Source: Blasia pusilla (lineage: Eukaryota). From it: a stretch of DNA of 64,000 nucleotides. The position numbers were made by a program, and so were the translations under genes. Positions within the stretch are counted from its first letter, which is position 1. Every line of letters starts with the position of its first letter. The stretch lies in the NCBI GenBank assembly GCA_050084515.1, contig CM114271.1:10168001-10232000 (forward strand), in the 5' to 3' direction. Under the pieces are notes generated by a model. The model searched no databases. It was not told the DNA's origin and saw only the letters and a program-made list of their open reading frames with translations. Shown here in pieces: positions 1 to 64,000 of this stretch.

Positions 1-1606
1 GGGGCGTCCTTTCTAGATGCATACAGATTGGAGAATGTCAGGGCTTGGAGCGATGCTCTCCCACCATGACGATGAGGGTAGAGAGTTCTTGGTGGATTAG
101 CCTAGTGTGGTATCCACATTTTTGAAATTATGGTAGAAAGATCATTTTTGTAAAGAAATGTAGTGAAGTCTTCACTAATTGAACACTGAAGGCTCAAGAC
201 TGGAAGTAAAGAAGAATGCATTGCAGAAATTGTGTTGAAGCATGTCAAGTCATGGAAGTGTGGAATTGGGAGAGCTCCACTAAAGGGACAAGACAGAGTG
301 AGAGATTGAGGATTGCCTTAGAGGAGTGAGAACTTTTGTAAGAGTAGGAAAGGAGAATGATAGGGAAGAAGTAGAAGAGGCGCGGGTGCTTTGTAGGAAA
401 GACTACGGCGAAGACCGTAGTGTGGGAAGATGGTAAAGACTATTAACAAAGACTTGTAAAGGACTTCTTCTTTGTAGTATAAGTTCAAAGGGACTCTTTG
501 TGCAAAGATTGTGAACAAAGTATGAAGACCAAAGAGCAAAGACTAAGAAAGCAAAGAAGCAAAAGAAAGAAGAAGAAGGAATCAGCGAGAGTCTTCATAA
601 AGCGGAAAGATGTATGAAGAGTAGGAATAGGAAGAGGAATAATGTTTTAAAGAAAAAGGATGGAAGGAAGGTTGCAAAGAGAACTTCTTTGCGGTGGCAG
701 CAACAATAGTATAGTCTTCGCGAAGGTAGGGAAGAGAGTCTTTGTGAAGATAGGAGAGGAGTGCTTCGCGTCCAGCAAAGACTGTAGATAGTGAACTGTC
801 GCGACAGTTTTGGAAGTTAGAAATGGAAGGGCGTCACAGTTCAGATGGAAGTAGAAGGGAATCAATAGAGAAATCAACCGACTCAGGGAAAATGAAGGGA
901 TGGAAGAATTGAACCATAAGATTGACAGTTAGAAATCTAGAAGGAAGTAGAAAGGCTACATAGAAAGAGCTACGAATTGTAAAGAGACTATTTAAAGCGA
1001 GTAAAATAGAAGAGCAAGGGGTCATTCCTTGTGTCTTGAGTTCCCATCACTCTTGTTGATTGTGTGAGAAGCATTTTTAAGAGATGATCCGAGCCGAAGA
1101 GCCTTGTACACTATGAAGCTCTTAATGCTTTCTAGTTTCCTCCACTCTTTGATGCAAGAGAAGTGTCCTCGCTCATTATTTTTTATGTGTGGAGCTGAAT
1201 GTCAATCTTATTGGGCTGGTGTAGGGATGAGAGTTGAGTCTTTGATTTTAGAGGATAATCAAGAAGAGCGTATGAAAGTTGTTAGACAGTGAGTAACGTG
1301 TCGTGAGAGATTTAGTTCTGAAAGTAGGGTGAGCGGCAATCTTCTTGAGGTCTCTTTGAGATCCTTGTTTGAACTTTGGTATCCAAGATTTGTAGAACTC
1401 CTTCTCTGCACTTGAGAAGAGTTTTTTTTTAGGAAAGAAAACCATTTTAATCTTTTTTACTATTGAAGACTCGATTGTTGAAGCTATTGAACTACTTAGT
1501 GAAGAAGAAGTTATTCTTTATATTTCTTATAAATCCTCTCTTTTCTGAGGAAATAGTGATCTCTTGGCGATTAAGAGAGTACCTTTTCCTTGAGTTGTAC
1601 ATTACA
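1..1606 (+). mobile_element. 5'-truncated LTR-like sequence ending ...ACATTACA, abutting a gypsy RNase H region
   Basis: The 3' end ACATTACA (1599-1606) matches the end of the solo LTR at 46919-48181. Segment ~100-440 aligns by eye with 53230-53557. No coding motifs. Gypsy RNase H sequence starts right after 1606. Confidence 0.5.
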
Positions 1607-3092
1607 ACTATTCGCTTGAACAATGTTGTATGAGGGTGAGTGCTTGGTTTTTGTGTGGGATGTCACACATTTCAAGTGTTACTTATTCAAAAACCCCTTT
1701 ACCATCATAAGTGATCATCAACCACTTAAGTGGTTGATGGAGTCGGACAAGCTAACATGGAAGCTTACGAGGTGGGCTCTATTGTTGCAAGAGTATGATT
1801 TCCAAGTGGTGTATAGACCTGGGATGCTCAACTAGGATGCAAATGGTTTGAGCCATAATCCATGTCTGAGTTAGTTAGATGCTACTGGAGCTTGATGGCA
1901 TGGAGAGTGTGATGAAGAGTTGGTGCCAAGATGGCACGTATCAGCCTATTTGGGCTTGTTTGCTATAGAATGCGAGAGTGTTGAGACTTCGATGGCGAGG
2001 TTTGATGGAGAGTCATTAGATTGGCCGGTGAGGAGGCAACAAGTGGTCGAGATATTCACGAGGATGGAGTAGTCTTGGAGGACCTGGGTATTGGCAACAT
2101 CGCGAGCACAGTGGGTGCTAGAGAGCGGAATCACATCCTACGATAAGCTAGATGGTCCCGGTGGGAGGGGACACATGTGTTTTGAGTTTGGGAGGATGAT
2201 AGAGTACGTGTAGTGCCTCTTCTTTTAGAGAGAGTACGTTTGGTATGACATGCCCACTAGGAGTTGGGTCATTTTGGAGTGAAGCAGACATACATCTTGC
2301 TCAAGATACAATATTGGTGGAGAGGCATGCATACTTAAGTTTGGAACTTTGTTGCTAGGTGGATAGTGTGTGATCAAGTCTGGACATCGTTCAATGCTCC
2401 GACTCCACAGTTGCATCCACTTCTGATTGTGGATTTAGGTTAAAGATGGAATTTGGATTTTATAGGACCTTTACCTTTGGCAAAGCGCCATAGTCGTTAT
2501 GTGTTGGTGATGGTCAAACATCAAATTGGATAGAGTTTATTGTATTTTCTGAAAAAGTCAGTGAGGGAGTATCATATGCCTTTCTAGATTGAGTATTGAG
2601 AGTCATTACGGCGCACCAGCTGAGGTATTGACACACTAGGGTAAGGAGTCTCATGGGGAGTTTCAGGCCTTGTATGATCAGGCGCTAATCGACCACCACA
2701 CTACTTGGCGAGATCATCCTGAGATCGATGGATTGGCGGAGAGGGTTGTGTAGACAATGAAGAGAGGTTTATATTAGTATGTCTTGCAGAGAGGTCACCT
2801 AGAAGATAGGGACCTCTAGTTGCCATGCTTGGCAACAAGACACAGATTCAGCAAACAGGCCTCCTTAGCGTCTTTCTCATCGTATTTGGTGCTTTATGAT
2901 TGAGAGCCAGATTTATCTATGGCAATTTGTCAAGATGTTGCACGCTTACGATGTATGTTCTATGGTTGTGCCCGTGGTGCAGCCACTATGCTAGTTTGTG
3001 ATGGATGTTTGAGAGGATGGCATATGGTATGTTTGAGGCCACCTCTCACCAGGATTCCTCGGGGACAATGGATGTGCCCTAGATGTACATAG
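1607..3092 (+). pseudogene. Degenerate Ty3/gypsy pol: RNase H, integrase, C-terminal PHD finger
   Basis: RNase H: YEGECL..W..HFKCYL..PFTIISDHQPLKWL..RWALLLQEYDF. Integrase remnants: H..LGHFGV, W.LDFIGP, HPEIDGLAER, with many stops. 2943-3092 reads RLRCMFYGCARGAATMLVCDGCLRGWHMVCLRPPLTRIPRGQWMCPRCT*. Confidence 0.85.
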
Positions 3093-3684
3093 AGTAGGAA
3101 GTTATAGATTTTGACTTGTGTCTGTGACATGGATGACAAAAAGGCAACTAACGATGGGGCGACATAAGCATACGGTCTTTTTGCTCTTAGCATCCTAGAT
3201 ATATATATATCATGGTAGGTAGGGATAGATGGCTATGTGGAGTTAGAGGGACCTAACCACCAGCTAGGGGGGCAATTGGAGATATTTTGGTAATTCTCGT
3301 CTCATTTTTTGGATGGCATGTGTTAGCATGGGATCGTTCAAGTTCTTGTTTATGTTTGGTCACAACGATATATGTTGTGTAGCAATGTGTTTATGCACTA
3401 TAACTGTCACGTCTGTTAGGATAGATCGACAAGATAGTATATCATATAGTAGAGGGCCTTTGGACATACTAGAGGAAAGCCTTTGGAGGTCGAGGATTAC
3501 CCGCTGAGGCTACGAGTAACCATAGAGAGCAGGGTTCCCTTTTGTTTGGGGTTATTTGGAGCCATATTGAGGAACTTACTAGTTTGGATAAGGTACCGTT
3601 TTGGATATAGTTGCCTTTCCACTTTTGGAAGTAGCCCTTGACCCATTATAGCAGATCAATAGCCAATGAGATGGGAAAGGGTAT

Positions 3685-3687
<3 letters not shown>

Positions 3688-3736
<49 letters not shown>

Positions 3737-3780
3737 ATAGGTTATTGTGGAGAGAGTTTGGGAGAGGGAAAGGGGTATGT

Positions 3781-3823
<43 letters not shown>
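3688..3823. repeat. Two (AG)n microsatellites in a short duplicated unit (GGGTATGTC-(AG)n)
   Basis: (AG)n at 3688-3735 and 3784-3823, both preceded by ggaaa(g)gggtatgtc. They lie in LTR-like DNA starting TGTCAC at ~3405. Confidence 0.9.
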
Positions 3824-3824
<1 letters not shown>

Positions 3825-4603
3825 CTCAGTAGTTCCTTGTTGTTATTGCAAGTTGCAGACAGTGCTCCCTGCTTCATGGCTCACGAGAGTGCTCATGGGA
3901 GCAAGAGCCATATGTTTGGTAGAATTTCTTTGTAGTTTTTTCATACGAGAGAGTGACTCGCGGAAGCACTTCCCAATTTTTTGTAGAAATTGAGTATAGG
4001 GGCGGTTTGCTTTATGTTGGTATTCTCAAGGGCAGCATGTAGCTCTCTGGTTTTTTTTGTGATAGGTTTTCAAATTTCCTTGCGTGTTGCGAAAAATTTT
4101 GTAGGAGAAGAGACTTTGGGATACACGAAAATTCCTGTCTTTTTAAATGGTGCGCAATTTTGAGATCGGAGCATGAAGTTTTGACAATATATGCGAACCT
4201 GCCCTAGCCATTGCTTGGGAAGGAGAAAAATTCAAATTTCTTGGTAACTTCTTAGTTGATGTAGAAAATCATTTAATATCAAGAGAAGATCTAGTTGGAA
4301 GTAGGAGTGAGTGAAAACTATTTGAGGGGAGTTGACCTAGTTTTAGTGAACGATGTGAGTGTAAGTCCAAGCTAGTTTGGAAAATTTTACCTCTTTGAGG
4401 GGGCTTGACCGAGTTTTTTGGGGGATATTTTAGTAAGAAGTTAAGAAAAAAGCGGGGGGACGCCGTCCGCCCCTACCATGACGCGTAGGCTGCAAGGTGT
4501 ACTACCACGTCCGCCGCTAACTCATGGTCTCGTGCCAAGATGCGTTCTAGTGGCGTCATGGCTGCCACTACAGTCAACACACTTTTGGCGCTCACGACCA
4601 AAT

Positions 4604-5607
4604 TGTCGCGACCCTCATAACCAAACAAGCGCCAATCGGAACATCCAAACTCTAGCGAGCTCAAGCTAGGATGGTTTGCGCTTTGAGAGTTAAGGAAACA
4701 CAAGGGCGAGACACGAGCGAGGCGAGCGTTTCGAGTGCTTCATGTGTTGTGGTCGTGACCAAGAAATCGAAACCAAATGCGGTACTCAGACTTGAGAGAA
4801 GTCAATTCTTGGACGAGACGCGGCCAAGGGGTAAAAACCAGACTTGAGACCCGGTCAGCATTTGGGAGTTTTTGACTGTACTTTTGATCATAACTTTGAG
4901 TTCCAAAGAGCGTTTGGGATAAGTAAGGTAGAGTTAGAAAGCTTATGTCAAGTTGGTTCCAATGTACCAAAGACCTTTGCAAACACTTGCGTAGAGGTTG
5001 AGATATGGGCCAAAATCGAGTGTAAGAGGAATCCGGTTGAGGGCCAAAAAGAGGGGCCCAGGTGGTCTTTCCCAAAGGTAGGGGGACCCTGGAGTTTCCC
5101 AGAAGTACTAGTAAGGGGGAACGTCTCCAAGAGTGCTTGGGACTCATACCCCACTTTGGGTGCCGCGGGGCGACCCAAGGGCACGGAATGGATTGTGAGT
5201 TTGGTGTTGGGCTTCAAGATCCAAACCAAGTTCAATAGAGGGATTTTGGAGATCCCTATTGGATTCCAACTTGCGACTCATATCGTTGAGTCTCGATTAG
5301 GGCTCATGCAAAGTCCGTTGGACAGTTGGGACCGCTATGTGCGCCAACGTCATTTCAGGTGCCTAGACTAACCAGAAAGTATGTCCCAAGTCTCAGAAGG
5401 CTTGCCCGTGTTGGGAACCTAGGAATGAGGAAAGGTTGAGCTTCATGAGATGCTGAGTTGAGGACTTGGTGGGTTGGAAGGCCGCTTGACCCAAAGCCAA
5501 ACTAATGTGAGTGCGTTTGGGTGCAGGTAGGCGATGAGAGTGTGTCTTACTAAACGTATGCTTCCGCAACACTAAGATTGACGTTCAAGGAGAGAAGGCG
5601 CATGACA
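4604..5607 (+). repeat. 5' LTR of the chromovirus (~1.0 kb)
   Basis: TG...CA termini, followed 2 nt later by a tRNA-Met PBS. Homologous to 36678-37686 in reverse orientation. Confidence 0.88.
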
Positions 5608-5609
5608 TG

Positions 5610-5621
5610 TGGTATCAGAGC
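5610..5621 (+). promoter_or_regulatory. Primer-binding site complementary to initiator tRNA-Met
   Basis: TGGTATCAGAGC immediately after the LTR end. Confidence 0.9.
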
Positions 5622-5823
5622 TAATCCTTGGTGAGCGAGAACTTGGGGTTGTGGGAGTAACCGGACGCTTCGGGAAAACCGGAGGTAGCGGCAAGACCCA
5701 AACGCTCGAGGAGGGATGCAAGAAATGAGGAGGAGATCTGAGTGTGGGGGCTTGAAGATGGCAACCGAGGGAGAAGAACCAGGGAAACGATGAGCCAAGC
5801 GACGCGAACCACAGGACAAACCA

Positions 5824-8800
5824 ATGCCAGATTGGAAGCCGATGGAGGAGACGCCGACTCTCAAGATGCTAAACATTAGACATGAGGGTGTCCCAAACGT
5901 AGACACTCATACGGAGCCAATGGCCCCAAACTCAAGTGAACCGGCCTTCTACGCCCAGATGTTGGATTATATGAAGATTATGACCGAACAAGTCCTCATG
6001 CAAAACAAGCGGATTGCAGAGCTTGAGTCGAACAGAGCTTTGAGTCCTCGCAAAAAGCTCTGCAAGACAAACCTGCCCACGCCATTCACCGGAGTGGGTG
6101 CACTCGCAAGGTGAAAGATTTCCTTATGGAGATGGAATATTACTTTGAGGCGCAGAGGGCAGCAGAACAAGATAAGGTGGCAGTGGCGGTCACCTTTCTA
6201 AAGGATCATGCGCCACAATGGTGGACAACGCAATGGGAAGAATATCTGGGCGGCAGTTCACCTCTGAGTTGGGAGGAGTTCAAGATGCTGATTGATGACC
6301 GATTCACCCCGGAGTACCAAGAGATTTGCAATAGGGTAGAGCTCATGCGACTACGGAAAATTGGGCCCTTAAGCGCTTATGTGAGGGAGTTCAGCGCAAA
6401 GTTGAACTCCATTCCTAAGGTGGATGAGGCATCGCAGATAGCGATCTTCATTGGTGGACTCAAACAAAGTGCAGAGAAGGCCGTGTACAGAATGACGGAG
6501 CTGCCGAACACCTGCGTGGAGCTTTTGAGGTTGGCGGAGCGGATTGGGGACGATGAGGTCCAAACACCAAAGCCCTTTGAGACAAAAACTTTTTCCAAAA
6601 GTTTGAAAAACAAAGGGGCACCCAAGAGGGTCTAGAGTGGGGTTGAGCATGACCAAGGAGAGTCTCTCAACCCATTAGCAAAGCGATAGGAACGCCTTGC
6701 TAAGTCGAAGGGAGCACAACATCCGAAGTCAGGAAATGGCAAGGTGGTATGCTACAACTGTGGTGAACCTGGGCACATGGCAAAAGGATGCTCCAAACCG
6801 AAGGTTAGTAATGGGAGTATGATTGCGTTAGTTGCTAAGCACTTGTCGGCAGAAAGTTTGGAGACCTCCCTTCAAGTCACCAAGAGGACACCCAACTTGG
6901 TGTACCTAAGATCCAAAATTGTTGATTGCGATGTGATGTTGCTCGTGGATACAGGTGCTTTGCACTCCTTCCTAAGCCCAAGAATCATGAAGGAGTTGGA
7001 TGTGTCCACCTCTAAGGCAGACCAGCCCATTTGAGTAGGCTTTGCTGGAGGCAAGTCTCAACGAACTTCCGAGTTGGTACTGGGTTTGACAATAGGATGC
7101 GGAGTATTCAAGTTGAAGGAGAATTTCAAGGTGTGCGAGATGGATGGCATCAACGGAGTCTTGGGGAACACATTCCTGGATGCGTATGAGGTGGAGCTAG
7201 GGAAAAGGCCATTGAGGTTGAGCGTCTTAATTAAAGGAAAACGGATGCAAGTGAGGTTGGTTCGCGAGATGCCCGTGAGGAAGGAGTTGGTGAACGCCAT
7301 TACAAGGAGGAGTTTGACCGAGTTGGAGGATGGATTCCTTTGCTTAATGAGACAAGTGGAAGACACCCTTAGCAAGAAACGCAGGGATCAGACCGTGGCT
7401 TCAAGGGGAATCCCAAGACTGCTACAGAGAGTAGTCAAGGAGTTTGGTGATGTCTTGACGAATGAGCTTCCGAACGAGTTGCCACCGCATAGGGAAGTCG
7501 ATCACAAGATAGAGGTCATTCCCGAATCTCAACCATCTTCTAAGGCACCATATAGATTGAATTAGGAGGAGCTGGTTGAGGTAAAAAAGAAGTTAAGTGA
7601 GCTCTTAGAGAAAGGCTACTTTAGAACCAACAAGTCACCGTATGGAGCGCCTATTCTCTTTGTGAAGAAGAAGGATGGGAAGATGAGACTTTGTGTGGAT
7701 TACCGTGCGCTAAATAAAGTGATTGTGAGAAAAAATTACCCTCTTCCGAGGATCGATGACCTCTTTGATAGACTGTGAGGGGCAAAGTACTTTAGTAGGA
7801 TTGACTTGAAATCAGGATTTTACCAGATTCGGATTGCCGAAGCAGATGTGGAAAAGACTGCGTGTAGAACGAGATATGGCTCGTTCGAGTTTGTGGTGAT
7901 GCCCTTCGGTCTGTGTAATGCGCCTCTGACGTTCACCACATTGATGAAATCCATTTTTCATGAGGATGTGGATGAGTACGTGATCATCTATATTAATGAT
8001 ATACTCGTCTATTCGAAGTCACTCGAAGAGCACGCTTGACATTTGAGGGTGATGTTGTCGAAACTAAGGGCGAACAAGCTGTATGCGAATATGGACAAGA
8101 GTGAGTTCAGGTTGCCCAAGATCAAGTTCTTGGGTCATGTGGTTAGCAAAGATGGAGTTAGTCCGCACTCTATTCTTACAACTCCATGTTGATTATTCCA
8201 TTGATGAGAAAGGTTCGCCTGATTCACTCTTCACTCTACAGAACCAAAAATAATACTCAGACATAAGCATCGCACATCAGAATGAAGGAATGAGTACTTT
8301 ACTACTCCATCAAGAATGAGAAAGCTTCAAAGTGTTATACAAGATTGAGAGGGTACTACTCCCTTGCTCGGATCATTCCTACAGCATGAGGACTTCGTAA
8401 GCGAATGATGATGATAGCTATTTGCATGTTTCTTAAATACTCTCTGAAGTAGGAGTGATCCAAAGATTTGAAGCGTTCTTGATGAAGTTGGTGTCTCTTC
8501 AACATTTGTAACTACCTAGATCTATGGTGCTCTTCTCTTTTCCTAAGATCCCTATGAATTCGTAGAACAAAACTGTCTTAACTACCTATCTGATACAAAG
8601 AGTTGCGCCTTTTCCTATTCTAACTGTTCTAACTATGTGTCGCTTGAAATCACTGTCCGTCTTAGCTTTGCTTCGCTGCTAAGTGTGGACCTCTTTTGCT
8701 TTGCTTCAAGATGAAGCTCTTTCTCCTGATCTAAAGACGAAGTGCTTCATTCTTTGTTCTTGTTCTAGGGGCTTCATTATTCGTTCTTCATGCTTCGTTC

Positions 8801-10857
8801 AAGAGCGAAGTACTTCTTTCTCTTCTTCTTCTTCTTCATGCTTTGTTCAAGAGCGAAGCACTTCATACACAAGTTCTTGAGAGAGCTTCGTTGTCTTTTC
8901 GAAGCTTCTTGTTGGGTCTTTAGACTTCGTTATTGTATTCTCCTCTCCTCTCAGGAAAATCCTTGATTTTCTATCTCTCTGCCTTGTCCTTGGAGCTTTG
9001 TGATTCACTTTAATCTTGCTCATTCTTCTCCATAACCATAATATCAAAATCATAGTGTATATACAAGTCTTCTTTGAATAAAAAGATGTAATTCTTCAAA
9101 AGTACAAAATTGTGGGCATCACACCCACTCATGAGAAAGGGTTGTTTGCGATGGTCCATTGCTTGAGGAAGTGGCGTCACTATTTAGGACTTCACAGGAC
9201 TCGAGTGTTCACGGATAACATATCGCTCTAGTATTTTGAGACCCAAGATCGAGTTACACCGAAACAACTAAGATAGCATGATACCTTGGCGTTGATGAAT
9301 GTGGAACTCATCTACAAGCCAAGGAACGATAATATCATTTCGGATGCGTTGAGTTGCAGGGATGAGGACATGCCATCAACAACATAGGTCTTGAGAGCAA
9401 TGTTCCCTAAGGAAACAGATCTGGAAAGAAGGATTCGTTAGGGATACATGAAAGACACCCAGGCAAGCAAGTACCTAAGGACGTTGAAGCAGGGCGAGAA
9501 GGTGGGCAACATAAGTTTGAGACATGGTTTACTAAGGTTCAAGCAAAGCAGGATCTATGAACCAAGGTGTTAGTGGAATGTTATGATGGATCCTTGGCAA
9601 GACATAAAGGGGAGAAAGCCACGTTGGCTATTCTCGCTAAAAGGTTCTTTTGGCCCAACATGAAAGAAGATGTTGCTCGATATGTGAAGACTTGGGTGAC
9701 CTGTCAGGCGAATAGGGTTTCTTATGCAAACAAACAAGGCTTGTTGCATCCCTTGCCGATTCCGGACGGACCCTTGCACAATGTGAGTATGGACTTCATA
9801 ACGAGTCTTCCTGAGTCTGAGGGATACAATACTTGTGATAGTTGATCGGTTCAATAAGTTGGGGAGATTCATGCCGACAGTGGATTCAGAGACGACCTAT
9901 ACGACTTCCTGACTCTTCCTAGATAGTTGGTGGCGCGCACACGGATTGCCAAGGAGTATTGTTTTAGATCGGGATCCAAAGTTTACCTGTGCCTTTTGGA
10001 AACACTTGTTTAGGAGGTTCAAGACCGAGCTGAGTTTGAGCAGGGCCTTCCATCCGCAGACGGATGGGCAAACGGAAAAGGTAAACTCCCTCGTGAACCA
10101 ATACTTAAGGAATTACGTGAGCGCGGACCAGCAAGATTGGGTGAAGTGGTTGAGTATGGCGGAGTTCTGCTACAACTCCACCAAACATTATGCAATAGGA
10201 GAATCTCGGTTTCTCTTGGCTTATGGACGTGAGCTAGAAGGGCCTCTTGACCTAGCCCTTTCGAAGGGTACTACATCAGCACCGACCCGACAAGCAACGA
10301 TAGAGGATTTGTTAGCGGAAATGCGAGAACGACAAGAGCGAGCAAGGAGAAACCTTGAAAAGGCTCAACTGAGGTAAGTGAAGCATGCTAACAAAAGCAA
10401 GCACCAAGTGAGATTCCAAGTTGGAGAATAAGTGTGGTTGAGTGTGAAGAATCTCACTCTTCCGAAGGAGTTGTCCGCGAAGCTATCTGCCAAGTATGTT
10501 GGACCGTATGTGATTAAGGCAAACCCGTTTGAGGATGTGTATATATTGGAGCTGCTAGAAGAGTTCAAGATACATCCCACTTTCCATGTGTCATTGTTGA
10601 AGAAGTATCTTCAGGATAATGACCGTCGCGAGCGAAGACAGGCATTGAGACCACAGTCGATAATCGTAAGCGAAGAACCAGAATTTGAGGTGGAGACCAT
10701 CTTGCGTGCGAGGTGTAGGGCCAGCACATACAAGTACTTGGTCAAGTGGAAAGGCTACCATGTGAAAGAGGCGACTTGGATTGCAAAGGCAGATCTGGAA
10801 CATGCGCAAGAGGTGTTGCAGGACTTCAAACGGTTGCAAGGGAAGCACATGTGTTAG
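5824..10857 (+). pseudogene. Chromovirus gag-pol polyprotein (stops, frameshifts, internal insertion)
   Basis: ORF fragments 6111-6635, 6744-7034, 7074-7565, 7806-8039, 9567-9845, 9946-10377 and 10432-10857 carry the domains in gypsy order. Confidence 0.92.
8166..9123 (-). mobile_element. Truncated LTR inserted between RT and RNase H of the chromovirus
   Basis: The reverse complement starts TGTGATGCCC at 9123 and aligns with the solo LTR at 46919 (TGTGATACCC; shared GAGCAAGGGAGTAGTACCCTCTC and TTTGAAGCTTTCTCATTCTTGATGG). Part of the host RT/RH junction is missing. Confidence 0.8.
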
Positions 10858-11208
10858 TACATGGAGAAGATAGAGACATGACTTGTGCCATAGGAAGCTT
10901 GGGCCAAAGGCTGTTGTAACTAGAGCAGGCTAGTGTTGCAATAAAGGAATGCATGAATTTGGAGATTCAATGGGTGTGTTATTTGCAATTTGTCTTTGGT
11001 AGGGCATGGCAATGAATAGTTCCTCATACGCTTAGGATGTAAGTCAAGAGGATAAACAAGGAGTATTTGAGGCAAGAGCTGGTATTCGGATAAATACCTA
11101 GAATAGGACTAAGTGCTGGGCAACTAGCACTTGGGCTCGCCCTAGCGTCGGCGGGGTAGATCACTCTGTCTTGGGGCTTGGGGTGATCTCACTCGTGAGT
11201 GTATGAGT

Positions 11209-11520
11209 TGTGGAAAACTGCTAAACAAGCATAACTGGTGGAAAACGGCTCTCACACACACACACCACCATGGAGAACGAAATTTGCAATGAGAGAATGA
11301 GTGGAGGCTGGTCCTCTTCTCAATTATATAGGGTATGTACAAGCAACCCTAACCCTATCCTTAATCATAGTCTCGAGTTAGCCTAACTGTGATTAACTAA
11401 CCCTAGTTAAGATAATCGTGCTTAACTGACTAACCAAGATTAAGCTTCCCTACTTCGTGTGAGTGCCAAATGTAGCAGTTCAGGTGTCTCATGAGCTTGA
11501 TTGTAACTCAATCTTCAATA
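11209..11520 (-). mobile_element. Ty1/copia solo LTR (312 bp) with 5-bp TSD TGAGT
   Basis: Reverse complement of the LTRs at 57913-58228 and 62534-62849. TGAGT at 11204-11208 and 11521-11525. Confidence 0.95.
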
Positions 11521-14500
11521 TGAGTGAACTAAGTGCCGCGCCTAAGTCGAATACGAAAACGACCCAAGAGAAGTAGAAAAGTTATGATTTTTTCAAAGAG
11601 AAGTTAGATATTCACTATCCCTAATATTCAAGCATAAATCTATCCTTACTATTTTTGTCATCTATATTATTATGGGAGAGTGCCTTCTTGATTTGTAAAC
11701 ATCTCTATGTTTGAGACGTGGCAATTGGGTAGCAAGAAAATGTTTCATGTGCTACGGGCAGCGAGAAAAAAATTTGAATTTTTATGCAGCATCATTAATC
11801 CCTTTCACAAGCTATACACTAACAAAAGCTTTCAAACTTTTTTTTTGTTTCCCGTGCATTCAAATACTAGTATTTTTTAATGTTTAACTCTATAAATTGA
11901 ACAAGCTCCCAATGGCTTCATATTACTATTCTCTATAATAGGTTCTAGAAGTTAGATATGTACCACTATTGGATGTGATACATATGACAAGGAGCAAAAT
12001 TTTTTATAGATGCAATGTTGTATACAAAGAAATTTATCATGATTTTTGCACCACTTTGTAGAGTACAATCTTTCCCTTTAGACCATATGTATTGCAAAAT
12101 ATTCTTTTTTTCCACAATATTTTGAAGAAAAATTAAGTTTTATTGGAATGTATGATGTAAGAAAATTCTAGTAAGTGCATTGCACGGATATTCTTACTAC
12201 TATTTTCATGCCAAAAGACCGTTTGAAAGAAATTGCATTCAAAACTTAGAGTGTTGCATACTTATTGGATGATGCATATCATATGGGTTGCAAGGGCATA
12301 AAAAACCATGATATTAGGGTTTAGTTCTAATTTCTTTTTGTCCTTTATTGTTCTTCCTTTTCTCCACTAAGAATAGAGCAAGTCCTAAAGGTGGAGCTCC
12401 TACTTGAGTTGAAATTGAAACATTACTAAAAAGATTGCTCTAACCTATGAACTATATAGATCACCAATAATAGTCTAAGAGTCTTGATACACATGATACA
12501 TTAGAAATGTTATGTCTACTCTTTTCACCAAATAATACCCCTTTATCTATAAAGCTACTTTTGTAGGATGGTATGGCAAATGATATGTGATAGGGTGGGA
12601 TGAGTGGTGGAAAAAAAATGAGCAAACAATTACCATTTTACTCTTAGAGTACTTGTGCAATGCAAATTGTATATGATACATGGAGGATACAAAAGTACAT
12701 CATGTAAGCAAAATTAACTTTTATTTTCTAATTTTTGGAGATACATGTCTTGAGGGGAGGGCATGTTTGACATTGCGTGTCAACCATAAAGGTATCACCA
12801 TTGGGAGGCAATCCTCCCATAGTAGTATAGATTATATCATGAAGTGTCTTAATGATCTTTAAGGAAAAAATGATTGTAAATTTAGCGTTTTGAATAGAGA
12901 TTAAAGTTAATTTTGTGGTTGATTCCATTGCTCTTCAAAATATGCATGTGTGCATGCCACCCTTATTGGGTGTCCATTTTATCATTAGTGCTTACGTATG
13001 GGGTTATGGACAAGAGGTTTGATGTTTTCCTTACTAAATGTGCCCATTTTCTTATCTCCAGAAATGGGTTGTCTTTAACTACTGCAATCTTATATTATAG
13101 ACATGTTTTTGTCACTTCGTATTGCCCCCAACTTGTTAATCTTAGGTTACAATAGAGATGCCACCATTAGAAGCCCTCTTGACGGTCATTTTTCTTAAGT
13201 TGTCACCAATGTTATTGTTGAAGATAGATTTTATGGGGCTCCCCTATACCTAAGAGACACTAAGGTGTGGTTGTAACCTGAGTCTATTAGTGCCCCTCCT
13301 TACTTTGCCGATGGATTCCCCATTTTCTTTTTTTCATGTTGGATCTTTTTACTCATTCACTCCCAAAGTTTCTCCAAAAAGACCGTCTTCCTCTTCATTA
13401 GAGGGATGAACCAACATGATAAAACGAAACCATACCACGTCTAGGAGTGAACTCCTTCCTCAACAGCTCAAAGCTGATAACTTACAAAAGGTGGAGGGCT
13501 CCCATTAAGAGGGGGGCTGTATGTGGTCCGTTAACATACATCAAACCTACCTATGGGTGTGTAAGAAACTACAAATGCATCTACCGGCGCCTAGAACCGG
13601 TATTCTTTGTAATGCCAGGCGGTAGAATTTAAGAAATTCCGATAAAACAAGCAAAAGTTTGGAAAACCCCCGACTTGGGAAATGCAGTTTCTTTGTAAAA
13701 AAGTGAGAAAGAGGGGCAAATATTTGGGAATTCCCGATCAGACCCTATTGAGTATCGAAAAAAACCGCTAAGCTCGGAAAATCTCTGCGCCCCCTAAAAG
13801 GCATGGACCTCGAACCTATTAAAGCTCATAAGTGCAAGGATAGAATTAGTACCAGCAGCCGCCTGCCCCACCCCACGAGACAAACACAGGTGCTTCTGGA
13901 ATTCGTACAGCAATTATGTCTTACATCCCTCTTAGACTTAATCGAAAGAGCCAGAGTAAATTCCAGCATGCCTGCGGCAATACCCAATGGATTTTCACCA
14001 TGACTCCCACCTGTCTGAATACATAAAATCTGGCCATAGTCCAATTTGTATCTCCTGGTTCACAACTTGCATTCAAAGTTTCTCCATCGGTCTCTTCATA
14101 AGCAGATGACCCCTTCTCCAATTCTTGATGCTTATGACATGCGGAGGCAAGAAGCAGTTATAACAGACAGATACTGTATACCCACTCTGCCAAAGTTCAC
14201 ATCTCTTGCTCTCGCAAATCAGTTCGCTGGCAATGCATCAGACTTGCGTGCTCAACAGGTCTCAACTCTGCTTCTGTTTTGTACAAGGACAAACCGTGAA
14301 AACTTCCCTTGACTCGCATACTCCATGGCACATTGCACACCAAGGCAGGCGATGTGGATTTCTCTGCTTCGTTTCTTTTTACTCAAACGTTTCCTTTATA
14401 ATCTGCAGCTTGATCGAAGGCCCCAGCATTTACACATCGGTTGGGACGTGAAAGTCCGAACTGCTATCTAAGGAGGTCAAATAAATCTTTTGTTGAGGGC

Positions 14501-14556
14501 CAAATCTACACATGTATACAGCTGCCGTGTGATGATGGTCGAGAAAAGATGTAAAC

Positions 14557-16197
14557 CTAGCTGAGCAGAGGCCTGTTGGCAGTTTGAGGCACGGGCTCGT
14601 TTGGTTCAGAGATCTGTCGGTCCTGACTGGTCTGTTCTTCTCCCTTCCAAATGGATCGGTCACTGCCGAAATCAATGAAAAAAGACTCCTCATCCGCTTT
14701 CCAACCGAGGGCTTGGGTTGGCCTACGGACGAGTCTTTCTGTCATCTCCAGCTCTTGTTGCAGATCTGGTGGCAGCTCCCCTGGAGGTTTGACACTTTCA
14801 ACCATCCTCAACACGACACCCATTTGAGGTCTGCAGTCTGGATCTCGTTGTAAGCACATTAGCGCAACAGTGATGAGCTGTTTGGCTTGCCCGGCATCGA
14901 AATCCGCCAATCGTGGATCGACAACGTCCTGCTCAGCATTGGCAAGTACTTTTCTGATTGCCCAGGCAGGCAGAAAACTTCTGTCATCTGGCAGTGAATG
15001 ATCTAAATGCCTTCGCCCGCTTACCAGCTCCAGGAGCACGATTCCGTAACTATACACATCCATTCTTGAGGTGGCTGCACCCGCATAAACTTCCGGGGCC
15101 ATGTATCCGAAAGTACCTCCAGAAGCTACGGTGTGGGTTCTAGTATGACCAAGGAGCTTAGCCATGCCAAAATCTGCCACCTTAGGTGCGAAGCTCTCAT
15201 CAAGCAAGATGTTCTCTGGCTTGATGTCAAGATGGATGATGGTTTGCCCGATTTGAAGTTCCTCATGGAGATAAGCTAAGCCCTTAGCAGTCCCCTTGGC
15301 AATCTCTGCTCTAGTCTTCCATGGAAGTAATTTCTCCTTGGTAAAAATCCACTTGTCCAAGGATCCATTTGCCACAAACTCATACACAATGAACGCTTGG
15401 CTCCTCTTGAAGCAACACCCTCTCAGTGCCACCAAATTGTTGTGATTAATGCTTCCAAGGGTCTTGACTTCTGCTTCGAAGTCCCTCAAGCCTCTCTGAC
15501 TGTCAAGCAGTTTCTTCACGGCCACTTCACTTCCATCTATGAGTGTGCCCTTGTAAACCACACCATATGATCCACGTCCTAGCTCCTTCCCAAATCCGTT
15601 AGTAGCATCGTTCAACTCTTCGAAGGAATACCTCATGCCCACAATTTTCGATGATACCATCTCATCTGTAGGGGGTCCAGACCCAACTTCCAAATCTTCT
15701 AATTCCTTTGCGCCCTCCTTGTTCTTGGAGAGTTTCCAAGACCTTAAAGACCACAGAACCGCGGCTATGAAGACGGCAACCACAGCTACAGAAATTCCAA
15801 TCACTCCACCAATACCCATACCTGTGTCATCTCGACGACGATCCGAACAAGGCCCGCTTAGGCATCCTACACCACAATATTCAACGCTTGATCCACAGAA
15901 TCCATACTCACTGCAGCATAAATCATTCCTGCAAGGATTACCTAGGTTGCATGATCCGGGATGCGTAGAAGCCACCGACGTATTACATGTGCTCTGACAA
16001 CCTGCCCCGCAAAAGGTTTCTGTGACTCCACAAAACCCATCCCTACTGCAGCAGCGTCCGGTGATACAAAGAGAGTTGTTCGCTTGACGACCACAATCTG
16101 CGGCACTGCTGAGTTGAAGATTTAGAGCTGTGAATGCGATCCAAATAAGCAACAGCACGGCGGGAGGAGCTTTCCTTCTGCAGTTATGTCCATGCAT
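14557..16197 (-). CDS. Receptor-like Ser/Thr kinase with two extracellular hevein-type (CBM18, Chitin_bind_1) domains; non-RD kinase; 546 aa, no introns
   Basis: First ATG is at 16197 (the ORF track starts at a GTG). Hydrophobic signal peptide. Two 8-Cys domains: CGRQANNSLC..CCSRDGFCGVTETFCGAGCQSTC and CNLGNPC..CCSEYGFCGSSVEYCGVGCLSGPC. TM helix GGVIGISVAVVAVFIAAVLW. Kinase motifs GRGSYG, VAVK, HLDIKPENILL, DFG, GTFGYMAPE all intact. Confidence 0.93.
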   Translation of the reverse strand: MHGHNCRRKAPPAVLLLIWIAFTALNLQLSSAADCGRQANNSLCITGRCCSRDGFCGVTETFCGAGCQSTCNTSVASTHPGSCNLGNPCRNDLCCSEYGFCGSSVEYCGVGCLSGPCSDRRRDDTGMGIGGVIGISVAVVAVFIAAVLWSLRSWKLSKNKEGAKELEDLEVGSGPPTDEMVSSKIVGMRYSFEELNDATNGFGKELGRGSYGVVYKGTLIDGSEVAVKKLLDSQRGLRDFEAEVKTLGSINHNNLVALRGCCFKRSQAFIVYEFVANGSLDKWIFTKEKLLPWKTRAEIAKGTAKGLAYLHEELQIGQTIIHLDIKPENILLDESFAPKVADFGMAKLLGHTRTHTVASGGTFGYMAPEVYAGAATSRMDVYSYGIVLLELVSGRRHLDHSLPDDRSFLPAWAIRKVLANAEQDVVDPRLADFDAGQAKQLITVALMCLQRDPDCRPQMGVVLRMVESVKPPGELPPDLQQELEMTERLVRRPTQALGWKADEESFFIDFGSDRSIWKGEEQTSQDRQISEPNEPVPQTANRPLLS

Positions 16198-16705
16198 TGT
16201 GGCAAAGAGAACGTGCTTCTGCACGCTGTGAAGAGCAACCAGAATAGGACTTCTGAGCTGCTAACAGTGCTACAAAGCTAATAAGAACGATCTCAGAGAA
16301 AGTGAGGCCCGCTGGATCGGAAAGAAAACATGAAGCTGCAGATTGCGATTGACAGCTTACGTAGACGGAGAGTGTAGTGAGTGCGAGAAGAGAACACGCA
16401 CACATGAGGTTTACTGATTTTGCCGCTCACCAGCGATTCGGACAGAACGCTAAGAGGTAATACATTCAGGAGCACATACGATACAGAAGAGACCTCAGAC
16501 ATGGAATCTTGCCAAGCACAAGGGCAAGGGACAAACAAACCAGAGAGAGAGCAAAGCCGACGAAAGTTCCCGCGATCTGGGATCTGCGGATACTCGACCA
16601 ATGCACCCTCAAATTCTATCTCGAAAGCTACGAAGTATCAGTACACGGCTCAACTGCCTCCGGGGAAGACCAACGCGAGGAGGTAGATGGTGCAGGTGCA
16701 CCGGC

Positions 16706-17222
16706 AGAGGCGTTCAATTAGTTCAACCGAGTGAACTAAGTGGCCGCCGCAAGCGCATTGGACATTCTTACGAGCTTTTAGAGTCCAGAAGCTCGCTGGC
16801 GCTGGACCACTTTCCATCCCTTTTACGAGTCTCTTTGCTTTTCTTCCGCATGTTGTTGTCATCCAGATTCCTCCGAATCCTCGTTTTGACGATCTCTCAG
16901 GCGACGAGACTAGTTTTGACGAGACTAGCAAGACTCCAATGTCACTCCCTATCGCGCCGAGTCCGTAAGTACGTCGCACCCAAGTAAGGGCAAGTCCTCG
17001 ATGGGCACGGATATCTTTTCCTCTTCGGACCGAGTCCGGCCCTGTCCCGGTCAACGACCCTTCCTTTTAGGGAGCGACCCCTGCCGCAGGGGTCGCTCCA
17101 TAAAAGGAAGTGTCGTTGTATACGCAGGGCCCTGCGTTCACTTGTCAAACGTAGGACGACACTTGTCCGATGCGCTTGCGGCGGCCACTTAGTTCACTCG
17201 GTTGAACTAATTGAACGCCTCT
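16706..17222. mobile_element. MITE-like element with 59-bp terminal inverted repeats
   Basis: AGAGGCGTTCAATTAGTTCAACCGAGTGAACTAAGTGGCCGCCGCAAGCGCATTGGACA (16706-16764) is inverted at 17164-17222 with one mismatch. An extra partial TIR copy sits at 17223-17245. No TSD seen. Confidence 0.8.
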
Positions 17223-18459
17223 TCGGTTGAACTAATTGAACGCCTATTCCCACGTAGAATCTTCTAGCCCACAAGAATCCAAGCATTTGAGCTCAGCCTC
17301 CATTGACCTCTTCTTAGTCCCTTATTCTTCATTTCTTGGCCCTAACAATCAGATCCACCCCTTGGTTCAAACCCTCCTCTACAACAGCAATCAAGCACTC
17401 TATCTCCTTCATTGAATACCCTGGAGACTCCCTAGTGCCTACACCATCTCCCTTGTCTCCTCTAGGCTTGAGGTCAATGGAGTGACTTGGCTGCATTATC
17501 ACCTTGTACAATCTTCTTGACTTCTTTTTGGACAGCCTGCTACTGGGCCTTTCTCTTGCACCACCTCCACAAGTCCAAAAAACATATTCCAGAAAACTTT
17601 TACAAACACCATTATGGGTTCAAAAAATCTCGTCCTTTATTACCTCTGAAGGAACCTCGGAAATGTACATTGAACCTAGTCTATGATTTCTTCAGCCTCG
17701 TCATCTACAAATTTACTCCTAACTCTCCTCTGTGATGTACCAAAGGAATGTCTTTGGGATTCAAGTGGCTCCTCCGGCCGGTTGTAGACGGGATCGAAAA
17801 TGTTGGCGGTCGAGAGCCTTGGCCCCCCTAGGTACACCATAACAGTCCCATGTAACCTGTCTCGAGTCCCACCGCCTTCCTCGGCAAAAGATACCTTGTA
17901 CGCTCTGCAATGTGACACCCATCCAAGATCAATATCCGCTCCGTCCCTGTAATACCACTATGGCAACCGCACAAGTAGAAGGAATCCAACACGCCTGAGA
18001 GAAGAAAAGAAGCCTACGCCGCCTTTTACGAGTTGAGGGGAAGGTGCCAAGGGAAGAAGCTCGCCAGATCGCTCGATCCGAAAAGGGTCCGATCGGCAAC
18101 TGCCGGAATCGCGGGTGTTGCCTGGAGGTGGTAAAAATTCAGTGGTCAAAAGCGAAAAGTTGCAAGGAGGAGAAACCGACGGGTTGCAAAGTGGTCATAA
18201 AGTGAAAATTGCAAGTAGGAGAAACCGACGGGTTGCAAAGTAGAAGACCGTGGAGTACATAGACGATCACATTCAAAAGACAAAATGATCACCAAACATT
18301 TACAAGCACCACCATCGATCGAAAAAATCTTCGCTTTATATCATCCAGAAAAAAGCTCTGAATCGTACATTTGATCTATTCTATGAAATCTTTTGCCAAA
18401 TTATCAAAAACTCCCTACCCAAACGCGCTAGTCATTGTTGGTCGTTGAGTTCTTTGAAC

Positions 18460-21400
18460 TCACTCGTCATCGTCGAGAGCTCTTGCAAAATCACTTTCGG
18501 CCTTGCCCTCCCGATTTTGGGAATCGTTGGAAGTGACGATGGAGTCACTACCAAGGGTGGCTCGAACCGAGCTCTCGGCCGTGGAGAGTTGTACGCCCAA
18601 CGAGCCTTTCAGATCTCGCTTTGCCTCCTTGCAAAGGTCAAACAGATTCGCCTTCCTCGAGGCGCAGAATGTTCTGCCACTCGCCAGCGCCTCGATACTC
18701 GCCCTGAAAGGCCCACTAAGTCGAACACCAAGTCACCCGGCCTTGAGCAGAGCTCGATGAGCGTTGCATCGGGTGGCGACTTTTCCCTTCCTCCCGAAGC
18801 GGGTATCTTGTCTTGCATGTAAATTCCTCGGGGGAATTGTACAAACTATCTAAGCCGCACCCATCGAGCATGGATCCACAGGATCCTGGATCTTGAACAC
18901 TGAAATTGTGCTCGGGCCGAACGGCAAAGACATGTAGGAGTGGTCCATCGTCAGAATCAAGACGAAACAATGTCAGAAACTAAAGAAGTCGCCTTGAGAA
19001 TATTTTCAATAACTGACTTTGGATCAACCTGTCGGAGTCCGACGGGTTGTTTTGTCTCGGACCCACCCGTCGGAACCCGACGGGTTGCAGTTGCTTTTGG
19101 GTTTTCCAAGTTGATTTTGGTTTTCGGATGCAACCCGTCGGAAGGCGACGGGTTGCTGGCCTAGACCAGCCCATGCTCGCCTGAGAGCAACCCGTCGCTA
19201 TTAGACGGGTTGCATCCAAAAACCAAAATCAACTGCAACCGTCAGGTTCCGACGGGTTGCAGGTACACCGCGGTTTTCCCTCTGTATGTGGGAAAGATGC
19301 AACCCGTCGGAAACCGACGGGTTGCTCTCAGCCGAGCATGGGCTACTCTAAGCCAGCAACCCGTCGCCTTCCGACGGGTTCAGCAACCCGTCGCCTTCCG
19401 ACGGGTTGCTCACGGACAAAAAAAACCCAGACTGACTCTCATTCTACACATCATTCATTCAATAATTGAAATTATTGTATAGGAATATAGCCTTACCCGA
19501 ATCTGACTCGTTGCGGATCGGAGTGGGTACTCGTTTTTTATGATCCATGATTGTGCCGTCCTCCACTTTAGCGACCTCTTGACGATGGAGGTTGAAGAGC
19601 TCGCCTCGCTCCCTCCGATCCAACACCAAGAAGCGACCCCGTCACTCGGATAGGGCGTGCGCAAAGGAGAACAAAAGTGCACTGGTCATAAGTGAGCGGC
19701 AGATTCCACTCGGTACCTCGTCGCCGGATTTTCGCCCCAAAGTCGCGAACCCCGAGGGCAGATCGGCGATCAATAGATCCACCGCAACCTCTTCCACCAC
19801 TCCATTCACCGCCCGCAGCAGCGTGCGTCGTTTCGTTGGAGCTTCCTTCCCAGCGTTGTCAATTTTTCGATGGCGCTTGTCAACGCTTGAGAATCAAGTC
19901 GTTCACCTAATCCAAGAAAGAGGTGAATCAAGGAGGACGCTTGTCGGGGTCGTTGTTTGTCTGTGTCTTCCCAAGGATGATGTGGGTGTATTCTCCTTGG
20001 GACAACAGGGCACCTCTCGCTTCCGCTTCTCTCTAGTCTAGGGACGGCTTGTCGGGTTTCGATGACCTCTCATTCGTGGCGTTTTCTTCGCCGAGGACTG
20101 GTCCGACCTCTCTTCCGTAGTCAGGCACGATTCCGCCTCTGGCCTCTCATCTTCAGGCTCTTTTGGGAAGTCTCGGCCTCTGAATTTTCCCTCCCCTCGC
20201 CTTGCCTTTGAGACCCGTTGTGGATTTGTCTTTGGCTGTCGGACCTTGAAGCCTACTCACTGTGTCTCGTGGGCCTGCTCTTCGCATCTCCTCCGAAGAA
20301 GTCTTCAGTGGATGAAATTGGGGATGTCGTCTTGTCCCGAGGCCCCTTTGCATCATGAAGCACTCGTAAGTCCTTATCCGCGATGTCTTTGGTCGTTGAA
20401 GTCGAGCCAAATGGGGCAATTCTCCACCTCCCAATCCGACATGTCCGACCCATCTCCACGTTGTACATGGAGAATGTCTCTGCGCATCCGGCGAAGCCCA
20501 CAATTTCAAGGCTACAGCAATTTTCCCCACGCACTGCGTTCTTATAGTGGACGAGGTACTGAATACCATCCGTTGGGCGCTTTTAGTCGAACATTATCGG
20601 CCGTCGCTCTGAGATCTCGCTTCTTCTTCGCTTGATCCCGTTTGTTACCCTCTACTTCTTCGTCAAGCTCGCCGAGGGAGGACGCAAACCTTGAACATGG
20701 TCTTGAATCCGGGGTTCTTGGTTGGCTTGTCCCGGATGTCGCCGAGCCAAACCTCGTAATCTCCGAACTTTCGGGGTTTGCTTCCGGCGGAATGGGCTCT
20801 AATCTTCTGAGCTCCGCTTGCAGACCATCCAGCACGGACTTCCCGATTTACCCGCAACGCGTCCGAGAACAACCATTCGCGTAGCCAATGCAAGATCACT
20901 GGATCGGACACACCTAGGGGATGGTGTGCCGCCCTCTTCTGGGCCTCTCGAGCCCTCGAGATCGATTTTCATCGTCGTATCCTGAACTCGCTAATCCCGG
21001 ATAACGCAAAACGATGCACGCGATCCAGCGACACTTTCTCCCCAATCCGACCATGCGGATCTTCATCCCTCTTCCGCTGACGCTTGATAATCGCCTTGAG
21101 CTCCTTGTAGAACTCCGGACCAAGTTCGGGGTTGAGAATGCTGATGTATCGCTGGCATCTTGCTCCAGATGTATTTCGTTGCAGAATCTGGCCAGCTTGG
21201 ATGAATTTGGCGCTCACGCAGATACCTTCTCCCTCCGCTCCAACTCCGGTCTGGCGCTTTTCTTTCTGTATCTATCGACCAGCAAAGGATGGTTACGGCC
21301 TGCATCTTGAGAAATAAACTTGTTTGCCCAAGTTTTCTTCTTAATTTGAGCACCCTTTGCAAGCATCGATTGATGAGGGCATCGCCAGAACCCCCTGTAC

Positions 21401-21490
21401 TCTCGGGTGCGTCGTAAGCACCTTCCTCACCCGATCGCGATCCTGGATCCATTGGTGGGTAACATTCCCCTCGATACAATCTTGCACATC
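18460..21490 (-). pseudogene. Large multi-exon gene with a C-terminal beta-class N6-adenine/N4-cytosine DNA methyltransferase-like domain (frameshifted in this sequence)
   Basis: Motif IV-like VDLLIADLPSGF (19782-19747), then VPxWN, LFSFAHAL.PSDG, WIIKNEYPL. GT donor at 19496. After the intron: YPLRGGREKSP..ATLIELCSRPGDLVFDL..SGASIEA.LASGRNIL.LEE (~18810-18650, needs frameshift repair). Upstream coding fragments at ~20250-21490 have no recognised domain. Confidence 0.72.
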
Positions 21491-22657
21491 AAACTCAACC
21501 CGTCGAGAAATTACATGGGTTCCGCAACCCGTCGGACTCGACGGTGCGTCCGGCTTCGGGTGGATTCTAGCAACAAGCTAAATGATGCAACCCGTCGGAG
21601 TCCGGCGGGTTGCATTCAGATTTGCTAATGCCAGGTAAGCAACTTCGTCGGACTCCGGCGGGTTGCTACTATCAGATTTTCGAATGTCTTTTAAGATTGA
21701 CACTCGTCGGACTCGGCGACTTGTTTGATGGAACATAGATTTAACTAGTTTTTGGCCCAAAGCAAACCGTCGGAGTCTGACGGGTTGCTCGAAAGGCCGC
21801 CTTGTGAGGTTGTTTTTTTAAGAATGCAACTCGTCGCACTCCGACGAGTTGCTCGAAATATTCTTGCAGGTCTAGAAGGTTTTGCCCCAAAGCAACCCGT
21901 CGAGTCCGACGGGTTGCTACCTCAAAAGTTTTTGGCGAAATCAACCCGTCGGACTCCGACGGGTTGATTAGGGAAAAATAGCTTCAAGGCAAGCAACCCA
22001 TCGGAGTCCAACGGGTTGCTTTGGGGCAAAACCTTCTAAACTCGCACTACTCGAGCAACTTGTCGGAGTCCGACGAAGTTGCATTCTTAAAAACAACTCA
22101 CAAGGCGTTTATCGAGCAACCGGCCGGACTCGACGGTTTGCTTTGGGCCAACAACTTGTTAAATCTATGTTCAATCATACAAGTTGTCGGAGTCCGACGA
22201 AGTTGCAATCTTAAAAACATCCAAAAAGCGGCAGAAATCCAAAGAACCCGCCGGAGTCGACGAGTTGCTTACCTGGCATTAGCAATTGAATGCAACCCGC
22301 CGGACCACGGGTTGCATCATTTAGCTTGTTGCTAGAATCCGACCGAAGCCAGGATTTACCTGCCGCTTGAGTCCGACCGCTGCGTGAACCCATGTAATTT
22401 CCTCGACGGGTTGAGTTTGATGTGCAGATTGTATCGAGGGGAATGTTACCCACCATTGATCCAGGATCGCGATCGGGTGAGGAAGGTGCTTACGACGCAC
22501 CCGGGAGAGTACAGGGGTTCTGGGCGATGCCTCGTCAATCGATGCTTGCAAAGGGTGCTCAAATTAAGAAGAAAACTTGGGCAAACAAGTTTATTTCTCA
22601 AGATGCGGCGTAACCATCCTTTGTCGGGTCGAAGATACAGCCGCGAAGAAAAGCGCC
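21253..22657. repeat. ~1.4-kb inverted duplication (two ~0.7-kb arms) centred on a perfect short palindrome
   Basis: GCATCTTGAGAAATAAACTTGTTTGCCCAAG... (21302) is reverse-complemented at ~22577-22607. Centre AATCAACCCGTCGGACTCCGACGGGTTGATT at 21939-21969. The arms differ mostly by small indels. Confidence 0.9.
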
Positions 22658-24348
22658 GCAATGACCTCGCTGCCATCGAGTTGAACGGTGTTGTTTCCAT
22701 TATGTTGATTGTGTCCCCGACTTCGTGGGGACATTTCCCGATCTCAACACTTGCGGTTGACGGGCCGGGCTATCGTCAATGGCTATTGCTTTTCCCCCCG
22801 CTTTAGCCAATTCCGCCCTCCTCACCGACGGCCCGGACACTTCTTTTTCTCTTTTCGCCGGCAATCCTTTTCTTCAAGGCCTGCGACGTCTCGGCCTCTT
22901 CGTTCGTTTATCTAGCGCTTGAACACGCCTCGCGAAGCACTTGGTTGTGCATCTCCGCTTCCCTTTCCGCTCCTCGATTTCCTCGCCGCCTAATTTCATT
23001 CGCGAACGAGGCGCAGGAGAAGCCGACGCAGAGTCCTAATGGACTTGGGAGTGAAGCTCCGGACTTGTTGGCTTGTGTTTTTTTTTCCTTGTCATTTTTG
23101 CCGGAAATGCCTCCGCCTATGTCCACGCATTTAATCCCTTTGATCGATCGCCTTGCTGATGTCGAGATGGGAGCTCGTCTCGCCTTGGTGGTTAGCTCGA
23201 ATCGTCCCGATATTGCTCGGTCGAACCGTCTCGCTCTCGTTCCGTCCTATCGACTCGCGATGTGTTGTCGCGTGAAATGCCCCTTCGTATCTGATCAGCT
23301 GCTGCGCGGGAGAGTGAGGAGTGAGGAATGAAGATCGCGAAATGAGAAACCGGAAATGAGCGACTTCTACCCTATTTATACTTTTCTAGCCGTTGGGCTG
23401 ACCGTTGGGTCCCGTCGTCCTTTCGACGGCGACGTGCCGAATGTTACGGAAGTCCGGACGTGAAAAATCGCAACCCGTCGGAGTCCGACAAGTTGCGCGG
23501 CTCCGCCATCCTGGGAACGTCGCCACGTGCGCGAGCAACCTGTCGGAGCCCGACGGGTTGAGCGCCTCCGTCGTCTTCGGAAAAGAACGCGAGGTACCCG
23601 CGCAACCCGTCGGAGACCGACATGTTGCGTGCCTCCGCCATCCTGCGAACGTCGCCACGTGCGCGAGCAACCCGTCGGAGACCGACGGGTTGAGCGCCTC
23701 CGTCGTCTTCAAAAAACAACGCGAGGTACCTTCACAAGCCGTCGGAGACCGACATGTTGCGCGCCTCCGCCGTGTTTGGGACGGGAACAGGACGTATTTT
23801 AGGCAATCCGTCGGAGACTGTTGGGTTGCACGCTTCCCTTATCAAGGGTTAGGAACGATGGCTTACCGTGCAAGTCGTCGGAGTCTGGCCTGGTCGCACC
23901 ATTGGCGACGCTTGCGCAACCCGTTGGAGGGCGACGGGTTGCACGCCTCGCCGGGAACATACGGTTTGCACGCCTCCGGCATCTTCGAGCAAGAAGGAGC
24001 GGTATCCTAGCAAGTTGTCGGAGAGCGACGGGTTGCTCGCTTCGACAATGTTTAGCAGAAGCGTGCAACCCGTCCGATGCCGACGGGTTGCGAGCCGATA
24101 AGCTTCGGGTAATTTCGAGTTACCAGGACTCCGACGGGTTCCAAGTGATGCGCAACCCTCGCTTCCCAAATCCGGTAACATATTGCAACACAATTGAATG
24201 TGTTACAGAATTGGATCCATTGTGTCAGAAAATCTCCCCCACTGAATTCATCTTGTCAGTAAAAATCTGCCATGAGTATCTGTTTCCTATTCACTATAAA
24301 TTAAATATTCTCATTCTCATTCTCATTCTCATTCTCGTTTCCCCGTAG

Positions 24349-27300
24349 GAATCTTCTTGGAATGGATAATTATGTTAAGCTCACTTGTGGCGTCATCTGG
24401 CGGCCCTTCCTCAATCAAATCATTCGACCCCAAGCTCGTGAGTCTTTCGTGAGCAGATGGATGAAAATTTTCATGCATTCGATTTCTTCTTCAATTGGAA
24501 CCATCTTTGTATCCAAAGATGTTAGGGTGGAAGGTACGGAAGACATAATAGGTGAGACGGTCCAGCCAAAGTGACCTCGTAGACCGTAAAGTATGGAATC
24601 TCCTACACCGCCGCAAATGGTCAATACAGAGTTTACTTTTGCCCCTGAATTCGCCTGTTTCCCAAGTAGACGGTCTAGAATTTCCTAGTGCTCCGAGCTC
24701 ACGTTTGCAACTCCAAGCTCTGCAGATCCGGCCGACTCCAACCGCACACTCGTAACAATGTTGTTCTTCCCTGAAGAGATTCCGGATGTTATCAACCTCG
24801 GCCGGATCTGCTTCGGACACCAATCGGGCTCTGTCGTCACCTACTCGTTCCTCTTGCGAGTATCAGGCAATAGTTTGCTTTCGTCTCGCCCTTGAAAATG
24901 TTCAAGCATATTCTTGTCGCATTTAGCCGCCCACGCACGATGGTAATCGCATTTTTGAGTTGCCTCCACTTGCCGCTCTGCTCAAAAGAAGGATGGAGGA
25001 TGCCTGAAGGGTATGGGGAGTAAAGTCGATTGTCATCGATGGTGCAGGCTTCAACGGACCAGTGCTTCCATCCCATATGGTCCTTGGATTGTCTCCCGCG
25101 GCCAATGCGTGGGAGCCTTGGAGTGTAGAAGTCCACCATGCCCGTATCTAGAGCGCAACGGGCGAGTCAATACGTCGTAATTCCCCCCCAAGAATGCAGA
25201 AACTCCATACGAGGTGGGTGCCACAATACCGCCGGGAGGCCATCGATGTCCTCATTGTCAGGCATCGCCCTTCTACGTTGGAGCGTGTCCTGCATACATA
25301 TTTTTCATTGTCCATGACTTGGGCTCCACGCCGAGTATACAAGGTCGGGGATTCATGTTGGCTCCACACTCATCCTGTGGACCGATGCAATTCAAAGACA
25401 CATCAAGGAGGATGTGGCGAAGAAAGTAGCCGAGGTCTTCAGAAACTCTCCGGGTTCAAAGCCCGGGGTGATCAAGCTCACAATGGCATCACAAATTTGT
25501 GAGCAATTGCTTGGAATCCCTGGACAGGGCGAGATCACGGCGGTTGAGGAGAAACAACTCGAGAAAATCTCACATTTTCGCTGATCCCGAATGCTTCAGA
25601 ATTTCTTTGCGTCGATCTGAGTTCGGATGGAAAGACGGCCGAAATGGATGCCATCGCGTAATCAAGGCCAACTCCAGGTTTCCATTCATTCAGAGATGGC
25701 GTTCATGGGCCAAGGAGGCGAGGGATCCAGGGCCTATGTCTTCAAAATGTCAACCACAGTCCGTCGAGTGGCCTCGATCTTATAGATCGAATGAGGGAAG
25801 GGGAAGATCTTTACTGAGCCGGGTCAGGTCAGCTTTGATATTTGCTCAGAGTGCTGAATGGATGGTTGACGATGGGTGCTCACGTTTATGACCATGTGGA
25901 GAAGGGACTCAAAACTATATTTGTGTGTGAAGTAAAGGCGAAGATGTTGGCGGTTTGAAGATGTCTTTGGTTACTCTTATTGGAGGTGGTGAAGGAAAAC
26001 AAAAGGCCACCTCCGAAATTTATGGGTTCATGGTAGACAATGCACAACCTGGGTGGATTGCTATCCGGAAGTGTTTCGGGGTGGAGAGGTTCAACCTGAG
26101 AGGGAAAGGTTGGATGCTTTCCATTGGCAATGATCTGTGACCCGGTACACCAAATCTTGCATCAAGGAGAATAAGAGGACGGAGCATGTCACTCTACTCC
26201 AACGCTGCAAGGACAAAGCAAAACTTGAAGCAGGCCATGGATCGGGAAGAACTTCATGGGTGGTGGAGGAAGCATGCGATTGAGGGGAAGTACAAAGAGT
26301 TGTGCTCTTGGTTGAGTTGGTGGATGCGTATGAGACAATGGGGAAACTTCATGCGGCAGGTGAGTTCACTATTTTGTCTTGTCAAGCTCACGCTGAGAAT
26401 TGTTTGTAAAGTTGTAGCTCAGGGTGAGAAGCGTGGGAATTATATGGATTTCAAACCCAAGAGACCAAGCAAGCTGTCGGATGCGACGGGTTGCCCGAGT
26501 GTGCAACCCAATGGAAACCGACGGGTTGCCCGAGTGTGCAACTCGACGGAAACCGACGGGTTGCCCGAGTGTGCAACCCGACGGAAACCGACGGGTTGCA
26601 TCCACATGTTTGGTGTCGTCCCGGGTGTGCAACCATTCGGGACCCGACGGGTCACAGAGTCGTTCATGGGATGCCTCGGCCTTGCAACCCGTCAAGTTCC
26701 GACGGGTTGCAGTAGGTGGGTTTAAGTTACAACACGTCGGGACCCGATGGGTCGCAGAGTCGTTCATGGGATGCCTCGGGCCTACAACCCGTCTGGTTCC
26801 AACAGGTTGCTTATTTCTTTGACTCCTGGGTTATTTTCGTTCCCTTCTAACATTGCCGTCGTTGCAGGGATTGAACGTTCATGAAAATGCCCTGTGCCCC
26901 AACACAAGTGGAGAGAAAGTGTTCATTCCTCTTGAGGTCGTCACAAGCATGCCAACAAATTTCACTTGTGGAGGCATGCCAACAAGACCAGGCAAGAGCA
27001 ATGCTGATCTGCAAACATCCCATATCTTTCTCACAAAAGGCATAACAAAAGGAAAAGGGCCGTCGATCTACGAGCTCTATGTCAGGGCGGTTGTGAGATC
27101 TGGTCATGAAAAATTGTATGTCGAAGCCTTCAACCGGTGCGTAGCTGGAACTCCACTCGAGCAAGACGTACACATTGGTGGGGATATTCGTGGGCGGGTT
27201 TCAAGACGTCCCATATAGATGGTGGTAGAGCAGTCCGAACGAGACTCGTGGAGACCACATAAGTATCTTGACTTGCGGTGAAGAGGCAAGATCGAGGAAC

Positions 27301-28337
27301 GAATCCGGTGATTGATTTGGATGAGGAAATTACACCGCCAGGTATTCGAGGACCCGGACCGTCCCAAATCCGTGATGGAGTTACTTCTCCAAAATCGTGA
27401 ATGTTTTATTTCAAAAGCCCTCCGTTCTTTGGAAGTTCGCAACATCCATCCTTTGGGGTGGTTCAACAATATGGGATTCCGGTAATGGAGGTGGATTGCA
27501 ACCTAAAACGGTGGCATATATCTTGGAGCAACCGGGACATGGACCCACTGCAGGCGTGATCGATGGCATTAGGAGAGCATGCGGCACTTTCCTAAATAAG
27601 AATCACATAAGGATGGGCGACCCTGCCTGGGTTTTGGGGACTCAAAACCTTTGATCGTTTCACGAGGACCGGGATCAATTGAAGTACTTCTTCGCCCAAA
27701 TGAATCTTGCGCTTTCGGAAGTCTTATCCGGCGCCATTGGAGCTCGGGAATACCCCACGATTTGGCCCATCGCCGCAGTACGAATCGCACTCAAGACAAG
27801 TAGACAATCTTACAAGTGCGGTTTGACTCGTAGACGGGGAAGTTCAGAGCATGTTCGACACGAGACCTTCGATTTCGTATTCAACCCAAGATTGATGTCA
27901 ACATGTACCCGGAGAAGGTGGATGATCTCAATCCATTATTTCTGTTTGAGTCTAGAAATGGGGTGAAGAGAAACAGAATGTGCAGACCAACGGTGGAGAG
28001 AGCAAAGCGAATTGCATCAGCTCGGGAGGCAAAAATGGAGATCATCGCCACGAAAGATGTCTTGAGTGGCAATGGAATAGGAAGGATGTATTGGGCCAGG
28101 AACAACATTGTAAATTCAAGTGTCACAGGGGTGTATGTGGTGCACATTTGTTGCTTTCCCACATGTTCATGTGATGACTTTGTCCAAAGAGAGACAAGTG
28201 GCAAAAGATATTTCCCTTGTAAGCACATGTACTATGTGTTGCTGGTAGTTTTAAGAGAGTCGGAGGTAGGAGTAGGAATCCACCAACCAATTCTGTCCCT
28301 CAAAGAAGTGCGAAGTATTTTAAACAAACCACTTTGA
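24349..28337 (+). pseudogene. MULE-type transposase: GCM-like Zn domain, DDE core, SWIM zinc finger (frameshifted, with introns)
   Basis: GCM-like: DGNRIFELPP, CVGALEC..PPCPYL, CPHCQASP..GACPAY..HTHPV (~24930-25380). DDE core: SFD (25831-25839), GFMVDNAQ (26024-26047), CxxH-type C.FHW (~26115). Intron GT 26360 to AG 26867. ESVHS (~26915). SWIM: YVVHI...TCSCDDF...PCKHMYYV. Confidence 0.82.
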
Positions 28338-28789
28338 GGATGCAAAATGAGGTTTTAGATTGTACTTTTATTTTTCCTCAACCTTCACTTTGAGCTTGAA
28401 CTCTATTCAGCCCGGGGCAAATGATAGATTTTTTCCAGACTTTGGATGGAAAAAGTGATTGGTTCCACACTTATGATTCCACTGATTTTTCAGTTTTCTA
28501 AATTTTGTGCAATTTGCAACTCGTCGGACTCACAGGGGTTGCCAAAATATGGAAGAGGAAAAAAACACTGTGGGATTGTTTAATAAATGAACAAAACAGT
28601 GCAAAAATATTCACACAAAAAGTTTCCTCTCTTCAACCCAACGGAAACTCTCGTAAAAAAAAAGTATCTATTTCGGTTGAAGGTAGTTTCCTCTCTCCTC
28701 TCTCCTCTCTTCCTCTCTCCTCTCTCCTCTCTTCCTCTCCTCTTACCGCACCTCCCCACAATGCTATCTTCTCCCTGTCCTCCAACCTG

Positions 28790-31029
28790 ATAGAAAGCTG
28801 ATGATAGCCAACACGGAGATCTTAAGTAGTAAAGATCTTTGCATGACCTACCGCATCAAAGCTCTCCTCTGGAGTAGGCACGGCATGGCATGACACTCGC
28901 ATCTGTCTCTGCTCAGCCATATCTAGGCTGACTATCCATGTGAGATAATTGAGGTCCATCGCTTGCCCCAACACCTGTCTCCAAGATGCCTCAGTCATAC
29001 CTGGCACCGCTGTAGTACCCATAGCGAACCCCATGGCTTGCTCGCGCTCATCTACTGTAGGCTCCTCCAATGCAGGGGTCACCTCATCCCAAATCATATC
29101 CGGCCCTCCCTAACAAAGACATGGGATGTAGGGAAGCTCACCAACGTAGGTAAGGCTGCCCTCAACTCCCCCGCCCTATTGGTCATCGCCAACGGTGGTC
29201 TATCATCCCGCGTCACCACTTGAGATTGACGCGCTAAGCCCAAAATAACATCCACTGTGAGATGTGGTGCTCTCTAGACTCTATCGTATGCTCGACTCAG
29301 TACTTCTGATGGTATCAGGTTCGTCCACCACAGTCGTGGATGATGGGCGGGTGATCCAACTCTTGCTACATCTAACAACACAACAGGTCCCAACCAGGAC
29401 CTCACCTAATGCACACTCGTCATCACACATGCAAGAGTGTCTCTCAATAATGGCATGTTCTCCAAATTGTACGCCGGAGAACATGTCTGACTCTCCTACA
29501 CGTGTCGTACTACTCGTAGCATCTCCCAAAACATCCCTCACCTCGGATCCTGCAATCCAAACCCTCGGCCAACTGATGAATGATCCTCATATGGCCCCGT
29601 ACTGCAGATACCGGCAACAACTCAAGATACCTCTGGACCAATCTCGCTACGTGACATAATGGTTCTCTCCGCGCGGTCTCATCTCTCTCCACATAAAGGT
29701 ACTGATGCACCTGTATGTCCGCCCGCAATACCGCAGCCAATCCTCTGCTAATCCCTCCAAAGAGATCTTACATCATAACACCCTCCTCTGGACACTACCA
29801 CACAACGAGTGTGATATCCAGTAGGGTCAACGTCTCCACTTCAGGGGCCCAATCGCCACCTGACTCTCGCTGCTCCGAGATAAAGGCATGACTCCACGCC
29901 TGCCTCATGATGTCGTCGGCACTCCTCTGTAGCTCTCAAGTCGTACCTCACAATGGTGAAGAAGTCTCGCCAACATGGGAAGAGACACCCGCCATGGCTT
30001 GCCTCTCTTTGGGACTATCCACTACTGGGACATCCTCCGCATGTGCGTTCCCCTCCAACAACTCTCTTGGCTAGTTAACACTACTTGTGAAAGCTACCAA
30101 CGTGGTCACAGACTTATCTCGTGATCAACCGCCTTGTCCCGCAAGCTGCACGGGTAGCTAACTCATCCGCCCATCACCTGACCGCCATCGTGGTCGATAA
30201 GCAACAGTCTCCTCCCAGAAGTCAAGGATGAATCCTAGGGGATATAACACTATACTCCCCACCAACACATCGTACGACTCAATTAGTGTGGTAATCGCAC
30301 GTGTGCGCACCATAGCATTATCCGTCGGATGCTCTGGCTGGACTCTAACAACTATCTCTTGTCAAGTCATATATTGCGTGGGTGACACGCCCCCAATTCA
30401 GGTCTGTATCTAGAAGGGACAAGGCTCAATGTCGGCCTTTCGTAACCCCAACGCTAAATATGCCACCTTCCCTAATATCAAGGGTTGCGCTCCTGAATCA
30501 AGTAGGATGCGCTGCAGGTGGTATATTGTCCCCGTCAGATTAACCAGGAAAAATACTCCAGCTCGATTAACCAGTAGCACTACTCCAGGTGTCATCACTG
30601 CTCGCTCTATGGCCGGTCGAGCTAGCATATCTACCAACTTTTCCGCCACCGCATGCCATGACTCTGTGGGGGACGTCCCTTGCACCTACTCTGAGGGCAA
30701 GTCCACCACCTCCTCAACTACCTCTGAACAAGAGGTAGTCACCTCTCCATGCTCACACAACTTGGCGGCTAGGCGGAACACCTCAGCTGGTCCAACTCCC
30801 AATGTCGCCAACTCTATGGCGGAAAATAGCTGAGTGTGGCTCACTCTAGTGGCCACCTCCAACACTATGGTTGACACTGACTCCACTCAAGCCAGCATAT
30901 GAGTTGTCACTCCAACTCCTCATGACGTCGATGTACTTGCCTGACCTATAGGCACTGCTGGTCGTCAAGGCATCATCGATGGTGTGTGTAGTGCCTGCAA
31001 CAATATGAATGAATGTGGAACCCTGGCCT
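28790..31029 (-). mobile_element. Gypsy-like retrotransposon, downstream part: gag-protease linker, aspartic protease, C5-DNA methyltransferase
   Basis: Protease RILLDSGAQPLILGK (~30510-30468). The frame joins 44489+ across the CACTA TSD (GWQ|ARVPHSF..TPSMMP), matching the uninterrupted homolog at ~57735 (KQARLPQSF..TPSMVP). Confidence 0.85.
28822..29785 (-). pseudogene. Cytosine-5 DNA methyltransferase (DNMT) domain remnant inside a retrotransposon polyprotein
   Basis: Motif I DLFGGISRGLAAVLRADIQVHQYLYVERD (starts 29767). Motifs IX-X EEPTVDEREQAMGF..GTT..RQVLGQAMDLN (~29070-28945). The central PC motif region is not seen; ~29280-29590 is unrelated or decayed. Confidence 0.78.
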
Positions 31030-31372
31030 CACTAGTAGGAAAGGGGTTATTTTAAACCCATATCATTGAGACTCGTATTACTAAGAGTCATTGTAATCAC
31101 TCTTAGTTACTCCAAAACTGACATTGTGACTCAAGAATTACTCACACGGTAGGGGAGTCACAATTTGATACTTATATGACAACATGAAAAAATCTAGGAA
31201 GCCACTTTAACTTGTATATTGATGTTTAAAACCTAGCCATGTAATGAGAAAAATGAACATTTTATTTCTCCTCTCCATCTTCCAAAGAATGACCTAGATC
31301 ATTTAACCTACAACTATAGTATTCTGAAGAAAATGACTAAAACCTGTTAAAAGATAAGAAAAAAGTTACGAA

Positions 31373-31429
31373 TGTAAGGGAAATAGGTACGAAGGTAAGG
31401 GAAATAGGTACGAAGGTAAGGAAAATAGG
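31373..31429 (+). repeat. 20-bp tandem repeat (GTAAGGGAAATAGGTACGAA-like), about 3 copies
   Basis: gtaagggaaataggtacgaag repeated directly. Confidence 0.85.
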
Positions 31430-31581
31430 CTTTAGGCCCTAAACCCTCTTGAGGTTCAAAAACCCTAACACACGAGCCCACGTGTGCATTTCTCCCTCCC
31501 CCATGCCCCAACTCTCTATCTCTCTTCCAACTTGTGACAGGTCAAGCTTCCTTTGATAGGCTGCATACGAGGCAAGGTAAG

Positions 31582-37686
<6,105 letters not shown>

Positions 37687-39799
37687 CACTCTCTCTCTCT
37701 CTCTCTCTTGTCGTCCGGTGTGATACCTGACCATACAATGTTGGTGCATAGATTCAAGTGTTAGAACTTGGAGAGGTTCCACTCCAAGTTTTGATATCAA
37801 ACAAACAAGTTCAGATATCACACCGGATGACAAGCCTTTTGGGAAAGAGAACGGTCAGATTTGACAATCGTTGGTGGTTGGCAGAGCTTTGGAGGAATCA
37901 GTGTTGGATTCTCAACATCCACTCCTTTGAGCACCATTAATCTAATCGGCCCCCTTGTATGAGGAGAAGCCTAGATTGATGGTTCCGACTTAGACGTCGA
38001 AGGAGTCATAGTAATATGACGTAGGTGGTTTACGGAGTAGCGTTACTAGGTTTATCTAACCCTATATTGCATCAGGGTGCGGGGCACCTTGATGCGTCGC
38101 GAGGGTCCGGGGGCGCAGCCCTGGTATGCCAAGACGACGCAGGTATTTTTCTTCATTTCTATTAATAAAAATGAAGAAAAATAGGTAAAAACCCTAATTT
38201 TCCCGAGTAGTCAAATAGTCAGGAGCCGCAGCGCTAGCGCATTCTCATATGTCGAGTTATCTCCCAGTTCAGGTTCCATCAAAGCTCTTCTGTGAGCGCA
38301 CGGACGGACTAGGCCACTTTGTATCTCTAAGTTTTGTAAAGATTTCAGTGATTTCGTCACTTTATGTTTTCTCACAGTCAAAGCATATAGTGAATAGGTA
38401 TAAAAATTTGGAAGCTATGTTTTCCCTGGACGCGGTTAAAAAGGGTTGAAATCTTATTGAAATTCATGGGTTGTTTTCGTAGGAACTTATTGGATATCTT
38501 AATGGACATGTGCGTCATATACTGCAATAACAAAAATCTCCTGTACAAAAAAAATCCCTCCTCAATATGTATGGTGATTTCTTTGTAAACTTAATTTTGA
38601 ACTACTCTTTTCACTTGAATGGAGAGAGAAGTTTTGTTGTCACTGATTACCGGGCAGTTGTAGCCTTGTGCACCATGGAGAGAGAAGTCTTTGGAATGTA
38701 ACATCCTTCATGTCTCTGGATGGCATCAGAGTGATGGCGGGTGTTTCTTTCCAACCAATGGTTCAAAACGACTCAGGGTACTTTTTGTCTAGATTACGGA
38801 GCCTTCTTTTTGAAGTGAAGGTCAAGATCTTTACCATGAGCAGGCCTCCTAGTCTCTTGGACCATATCCTTGCCCTCCCAGAATCTGCGAGGGCAAACAT
38901 TTGTTACTTTCATGCTTACTCTGACCGTTATTGGACCCCAAATAGGCGACAAAGGCAGACTAGGAATTGGCTATTCCGCTTAGAAGATCGCCAAGTGTAT
39001 GTGTAATTTGTAGACATTGTTATGTGGAGGGAGGATAGAGGAGCACTATTAGCATGGCTAATGCTTGGGGTCACCCGCAAAGTCACTCTTCATATTTGTC
39101 ATGATGAAGGGGGGATTCTCCCTAGGGAGGATCATCCCATTGTTAGGAAGGCACGAGCCATCATTGAATATGCGCGTTTTATTTGTGGCCACATGGTAGA
39201 GGTTACTCTTGAGTATTGTAATACTTGGGAAGTTGTAACCTCGGGGGACTTAGTATGCATTCGCTCAAGTCGTGGAACAATTTCTGGGAAAGTTTGCAAA
39301 TGTTGCCTAAACATATGCCGTGATGCTGAAGTATGGCAATGAGTCAGATCCGTAGCCTAACTTGAGGCCCCTCATATGACAAACGGATAACATTTGTAAT
39401 TGTTAACATGAAGACAATAAGAGGATCCATGGTTGCCAATCATGAATTCAGTCACCGTTATTTGTCTTCATTGATGGAATTGGGCTTATTTTGAGGGGGC
39501 ATGTGTGTACACTCTTAACCTTGGACGATAAAAGACGCTATTACGGGGATGTATGCAACCAAATAATTAATAAGAAGTAATGATTTCTATAGAAACAATT
39601 GCTTCTTATGCTACTTAACTTTAACTTGTTCTATGTACAGGTACCAAACGTTTGACTATTGGAAATCCGAGTATCGTGAAGGCTATAGGTAACCTCCACA
39701 TGCACTGACATCCATTTTCTAGCTTTTTTTTCCATGCCTCAATCATGGACATTCAAGATCCATTGAATTTCTACACCTAATAGTAATCTTATTGTCTTT

Positions 39800-42700
39800 T
39801 GTCTCGAAATGTAGGAGTAACCAACGTACAAGGATGGCGCTCCCGAAATACCACGCCAAGAAAACCCCCGAGGTGAGCACTTATGCACCATATAGTGCAC
39901 TCTAGGTTCCGCAGAAGGTAGCCCACATTTGTGCAATCTGTAAAGATGGGGAAGACCTGGTTGTTTGCGACGGGCCTTGTGCCAGACACTTCCACGCAAC
40001 TACAGAATCAGCAGGGCTATAGAGAACTCTTGTCTAGGGTCAACCTTCCACCAAACCACGAGGGGAGTTGGTTGTGCCAGGATTGTGTGAAGAAAATGGC
40101 CAGGTGTGCCAAGTGTGGTCTAGAGGGGAGTTTTGCAGAGAGCGAGGATTATGGGGTTCGTGTGAGAAAGTGCCCAGATACCTTTTGTGTGAGGTTTTTT
40201 TGCAGCGCGGAGGCTTGTTCTAAGCAAGTACGTGCCCCACGACCTGCAAAGAGGGAGCCTCTCCATCTTGGAATGAAGCGAAGGAGCTCTCGATTGCTTG
40301 GAAAGGTATTGGGAGTGATGGAAGAATCTACTGATGACATTGATGCTCAGACTGGAGATGAAGAATCTCCCGCCTGTGATCCAGAGTTTGTTGTAGACTT
40401 TGGTGAAGAGGATCAATCAGGCTCACATGAGCTTCCAGCTCCTAAGAAGCCTTGTCCATCAACTATTGGGGGAAAGAAGAAGCAGGTAATTTTTCTGATC
40501 AATTAGACAAAATGTGTGTATACAATTGTGTTTCAAAGTTAGTGGCATTTGAAAGAAATTGTCTCTTATTGGTGGGTTGCATTGCATTGGCAGAAAGGGA
40601 CAGTTGGGGGGCAAGCTACTTGGGTAAGGGATGTTGCACCCGGGCGTGTACCTGAAAGTTGTATTCCTCTCAAACACCAAGTGGGTATACAATATAGTGG
40701 ATAGGGACAGGCAAGCATGTCTCAAGGTGGTAGAGGTGGACCCTATGCACAGAACTCCAAGCCAAGTTTGTTATACCATGGATTTAGTCCGACGGGGCAA
40801 GGGTGGAATAGTACGAATCTATCGATTTGCATCTCAAATTTCTCTTTCATTATACATCATAGGATGATAGTGGGAAGGTTGTGTGATGTGTCTGTACTAC
40901 ACTGACATATTTTTCATGTGTAGACTCTATGCAGGGTGGATTCTCCAACTACACCGAGGGACCCTATCATGCGGTGCCAAATAGTCAAGATCGGTTTGGA
41001 AGTAGCCAATACCTTTATGGACTCAATAATAGCACTCCAGAAATATATGGACAACCTCAATGGTTGGGGCTAGGACCCACTCAAGGAGTGCAAATGACAA
41101 AGGCTACAGGTAATAGCAAGTCACATATATATAGAGAAGTATCATCCCTATTTGGAGAATTTCTTCCTCGTGTTTTCACTAATTAGTAAGTGACTTGACA
41201 TCGATGCATAACTTCTGTTTGTAGGCATAAAGACTTCCTTAGTGGGCAACAGTCTTGACTGAAGATATTCATGTGTGCAGCAAACTATACGACTCTAGGC
41301 TTGCCGACGGGCAAGCATAGGGACAACATACACACCAAACTCAGTGACTGGGAGCAGTGTGCAAGGCGAGGGGGTGAAAGTCGGATAAGTGGGTGTCAAA
41401 AACTCTTGTTGGATCACCACAACTTCAGAAGGAAAGAATAGGTGGCATGCAAATTTTAGAGCGGAGGTGTTGCGATGGCTTGACATCTCCATTGTGAATT
41501 TTTCAGACCAACACTCAGGGAATTGGAATTCGGTGTTGAGTGATATATCTGCTAGATGGGAGTATGTTAGAAACAATGGTAATGGAGTGGTTGTTCCATG
41601 TTTGGAGGAATATGCACAAAAAATACTCAAGACGTAGAGATTTAGATTGCGTCACAGATGGAAAGAATCTAGATGAGGCAAGAAAGTGGCCCCACCACCT
41701 CATGTAGACCCCAACCAATGGGGGAGATTACTTACGCACTTCATGAGCCAGAGTGCAAAGACAAAGAGTGAGCAGATGTCCAAAGCACGAACAGCGGTGA
41801 CCAATCCAAACCCTGCAGGAAGAAAAGGGAATGCACCAATTGCAGAACGCCTAGTATGAATAATATTGAAGGACCCATCTTTAATATCTATTACCACCAT
41901 GCATATAGTTTGGCAATTGGTGTTTGGTAGACTGAACTTGGTCGATGTTACATGTGTTGTAGAGAAAAAAGAAGGGGCAAACCCCTACTAAGGTGCAGGT
42001 GCATGAGGAGGCAAAGAACCAATGGAGTTATGGTACAAGTACAGTATCAAAGCAGGTATGAGCATCTGGTTACTTTAGAGTAGAGGTGAATCTAGTGTAT
42101 TTCTAGCACATACCTGTTGATATAGATTGAGATCGAGGTCTTGTATTTCAAGCGCCGGGAACATCTGAGCTGACAGAGATCTCTGCCCAATTAAAGTCTA
42201 TGGAGGAGTTATTTCCTGAGTCTGTGACTTACATAATTGATCGCATGGAAGCATTCTCCACCAGCATGGACATGCTAGAGGCAAGCATAAAGACTGCTGT
42301 TGCTAATCAACAAGAGAACATCACAAAGTTGATGGAATTGATTTCCATGAGCTTGAGAAGGGACCATGAGGACATAAGGGGTTCTAAGGAGAGATCGGAA
42401 AATCCAAGAGTTGTATCCTCTCCTCATGGAGTAAGTGATCAAGACACTGCTCCTAGTGGAGCACTTGCCTCTATGCCGTTGAGTGTATCCTCTCCTCACC
42501 CAATCAGCGGACCACCTTCAAGGGAGGGTGCACCCTCTCCGGAGCTGGTCACTATTGTGCCTTCGCCTCCAGTTCTTCCACAGGTTTCCAAGGGTGTTCA
42601 TACAATAAGAAGACTAGATACAGATGTTGGCATTGCACCAACTGGTCCAAAGAAAAAGGGAGGCACAAGAGAGGTTAAAGCTAATGTGTTTGCGGATGAC

Positions 42701-43307
42701 CCTTTGAGTTGAGGTATGTAAGTTTAGAGTGATGTTGTGCATTTTACTTTGAAGTTGCTAAAAAGCATGATCTATTTGAAAGGGTAGTGAGACATTCTTG
42801 TTGATTGTGATTGTAGAGACCACATATGAGGCCCCGGCTGTTGTAGGAAAACGCCAAGTGAGGACATCGCGGAGATTCAATTTGGAGGCCACGGTATTTT
42901 CAGAGGAGAATGAGGATAGTGCAGGGATGTTGGGGAGTGGTGGACCCACGGAGTTGGATCTTCTGCAAAAGCCAATGGTGGTGAGAAGAGCAATACTCAG
43001 GAAGAGGACCCGAGAGGCTACCAAGCCGTTGTTGAAATTTGTTGTGCCTCCGTTGCAACAGTTGGTATCACGTGAGAACCCCTCTGTGGTTGTAGGTTAT
43101 GGCAGCTTGCATGATGGTTGTTCTACTTTCCATGGACGTGACATTCCTGTAAGGCATTCTGTTCTCCATTTGAGAGAGGTCTACAAGAAAAAATATGTAT
43201 TACCATTTCCAAATATGGCTGACGATCCACTGCAAATTTCTGCTGGAGATGCCATAGATTGTGTAGTGTTATGGCCCTCTCATCTTGTTATGCTTTCTCA
43301 AAAATAG
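39800..43307 (+). pseudogene. CACTA accessory (TnpA-like) multi-exon gene with N-terminal EDM2/NSD-type PHD fingers
   Basis: PHD: CAICKDGEDLVVCDGPCARHFHAT (39930+), then WLCQDC..RCAKC..KCPDTFCVRFFC. Ptta/En/Spm-like: PPPHVDPNQWGRLLTHF..KSEQMSKAR..GRKG (~41690-41850). Tnp1-like: FHGRDIP..LPFPN..GDAI..VVLWP (~43090-43290). Exon structure not resolved. Confidence 0.75.
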
Positions 43308-44488
43308 GGGCACCTTCGCTTTGTGTGTAGAATTTTTGAGTAAACCTTCCCTTTGACATCCCTCTCGAGTGTGGAGATCTCCATATACTTGTAACTATTG
43401 TACTCATAAGTAGAGGAATTTGATGTTTATGTTTCAGTTTTGAGTATGACAATACAGATGTACTTGGATTTTCATGTCTCAATTTTGAGAAAATCATAGG
43501 GAGGAGTTTGTAATGAGAGGTAGATATTGTGTTCTTCCATTCATGACCACCTTTCACTATAATTCACTAGGCATTCTTCTGACGTAAGAAAATATTCCAT
43601 TTCAGGGTGTATGGATACATTTTGTAGCTTTGGACTAATGGCCACAATTGGATGTAAGAAACATTTGCTAGTTGTATCTTTCAATAGATAAGGATTTTTT
43701 ACTATGAAAATGTGATATGATCAGATTTTACAAAATGGATGGGTTGGTACATGAGTAATGTGCTTGTATGCTTTCACACGATGCTGGTAGCATTAGGACT
43801 GTATAACAGATACATATTGCATCTCCATTGCATGGATGTAAGTGAAGTAGTGATAGGTGTAGGGAGGATAGATAGGAAGGAGTAATTCATATTCATGGAT
43901 ACAAAATGGACTAAAATGCCAATTTCATGTACACATTTCTATCAACAATAAAGCAATCTGTAATACATAATGCCTGGTATAGTTATTTGGATGTTGTCAG
44001 TTAATAGGATTGTAAATGACATGGACAAGTCATTTTAATGACTTAGTCATTCTCTTATAACGCATGAAGTCATTATTTATTACTCTGAGTAGTCACAGTT
44101 AGTGACTCGCCTAGTCATTATTAATGACTCGTCTAGTCATTCTTAATGAAGCGTCTAGTCAATCCTTATGACTCCTCCAATCATTCTTTATTACTCATCT
44201 GATCATTCTTTATGACTAGACAAGTCATTCTTTATGACTCGTACAGTCATTTCTTATGACTTAACATAGTCACACAAAATGACTAGGTGAAGTCATATTT
44301 AGTGACTATGTTGAGTAACAAAAAAGAGACTCAGATATGAGTACCTTCAGTTTTAGTAACAACTTATATGACTAGGAGTAATTTTTATGACTAGAGTTTG
44401 GTTAAGTAATTACTTAGTCACACAGGCCCGATTTGAGTAACATCTAGTCATTTTTCTAAGCCATCCAGAGGGGGTTTTTGTACTAGTG

Positions 44489-47400
44489 CCTGCCATCCAT
44501 CGGTCTCCTTCGGTGGGTCACTCTCAACTCCACCTCTCGATGGCTCAGTGCCTCTCGCAGCACCCCGAGTCACCACTGCAGCAGCCTCAACCTGAGCTGC
44601 ACTACACATAAACCCTATAATTGCAATATCCTCATCTGGGTCTGGGTAAGAGGTAGAAGCTGGAGCCACATTAGCTGCTCGTGGCTTTGTGCCTTCCCTG
44701 AGCTACATCATCGTCATAGGAGCAATCCTTTGCTCCAATTGATCGTTGCGTGAGAGAAGTGCTGGCTCTGGTGCTCCTTCTCCATCTCCTCTGCCTGGTG
44801 GTGGTCCTCTACTACCACGTCCAGGAATAACTCCCCGACCTCCTCCAAGCCGACCGCCTCCAGGCCGACCGCCCCCAGGCCCTCGGCCTACCTCTGGACG
44901 TGCCTCTCGACGAAGGTCAAAACATCTATCCCTAGTGTGACCATATCGCTGACAATAGTCATATTGGTACTGTGGTGGGGCCATCCTCTATGGCTCCTAA
45001 GCAATCAGAGGCGCTCGTGGTCCTCTCCCATATTGTGTGCAGTCTCTCTGCCTCCGGGCCCCTCCACACGTCCAACAAGACAACATCGTTCCCTGTTGGG
45101 CAACATATGTAGGTACGGGTTGTTGCCTCATAGGCTCACGGTTCCCGCCTTGCTCTTTGGGCACAGTGGCCCACTCCCATGATATTGGTGCTCACTATGG
45201 CACCTGCGGGTTCACCGTCGCTCCTGGACCCGTCGACTCTCGAGAAAATCCAGCGGTCACTAGCTGCTTCTTACTCATGTTGAGCTCAATACGCTCAGAC
45301 AACTCGAAGACCACCTTCAATATGGGCTTTGCTGTGTGAATCAGCACCACATCTCGGACTCTCCTCCGTAGTTCTCAGTCCGGAACCCCATACCAATACT
45401 CGACTGACTGCGCCTCAATCACTCCATATGTAGCAATGATCAGCCTCCGCATGCGGGTGAATGCCTCTCTCAAACTCTCACTATATCGTCGTTGAAAATC
45501 GTGTAGACTCTTCAGCTTGTCGGTGCGAACGCCCTGGTAGCTCTTCCTCAACCGTAGGAAGAACTCCATTGTGGGACTGAAGCTGGTTCGACCTCTACCA
45601 CCAAAGGTCTCTGCCACATTGCATGTCTCACTGCCCTCCTCTCCATCTAATCTTTGGGCCGATGGTGTGGGTCTTTCTCCTCTCACGATCCCATCATATG
45701 CCTCACAACCACTATTGGACACATACCCTGGAGCCCAATACATCCTCCAGGCATCGATTTCCAGTGAATATAGTGATCAAAACACCATGTAATCATCCAT
45801 CGGAGGATCCTCCAAGTGCTGGAAGAACCCCTTTCATGCCATGAAAGGGTTGAACGGTGTTGGGGTTTGTATCTCTTGGAAGTCGCACCACGTGTCAAAC
45901 TCATGGATAAAATCATCTAAGTTGATGGTGCCCACTGCACTCAAGAAACAACGTATGCCCCGATGGCCCATGTCGTCCATCTCATGCCAAGTGATATTGC
46001 CTCCGTCTGCAATCTCATCATCAGATCTAGTGTCTAGTGATGATCATCCAACCATGGATGGATGTCGAGGTAGCTCCTCACTCGTAACTCCTCGTTATCT
46101 CACTCCACTCCATGTCACGCCACTACTACTGCTCATACTATCCAGTTCTTCTGAACCGTGGAAGAACGCCGTGATGACAACCCTGTCTCACCCGCTCAAG
46201 CACTCAGACTCACCAAAAGTCTCCCATACTCCTCACTAGCTCACTGACGCTAATGGTAATCCTCTGACGACACACCCGGCCTCACGCACACTCAACACTC
46301 GGGCTCACCATGAGCCTCCCAACTAACTCACCTAAACCACTCACACTCTTGAGTCATACACGTGACCCATACACGGAAACCGTCGTATATCCACAAACAT
46401 GCTACACATGCATGGAGACTACACTCGTCACCATCGCTACACCCATCTAGCCCTAGCAACTACTCGACACCCAGCACTCTCAATCGCATAAGATAAGTAT
46501 GGGAAAAGGGACTCGAATGGGTGACCTGATTATGCCCTCCAACCTACGGCACCTTCAACATCCACCCCTCCATGTGATTTGATAACCTGCGTAGCACAAT
46601 ACTCTCCTCGACCACCACGTCAAACCTCCCATCAGCATCAACGTGTATGCCTCCATCAGAATCCTCACAAACCCCAGCCACGCCCAAAAAAGATCACGTC
46701 CTGAAAAAATCTCTCCGCCCATCCAAACTCAACCATGCCCATCTATCACGTCGACTCAGTCAACCACGTTCATCCCTCCCAATTACATGTTCCAACCAAC
46801 CACATCCGCCCTGTTTGCCTACGTCAATCATATCCGTCGTGCCAACCACATCGGGAAGGGGCCGACCACGGCACTCCAAACCACGTTACTGCGAGCATGT
46901 ACTACGTAGGAGAGGGGATGTGATACCCAAAATTTTGTAATTTTGGAGATTTATACATTTTGAATCAAGGAATGAAGACTCTATGAAGTAAAGCTTGTAT
47001 ATACAAGACTGTCTTGGATATTATTTTTACGTATTGGAAGAATGAGTAGTATTGGAGTGGATCACGATGCTTCTAGGACAAGGTAGAGAGGTGGAAAATC
47101 AAGGACTTGCCCTGGAGGAGAGGGAAATGAGGTCACAAAGTCTAAAGACTAAGAGCAAAGCTTGGCAAAGACAACGAAGCATGATGAAGAAGAAGAGGAA
47201 GAAGTACTTCGCTCTTCAACGAAGCACGAAGAACAAAGCACAAAGCACGATGAACAAGCGCAAAGAATGCAGCGCTTTGTCCTCAGACAAAGAGGAAGAG
47301 CTTTGTCCTCAAAGGAGGAAGAAGAGGTTCAGACTTCGCAGCGAAGCTAAGACTGGTTGTGATTTCAAGCGGCACACCGTTAGAATAGTTAGGCTAGGAA

Positions 47401-49140
47401 GAGACGTGATTTTTTGGACCAGATAGGAAGTTAGGAAAGTTACAACCAGCGGATTCATAAGGATCCTAGGAAAAGATAAGAGAACCGTAGATCAAAGTAG
47501 TTACAAAATCCCAATAGGTACTAGATTCACAAGAGACGCTTCAAATCTTTAGGACTACTACTGTCTCAGAGGATATTTAAGAAGCATGAAAGTAGCTTTC
47601 AACATCATTCTCTCACGAAGTCCTTTTGCATTAGGAATGGTCCGAGCAAGGGAGTAGTACCCTCTCGTGCTTGTATACAGTTTGAAGCTTTCTCATTCTT
47701 GATGGAATAGTAAAGGATTATCTTTCTTCATTTTGATGTGCGGCGTGTATTCGTGAATCATCTTATTGGGTCTGTAGAGTGAGAAAGAGATCAGGAGAAC
47801 ACTATCACCACTAGAATAATCAACAGCAAGTTGCAAGAAATTCGTTCGACACAGAGTAGCCTGCCTAGACGGATTGAGTTCCGAAAGTAGGAGAAGCCAT
47901 CTTCTTGTTGAGATCTTTGTGAGGTTCTTTGGTGTTGAGTAAAGATATGCCTGAGCATGAATTCAATTCCACTGGAGAGAAAAGAGGAAAGGAGAATCTT
48001 GGTACTTATAAGAAGGAGAATAAGCGAATGAATGCTTGAATCTGTTTTGTATCAACATAATTATCAAACTCACATAAACGACTCACTTCAACTTTCTTTT
48101 CAGACAATCGTGATTCTCTAGGGGATCGAACTCCATAAATCACCTTAAAAAGATCAATTCTTATACTTCTACTACATTACAGGGGGGGATGGGGAACTAA
48201 ATGGGAGGGGAAGAGAAGAGTCGTGGCCAAGGGCCGTGGCTCCGCGCCCTCGGCTCCATCTGCCTCCGCGCCGTCTTGCCTACCGTCCCGACTCCGGCTC
48301 GCAGTCACCTGCGACCTAGCCGTGCCTAGCCCTAGGGGCCCTTGCAACCCTAGCCCCCTAGCGGTTGCAAGACCTGAAAGGCTGAACTTCTCTCTCTTTC
48401 CCGACACGCGCCACTCACCCATCAACACTACACTCGACGCTACTCCCAAGCGCCCTTTTCGCTACACCGCTACTGCCATACACAGGTCCGCTACTAGAAA
48501 AAATCAGGGAAAAATGAGCAGCGCTTCTGTGCATGACCTCCTAAACTGAAAAACGACAATTCAAACGCCAACCAACGTCTCTAGGGGCTCCCCACCGAAG
48601 CAACTCGCTTGTCTATCTACAAACAACAAATTCCTACCAGCCCCCTCACATATCTCTCATGTAAAAATAAAGAGTAGTAAAAACGGCACACCTAGCCTAA
48701 AACTCCACTCCTCAATCTACATCCGCACGTCGAGCCTCGTCCACTCTGCGCTATCAAGGAATCCGAACGCTAGCACCCTAGTCCTATCTCACACACATAC
48801 AAGAGAGGTGCTCCAACGGCCAACATGAGAAAGATGGCTTGGGAAAGCCATCTTCCTCCCTTATATAGGGTTGGGAAGAGCCAAAAGGCTCTTCCCCCAA
48901 AAATAGCTATCCTCTTGGTAACTTGCACGCATAGGTTACCAGGGGCGGGTGACCTGCTCAACAAGTCACCGGTTGTGAAAGACCTCAATAGGAAAGTTGT
49001 CATAAATGACATTCCTGACACAACAGACCTATCCTTAACCTCATCTAACACCGCAGAACAAAGTTACACGCAAGACAGTCCGCTGGCTCCTATGCCCTAT
49101 CCACGATAGATCTCGGCCTATCGGCTATTGAGATGTGACA
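44489..49140 (-). mobile_element. Upstream part (LTR/UTR and gag) of the DNMT-carrying gypsy-like element
   Basis: Gag: GTINLDDFIHEFDTWCD, FQRR..ESLREAFTRMRRLI, zinc-knuckle remnants (YCQRYGHTRDRC). Homologous to 56215-57912. Putative LTR start TGTCACA at 49140; LTR extent unresolved. Confidence 0.75.
46919..48181 (+). mobile_element. Solo LTR (~1.26 kb)
   Basis: Termini TGTGAT...ATTACA. Flanks GGGGA / GGGGG (TSD with one mismatch). Homologous to 8166-9123. Confidence 0.8.
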
Positions 49141-49164
49141 AAAAGCTTGTTGTTGTACACACAT

Positions 49165-49760
49165 GTTCACTTCCAAAATTTTAACTCTCATATTTGTTGT
49201 AAGCTTCATTATCCTCACATGAGACTATAAATTTGACCTCTTTAATATAGCTTGAATAATTTCTGGATGGTCTCCATGACAAACAATAAACAAGACTTGG
49301 CAAAAATCCCTACCAAAAACTATTAATTTTCCACCAAATGGAACATTCTTCAAGTCTTCGAATACCACACCCATGATATCTTGAAAGGATTGATTTACTA
49401 CCTCAAATGCATGGCGATGAGTCATAGATGCCTCATCCCATATGATAATCCAAGCCCTTTGAATCAAGCATGTAGCTTCGCTACTAACACGTACACTACA
49501 AAAAATATACTGAAAGTTATTAATATTTTTGGCAAGACTTCTCTTGACCACGTTAAAAGAGTTACAAAGTCATGAAATGGAGAGATAATTTCTAGTAGAA
49601 TTTTCATCTACGTTGATGGGAATCTTGAAACGTGAATGCGCAGTGCATCCTCCATCTAATGATAAACTCGACACCAATGATGATGTTGAGTTTATAATGA
49701 ATAGCATCCCAAATCAACCGTTTTCCATCATTCAAAGTTTCCTGTGCTAGCCTAGCTTGT
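49165..49760 (-). pseudogene. Helitron PIF1-type helicase fragment
   Basis: GGCTAHSRFKIPI, IIIWDEASMTHRHAFE, PFGGKLIVFGRDFCQVL, KLTTNMR. Confidence 0.88.
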
Positions 49761-49812
49761 TCATGTAAGTCATCTTAATGCAATGTTAATAATTAAATAA
49801 TATGGAACAAGA

Positions 49813-52560
49813 TGTCATGGTAGATGAGGCGTAGGGCGAGATAGTATCGAGGCGTTGGAGGGGTCTTGTACTTCCCTTTTTTGAGAGGTCGTATGTGACC
49901 TACTCTTAGGAGGTGACCTCCAAGTGTAGGTCACCCTTCCCTTTATGAGGAGTGGCAACCTTGGAGAGGTTGACCTTCCCAGACATATATTGCTCCACTT
50001 GGACCTATAGGGTTGCGGGTAAGTTGGTAGTTGGTCTCATGAGGGGACCACATGTGTAGTTGTTAGGGAATTAGAATGTGTGTACTACAGTTTGGTAGTG
50101 ACCTGCTAGGAGGGAGGTGACCTATGTGTACATGTGACCCATGGAGGTGCCCAGGGGGGTATACCTTGGATGAAGCTCATTTGGAGCTCATCTCCGTAGG
50201 ATTGCAGACCCGCGTTGGGATCCGAGATACGATGCAGCTTGCATGTATCGAGCCCGGATTCTATCTTGAAGAGTGGGCTAGGAGTGATCAATAAGGAGAT
50301 AACACACATTTTGGGAGTCCTTGTGTACACTTTCTCTTAATCTTACAATAGTGTGTATATGATTCACGTATATGGGTGTTTGGATGAAGCACGGTTGATT
50401 GCATATTTCATCAGAGTTTACAATGCATATTCAACTTGATATCTTAAGGAGATGCACACTGGTACTCAATAGAAGAGAACGTGGGACTCAATTTGTGGTG
50501 TAGAGCACAATTGAGGTGTTGTGGGGTTTGTAAGAATTGCAAGCTAGTTTATCCTGACTATGTGGAAAGACATGGGGCAGAAGAATTGTTGAAATCAAAG
50601 CGAGATGTTCAGAGTTGAGAAATCTGTGCAATGCGACGATGTGATAGGATTTGAAGAGGGGAGGCTTCTCAATCCTAGTGGAGTGGCTCAAGTGTGCAGC
50701 AATTAAGGATCAGATTCTAGGGACGGAGTTCTTGAGACAATTATGGTGAGGAAATCAATGTCAATTGTGACCTGATTGAGTGGGAAAGTCAGCAATTGCG
50801 TGGGCACTTCGTTACTGATTTTGAGTGAGGTGTGCTTGATTCTGGACCAAATCGAATGAATGTTGGGCAAGAGGAAAATAAAGTAAGAAGAAAAATTAAG
50901 GAGGGAAAAATGGTGTTCAATTGTGCAAGATTTTGTGAGAGCTGCATTTGCAATTGGAAAGATCATGAAAATATGAGTCCAACGGTGAAAACAAGACCAG
51001 AAACGAAGCTCATTTGAGAAAGATTCCAAAAAGATTCCCCACAATCGCATAGATTTCCTAAGATGAGCGGATCATCGGTGTGGAAAGGGTGGGAGAGCAA
51101 CGTTGGAGCTGTTGTGCGAGGCATCAAAACTTAAGTTCTGATAGCCCTTATGTGGTAAAAGTGAGGAGAGAAGCTTCTCATTCTATAGGAATTCAAGTTC
51201 CGATACTCCTTGTTGATGAACGTGGTTCAGGCAAGGAAGAGGTTATGTGGTACAACCTCCCCTTAGTTAGAGGTTGGAAAGGTTTGGGTGCCGCTAGTGT
51301 CGAGGAACTAGCGTGACTAATTTGGAGCCGTTACTGGAGTGTAGCTAGGACTGCTATCCACAGAGTTGGTGGAGTTGAGGGAGGCATGAGAACTTAAGTT
51401 TTGATTTAGGAGATCCCTCCCAAGAGGCAGTTCAGAGCAGAGCGGCGAAGTGGGAATCAAAATTGAAGTTCTAATTCAGTAGCAAAGGCCGAGTCAACTG
51501 AAGGGCATGGCACCGCACGCCGCGGCAAGTGTGACAAGGAGCTGCAAAAGGGATTTGGAACTCAAGTTTGAATTCAAGTACAGTTGGACCAAGGTTTGGT
51601 TCAATTGCATGGTGGTCATCTTGACGGTGTAACAGATATTGGCGCGACAGGAGTGACAAGGGAGCAAGGAGGATTTGGAACTCAAGTTCCAATTTTGTCT
51701 CAATTGGAGAAGAGTGGAGCGTCTCAACTGCACTTGACTACTACGGTGTGACATAATGCGATGGCGTAGGGAAGTGAAGTGAGGAGGCAATTGGAACTTC
51801 AGTTCAAATTCTGCTTCAGTTGTGGGTCTTCTCTACAAGGAGGTGGAGAGAATAGGAAGGAGGCAATCGAAACTCTAGTTCCCATTCCGCTCCTTAGTTG
51901 TACTAGGTTCTCTCTACATGGAGGTGGAGAGGATAGTAAAGGCAATCGGAACTCAGGTTCTGATCCCTTTGGCGCGGACACAAGTAGTGAGGTCGGCGAT
52001 ACTCCCAATTTCAGCATGGCGTTTAGAGGAAGGAGCGAAGAATCAGAACTCAAGTTCCCATTCTACGGATTCTCAATTTGGACGCGGCTCTTCTTCAAGC
52101 GCGCCGAGAGATAGGAGGAAGAATTGGAACTTTAGTTCCTATTCTACAGCCTGTTCAAGTGGGTGCGGCTCTTTCTATCAGGTGCAGTGCGACGCGGTGT
52201 GTGAAGCAGAGAGGGAGGAGTGAGCAATTGGAACTTCAATTCCAATTCCGTCATTCTTCTCTAAAGTCAGGAAGGAAGGAGTGAGCCAAGAGCATTTGGA
52301 ACTGAAGTTCCAATTCGACACTCTTTCAAGTAAAGGAAATTTTGTGACGTCCAAGTTTTTGGGGAGTTGCAAGGCGGTGCAGTAGTCTCTTTTGGTGCGG
52401 GCAAGAATCGAAACACAAGTTCCAATTCACACCTTGGTCTCCTACGAGTCCGACGTTTGTGGCGCGGCGCAGAACTCAAGTTCACATTCACATGTGAGTT
52501 TGGCGCAGCGAAGCGTGGCGGAGAAGTGAGCGGAAGGTGAAGGGGGTGAATCACAGGTAT
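49813..52560 (+). repeat. Long LTR-like direct repeat, copy 1
   Basis: Starts TGTCATGGTAGATGAGGCGTAGGGCGAGATAGTATCGAGG and is colinear with 53558-55965 for more than 2 kb. Confidence 0.8.
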
Positions 52561-52575
52561 TCTCGGCGTTTAGGG

Positions 52576-53189
52576 TGTAAAGAGGAGAGGAGAGTCTATC
52601 TTAAAAAAAAGGCACAAAAGGGAAAAAAAACTGAAACTCTCTTCAAAAAATATGAAGATTATGGATACTAAGTGAGTAATATTTTTGGAGATTTCTTTTG
52701 AAGAGAGGAAACTTAGTGCAACACGTCAGAATCCGACGGGTGGCAAATTTTTGGTTTTTTCTTTGTGGATTAGGGGAAAATTTTAATTTTTGGTGATTTT
52801 TTAACGTTTGCAACATGTTGGATTGTGACGGGTTACTTTTTAGGCATCATGGCAACCCGTTGGACTCCAACGGGTTGCAAACGTTAAAAAAACCCAAAAA
52901 AATGGAAATTTTTCCCTAACCCAAGGAAAAAAAAACCCAAAAATTTGCAACCCGTCGGATTCCAACGAGTTGAAAAGGTCAAAACAAAAACCTTTTTTTT
53001 TCATTGCCAATTTTTCATGGAAAAAATTTTCTTTTTCAACTTGTCAAAACTTTCCTCTTTCCAACATGTCAGAAACTCTCTTCAACCTATGGGAAGCTCT
53101 CTTCAAACCAAGAGAGCCTTAGGGGTTGCCAATATCTTCCTCTCTCCTCTCTCCTCTCTTCCTCGCTCCTCTCTTCCACTCCTCTTACC
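52576..53189. mobile_element. Short non-autonomous derivative (MITE) of the palindrome-bearing MULE family
   Basis: Left end GTAAAGAGGAGAGGAGAG; right end CTCTCCTCTC..CTCCTCTTACC, as at 28690-28747. Four degenerate CAACCCGTCGG..CCGACGGGTTG copies. Internal inverted repeat ~52742-52813 / 52873-52948. Confidence 0.7.
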
Positions 53190-53557
53190 ACTCCTCATGA
53201 GATAAGTGGGGGCGTGTCCACAGTTTTGGCATTGTCTAGTGTGGTAACCCACTCTTTTGAGCATTTTGTAGTTGGGATGTTTTTTGTACAGAAATAGGTA
53301 AAAGTCTTCATGAAGGAAGATTGAAGATTCGTAGAAGATTGTAAATATGAATAGAGGAAGAGAAATAGTTGGAATAGTACTTGACAAGGCTGGTCAGTGA
53401 AACTCCATTGAGAAGACAAGGAGATTGGAAGAGCAGGTAATTATCTTGGAGGAGTGGGAACTGTAGTAAGCGGAGGAAAGGAGAAGAGACAAGGAAGAAG
53501 TAGGAGAGGCGCGGGTATTTCTCGGCGAAGACTGCAGTGTGGAAAGATGGTAAAGAT

Positions 53558-55965
53558 TGTCATGGTAGATGAGGCGTAGGGCGAGATAGTATCGAGGCCT
53601 TAGAGGGGTCTTGTACTTCCCTATTTTGAGAGGTCATATGTGACCTGCTCTTAGGAGGTGACCTACAAGTGTAGGTCATCCTTCCCTTTATGAGGAGTGG
53701 CAACCTTGGAGAGGTTGACCTTCCCAACTATGTATGCCTCCACTTGGACCTATAGGGTCATGGGTTAGTTGGTAGTTGGTCTCTTGAGGGGACCACATGT
53801 GTAGTTGTTAGGGAGCTAGTATGGGTGTACTACAAGTTGGTAGTGACCTGCTAGAAGGGAGGTCACATGTGTGTAAGGTCACGAAGTGCATGTATTCAGC
53901 TTGGATTCTCTCTTGAAGAGTGGGCTAGGAGTGATCAATAACGAGATCACAAATTTTGGGAATCCTTGTGTATACTTTCTCTTGCTGTCACACTAGTGCG
54001 TATCAAAATCATGAGTATGGCTGTTTGGATGAATCACGGTTGATTGCAGATTTCATCAAAGTTTACAGTCCATATTCAACTTTATATCCTAAGGAGATGC
54101 ACGATGGTTCTCAATAGAAGAGAACGTGGGACTCAAGTTGTGGTATAGAGCACAATTGTGGTGCTGTGGGGTTTTGCAAGAATTGCAAGCTAGTGTATCC
54201 AGACCATGCAAGAGGACATGGGGCAGAAGAATTGCTGAAATTGAAGTGAGATGTTCAGAATTGAGAAATCTGTGCAATGCGACAGATGCGACAGGATTTG
54301 AAGAGGGGAGGCTTCTCAATCCCGGTGGAGTTGCTCAAGAGTGGACCAATTAAGAATCAAATTATAGGGACAGAGTTCTTGAGACAATTATGGCGAGGAA
54401 ATCAGTGTCAATTGTGAACTGATTGAGTGTGGACAAGTCAGCAATTGCGTGGGCACTTCGTTGTTGATTTTGAGTGAGGTGTGCTTGATTCTGGACCAAA
54501 TCAGATGAATATTGGGCAAGAGGAAAATCAAGCAAGAAGCGAATGTAAGGAGGGCATAATGATGTTTGATTGTGCAAGTTTCTGTGAGAGCTGAATTTGC
54601 AATTGGAAAGATCGCAAAAATATGAGTCCAACGGTGAAAACGAGACCAAAAATAGAGCTGATTTGAGAAAGATTCCAAAAAGATTCCCCGCAACCACATA
54701 GATTCTCTGAGATGAGCGGATCACCGGTGAGGAAAGGGTAGAAGAGGAGCGCTAGAGCTGTTGTGTGAGGCATTAGAACATAATTTCTGGTAGCCCTTGT
54801 TTGGAAAGTGAGAAGGAGTGAGAAGGAGGAGAGCTCTTCATTAAATCGGAACTGAAGTTCCGATTTCCCATGTGAACGCGGTTCAAGAAAGGCAAGGAAG
54901 AAGCTACCATGTAGCTTTCCCTCGGTGAGAGGTTGAGAAAGTTTTGGGGTGCTGCTAGTATGGAGGATCTAGCGCCACTAGTTTGGAGCCGTTATTGGAG
55001 CATAGCTAGGACTGCTACCCACAAAGTTAGTGGAATTGAAGGAGGCATGAGAACTTAAGTTCCGGTTCAGGAGAGCCCTCCCAAGCGGAAATTTGGAGCA
55101 GAGTGGCAAAGTGGGAATCGGAATTGAAGTTCTGATTTAGTAGCAAGGGCCGAGTCACCGGAAGGGCGCGGCACGGCACGGCGCGGCAAGGGTGACAAGG
55201 AGCTGAAAAAGGGATTTGGAACTCAAGTTCCATTTCAAGCATAGTTGAGCCAAGGCATGGTTCAACTGCATGGTGGTCATCTTGACGACATAGCAGAGCT
55301 TGGCGCGGTGGGAGTGACAAGGAAGCAAAGAGGATTGGGAACTCAAGTTCCAATTGTGTATGAGTTGGAGAATAGTGGAGCGTCTCAATTGCAGTTGACT
55401 ACGGCGTGGCATAGTGCGGCGGCGTAGGGAAGTGAAGTGGAGTGAAGTGAGGAGGAAATTGGAACTTAAATTCCCATTCCACTCTTCACTTGAGGGTTTT
55501 CTCTTCAGGGAGGTGGAGATGACAGGAAGGAGGCAATCAGAGCTCTAGTTCTGATTTTGCTCCTCAGTTGTGGGTTCTCTTGAGGGAGGTGGAGAGGATA
55601 GTGAGGACAATCAGAACTCAAGTTCTGATCCCCTTTGGCACGGCCCAAGGATTGAGTTCGGCGTGACTCTCAAATTTAGCACAACGTTTAGAGGAAGGAG
55701 AGGAGAACCGGAATTGAAGTTCCTATTTTGCGGCCTCTCAAGTGGGGCGCGGCTCTTCTTCAAGCGCGGCGAGGGAGGAAGGAGAAAGAATCAAAACTGA
55801 AGTTCCAATCCGCGGAGTGTCAAGTCGGCGTGGCTCTCCCTACCAAGGCGGGGCGTGGCGTGTGAAGCAAAGAGGGAGGAGTCAGCAATTGGAACTGAAG
55901 TTCCAATTGTTGGGCACTCAGAAGTGGAACTCAAGTTCCAATTCTGTATTAGTTGGAGAACAGTG
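53558..55965 (+). repeat. Long LTR-like direct repeat, copy 2; probable 5' LTR/UTR of the gypsy-like copy downstream
   Basis: Same TGTCATGG start as copy 1; followed by gag at ~56.2 kb. Confidence 0.75.
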
Positions 55966-56214
55966 AAGTGTTGATCTCAAGTGAGATAAGTGGGGGCATG
56001 TCCACAGTTTGGGCATTGTCTAGTGCAAAGCTAGTGGTTGGGGAGTAAGTTATAGTAGTTTTCAGGTTTCACCACGGCGCATCCACATAGTATTGGGGAG
56101 CGTGGTAGTGGTAGAAGTGGCGGAGAATTTACACGAAGTGGGGCTAGGTATCAAGGGTTTCCACACAAGGAACCACGTTAGCCGTCACTTGTAGTTACTC
56201 CAGAGGTAACGTCA

Positions 56215-59200
56215 GTGGATTCTCAATTACTCGAGAGGCCACGGAGTGTCACGCGTGTCGCCACACTGTTGTTATGGGACATGGGTAATCGCGATATGTA
56301 TGGGTCCATGAGGGGACCCCGACGGTTCTCAGCCATGGTGGGAACCATCAAGTTGGATGATTTTATGGAGGAGTTTGATAGTTGGTGTGATGCTGAGAGG
56401 ATGCGGAACCAACAAAGATTCGACCCCTTTATGGCATGGAAGGGACTTTTTTCAGCATCTCAAGGGCCCTCCTATGGATGATTATCACGAGTTTTGGATT
56501 CTCCATGAGGCGGAGATGGAGGCGTGAAGACTATTATGGTCTCCAGGATATGTGTCCCTCACAAGATGTCCGATGTATGATGTGGTGGCTGCAATAGCAC
56601 CCGCTAACCGCACGGAGGATACACTTGGAGGAGTTGTGGACCCGAGTCTTACAAGTGTGACCAACTAAGTACCACCCGCGTTCAACCTGTTGGTCGAGTT
56701 CTTCCAAGAGTTGGGGAGGAACTATCAGGGGTGAGGACTGACAAGCTGAAGTCGATTCATGAGTTTCAGCGAAGAGCTGGAGAGAGTCTTCGAGAGGCCT
56801 ATGCACGGCTCCGATGGTTGATCACAGCAACTCAGGGTGTGATAGAGGCACAAGCGGTTCAGTTCTAGTATGCGATGCTAGACCGCGAGTTGCATAAGAG
56901 AGTGCAAGATGCAACTCTCTTACATGTTGGTTCATCTACTCTCAAGTCTGTATTTTTTTTGGCAGAGCGGAATGAGCTCAACATACTTGAGGAGAGAGTT
57001 TTGACAACAGGCGCATCATCTTCGAGGGAGATGACACGAGTGATGGTGTCTCCATTAGTGCCGCAGCGCACCACTTGAGATAGAGTCATATGCATGGGAT
57101 CGAGGGCTACGGGAGGATACCGAGAGCCGGGACCACAACTTGTTCAGTCATACACTGGGCAGCAAGGCTCAGGTATTTCTTGTTGGACGTGTGGAGGATC
57201 ACATCGTTAGCAAGATTGTAGACAACAGAGTGGAGTGCAGGAAGCACCACCAACTGTATATGAGGCGGCCCAGGGGAGGCCACCCTTACCTCAGTGAGAT
57301 CATTGCCAGAGATATGGGCACACACGTGAGAGATGTTTTGAGCTCCATCTCGAGCTGCGCCTAGAGGAAGGTCAAGGACCTGGAGGTGGCAAAGGATGAG
57401 GTGTATAAGAAGTCAAGGATCTGTGGAGGCAGGATCCCACCACCTGCCAGAGCAAGTGCAGCACTTGCATCAGAGGCAATTTTGGCGAGGATTGCTCAGT
57501 TGGAGCAACGCCTTCAGGCTATGACGGCCTAGCAGGCATCTACATCAGGTGTAGGAAACGCGTCAACTTCTGGATTTTCTCAGACCTAGGATATGGCGGA
57601 AGATCTAGGAGGTATGGGATTTTTGTGCAACACCGCACAGGTGGATCCAGATGCAGTGGTTACAAGAGGTGCGGCGAGAGCTTCTGAGCCACGAGGATCC
57701 GATATGGAGTTGGATCCCCAGAGGGAAGAATCAAGCAAGCAGGCTAGACTTCCCCAATCTTTTACATTGTCAGAGGCTCTTCGGACCCCATCGATGGTCC
57801 CTAGACGGCCTTTGAGGAGTGTTGTTATCATAGATGCCGATGCAGTTAGAGGAGCAAGTGAAGCAAGTATGTCTACTACGCCTATGCAACATTCAACACG
57901 ACCTAGTACTGGTATTGAAGATTGAGTTACAATCAAGCTCATGAGACACCTTAACTGCTACATTTGGCACTCACACGAAGTAGGGAAGCTTAATCTTGGT
58001 TAGTCAATTAAGCACGATTATCTTAACTAGGGTTAGTTAATCACAATTAGGCTAACTCAAGACTATGATTAAGGATAGGGTTAGGGTTGCTTGTACATAC
58101 CCTATATAATTGAGAAGAGGACCAGCCTCCACTCATTCTCTCATTGCAAATTTTGTTCTCCATGGTGGTGTGTGTGTGTGAGAGAGAGCAGTTTTCCACC
58201 AATTATGCTTGTTTAGCAGTTTTCCACATGGTATCAGAGCGGGAGGAGAACATCACTTGAAATTCTTGGTGTTTGAAGAGAGAAGAGAGGCAAGAGGAGG
58301 CACAATTTCAGTTTGGGAGAAGGAAATTTTTATTCTGAGCTCAGTGGGTGCAGATTTCAAGTGGAGCTTTGATGGTGATAAAACTTTGGAGGCATTTTTT
58401 AGGGCTTTCCCGGTCGATTCATCCATCAGGGTTTGAAGCGTCTAGACAGACGCCAAAGAATAGTTCTAGCCATCTTTTAGAGCTCATCGAGAGCTTTCCA
58501 ACGCATCCAAAATCGCTTGATTTTGACACTCTGAGCTCCTGCAGCAGCAATTTCAGTGTAGGAAAGTGCAATTAGTGAAGAAAAGTTATGCAGTTTGCTC
58601 TCTACAGGCCAATTTCAACTAGTTCTTTCATACAGTTGATCAATTTTGGTAAATTTCAGGTCGCTTTCTGTGTAGGAGTAGTCTATGCTTCAATTGGAGC
58701 AGGAGAAAGCCTGAACTTACATTTTTTGTGAATGAAATAGTTTATCATGGAGTATTCCTCAGAAGCAATCACATGCGAGAAGCTAAGACAAGCAGAATTA
58801 CAATGTCTTGAAATTTTGCATGAAACAATTTCTCATGGGTCAAAAACTATGGGAGCTTGTCATAGGTGATTAGGCCAAGCCAGAAGGTGACTCAACAGAC
58901 TTGAATGTTCGCATTTGGAACCAATGCGCAAGACAAGTAATCCATTACATTTCAATAACGATTAGTTCGCCAATGATAGGTCACATCCAAGATGTTGATA
59001 TTCCGAAGGAGGCCTGGGATGCATTGGAAAAGTTGTTCCAGATATCTACAAAGGGCACAAAGCTTCAATTGAAACATCAATTGAACAAAGTGAGGAAAGG
59101 ATCGCAGAGCATCAATGATTATATTTTGAGTATCAAACATATTATTGATAAGTTGAATAGCATTCGAGTGACAGTAGAAGATGATGATCTGATCTTATTC

Positions 59201-62200
59201 ACTCTTCAAGGCCTTCTAAAGGATTACAAGTCCTTTAAGACCTCTATCTCTATAAGAGAAAAGTATCCAACCTTTCAAGAGTTAGTTCCTTTGTTGATTA
59301 GTGAAGAGATACGTCTAGTAGGTAGCGGTAGCTCATCTAGTCTGCAAGATAGTGTGCCATTTGCAGGTTATGGATCAAATAGAGGCAAAGGTCGAGGCAG
59401 AAACTTCCGTGGTCATGGTGGATATCAAGCATATGGAGGAAGAGGCACTCAATATAACGTCACTCAATCAACTACGAATCAGTACCAGACGCAATCACAT
59501 GGTGGTGATGGTGGAAACCGTTGGGGTCAAGTTCAGCAGCAGAGGGTCCCTGAATCTTCCAATTACTGTGGGATAAAGGGTCACTATGCAAAGTTTTGCT
59601 TCACGAAGAAGGCAGATATGAGAATAGTAGCCTTACAGCAACAAAACTATGTGGAGCAACAACACCAAGAGCAGCACCAAGATCAGCAACATTCACAAAC
59701 GGAGCATCTCTTGGTCATGACTCATCATATGGGAGCAATGGCCAAGAAAGACTCGACAGCAGATTGGTACATTGCCTCCGGTGCATCAAATCACATGACC
59801 TCACAAGCGAAATGGTTCAGTAGTTTGGAGCCGGTGAAAGACCCTGCAATTGTGCTCATAGGATATGACACTCAACATCATATCACGCATACCGGTAAAG
59901 TTCCAATAGCATCAGATGGTCTTTGTGCTTTTGGAAATATTTTCTATGTTCCTACCATTGCAAGAAATCTGATCTCTGTAGGACTGATAGTAGAACAGGG
60001 TTATCAAGTGAAGTTTAACGCAGATGGTTGTTTCATTGAAACAATGGATGACCAGACTACGATAGCCAAAAGACCTAGATCTGGCAGAATGTTCAAATTA
60101 GATATTTCTATGCCAGAGATTCAAACAACAATGTATGGTTAAACCGGACAACAAGTCACAGATCTAAATGTGTGGCATAAAATAATTAGACATATGAATC
60201 TTCAAAGATTACAGAGTCTTTCATCATCTAATATAGTAATAGGACTCCCTAAATTAGCGAGTCTTGCTACGTTAGAGGTATGTCCTACTTGCCAATTTGG
60301 AAAACAACCTAGATTTCCTTTTCCAAAGCAAGGTAGAAGAGCATCCAAGATTTTGGAGTTGATCCATAGTGATATGTGGACAACATCACAATAGAGCCTT
60401 AGTGATTGCCAATACTTTGTTTCATTTATTTATGACTTCTTTGGGTATATATGGGTATACTTTTTGAAAGCCAAGTTAGAGGTATCCTCAATGTTCCAAA
60501 CATTTAGAGTTCTCGTATAGAAGCAGACTGGACAACACATTCTGAAATTGCATTGTGATGGAGGAGAGTATCTTTCAACAGAGTTTGATGACTATTTACA
60601 TCAGAACGGCATCCAACGTCAAGTGACTTGCCGCTACATTCCACAACAAAATGGAGTGGCCGAGAGGAAAAATCGACATATTGTTGAAGCGGCACGAGCT
60701 ATGCTGAATGAGAAGAACATGCCTAAGGTGTATTGGGCAGAGGCTGTAGTATGTGCAGTCTTCTTAATCAACTGAACTCCAACAGCAAGAGTTCATGATA
60801 AAACTCCATTCGAAGTCTTCACAAGAAGTAAACATGATTTTTCCTTCTTGAAAGTATTTGGTTGTATCTCTTATGCTCATATTCCTTCTGAGAGACGTCA
60901 GAAATTAGACCCCAAGTCTGAAAGATGTATCTTCATTGGCTTTGCTGATGGAACTAAGGGATATAAGTGCTACATTCCATCCCTTAGGCAGCTTATTATT
61001 AGTCGGGATGTTGTCTTTGATGAGCTTAAGTCATGGTATGCTCCATCTGAGCCTATTCCACCTCTAAACTTGTCTATTGAGGGGGATAATATGACTATAA
61101 ACCAACAGACATTGTCTTCAACTTCCTCAAGTACTAGTGCAGGATTAGGAGAGATTCTAGATTCATCCATTAAATCCGTGAGTCCATGGACGGAAAGAGT
61201 ACATATTCAGTCTGTTAACACTAGTCAGAGCTCGAGTCAGGTGTAGAGATCAAGTAGAGTTAGACATCCAGTTCATAGATTCATAAATGAAGGTTTCCTT
61301 GCGACACATCATGCATATATGATGACTACCCTTCAAGAGCACGAGCCGAGTTATTTTGAAGAAGCTGCGAGTAAAGCCGAATGGATTGAAGCTATGGAGG
61401 AAGAGCTTGCTGCATTAAGACATCAACAAACATGGGAGCTGGTTGATATACATTCCGGTAAGAAAGCTATTGATTACATACGCCCTACAAGAGTTGGGTT
61501 TTAGGGTATGTGATTCTCACTCCTCATTATTTGTCTTGAGAGGACAAGATCATACAGTTCTCATTGTGTTGTATGTTGACGATCTCTTGATTACTGGGAG
61601 CACTGAAGAAATGGTACAACAAGTCAAGCTTAAGTTACAAGCAGAATTTGATATGAAGGACTTGAGAGAACTCAAGTACTTCCTTGGTATTGAGTTTATC
61701 AACATTGGAGAGAGCATGTGGTTACTACAACGACAATATGCTCTTCATATGCTTTCAAAATATGGTATGACGGCTTCTAAGCCAATCTCTACACCGTTGG
61801 AGCAGAGCGTGAAGCTAAGAGTGGATGAAGGATAGCTACTTGCACATTCTTATACGTACAGGTGCATGGTTGGAAGTTTAATCTATCTTACTTTAACCAG
61901 ACCAAATTTGAGCTATGCTATTGGTCTAGTGAGCCACTTTATGCAAGCATCTTGAAAATCTCACCTTGATGCTGTGAGGAGGATTATGCGGTATGTGAAA
62001 TTCTCTATTCAATTCGGGCTTCAATTTGAACCTTCTCCGGATTTTCAATTGCAGGGATTCATAGATGCTGATTGGGCAGGAAGCGTGTCTGATCGACACT
62101 CCACATCGGTTTATTCATTTACTTTGGGTAGCGCAGCTATAAGTTGGGCTTCAAAGAAGCAACCTACAGTTGCTTTATCTTCAATAGAGGCTAAGTATAG

Positions 62201-63492
62201 AGGAGCAACCAATGCAGCATGTGAGGTGGTGTGGCTTCATCGATTACTTGTTGAGATTGGTGTTAGTAACTTAGGACCTAGTGTAATATACGCAGAAAAT
62301 ATTAGTAGCATCAAGCTTGCTAATAACCATGTGTTTCATGCTCGTACAAAACATGTTGAGGTGCACTATCATTTTATCAGAGAGAAAGTGCTTGCAGGAG
62401 AAATTGATCTTGTGTATATAGATACAGATTAGCAAATTGTTGACATCTTTACAAAGGCATTATCTAGAGATAAGTTTGAGATGTTTAGAAAGGATTTAGG
62501 CGTTAGAGATATCGATATGAGCTTGAGGGGGAGTATTGAAGATTGAGTTAGAATCAGGCTCATGAGATACCTTAATTGCTATATTTGGCACTCATACGAA
62601 GTAAGGGAGCTTAATCTTGGTTAGTCAATTAAGCACGATTATCTTAACTAGGGTTAGTTAATCACATTTAGGCTAACTCGAGACTATGGTTAAGCATAGG
62701 GTTAGGGTTGCTTGTACATACCCTATGTAATTGAGAAGAGGACCAGCCTCCACTCATTCTTTCATTGCAAATTCCGTTCTCCATCGTGGTGTGTGTGTGA
62801 GTGTGAGAGTAGTTTTCCACCAGTTATGCTTGTTTAGCAATTTTCCACAACTTACATGTTACGAGAGATGGCAACGGCTTTGTGTAGCATCCCATTATTT
62901 ATGGCCAGAGATTTGTTGACATGTGGAGGTCGACCTGTTGATGTTTTTCAGTTGGCGCCGATGCTCTGTGAGAGCGATGAGTTTGGTTCTTCTAGTGTTG
63001 AGATTCGCACAGGAGATGTGGCAAAGGTACCCTTGGAGCACGTGTTCAGGACAAGGACCACAAAGAGTTGGCATGCAGTAGCGGCTAGAGTGGCAGAGTT
63101 GCTAGCTAGACGAGCGATGATGCGTGCAGCTGTCTCACCAGAAGTTGCTGTCTTGGACAACCAAGATGGAGTTTTCCACTTGGTTGGTCCATCCAGAGTC
63201 GTGTATCGACCGCAGAGAGTGTTATTTGATTCACGAGCATAACCCTTTATGTTGGGGAAGGCGGAATTTATATCGATGGGATTGCAGAAGTGTGAGATCA
63301 CTCTATGTCCATTCCAGATTCAGACTTCACTGGGAGGCACATCCCTGACACAGTTCATGACTCGTGATAAGATTGGAGTGAGGATTTGGCCTGATCATCC
63401 TACAGATAGTGCAATGGTGCGAACGCGAGCGGTTGTGACATTGGCCGAGTCTTATGATGTTTTGGTAGGGGCTACCATATTGTATCCTCTAG
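56215..63492 (+). mobile_element. Second copy of the gypsy-like family (gag, protease), split by a copia insertion and truncated before the DNMT position
   Basis: Gag GTIKLDDFMEEFDSWCD and ESLREAYARLR (56215-57912). Protease RVLFDSRA*PLMLGK..ESYDVLVGATILYPLG (62850-63492), homologous to 30230-30890. Confidence 0.82.
57913..62849 (+). mobile_element. Ty1/copia LTR retrotransposon, two LTRs, degenerate, internal RT deletion
   Basis: 316-bp LTRs at 57913-58228 and 62534-62849. PBS TGGTATCAGAGC at 58229-58240. PPT GAGGGGGAG. Gag, protease WYIASGASNHMT, integrase PQQNGVAERKNRH, RT LYVDDLLI, RNase H DADWAG..FHARTKHVEVHYHFIRE. Confidence 0.96.
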
Positions 63493-64000
63493 GCATACAA
63501 TACCACTTGTGCATCTTGTTGTTGTGAATGGTCAGGCATCTCTCTATCATCCAACCCTCCATAATCCCCTCCATGGAAATTATCGTATTGGGCAAAACCG
63601 TCATTCAACATTTGATATATGTCAACTCCTTCATCTACACCATGTTCGTGTACACTTGCGGTCTTAGGAAACACAACTCCTTCTACTTGAGTTTGACTCC
63701 CTTCTATAGCAGAAGTAACGATAGTGGCTTGATGAAGCCTACTATCACGCTCATCTTGCAAGCACCATTCTTCATTGGAGGAGTCAAATTCCTCTATGCC
63801 TTCCCAGATCCTACAAAGGGGGAAGAGTTGGTGTTTTTGTAGATGCTCTTCTACCTTATGCAAAGATATACTCTTATAACCCTTACAAAGATTACAAGGA
63901 TACCTAACACGACTTTGCCCATCCCTCCTTGCCCTGGCGTGCTCTTGACGCCATAGCTTAAGGTCATGTCTTGCAACTCTCTCAACATTGTTGAGAGGTT
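63493..64000 (-). pseudogene. CACTA transposase-associated N-terminal fragment
   Basis: RVRYPCNLCKGYKSISLHKVEEHL..FPLCRIWEG..DSSNEEW resembles the CPC..C/HL N-terminal region of En/Spm transposases. Confidence 0.55.

Follow-up and report, generated by a model that had tools for sequence, protein, structure and literature searches.

Whether a plant receptor kinase perceives chitin through a hevein fold is the question raised by a gene on the minus strand of the analysed stretch of Blasia pusilla DNA (the window; 64,000 nucleotides of contig CM114271.1). To our knowledge, the characterised plant chitin receptors all use LysM domains, and a sequence-only reading of this gene had proposed tandem hevein (CBM18) modules, a membrane helix and a non-RD kinase acting as a LysM-independent chitin receptor. 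The following features were assigned to the gene and to its protein product (P0001), in positions of the window:

13499..17000, minus strand: whole transcription unit, approximately 3.5 kb, unspliced (RNA-seq reads and X1 contig)
16198..17000, minus strand: 5' UTR of 803 nt with 10 upstream ATGs (script on window sequence; extent from read coverage)
14557..16197, minus strand: CDS of 546 codons plus stop, encoding P0001 (ORF listing, translation)
16099..16197, minus strand: signal peptide, residues 1-33, with hydrophobic core AVLLLIWIAFTAL and SSAA before the first Cys (hydropathy; cleavage site inferred)
15985..16095, minus strand: hevein/CBM18 module 1, C35-C71, 8 Cys (Pfam, alignment with wheat germ agglutinin, WGA)
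15847..15951, minus strand: hevein/CBM18 module 2, membrane-adjacent, C83-C117, 8 Cys (Pfam, WGA alignment)
15745..15822, minus strand: single transmembrane (TM) helix, approximately residues 126-151, followed by the basic stop-transfer stretch RSWKLSKNK (hydropathy)
14815..15591, minus strand: protein kinase domain, residues 203-461, SD-2b type, non-RD (Pfam, motifs, tree)
14653..14754, minus strand: conserved C-terminal tail motif ELEMTERLVRRPTQALGWKADEESFFIDFGSDRS, residues 482-515, past the kinase domain (family comparison)
13499..14556, minus strand: 3' UTR, approximately 1.06 kb (read coverage)

The proposal of an intact, intronless gene was borne out by the 546-aa ORF, a single frame with no internal stop (ORF listing and translation), and by RNA-seq reads running continuously across it without joints. 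Expression was assessed with raw RNA-seq reads aligned to the window, of which 286, 257 and 277 were placed at the gene for runs X8, X9 and X10, respectively. Read depth was approximately 5-25x and unbroken over 13500-17000, with zero depth in bins 13000-13333 and 17008-17508, and no splice joints were found across about 13500-17000 in the three raw-read runs. A contig of 3,502 nt from run X1 covers 13499-17000 with one mismatch. First mates of the read pairs were almost all on the plus strand, consistent with RNA from the minus strand in the usual kind of stranded library. Transcription, which the sequence-only reading had left to RNA-seq, was strand-consistent and unspliced in all three runs.

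Degraded retroelements were found to surround the gene. No tandem paralogue was identified within the 64-kb window, where tblastn with P0001 matched only its own gene. These surroundings, together with the long 5' UTR and its 10 upstream ATGs, are what could suggest a relic without function or a product of faulty annotation, an explanation that can hardly be entertained given that the 546-codon ORF is intact with its structural and catalytic residues all kept, that it is transcribed in 3/3 runs, that liverworts of different classes conserve its orthologues, and that the allele of a second strain differs at three residues with the frame undisturbed. A pseudogene is effectively refuted by the intact ORF, residue conservation, transcription and the kinase tree described below. 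A chance ORF was likewise rejected on the first three of these, the anatomy of the gene being far beyond chance.

The predicted signal peptide and membrane helix were both recovered, as the sole hydrophobic segments of P0001 on the Kyte-Doolittle scale (residues 11-33, maximum 1.79, signal-peptide-like; residues 124-156, maximum 2.69, TM). A full-length AlphaFold2 model of low confidence (mean pLDDT 48.5) draws a helix at residues 130-161. At the other end of the protein, the tail motif ELEMTERLVRRPTQALGWKADEESFFIDFGSDRS was found to be near-identical in P0001, P0002, P0003, P0004 and P0005.

A Pkinase domain was identified at residues 203-461 (Pfam, E 9.3e-45), with the motifs GRGSYG at 207, VAVK at 225, HLDIKPEN at 322, DFG at 342 and APE at 367. 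The triplet HLD in place of HRD occupies residues 322-324 (15226-15234). All catalytic motifs described for a complete kinase with HLD were thereby found, and they are invariant within the family of hevein receptor-like kinases (hevein-RLKs) described below, so that by its motifs the kinase is catalytically complete and putatively active. The non-RD character had also been taken as a pointer to immune function. A count among 122 relatives, a set made up mostly of SD-2b-type kinases, gave 81 HCD, 27 HLD, 4 HSD, 1 HGD, 1 HND and only 5 HRD, with 3 lacking a match; the trait is subfamily-wide and provides no specific immune hint, and this part of the earlier proposal was not upheld.

The suggested relationship of the kinase to the SD-2 group was refined to SD-2b by the source names of the orthologues and by the kinase tree, in which P0001 groups with G-lectin SD-2b kinases against a CRK outgroup (support 98/96). 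In the whole-protein search, the matches that follow the named SD-2b orthologues were of SD2-5 type. G-type lectin SD-2b RLKs (SD2-5, At2g19130-like and At5g24080-like) have kinases 44-48% identical to that of P0001 and share with it the non-RD motif H[CL]DIKP[EQ]N, but their ectodomains consist of B_lectin, to which S_locus_glycop and PAN may be added (PF01453, PF00954, PF08276), none of which was detected in P0001 with Pfam. As judged from these domain matches, P0001 is an SD-2b member by its kinase only, the ectodomain having been replaced. In other land plants, a kinase of this type is preceded by a G-type lectin ectodomain, and vascular-plant members of the subfamily typically have a B_lectin or S-domain ectodomain.

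The closest relatives in the whole-protein search were MpRLK-Pelle_SD-2b (MARPO_0103s0065, A0A176WS68) and MpRLK-Pelle_SD-2b6 (MARPO_0123s0006, A0A176WDS5) of Marchantia polymorpha, with 61-62% identity over 90-93% of the protein. These two (MpSD-2b and MpSD-2b6 below) and their relatives from M. paleacea, Riccia fluitans and R. sorocarpa resemble P0001 in having a signal peptide, hevein, TM helix, HLD kinase and C-terminal tail. PF00187 together with a kinase was found in eight of the best 120 whole-protein matches, all eight from liverworts. A kinase tree of 38 rows placed the window kinase, as the earlier reading had wished to see examined, within an SD-2b clade of hevein-RLKs comprising 16 rows (support 95/90), which takes in every hevein-RLK of Marchantia, Riccia and Calypogeia and two further contigs. 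Four members of the clade escape the Pfam hevein profile but still possess, directly ahead of the TM helix, the Cys core of hevein, and the number of hevein modules per family protein ranges from one to four. The window gene lies in a subclade of five rows (98/96) with MpSD-2b, MpSD-2b6, Mapa_015372 and R1flu_017625, where it branches before the Riccia and Marchantia members.

The sister of the hevein clade, also within SD-2b, consists of liverwort RLKs with a VWA ectodomain (100/99), and a single change suffices to explain the hevein label on the kinase tree (96% of 200 bootstrap trees). On this tree, the fusion of hevein to the kinase arose once, before the split of Marchantiopsida and Jungermanniopsida. 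The earlier suggestion of domain shuffling fits a tree in which G-lectin, VWA and hevein ectodomains all occur within one kinase clade. The product of the window gene is almost certainly a member of an expressed liverwort family of type-I RLKs with a CBM18 (hevein) ectodomain.

The sequence-only reading had not recognised this architecture among known receptor classes. This holds for angiosperms, in so far as the lectin surveys consulted join hevein to GH19 or barwin and give no case of hevein with a kinase; it does not hold for Marchantia, whose orthologues are described as CBM18 LecRLKs in a review (Bellande et al. 2017). The combination is mentioned again in 2019, in a text that also ascribes it to ferns (PMC6362431). 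Accessions of the 2017 review were matched to the MpRLK-Pelle_SD-2b and SD-2b6 orthologues. Two hevein modules were counted in P0001, two in MpSD-2b (given as 'one' in that review) and four in MpSD-2b6. No functional, binding or signalling work on any member of the hevein-RLK family was found in the literature, and no paper was found for 'SD-2b' together with Marchantia or for the Marchantia locus names, identifiers that may occur only in supplementary tables. The window gene is a further member of a catalogued, uncharacterised family, and its architecture is not new.

Searches for the combination of hevein and kinase were also performed with profiles. An exhaustive search with an alignment of 10 family members gave 907,453 matches at E<=0.001, the best 150 of which reach down to approximately E 1e-114 and are mostly gene models with several fused kinases; on this range, absence of the combination elsewhere is not demonstrable. 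Nine of these 150, chosen as matches not yet examined whose best stretch starts before about profile position 100, were scanned with Pfam, and six proved to be RLKs of the WAK/EGF or S-domain kinds; in P0018, Chitin_bind_1 was matched below the threshold (23.9 bits), and P0017 and P0019 possess a kinase alone by Pfam. With a profile of the ectodomain only, 1,670 matches were obtained among longer proteins at E<=1e-5, and a kinase was present in one of the best 120 (P0002, Marchantia), the others being fungal multi-CBM18 proteins, GH19 chitinases and WGA-type lectins. These best 120 of 1,670 neither confirm nor refute the 2019 statement on ferns. A word-indexed search with residues 30-125, an insensitive method, returned six candidates and a single match, a protein of a lichen fungus, and a protein atlas look-up gave generic plant kinase clusters only.

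The two eight-cysteine hevein modules proposed for the ectodomain were located exactly where they had been read (C35 at 16095, C71 at 15985, C83 at 15951 and C117 at 15847). Chitin_bind_1 (PF00187) was matched in two stretches (Pfam, E 2.1e-18; 66.7 bits against a cut-off of 27.8), the better one, residues 34-71 in module 1, spanning positions 1-38 of the 38-position profile. The sixteen cysteines (35, 44, 49, 50, 56, 63, 67 and 71; 83, 89, 94, 95, 101, 108, 112 and 117) line up column for column with the domains of WGA. The ectodomain was found to match WGA (E 6.2e-33), Arundo donax lectin (1.2e-28) and pokeweed lectin-C (4.1e-20), and more weakly Urtica dioica agglutinin (UDA; 1.1e-09), the chitinase CBM18 4mpi (2.3e-08) and hevein 1hev (5.3e-06). 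Foldseek searches with a weak ectodomain model (mean pLDDT only 56.4) returned hevein lectins as all of the top matches by a score that also uses sequence, and single modules of the model superpose on these lectins with an rmsd of 1.8-3.7 A and a TMt of 0.6-0.67. Coming from a model of this quality, the agreement is weak evidence for the fold.

WGA, the pokeweed lectins C and D, UDA and Arundo donax lectin share with P0001 tandem eight-cysteine modules and the serine/aromatic motif, but they are soluble secreted or vacuolar proteins without a TM helix or kinase. The WGA dimer is arranged head to tail and has its sites at the interface, a geometry that would be unlikely for two receptors in one membrane. 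Class I/IV chitinases and hevein/PR-4 proteins carry an N-terminal CBM18 of the same family as that of P0001, joined to GH19 or barwin rather than to TM helix and kinase; according to the lectin surveys, angiosperm hevein usually occurs in such combinations.

The residues of hevein that we take to be its carbohydrate-contact set are S19 and the aromatics at 21, 23 and 30. Module 2 of P0001 is complete at these positions (S,Y,F,Y) and module 1 has lost the aromatic at 21 (S,D,F,F), in agreement with the sequence-only reading, so that one module out of two has the complete set. In module 2, the first loop is only C-x5-C, a shortening common to the subclade of the window gene. Across 10 family members, C89, C94, C95, C101, G102, C108, G109, G111, C112, G115 and C117 of module 2 are invariant, while conservation reaches 90% or more at S96 and Y107. 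Among 20 modules from 11 family proteins, S19 was kept in 19 and an aromatic in all 20 at both 23 and 30; position 21 was aromatic in only 10. At least one complete module was found in 8/11 proteins. The remaining three are MpSD-2b (P0003), which lacks the aromatic at 21 in both modules where module 2 of P0001 has a complete set, and P0012 and P0018; full-affinity chitin binding would accordingly not be universally retained in the family.

These losses bear on the view that the modules serve another ligand (an endogenous GlcNAc glycoprotein, a wall component, a peptide or a microbial protein) or a disulfide-rich stalk, with a role in development or wall surveillance. We regard this as rather unlikely, though it can draw on the half of the modules without the aromatic at 21 and the three proteins without a complete module, on the shortened loop of the subclade, on the unrelated VWA ectodomain borne by a similar kinase in the sister clade, which indicates that ectodomain identity is labile within the clade, and on the LysM pathway, which explains the measured chitin outputs. 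Against it, the ligand-contacting exposed positions are conserved across two liverwort classes, S19 and the aromatics at 23 and 30 being kept in 19-20 of 20 modules from distant liverworts, and a mere scaffold would not need them. Hevein-type peptides of the AcAMP2 type, moreover, bind chitin despite a partial aromatic set. Binding of GlcNAc or chitin coupled to signalling by P0001 is marginally favoured.

LysM receptor kinases form an RLK subfamily of their own. Arabidopsis CERK1/LYK5, rice CEBiP and Marchantia MpLYK1/MpLYR sit at the cell surface and bear a lectin ectodomain directed at GlcNAc polymers, as is proposed for P0001, but the LysM fold is unrelated to hevein, the kinase of P0001 is instead of the SD-2b subfamily, and function has been demonstrated for the LysM receptors. 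No LysM domain was detected in P0001 at E<=0.01 (Pfam). By its domain content, P0001 is not a member of the LysM receptors, and any likeness would be functional only.

That P0001 might be a self-sufficient receptor, which alone and independently of LysM triggers the ROS burst, MAPK activation and defence genes, would accord with the complete contact set of module 2, the kinase complete by its motifs, the expression of the gene and the closeness of the ectodomain to proven chitin lectins. The subfamily-wide non-RD motif adds no specific weight to it, and genetic evidence from M. polymorpha speaks against it. In Mplyk1 and Mplyr mutants, ROS induced by GN7 and PGN and chitin-induced defence-marker genes are abolished, although the orthologues SD-2b and SD-2b6 are present in that species. 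This work concerns a different species, one stage and a soluble heptamer only; within these bounds, the hevein-RLKs of M. polymorpha alone do not give the ROS and marker outputs, at least in 6-day gemmalings. Self-sufficiency is hence improbable, and for the canonical outputs the evidence weighs against the earlier claim of a chitin receptor independent of LysM, since GN7-induced ROS and markers require MpLYK1 and MpLYR. Replacement of the LYK1/LYR module by a hevein-RLK is unlikely.

A chitin-binding modulator of LysM signalling, either a co-receptor or scaffold of LYK1/LYR or a negative regulator or sink competing for chitin, would fit both the retained contact residues and the LysM-dependent chitin outputs. 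Non-RD kinases commonly need partner kinases, which is also in line with such a role. No sign of an interaction was found, however, and the word 'hevein' does not occur in the main text of a Marchantia phosphoproteome preprint. This explanation is considered distinctly improbable.

Overall, the best explanation is that P0001 is probably a lectin RLK for GlcNAc glycans or chitin that acts beside the LysM pathway or has other outputs. Its ectodomain would be a WGA-like tandem lectin for GlcNAc glycans, chitin oligomers or the polymer on fungal walls, with the membrane-adjacent module 2 as a complete binding site and module 1 in a weaker or auxiliary role. The receptors may be gathered by a multivalent ligand, upon which the non-RD kinase would signal, probably with partner kinases. 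Following the Marchantia genetics, a hevein-RLK would most likely act beside or downstream of LYK1/LYR or drive outputs other than the ROS burst. A doubtful extension of this reading is a second liverwort route of chitin/GlcNAc sensing, built on a hevein fold and an SD-2b kinase, whose outputs escape ROS assays of gemmalings with soluble GN7. Such outputs might be elicited by polymeric chitin on hyphae in contact with rhizoids or air chambers, might concern growth or the cell wall, or might serve to accommodate fungal endophytes.

The architecture has been in print since 2017, and the Marchantia genetics limits the most exciting reading. What the window adds is one more expressed liverwort member, with a membrane-proximal module in which the contact set is intact. 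As the family is conserved and expressed and has orthologues in the genetically tractable M. polymorpha, its role is directly testable. If the second route were true, a chitin receptor kinase would have been invented independently in land plants, the hevein-ectodomain receptor kinase being a second, independently assembled solution to chitin reception. If chitin-sensing, the family would show early land plants freely swapping G-lectin, VWA and hevein ectodomains onto one kinase clade.

The gene was found to be a single unbroken frame (14557..16197, minus strand) for a protein of 546 aa, P0001, according to the ORF listing and its translation. Pfam identified two stretches of Chitin_bind_1 (PF00187; E 2.1e-18, 66.7 bits, cut-off 27.8) and a Pkinase domain at residues 203-461 (E 9.3e-45). 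The ectodomain possesses 16 Cys, all within residues 35-71 and 83-117. Hydropathy analysis showed just two hydrophobic segments, one signal-peptide-like (residues 11-33) and the other a TM helix (residues 124-156) followed by the basic stretch RSWKLSKNK, which together indicate a type-I topology. The kinase motifs are complete (GRGSYG, VAVK, HLDIKPEN, DFG, APE). The sequence-only reading had thus described the ORF exactly as it is present, and its anatomy of signal peptide, two 8-Cys modules, TM helix and HLD kinase was confirmed, with hevein-fold coordinates identical to the Cys spans below.

16095-15985, minus strand: Cys span of hevein module 1 (residues 35-71)
15951-15847, minus strand: Cys span of hevein module 2 (residues 83-117)
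14653-14754, minus strand: C-terminal tail motif ELEMTERLVRRPTQALGWKADEESFFIDFGSDRS, 34 residues, past the kinase domain (residues 482-515)

The tail motif hardly varies between P0001 and the Marchantia and Riccia members of the subclade described below. No Pfam family covers this segment of P0001, which may serve in docking or regulation.

Transcription was investigated with three raw-read RNA-seq runs of the same organism label (approximately 6-12% of each sampled) mapped to 13000-18000, where 286, 257 and 277 reads were placed. Depth was approximately 5-25x and unbroken from ~13500 to 17000, with zero coverage on either side (bins 13000-13333 and 17008-17508) and no splice joints across the gene in these runs. 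First mates were almost all on the plus strand, as expected for minus-strand RNA in a usual stranded library. A contig of 3,502 nt from another RNA-seq run covers 13499-17000 with one mismatch. The continuous coverage, the lack of joints and this contig indicate that the gene is transcribed as an unspliced mRNA of ~3.5 kb, bearing out the expression check proposed earlier; that the gene is a relic or artefact is scarcely credible.

16198-17000, minus strand: 5’ UTR of 803 nt with 10 uATGs (script on sequence; extent from reads)
Downstream of the CDS, minus strand: 3’ UTR of ~1.06 kb (read coverage)

A uORF of 73 codons with its ATG at 16405 runs across the start codon of the CDS, so that translation may be regulated at this point. 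Fixed differences from the window, 14796 being one of the sites, are present in all RNA-seq reads. They include a 4-nt block at 15738-15741 (AAGA>GCCT) that changes LRSWK to LRRRK just past the TM helix (S153R, W154R) and a change giving S468G, and the reading frame is intact throughout. These look like strain-level allelic variation. The RRRK juxtamembrane form of the RNA-seq strain resembles the Marchantia orthologues.

Upstream of the gene, a short transcribed block (~17679-17850) was observed whose read ends run into sequence absent here, continuing in at least two different ways; an exon belonging to an adjacent or multi-copy gene is the probable explanation. Neither a further kinase nor a further hevein copy, and so no tandem partner of P0001, was found within the 64-kb window. 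The surroundings are repeat-rich, with fragments of LTR retrotransposons accounting for the large ORFs near the gene:

58874-60142, plus strand: copia-type gag and Pol beta-barrel, degraded retroelement piece
34742-35359, plus strand: reverse transcriptase fragment (RVT_1)
6027-6635, plus strand: gag, degraded retroelement piece

A whole-protein search with P0001 scored 8,000 candidates, 5,743 of them at E<=0.001. Among the best 120 of these matches, PF00187 was combined with a kinase in eight, all liverwort proteins: MpRLK-Pelle_SD-2b6 (MpSD-2b6, P0002; 61% identity) and MpRLK-Pelle_SD-2b (MpSD-2b, P0003; 62%) of M. polymorpha, Mapa_015372 and Mapa_015373 of M. paleacea, R1flu_017622 of Riccia fluitans, R1sor_019448 of R. 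sorocarpa and two proteins of Calypogeia fissa. The next-best among the matches listed were G-type lectin RLKs (SD2-5, At2g19130-like and At5g24080-like), matching in the kinase only. Hevein modules number one in Calypogeia, two in most Marchantiales and four in MpSD-2b6. The three N-terminal modules of the latter are near-identical to each other, which points to recent internal amplification. An adjoining gene model of 108 aa, MARPO_0123s0007, clusters with P0002 and may represent a fragment split off from the P0002 locus.

The novelty of the architecture had been overstated, since hevein-RLKs were already noted in 2017 and 2019. CBM18-RLK accessions of M. polymorpha appear in Bellande et al. 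(2017) and belong to the clusters of P0003 and P0002, which are the closest relatives of P0001; a 2019 source notes the hevein and kinase architecture again. In the available portions of two angiosperm lectin surveys (PMC5485960, PMC2846932), hevein is paired with GH19 or barwin, and a kinase is not among the partners given. A literature search registered no occurrence of the word "hevein" in PMC10834447, PMC13006823 and PMC13078761, three broad papers that concern plant surface receptors or glycan perception, and no functional studies of any hevein-RLK were found in the literature. P0001 is a further member of this catalogued, apparently liverwort-centred family.

A maximum-likelihood tree was built from 38 kinase domains chosen out of 122 stored sequences, leaving out mostly redundant angiosperm SD2-5-like matches and oddly named Hevea models. 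Twelve hevein-labelled rows (ten by Pfam match; P0012 and P0005, a truncated protein, by inspection) and four unlabelled rows formed one clade (95/90). All four of the unlabelled proteins (P0013, P0014, P0017, P0019) carry a hevein-type Cys core directly N-terminal to the TM helix. The sister group (100/99) consists of RLKs from liverworts in which a von Willebrand A (VWA) domain forms the ectodomain, a further unusual one for this kinase lineage. These are P0034 (R. sorocarpa), P0035 (M. paleacea) and P0081 (R. fluitans), with PF00092/PF13519 and an HSD kinase. A Ceratopteris kinase falls outside both clades (93/91), and both clades together with it join the G-lectin SD-2b kinases, apart from the CRK outgroups (98/96), in line with the SD-2-like relatives suggested earlier. 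P0001 is first-branching in a subclade of five (98/96) with MpSD-2b, MpSD-2b6, Mapa_015372 and R1flu_017625; Mapa_015373, R1flu_017622 and R1sor_019448 are united in a second Marchantiales subclade. Mapa_015372/Mapa_015373 and R1flu_017622/R1flu_017625, each on one contig, have adjacent or near-adjacent locus numbers. Each pair represents both subclades, which suggests that these arose as an old tandem pair. The window would derive from a complex-thalloid liverwort belonging to neither Marchantia nor Riccia. The hevein ectodomain would have been gained once, before the Marchantiopsida/Jungermanniopsida split, probably when it replaced the previous ectodomain of an SD-2b kinase, which fits the domain shuffling proposed from the sequence.

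Comparison of the 92-residue ectodomain with all PDB sequences gave matches to wheat germ agglutinin (WGA; E 6.2e-33), Arundo donax lectin (E 1.2e-28), pokeweed lectin-C (E 4.1e-20) and lectin-D (E 4.5e-14), Urtica dioica agglutinin (E 1.1e-09), chitinase CBM18 (E 2.3e-08) and hevein itself (E 5.3e-06). The full-length model had a mean pLDDT of 48.5 and that of the ectodomain 56.4; the Foldseek matches of the latter were all hevein-type lectins, single modules superposing at 1.8-3.7 A, which lends weak, partly sequence-driven support. The contact set of hevein consists of Ser19, aromatics 21 and 23 and Tyr30 (hevein numbering). Module 2 is complete (S,Y,F,Y) and module 1 has S,D,F,F, one aromatic fewer, as first read. 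The first loop of module 2 is short (C-x5-C, not C-x8-C), a trait common to P0001 and the Marchantia members of its subclade.

Contact positions kept among 20 modules of 11 family proteins:
S19: 19/20 modules
Aromatic at 21: 10/20 modules
Aromatic at 23: 20/20 modules
Aromatic at 30: 20/20 modules

At least one complete module was identified in 8 of the 11 proteins, the exceptions being P0003, P0012 and P0018. In hevein and WGA structures these positions are solvent-exposed ligand contacts outside the structural core, and the fact that two classes of liverworts conserve them speaks for carbohydrate binding having been retained in the family. The frequent loss at position 21 speaks for lowered or altered affinity in many modules. 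The P0001 ectodomain is thus described as a putative lectin for GlcNAc-containing glycans, most likely chitin; that its modules instead serve a non-chitin ligand or a scaffold role is unlikely.

The non-RD kinase had been read as a pointer to an immune receptor. Scoring of H-x-D-[IVLM]-K in all 122 stored sequences gave HCD in 81, HLD in 27, HSD in four, HGD and HND in one each, HRD in just five and no match in three, HLD being also found in liverwort and lycophyte G-lectin relatives. The trait thus comes with the subfamily and is uninformative on P0001 specifically.

Yotsui et al. (bioRxiv 10.1101/2022.12.28.521631) report that Mplyk1 and Mplyr mutants of M. polymorpha lose the ROS bursts induced by chitin (GN7) and PGN as well as the induction of defence genes by chitin, and that complementation restores these responses. 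Orthologous hevein-RLKs are present in that species and therefore do not produce the canonical chitin outputs when the LysM module is missing, at least in gemmalings of 6 days given the soluble heptamer. This is the chief argument against a LysM-independent chitin receptor, as first proposed, which is disfavoured for these outputs; that P0001 by itself suffices as a chitin receptor in canonical immunity is improbable. The same genetics are compatible with further ligands (chitin in polymeric form, different GlcNAc glycans), tissues or outputs, or with a modulatory role. P0001 acting as a modulator of LysM signalling is very unlikely. In the preferred reading, the ectodomain would bind glycans that contain GlcNAc, with chitin as the most likely one, receptors would be clustered by a multivalent ligand, and the kinase would signal together with partner kinases, working beside the LysM pathway or yielding different outputs. 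The window contributes one added family member and no discovery; as a candidate for a second kind of plant receptor for GlcNAc glycans, the hevein-RLK family is good and tractable.

Follow-up and report, generated by a model that had tools for sequence, protein, structure and literature searches.

Does the locus analysed here harbor a transposon that carries a DNA methyltransferase gene of its own? The question arises from the original prediction, in which a Mutator-like transposon was proposed to combine, head-to-head, a transposase gene with a bacterial-type beta-class DNA amino-methyltransferase gene; it was followed up in the 64,000-nucleotide window, that is, the whole stretch of DNA that was analysed. 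To our knowledge, few transposons have genes for writing, erasing, or reading chromatin marks on their own DNA; the known ones comprise VANDAL elements, fungal Plavaka elements with a TET/JBP gene, and the red-algal cassette of PF01555/SET and ParB/2OG genes. According to the reading proposed here, the interval at approximately 18.18-28.75 kb would be a single decayed member of a DNA transposon family, very abundant and with persisting low-level transcription, in a plant-like genome, encoding a SWIM transposase and a domainless, likely non-methylating accessory protein; the case for this composite reading is evenly balanced. The solid result is an uncharacterised, highly abundant, and transcribed two-gene element, the accessory protein of which has no recognisable domain. 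On present evidence, the methylase label should not enter the annotation.

In the proposed organization, two genes would point outward from a central motif-rich region. The plus strand gene is predicted to encode a SWIM-finger transposase, probably of the Mutator type, with at least one intron, and the minus strand gene would be a second, accessory gene. A 12-bp motif studs the non-coding parts of the element (i.e., both subtermini, the centre, and the introns), often as palindromic pairs, and its copies are putative binding sites of an element-encoded protein. Near the C-terminus of the accessory protein, the last exon encodes a block of approximately 42 residues reminiscent of a beta-class DNA methyltransferase at the end comprising motif X and the SAM loop. 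Nothing else of a methylase is detectable: (D/S)PP(Y/F) is absent, the glycine loop reads G-L-S-G, and the acidic residue after strand 2 is absent. The individual features are, in window coordinates, as follows.

18176 to 18236, plus strand: the two leftmost 12-bp motif copies, CCGACGGGTTGC, within a tandem repeat of 49 bp; candidate subterminal sites of the left side.
18460 to 18979, minus strand: last exon of the accessory gene, with the stop codon at 18460-18462, a 1-bp deletion at 18701/18702, and at least one further frameshift near 18830.
18702 to 18827, minus strand: 42-residue block reminiscent of the beta-class DNA methyltransferase motifs X and I (the latter being the SAM loop), as seen by a local HMM, alignment to gp230 of phage rV5, and ESM Atlas.
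18980 to 19496, minus strand: putative phase-0 GT..AG intron, with 11 copies of the 12-bp motif at 19039-19409.
19497 to 19893, minus strand: fragments of upstream exon sequence, shifted in frame near 19650; DLPS is at 19753-19764 and WIIKN in a second frame.
21253 to 22657, no strand assigned: nested foldback (MITE-like) insertion; its arms are approximately 365 bp long and 89% identical, and the 12-bp motif recurs in its interior.
23470 to 24142, no strand assigned: central region between the divergent genes, with 13 motif copies and a 132-bp tandem repeat.
24400 to 28337, plus strand: decayed transposase gene, in which an intron (26360-26867) precedes the C-terminal module (from 26868); the SWIM-like finger spans 28155-28247, and the stop codon is at 28335-28337.
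28516 to 28527, minus strand: rightmost copy of the 12-bp motif, with 1 mismatch, inverted versus the leftmost copies.
28627 to 28754, plus strand: candidate right terminal segment just beyond the last motif copy, recurring at 53076-53196 with 73% identity, where it adjoins four further motif copies.

The region is a very high-copy repeat, as 122,381 contig records of run X1 match a stretch of 11.5 kb. Transcription was observed directly in raw RNA reads of the same species label, with 376 matches among 10.1 million records (run X19) and 485 among 12.0 million (run X20). Most of these reads are less than 95% alike to the window and thus derive from other copies; since almost none match the window copy (14 of 376 and 5 of 485 at 99% identity or above), this copy may itself be silent. 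In the related copies, both genes are transcribed in the sense direction. The predominant RNA strand switches at the central region, and the strand split fits both genes, first-mate-on-plus reads reaching a depth of 7.5-11 at 18268-19035 and first-mate-on-minus reads one of 3.8-13.9 at 25948-27483. Of the earlier interpretation, which is supported in part, the two divergent transcribed genes, the high-copy repeat, the SWIM-like finger and confirmed intron of the transposase, the frameshifted state of this copy, and the deviation of the catalytic motif from DPPY stand; a significant beta-class match was not obtained.

The predicted SWIM transposase gene is real and is covered by plus-strand RNA. 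Its GT-AG intron, which is in frame, was observed directly, the joint being present in nine reads (1 + 8), and the encoded protein contains a SWIM-like CxCx16CxH finger. The match to SWIM (PF04434) is marginal, however, with E 0.0096 and 15.9 bits against a Pfam cut-off of 19.6; the MULE DDE domain (PF10551) was absent from the Pfam scan of 148 frames, and the SWIM fragment had no match in the PDB. One distant homolog, P0001 (38% identity, E 1e-21), whose alignment begins with the codons that directly follow the intron, has kept the CxCx16CxH motif, itself being without a Pfam match. A Mutator-type pattern, D-N-A...A-I...C-F-x-L, can be discerned by eye at approximately 26030-26130, so it stays plausible that the element is Mutator-like.

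For the accessory gene, the underlying observation was confirmed in part, namely for the quoted protein strings, the first frameshift, and the plus-strand partner gene, but not for the second shift. All strings are found on the minus strand, spread over several reading frames that can be read directly: VDLLIADLPSGF..LFSFAHAL in the frame 19642-19893, PSDG..WIIKN in 19455-19685, GGREKSP..LIELCSRPGDLVFD..LSG in 18609-18845, ASIEALASGR in 18460-18732, and NILRLEE in a third frame. The shift after G-L-S-G is real and reflects the 1-bp deletion, which is specific to the window copy: past 18702, the RNA stays in frame with one extra G and reads A-S-M-R-G-A-W-H-S-G (hand translation of a 30-letter loose-end consensus; 20 and 18 reads in the two runs). 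The shift into NILRLEE is without backing, the frame after the first shift being open for 75 codons up to the stop codon. That same 75-codon frame is entered by an RNA variant skipping 59 nt in frame (8 reads, run X19); an expressed variant is devoid of the 20 codons following the SAM loop. In the last exon, the minus-strand RNA depth is 7.5-11, and read similarity stops 9 nt beyond the stop codon (loose ends at 18451 in 27 and 18 reads); the RNA reads of related copies show that the accessory gene is real and transcribed. As to the proposed intron, a canonical GT (19496) and AG (18980) join two open frames in phase 0, but an RNA joint was absent among the rows listed. In the bin 19036-19419, DNA depth falls to 484 and RNA depth to approximately 0.1; the upstream exon fragments have an RNA depth of just 1.1-1.6.

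All of the sequence support for a methylase lies in the block at 18702-18827. To detect such relationships, a local PF01555-type HMM was built from 36 PF01555 domains, with diversity taken from matches in five prokaryote genomes; a homolog search with E. coli YhdJ had given only close relatives of at least 68% identity. Among 1764 six-frame domain matches in the window, the block ranks first at 5.6 bits, versus 5.3 bits for the runner-up; with a lead of 0.3 bits, its methylase signal is not above window-level chance. The runner-up itself (18966-19037, same profile columns) overlaps a hairpin arm, is without a glycine loop, and was treated as spurious. Fragments or script-built read-throughs scored 5.6-6.3 bits with the same HMM. 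In a frameshift-aware profile scan, the block score was reached by 1 of 172 null bins under strict penalties and by 19 of 172 under looser ones, and is thus not above the null. PF01555 was found by Pfam in none of the single fragments and in none of the 148 frames of at least 52 residues, for which only four marginal families were returned; as a control, other genes of the same window were recognised as kinase (1e-44), reverse transcriptase (6e-23), and gag. With hhalign, 70% was attained only by the hand-picked three-frame reading of the original prediction; RNA-supported frames yielded 17-39% to the beta class, with the motif X-I block at 39%. Altogether, the beta-class (PF01555) identity obtained no significant match by Pfam, the local HMM, hhalign, or exhaustive phmmer with the motif IV fragment.

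Against PDB sequences, the SAM-motif fragment produced chance-level matches only (E at least 0.035), the first rows being light-harvesting antenna proteins of algae, none of which has a domain within the limit, and the three matches of the C-terminal frame are all due to chance. A word-index search retrieved no homolog of the SAM-motif fragment among proteins of 138-2000 residues. In tblastn searches with the block, one of the six gene families among those listed is a methylase, and of the two gene families matched on plasmids neither is; the 26 pattern matches in viral contigs included no relative. A tblastn match in a Cellulophaga phage lies on the strand opposite to the annotated gene and was rejected.

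The N-terminal half is wholly devoid of methylase support. The earlier remark that the catalytic motif is not DPPY is accurate, the sequence reading D-L-P-S, but the assignment of DLPSGF and WIIKN to motifs IV and VIII is without support from the local HMM, ESM Atlas, or phage tblastn. The upstream fragments score -3.0 and -1.7 bits; the motif IV fragment falls on the right HMM columns (10-21) yet ranks 1443rd of 1764. ESM Atlas gave no usable match for the upstream fragments, and tblastn against phages gave no methylase, the motif IV search matching two gene families. No relatives of the motif IV fragment were present among 1.84 billion representatives, and its one PDB match is due to chance. 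The three matches from exhaustive phmmer are all repeat proteins (F5/8 type C, FctA, and Ig-like) and were judged spurious.

Against this background, the strongest alternative is that the accessory gene truly descends from a beta-class enzyme (Type III Mod-like, PF01555) of bacterial or phage origin, which was captured by the transposon and now has introns and an altered catalytic motif. Its product would bind SAM or DNA, or retain some methylase activity, with the DNA of the element itself as target. This alternative is considered somewhat unlikely. In beta-class enzymes, the motifs follow the order IV...X-I, with motifs X and I near the C-terminus, and an acidic residue ending strand 2 (motif II) binds the SAM ribose. 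The block, at approximately 95 residues from the stop codon, sits where this order predicts. It aligns without gaps to residues 329-370 of the rV5 methylase gp230 (PF01555 at E 6e-43), with 33% identity over 42 residues that span exactly motifs X and I; the pairwise E is 2e-6, as opposed to a database E of 3-6. By eye, the expressed copies show G-x-S-G, 10 residues, and then R, which is the gp230 spacing, whereas in an ungapped extension, likewise assessed by eye, the motif II position reads S-R in the window versus I-E in gp230. Capture would further be in line with the top three ESM Atlas clusters for the block, all PF01555 at 0.84-0.85 (lead level), with the collinear best positions of the three fragments in the local HMM (columns 10-21, 81-89, and 190-204), and with the precedent of red algae, whose Plavaka and Mutator elements carry accessory genes of the PF01555 type (bioRxiv 10.1101/2025.02.11.637652). 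Against it speak the lack of a significant profile match anywhere, the hhalign values of the RNA-supported frames, the rV5 database E together with the single methylase among the tblastn families listed, the plasmid matches, the low score and missing relatives of the motif IV fragment, and the expressed variant lacking codons after the SAM loop. Besides, matching motif I does not single out the beta class, since in E. coli PF01555 also weakly matches (22 bits) that region of PrmA, an unrelated protein.

An extended version is unlikely. It holds that a very abundant and still expressed transposon family with a SWIM-type transposase, in a land-plant-like genome, carries an intron-bearing phage or bacterial beta-class (Type III Mod-like) descendant that has lost DPPY and would serve as a SAM- or DNA-binding factor aimed at the family's own palindromic 12-bp arrays, being a plant counterpart of the red-algal PAG2/PAG3 cassette. 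As the block, its location toward the C-terminus, the order of the ESM clusters, and the alignment to rV5 agree with one another, real methylase descent may be likelier than rated. The block could have been left behind by a captured methylase, or its resemblance could be due to chance or convergence. The favoured reading of the minus strand gene is that of a lineage-specific accessory protein, which would most likely be non-catalytic and not involved in DNA methylation.

Whether the two genes form one element at all is a separate issue. The distribution of the 12-bp motif is a direct observation: at up to one mismatch, 51 copies occur in the window versus 0.13 expected, of which 47 lie within 18176-28527. 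Many of these form palindromes in which two copies are separated by a 3-nt spacer, and the copies at the two extremes of the interval face in opposite directions. This concentration within the window copy, as the one basis for linkage, argues that both genes would belong to a single unit. According to the competing view, the minus-strand gene and the transposase gene stem from two repeat families or two copies that came to lie head to head by chance, and no two-gene element exists; this is improbable, as the motif brackets and fills exactly the two-gene interval with inverted outermost copies. Contigs of organism B, moreover, extend over all parts at depth 9-23 and approximately 95-99% identity, which may simply represent the orthologous locus; inside the nested foldback, their depth is 0 across 22108-22491. 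In favor of chance adjacency, the depths of DNA and RNA are strongly unequal between the halves, and DNA depth differs up to 40-fold (3,100 at 19.4-20.2 kb versus 146,000 at 27.9-28.3 kb), so that separate repeat families would fit as well. The only inverted repeat to frame the interval is the shared 12-19 bp motif; as neither TIRs nor TSDs were found around the gene pair, the element ends are undefined. A second copy of the 3' region (17594-17692 versus 18294-18392, 72% similar), which has its own RNA cover, suggests a local patchwork, and the interval is embedded in transposable elements that form a dense mosaic. Since the 12-bp motif is also present in the nested foldback and at 52.7-53.0 kb, it could belong to a separate, repeatedly inserted MITE family.

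A Pack-MULE-like capture, in which the block would be a piece of a host gene for a class I SAM-dependent methyltransferase acting on RNA, protein, or small molecules instead of DNA, is very improbable: motif I is common to all class I methyltransferases (compare the PrmA cross-match) and the best PDB match of the SAM-motif fragment with a domain alignment is motif I of precorrin-6y methylase (E 0.066), but the word index (proteins of 138-2000 residues) contained no plant or other protein relative of the fragment, and the motif X-like K-S-P before motif I as well as the C-terminal position suit the beta class better.

Several known systems resemble the two-gene element in part. VANDAL elements are Mutator-like elements of eudicots with the accessory genes VANB and VANC, where an element-encoded protein is thought to bind short motifs clustered in non-coding regions. 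The present element, likened to them by description, shares with them the probable Mutator type, the extra gene, and the clustered short motifs in non-coding parts, whereas VANC is not methylase-like, and gene order and motif differ. In En/Spm (CACTA) elements, subterminal 12-bp motifs are bound by TNPA. Many 12-bp copies in direct and inverted pairs in non-coding parts are also a trait of the element described here; however, its transposase has a SWIM-like finger and is not of the CACTA type, and no CACTA termini were seen. With beta-class enzymes such as the Type III Mod-like gp230 of rV5, the Marchantia protein MpDN4MT1, and the bdelloid rotifer protein N4CMT, the accessory protein would have in common the motif X and I-like block near the C-terminus, but it is devoid of a significant profile match, of (D/S)PP(Y/F), and of the acidic motif II residue, and its glycine loop is altered. 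MpDN4MT1 and N4CMT, moreover, are genes of the host and not of transposons.

A literature search for a methylase on a plant Mutator-like element returned nothing for plants. If true, a plant transposon with a methylase-derived accessory protein and palindromic motif arrays would extend the theme of such elements to the green lineage and provide a testable pairing between a DNA motif and an element-encoded protein.

In red algae, transposon-borne PF01555 accessory genes have already been described. There, Plavaka, Mutator, and Zisupton transposons carry PAG2, which combines a PF01555 DNA methylase with SET, and PAG3, which combines a ParB-like domain with a 2OG oxygenase (bioRxiv 10.1101/2025.02.11.637652). 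The likeness comprises a DDE transposon, an accessory gene beside the transposase, a possible PF01555-type module, and inverted-repeat tandem arrays inside the element. PF01555 and SET are, however, recognised by InterPro in PAG2, while Pfam finds neither here in 148 frames; the red-algal arrays adjoin PAG3, whereas here 47 motif copies lie inside an element in which no PAG3-like, ParB, or 2OG gene was found. The host is plant-like here and a red alga in the case of the PAG genes. DIRS1 retrotransposons, according to Iyer et al. (2016, PMC4738411), contain an inactive methyltransferase domain with substituted catalytic and binding residues, for which a role as binder only was proposed. There, the module belongs to the PCIF1-derived methylase group, is located inside the retroelement polyprotein, and is of firmly established homology; what it would share with the element described here is a transposon-borne methylase-like module with altered catalytic and binding residues.

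The element, a decayed copy, belongs to an uncharacterised family of two-gene transposons and holds a striking repeated-motif array. The original observation is confirmed in part. Of the original prediction, a Mutator-like transposon carrying a beta-class DNA methyltransferase gene head-to-head with its transposase, part of the architecture is supported; the methylase label is not. The accessory gene on the minus strand is real; every protein string from which it had been predicted was found on that strand, and no second copy of any fragment is present within the window:

19642-19893, minus strand: frame of VDLLIADLPSGF...LFSFAHAL
19455-19685, minus strand: frame of PSDG...WIIKN
18609-18845, minus strand: frame of GGREKSPPDATLIELCSRPGDLVFDLVGLSG
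18460-18732, minus strand: frame of ASIEALASGR
third frame, minus strand: NILRLEE

For the assessment of transcription and copy number, records of two RNA runs (X19, X20), DNA contigs of the same species label (X1) and contigs of organism B (X3) were placed on 17500-29000 at a likeness of at least 85%; evidence on other copies comes from this one placement of public reads and contigs and from protein databases. With 122,381 X1 records, the whole stretch is a high-copy repeat; its summed word depth is about 400 in the hairpin arrays and climbs to 146,000 at 27868-28251. RNA records are few (376 of 10.1 million in X19, 485 of 12.0 million in X20), and most reads derive from other copies of the element: 14 and 5, respectively, are at least 99% alike to the window copy, and 310 and 404 are below 95%. 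First mates map to the plus strand over 18268-19035 (depth 7.5-11 versus about 0.4 on minus) and to the minus strand over 25948-27483 (2.7-13.9 versus 0.2-2.1 on plus). This strandedness fits the prediction for two divergent genes and agrees with a first mate on the strand opposite the RNA.

The first of two frameshifts proposed for the accessory gene, directly after G-L-S-G, is borne out by the reads. At 18702, immediately past the last G codon of this loop, 20 X19 and 18 X20 reads stop matching; the 30 further read letters, translated by hand, continue in the same frame as A-S-M-R-G-A-W-H-S-G, with one extra G relative to the window, and the remaining two frames run into stops. The window copy therefore carries a 1-bp deletion at 18702. 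Eight X19 reads skip 59 nt (18643-18701, ends not GT-AG), by which G-L-S-G is joined in frame to F-D-L-C-K-E-A; that frame is open for 75 codons up to the stop at 18460-18462, and read similarity breaks off 9 nt beyond it, at 18451 (27 X19 and 18 X20 reads). Since the frame is fixed by the 18702 crossing, the 59-nt skip and the 18451 end, the C-terminus reads ...DDDE-stop, and the second frameshift, into NILRLEE, is unneeded and unsupported. A candidate phase-0 intron, its canonical GT lying at 19496 and its AG at 18980, would place an 87-codon open frame directly after ...SQIR; its splice joint is not among the RNA joints listed, and RNA depth upstream, at 19420-20187, is only 1.1-1.6. The region just 3' of the stop (18294-18392) recurs as a direct, 72%-similar duplicate at 17594-17692. 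Around this leftward duplicate, over 17500-17883, minus-strand RNA reaches a depth of 8-9 and DNA a very high 36,000, suggesting that the element is partly present a second time or has a non-autonomous relative there.

In the plus-strand transposase gene (24400-28337), the frame 27834-28337 contains a SWIM-like CxCx16CxH finger, at a Pfam E of 0.0096 under the cut-off, and has a single homolog, P0001, a distant protein of 507 residues (38% identity, E 1e-21) that is itself without Pfam match. P0001 also aligns to 26862-27269, beginning at the first codons past an intron. Nine RNA reads link 26355 to 26864, and because GT..AG occurs at an offset of +4 from this joint, the intron is placed at 26360-26867; the resulting splice is in frame and stop-free. 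No MULE domain was found in this gene by Pfam among 148 frames of 17.3-28.7 kb, and a D-N-A...A-I...C-F-x-L pattern at about 26030-26130 has, by eye, a Mutator-type look.

No inverted repeat was found framing the two-gene interval. The 12-bp word CCGACGGGTTGC occurs in the window in 51 copies at no more than one mismatch, versus 0.13 expected, many of them paired as palindromes with a 3-nt spacer; 47 of the 51 lie within 18176-28527, distributed as follows:

left edge, plus orientation: two copies
putative accessory-gene intron: eleven copies
nested foldback element, 21253-22657: fourteen copies
centre between the genes: thirteen copies
transposase intron: six copies
right edge, minus orientation: one copy

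The strongest argument for a single unit comprising both genes is this distribution, internal to one copy, and the array also suggests protein-binding sites. The remaining four copies, at 52733-52958, adjoin a 73% copy of the sequence beyond the right edge. Two further features lie in or next to this interval:

28627-28754: sequence following the right edge, recurring at 53076-53196 (73%)
21253-22657: foldback (MITE-like) element nested between the genes, arms of about 365 bp with 89% identity, internal hairpin units

All parts of the element are covered by X3 contigs at a depth of 9-23 and about 95-99% identity, the foldback insertion excepted; the X3 depth falls to 0 at 22108-22491, and organism B may therefore lack the insertion. 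Being short, these contigs give no linkage between the genes. In one of them, 24018 is followed after 3 letters by 20194, which hints at another order or a tandem arrangement of the 3.8-kb middle part in organism B.

As to the nature of the accessory protein, the full original hypothesis, by which its block descends from a beta-class methylase, is possible, if rather doubtful, and unproven. It draws on a 42-residue block (18702-18827, minus strand) resembling motifs X and I, within the SAM-motif fragment. Residues 8-48 of this fragment have PF01555 (N6_N4_Mtase, beta-class N6A/N4C DNA methyltransferases) as the top three clusters in the ESM Atlas (0.84-0.85, lead level by the tool's calibration). 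In 2.3 Gb of phage DNA, tblastn with the 48-residue part found 103 records at E <=10, comprising, among the matches listed, six gene families: a Caulobacter-phage ligase, a lambdoid terminase, a Gordonia hypothetical protein, a mycobacteriophage tail protein, a Cellulophaga match, which was discarded as lying on the wrong strand, and an rV5-like phage methylase. The latter, gp230 of phage rV5, belongs to PF01555 (E 6e-43); the block aligns with its residues 329-370 of 441 over 42 ungapped residues at 33% identity (pairwise E 2e-6, database E 3-6), spanning exactly the motif X to motif I segment. With the extra codon of the expressed copies, the spacing of G-x-S-G, ten residues and arginine equals, by eye, that of gp230, and the block lies about 95 residues before the stop, where it would be expected in beta-class enzymes, whose motifs run IV ... 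X, I, II, III.

Against this stands the absence of PF01555 from the single accessory-gene fragments and from all 148 frames of at least 52 residues in 17.3-28.7 kb, among which four marginal families alone reached E <=0.05; Pfam performed well on raw frames elsewhere in the window. In a word-index search of proteins of 138-2000 residues the SAM-motif fragment had no match, and its plasmid matches were terminase and UbiB, with no methylase. PF01555 also weakly matches the motif I region of PrmA of E. coli K-12 (22 bits), so that likeness to motif I is not beta-class-specific. The DLPS-containing "motif IV" fragment gave three matches, all long repeat proteins, when phmmer was run exhaustively over 1.84 billion representatives, and no usable match in the ESM Atlas; the two upstream parts matched 2 and 1 phage gene families by tblastn, none of them a methylase.

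A local PF01555 profile was built from 36 diverse domains (28 from five prokaryote genomes, 8 YhdJ-type). The SAM-motif fragment tops the 1764 six-frame domain matches, yet with 5.6 bits over 15 residues and a runner-up at 5.3; the "motif IV" and WIIKN fragments are placed where expected in the profile (columns 10-21 and 81-89) but score -3.0 bits (rank 1443 of 1764) and -1.7 bits (rank 413), respectively. Script-built read-throughs scored 4.0-6.3 bits without gain, over the same 15-32 residues every time. The RNA-supported one, at 6.0 bits, was reached by 0 of 2000 shuffles (maximum 5.7), about 5e-4 per sequence, which amounts to about one such match expected per window-sized stretch. DNA-versus-profile alignment allowing frameshifts and introns found nothing beyond the single block (23.8 raw bits), a score reached by 1 of 172 null bins under strict penalties and 19 of 172 under looser ones (1.5-kb bins of the rest of the window and the reversed sequence). 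By hhalign, the RNA-supported frames gave 39%, 28% and 17%; 70% was obtained for the originally predicted three-frame reading alone, which had been picked for methylase likeness. The methyltransferase label is unsupported. That the protein actively methylates DNA is unlikely, given the G-L-S-G loop, S-R at the acidic motif II position and an expressed variant without the 20 codons after the loop. A methylase-like relic is intriguing and unproven. A second weak profile match (18966-19037, minus strand, 5.3 bits, same motif X to I columns) lies 230 bp upstream in the same frame, is partly encoded by a hairpin arm and is probably due to chance, the alternative being a decayed duplicate exon.

Transposon-borne PF01555 accessory genes are already published for red algae. 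Plavaka elements of the red alga Bostrychia carry PAG2 (PF01555 and SET) and PAG3 (ParB-like and 2OG oxygenase), which adjoin tandem arrays of inverted repeats, and homologs are reported in Mutator elements of Chondrus, in Zisupton and in Fanzor-encoding elements (bioRxiv 10.1101/2025.02.11.637652). DIRS1 retroelements contain an inactive methylase domain, and N6A methylases are few in land plants (PMC4738411). The 4mC writers of Marchantia and rotifers are host genes. In the literature searched, no methylase gene was found reported in plant Mutator-like elements.

The setting of the element is plant-like sequence rich in transposons, the surrounding LTR-retrotransposon frames forming a transposable-element mosaic:

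14560-16260, minus strand: receptor-like kinase gene, intronless and apparently intact, amid transposons (Pfam)
6027-6632: gag frame (Retrotrans_gag, 1e-11)
34742-35356: reverse transcriptase (RVT_1, 6e-23)
58874-60139: copia-type gag/pol
6027-10377, 34742-35359 and 58874-62432: retroelement pieces overall

The kinase gene encodes two hevein-type chitin-binding domains (Pfam 2.4e-18) and a protein kinase domain (Pfam 1e-44), together with a membrane span. A pair of direct repeats, each about 2.3 kb long (49799-52111 and 53544-55776, 79-90% identity, 3.65 kb apart), encloses copies of the hairpin motif and a match to 28627-28754; the pair may represent LTRs or have arisen by tandem duplication.

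What the first reader, a model, noticed from the sequence alone, without database searches (positions are those of the whole stretch)
28822..31029. Gypsy-like retrotransposon with a cytosine-5 DNA methyltransferase after its protease
Seen: on minus, gag (44489-46100) joins in frame across the CACTA insertion to protease LLDSGA. DNMT motif I (DLFGGISRGLAAVLRADIQVHQYLYVE) and motifs IX-X (EREQAMGF..GTT..RQVLGQAMD) follow. The catalytic PC region is lost in this copy. Known: motif I resembles DNMT3/DRM-type LFxGI; DNMT-carrying retrotransposons are described from Klebsormidium and Symbiodinium. Inference: such elements also exist in this probable land plant. A second family copy (56215-63492) shows it amplified. 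It may methylate its own cDNA.
Basis: partly seen in the sequence, partly recalled or inferred. Interest (0 to 1): 0.8.

Follow-up and report, generated by a model that had tools for sequence, protein, structure and literature searches.

The report
Plant retrotransposons carrying a DNA methyltransferase
A broken jumping gene in this plant genome belongs to a group with well over a thousand copies that carry their own DNA-methylating enzyme and insert through an unusual internal joint; this kind was described from an alga and turns out to be present in liverworts and peat mosses too.

Summary
Confirmed and extended. The window holds a decayed Ty3/Gypsy element with a DNMT3-like C5-methyltransferase between protease and RT. 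The genome (probably a liverwort) has 1,298 exact copies of the catalytic WPCQG 17-mer in at least three families. Full copies read A–[Gag-PR-DNMT]–leaky stop–[RT-RH-INT-PHD]–B–A–B with 4-bp target duplications. The domain folds like DNMT3A and is under purifying selection like RT (dN/dS 0.10–0.21). Relatives lie in Marchantia, Calypogeia, Riccia, Sphagnum, Closterium and Klebsormidium: this is the land-plant branch of KnitGypsy-Dnmt3 (PMC5890265), not a local capture. New anatomy: a self-priming site and a polypurine tract show the true LTR is B+A, with a palindromic CA-GC-TG integrase site inside it. The 'DIRS-like' repeats look like a permuted Gypsy cDNA opened at the upstream site only (463 to 1). 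Self-methylation of cDNA is likely but unshown; mutation spectrum and CpG content match a control element. None of 59 fetched copies is intact. Ten literature searches found no land-plant report.

The parts
48663..49140 (-). 5' repeat A (starts TGTCAC; holds TATA and the presumed self-primer)
   Evidence: 87% to repeat A of full copy L037
48649..48662 (-). Primer-binding site directly after A (decayed here); in other copies the reverse complement of a 14-mer 29 nt after the TATA
46082..48648 (-). 5' leader, interrupted at about 46638-48574 by unrelated DNA
   Evidence: blastn to copy L049
44489..46081 (-). gag part of ORF1 with zinc-knuckle-like motifs, several stops
   Evidence: 87% DNA to L037; 77% aa
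31030..44488 (.). CACTA insertion (CACTAGTA ends, 3-bp duplication CCT), itself holding nested elements
30164..31029 (-). Rest of gag-PR linker and aspartic protease (LLDSGA)
   Evidence: related proteins hit Asp_protease_2
28903..29794 (-). DNMT3-like C5-methyltransferase, broken: stop before motif I, ~89-bp deletion at 29595/29596, PY for PC, motifs VI, VIII-X recognisable
   Evidence: tblastn with natural domain P0001, 67-78% identity, E 5e-91
28754..28886 (-). RT remnant after a ~640-bp deletion; the element is cut off here (no RH, INT, PHD, B-A-B)
   Evidence: 92% DNA to L037 RT; 74% aa
56086..63493 (+). Copy of sister family 2 (gag, PR), split by a Copia element at about 57910-62850 and ending before the DNMT
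1629..3420 (+). 3' end of another relative: RH, INT, PHD, polypurine tract, B-like repeat and a decayed CA-xx-TG joint

Best explanation
This is a dead copy of an old green-lineage Ty3/Gypsy clade (KnitGypsy-Dnmt3 type) that burst to thousands of copies in this bryophyte. Shown by sequence: ORF1 is Gag-PR-DNMT, followed by an in-frame TAG-CAR-CCA and RT-RH-INT-PHD; repeats are A-coding-B-A-B; the DNMT is kept by selection. Inferred: the stop is read through, so the methyltransferase is made at Gag level, packed into the particle and cut free by the protease; the RNA primes itself (Tf1-like) and uses a polypurine tract, giving a cDNA with LTRs B+GC+A whose ends lack TG/CA; integrase cuts the palindromic CA-GC-TG inside the upstream LTR with a 2-nt stagger, inserts those two ends, and the original cDNA ends are joined (A|B). 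The DNMT most likely methylates the new cDNA, probably at CG, so that it arrives looking like host chromatin or is protected while unintegrated. Odds: identity and anatomy about 0.9; opening at the internal site about 0.7; cDNA methylation about 0.55.
For: Natural open frames carry motifs I, IV (WPCQG), VI (ENV), VIII (RxHRxR), IX, X; PF00145 above cut-off; best solved relatives DNMT3A/B by sequence (E 6e-10; profile 1e-27 against 2e-15 for DRM and 4e-10 for HhaI) and fold (pLDDT 96, TM 0.73); Cys, Glu and Arg invariant in 52 of 52 aligned relatives. Between-family dN/dS of the DNMT 0.15-0.21 raw, 0.10-0.15 net, RT 0.15/0.10. Leaky-stop motif in 33 of 36 covered family-1 and 11 of 16 family-3 copies. 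Self-primer match exact in 16 of 23 and 8 of 14 copies, different sequence in the two families, with a G:C/A:T co-change in family 3. Purine tract ends exactly at B in both families. 4-bp duplications exact in 12 of 24 and 6 of 6. Spacer GC in 28 of 42 joints, the rest nearly all CHG-type decay. Another Dnmt3-type retrotransposon enzyme methylates CG in yeast (PMC5890265, section read).
Against: No enzyme assay; the Klebsormidium enzyme showed no activity in yeast, called inconclusive there. C-to-T spectrum (CG 0.155, CHG 0.167, CHH 0.02-0.04) and CpG o/e (0.66-0.68 against 0.67) are like those of an ordinary chromovirus in the same genome, so no trace of self-methylation. Volvocine relatives keep the domain without the catalytic Cys. 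A symmetric 2-LTR circle predicts both permutations, but the count is 463 to 1, and that one is a B-A-B-A-B tail; the asymmetry is unexplained. Length changes at A|B are only modestly enriched: 10 of 40 against 2 of 32, p 0.054. RNA reads show no start at the presumed primer. Synonymous distances are near saturation.
Confidence: 0.6

Rival explanations
1. The enzyme is active but works on chromosomal DNA: delivered with integrase and the PHD finger, it methylates the insertion site, the integrated copy or host loci in trans.
For: PHD finger at the end of integrase (PF00628, E 4e-10); over a thousand loci with an intact catalytic motif; low sense transcription of related families over the DNMT region.
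Against: DNMT sits in ORF1, separated from INT-PHD by a stop and the protease; spectrum equals control; the Klebsormidium methylome is plant-like.
Confidence: 0.17
2. The domain is kept for a non-catalytic job, such as binding cDNA or RNA in the particle or clamping the integrase site.
For: Chlamydomonas and Pleodorina relatives keep a full-length domain lacking the PC motif; no activity for the Klebsormidium enzyme in yeast; Gag-level expression would suit a structural role.
Against: Catalytic Cys, Glu, Arg invariant in 52 of 52 diverse relatives; Cys kept in 33 of 39, 8 of 9 covered and 15 of 16 covered copies of families 1-3.
Confidence: 0.13
3. The split repeats are copied as in PAT/Ngaro elements: the RNA runs through A-B at the 3' end and every junction is templated, with no end-joining and no cut at an internal site.
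For: Explains why only A-coding-B-A-B is seen (463 to 1); most A|B junctions are precise (30 of 40).
Against: A ends exactly at the primer site and B starts exactly at the purine tract in two families, as LTR ends do; B1 and B2 share copy-specific variants, so both come from one template; single extra A or T at some A|B joints fits untemplated addition.
Confidence: 0.25
4. The DNMT is a one-off host gene fragment carried passively by this copy or family.
For: The window copy is broken; within families dN/dS is 0.5-0.7.
Against: Three families, four liverwort or moss genera and two algae carry it at the same place; selection between families equals RT; within-family values are the same for all domains.
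Confidence: 0.02

Closest known systems
KnitGypsy-Dnmt3 of Klebsormidium nitens (PMC5890265)
   Same: Gypsy domains, unpermuted Dnmt3-like DNMT in the polyprotein, DIRS-like repeat layout (figure legend), purifying selection. K. nitens KFL_009030040 has PR-DNMT-RT-RH-INT order and 45% identity in the DNMT.
   Different: Land-plant host; over 1,200 loci against 33 DNMT genes in all in Klebsormidium; in-frame stop between DNMT and RT; PHD finger; self-primer, purine tract and internal att joint not mentioned in the parts read. That KFL_009030040 is the paper's element is my inference.
SymbioDIRS-Dnmt3 (PMC5890265)
   Same: Dnmt3-type domain in a retrotransposon, A-coding-B-A-B repeats; shown to methylate CG de novo.
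   Different: Tyrosine recombinase and DIRS-type RT there; DDE integrase, TG..CA ends and 4-bp duplications here.
Tf1/Sushi and Tcn1 chromoviruses
   Same: Self-priming with a primer site complementary to the transcript's own 5' end (PMC6317226 passages; details recalled).
   Different: Those have ordinary LTRs and a chromodomain; here a PHD finger, a DNMT and permuted repeats.
EpiLTRs / DAM-LTRs (bioRxiv 10.64898/2026.05.21.726589)
   Same: LTR elements with methyltransferases plus a chromatin reader.
   Different: Their DNMT is sister to DNMT4, paired with DAM and a chromodomain; the preprint treats streptophyte Gypsy-DNMT3 as separate.
Retroviral 2-LTR circle junction cleavage by integrase (foamy virus, HIV; recalled, no call)
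   Same: A palindromic CA..TG joint cut by integrase into two reactive ends.
   Different: There a side path made by end-joining; here the joint is encoded inside the LTR and appears to be the only route.

Membership tests
C5 cytosine methyltransferases (PF00145) | Motifs I, IV (PC), VI (ENV), VIII, IX, X in order; profile above cut-off | tested here: met
   Natural frames score 27-40 bits against cut-off 22; met for the family, not for the broken window copy
C5 cytosine methyltransferases (PF00145) | SAM-dependent methylation of cytosine | not testable with these tools
   No assay; indirect spectrum tests showed no difference from control
DNMT3 family | Closest to DNMT3 catalytic domain by sequence and fold, unpermuted motif order | tested here: met
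DNMT3 family | Placement in a tree with host DNMT3, DRM, MET1, CMT | tested here: inconclusive
   No host enzyme obtained: the only DUF3444 locus showed no DNMT in the 3.6 kb held; trees have no outgroup
DRM | Circularly permuted motifs (VI-X before I-V) | tested here: not met
   Order I to X colinear with DNMT3A
Ty3/Gypsy | PR-RT-RH-INT order, DDE integrase | tested here: met
Ty3/Gypsy | TG..CA ends and short target duplication | tested here: met
   4 bp: 12 of 24 exact plus 8 with one mismatch; 6 of 6
Ty3/Gypsy | Two complete identical LTRs flanking the coding region | tested here: not met
   A-coding-B-A-B: B-A-B end in 24 of 39 family-1 loci
KnitGypsy-Dnmt3 | Dnmt3-like domain inside a Gypsy polyprotein, homologous and at the same place | tested here: met
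   45% to K. nitens domain, PR-DNMT-RT in both; grouped apart from chlorophyte type, SH-aLRT 99, midpoint root
KnitGypsy-Dnmt3 | DIRS-like repeat layout | tested here: met
   the paper's wording seen in legends only, K. nitens DNA not examined
KnitGypsy-Dnmt3 | Purifying selection on the DNMT | tested here: met
   0.10-0.21 between families; paper reports <0.2
KnitGypsy-Dnmt3 | DNMT in one uninterrupted ORF with RT | tested here: not met
   Conserved in-frame TAG between them; Marchantia gene models also end after the DNMT. A variant, same frame.
DIRS/Ngaro/PAT | Tyrosine recombinase, no target duplication | tested here: not met
   rve integrase and 4-bp duplications
Chromovirus | Chromodomain after integrase | tested here: not met
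   PHD finger instead
REXdb Phygy/Selgy | RT-RH-INT phylogenetic placement | not tested
   No reference sequences held; passages read mention no methyltransferase

The most novel reading that the evidence does not exclude
A green-lineage-wide Gypsy clade has moved its integrase sites inside the LTR and integrates only as a permuted molecule, and its DNMT3-like enzyme is part of that cycle: it marks the cDNA (for instance the conserved CGCACGACA beside the cut) so that only one of the two identical sites is cut. In bryophytes these elements would be a large, overlooked source of de novo methyltransferase, annotated as hypothetical genes in Marchantia.
Probability: 0.15. Interest if true: 0.9.

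Novelty: new variant of a known kind. Interest (0 to 1): 0.72.

Why it matters
Why retrotransposons keep the enzyme that silences them has been open since 2018, and the hosts described were hard to manipulate. The same clade sits in Marchantia polymorpha with long open Gag-PR-DNMT frames (Mp4g09160 and a cluster of 18), so the question becomes testable in a model plant. The anatomy offers a concrete explanation for 'DIRS-like repeats in a Gypsy' and a natural case of integration through an internal palindromic joint. LTR finders that need paired LTRs would likely miss these elements, so bryophyte repeat and DNMT catalogues may be incomplete (inference).

Tried and rejected
Pfam on two window DNMT fragments: no hit, too broken. 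Within-family dN/dS: 0.43-0.77 in all domains, only decay. Mutation spectrum and CpG/CHG o/e against a control chromovirus: no difference. Symmetric 2-LTR-circle model: rejected in simple form, 463 to 1. My first reading of a single ORF was wrong. Host DNMT3 via DUF3444: one locus, no DNMT in the 3.6 kb held, so no host comparison. Run search: no RNA holder listed. RNA start and end calls did not mark the presumed primer. Full 128-row tree did not finish; smaller quick trees used 67 of those 128 rows and 68 of 164 RT-RH rows. ESM Atlas gave only generic C5-MTase clusters, two of them viral, which is no sign of transfer. One hit labelled as a bacterial MAG (P0391, 2.4-kb contig) treated as probable mis-binning, not tested. 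No earlier scan findings.

Full report
OBSERVATION. Six-frame reading confirms the quoted motifs on the minus strand. Against a full genomic copy (L037) the window element lines up as repeat A 49140-48663, gag 46081-44488, linker-PR-DNMT 31029-28880 and an RT remnant 28886-28754, at 85-92% identity. The 13.5-kb interruption is a CACTA element, 31030-44488, with a 3-bp duplication. The DNMT is dead in this copy: a stop precedes motif I, about 89 bp are missing up to IAGW, PC reads PY, and a second deletion of about 640 bp removes the end of ORF1 and the start of RT. The element at 56-63 kb is a sister family whose window copy stops before the DNMT.

HOST. The window is G000:C1:10168001-10232000 of a 390-Mb assembly in 26 contigs, nine of those seen over 14 Mb. 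A chitin-binding receptor kinase lies in the window, repeats decay at CG and CHG, and the nearest named relatives of the element are from liverworts. A liverwort is probable; this is inference.

ABUNDANCE. The 17-mer coding WPCQG occurs 1,298 times exactly, control 0. It is retained in 21 of 39 family-1 loci (best hits), 3 of 11 family-2 loci and 2 of 9 family-3 loci not chosen for it, so 2,400-5,000 loci is a rough estimate. Three families were sampled: F1 (the finding), F2 (56-63 kb; 9 of 11 other loci hit the DNMT at about 65-76%) and F3 (found through RNA loose ends). A1/A2 repeats differ by 1.9-8.2%, median 4.8% (22 of 23 pairs, one short pair dropped). The longest stop-free frame in 59 F1 and F3 loci is 673 codons; none is intact.

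THE ENZYME. Natural open frames hold the whole domain and pass the PF00145 cut-off. Closest solved proteins are DNMT3A/B, then DRM, then HhaI. The model has pLDDT 96 and matches DNMT3A with TM 0.73. Catalytic Cys, Glu and one Arg are invariant in 52 of 52 aligned relatives. Pairwise dN/dS between families is 0.15, 0.18 and 0.21 (net of within-family decay 0.11, 0.10, 0.15), against 0.15/0.10 for RT and 0.10/0.05 for INT; dS is 1.1-1.7, near saturation. Target context cannot be read from sequence.

ANATOMY. Full copies are 8.5-11 kb: A, leader, Gag-PR-DNMT, RT, RNase H, integrase, PHD finger, B, A, B. B-A-B ends 24 of 39 F1 loci; the rest are cut, rearranged or end in one B. Of 24 loci with both ends, 12 have an exact 4-bp duplication, 8 one mismatch and 4 none (rearranged or tandem); F3 6 of 6. 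An in-frame TAG-CAA-CCA (F1, 33 of 36 covered) or TAG-CAG-CCA (F3, 11 of 16 examined) follows the DNMT; it fits the CAR-YYA read-through signal (recalled). Directly after A lies a 13-14-nt site that is the reverse complement of a stretch about 29 nt after the TATA box in A: exact in 16 of 23 F1 and 8 of 14 F3 copies, at most two mismatches in 21 of 23 and 12 of 14, unrelated in sequence between families, with a paired G:C/A:T change in F3. Directly before B lies TAGGGGGGCG in both families. B and A are joined by CA-GC-TG within the palindrome GACAGCTGTC (GC in 10 of 23 F1 and 18 of 19 F3 joints, the others almost all CHG-type decay); 205 and 317 exact joints were counted.

MECHANISM. Primer site and purine tract define an ordinary LTR of B+GC+A whose outer ends lack TG/CA; the integrase sites are inside it. 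The integrated form equals that cDNA opened at the joint of the upstream LTR, with the original ends joined as A|B. Support: B1 and B2 share copy-specific variants; A|B shows length changes in 10 of 40 copies against 2 of 32 at the A|primer border (p 0.054; one anchor failure dropped, with it 11 of 41, p 0.03), including single extra A or T. Against the simple version: both joints should be used, but the purine-tract form outnumbers the alternative 463 to 1 in F3, and the one is a B-A-B-A-B tail. So one site is chosen by something unknown, or the junction is templated as in PAT/Ngaro elements. With the DNMT in ORF1 it would be abundant in the particle, which favours cDNA as substrate. That step is inference. 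Two indirect tests were neutral: C-to-T rates by context and CpG o/e match an ordinary chromovirus, as expected if host silencing dominates.

EXPRESSION. Three raw RNA runs with the same species label as the best DNA holder laid 2,164-2,369 reads each from 1.5-1.8 Gb, mostly under 95% alike, mainly with the first mate on minus (sense RNA in the usual protocol), depth about 4-16 over the DNMT and 72-130 reads across the F3 joint. This is low, summed over many copies and families, and no silent control stretch was laid.

RELATIVES. Named hits: Marchantia polymorpha (up to 73% over the whole domain), M. paleacea, Calypogeia fissa (73%), Riccia sorocarpa, Sphagnum troendelagicum, S. fallax, S. tenellum (61 of 61 and 120 of 259 rows listed). 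No vascular plant name appears in those rows, which is weak evidence. Klebsormidium KFL_009030040 has PR-DNMT-RT-RH-INT order and 45% identity; a Closterium protein has DNMT-RT. Among 375 proteins held, 306 have the domain: 95 after PR or before RT, 119 after RT/RNase H, 92 uninformative. The second layout includes Chlamydomonas, Pleodorina, Tetrabaena and Haematococcus, degenerate in the two volvocine domains printed. In quick trees without outgroup, bryophyte domains form one group (SH-aLRT 100) and the two layouts separate in both DNMT and RT-RH trees (99). F3 groups with Marchantia and Sphagnum rather than F1/F2 (98), so lineages are older than the hosts' split or moved sideways; the Sphagnum models are fragmentary.

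LITERATURE. PMC5890265 describes KnitGypsy-Dnmt3 in K. nitens only (seen: first of 7 text parts, sections 10 and 11, passages; 0 mentions of Marchantia or embryophyte in the main text; searches in three supplements; the main supplementary PDF and figures could not be seen). bioRxiv 10.64898/2026.05.21.726589 and PMC12344493 say 'streptophytes' (passages; one supplement without hits; preprint supplements closed), so bryophyte sequences may stand in trees I could not see. Passages only: PMC6317226, PMC9940879 (a PHD-bearing Chlamydomonas Gypsy), 10.1101/2021.11.30.470311, PMC11982613, PMC12885004; none of these passages mentions such an element in land plants. Ten searches found no land-plant report and no account of the permuted LTR; subscription journals and Repbase were not searched. 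Tf1 priming details, the read-through signal and circle-junction cleavage by retroviral integrases are recalled.

VERDICT. Real; a new variant of a known kind. The capture is known, while the land-plant range, the scale, the Gag-level placement and the internal integrase site appear undescribed in what I could search. Interest 0.72.

Noticed in passing
window 14560-16260 (-): Intronless open frame for a receptor-like kinase with two hevein-type chitin-binding repeats (PF00187, E 2e-18) and a kinase domain; the only clear host gene seen in the window.
   Followed up: partly
window 1629-3420 (+): 3' end of a further relative of the clade (about 71% DNA to family 1) with RH, INT, PHD, purine tract and decayed joint; whether this family has the DNMT was not checked.
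   Followed up: partly
window 5500-11500 (+): Ordinary chromovirus-type Gypsy with chromodomain; its family served as control.
   Followed up: partly
window 19000-26800, also 28510 and 52700-52900: Many copies of a palindromic 24-32-bp repeat (CAACCCGTCGG..CCGACGGGTTG type), probably subterminal repeats of a large DNA transposon.
   Followed up: no
window 49800-56000: Tandem duplication of about 3.65 kb at 79-90% identity.
   Followed up: no
P0370, P0318 (Chlamydomonas Cre09.g398141, Pleodorina): Chlorophyte Gypsy-PHD polyproteins keep a full-length DNMT-like domain between RNase H and integrase without the catalytic PC; Pfam misses it in P0370.
   Followed up: partly
P0026, P0036, P0381 (Sphagnum): Peat-moss elements nest among liverwort elements on short branches, a possible horizontal transfer.
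   Followed up: partly
L159 (G000:C1:24336873-24340508): The only DUF3444 match in the genome looks like the tail of a DnaJ-type gene (recalled architecture); a DUF3444-bearing host DNMT3 was not found.
   Followed up: partly
L158 (G000:C6:28613702-28616821): A family-3 copy ending in B-A-B-A-B.
   Followed up: partly
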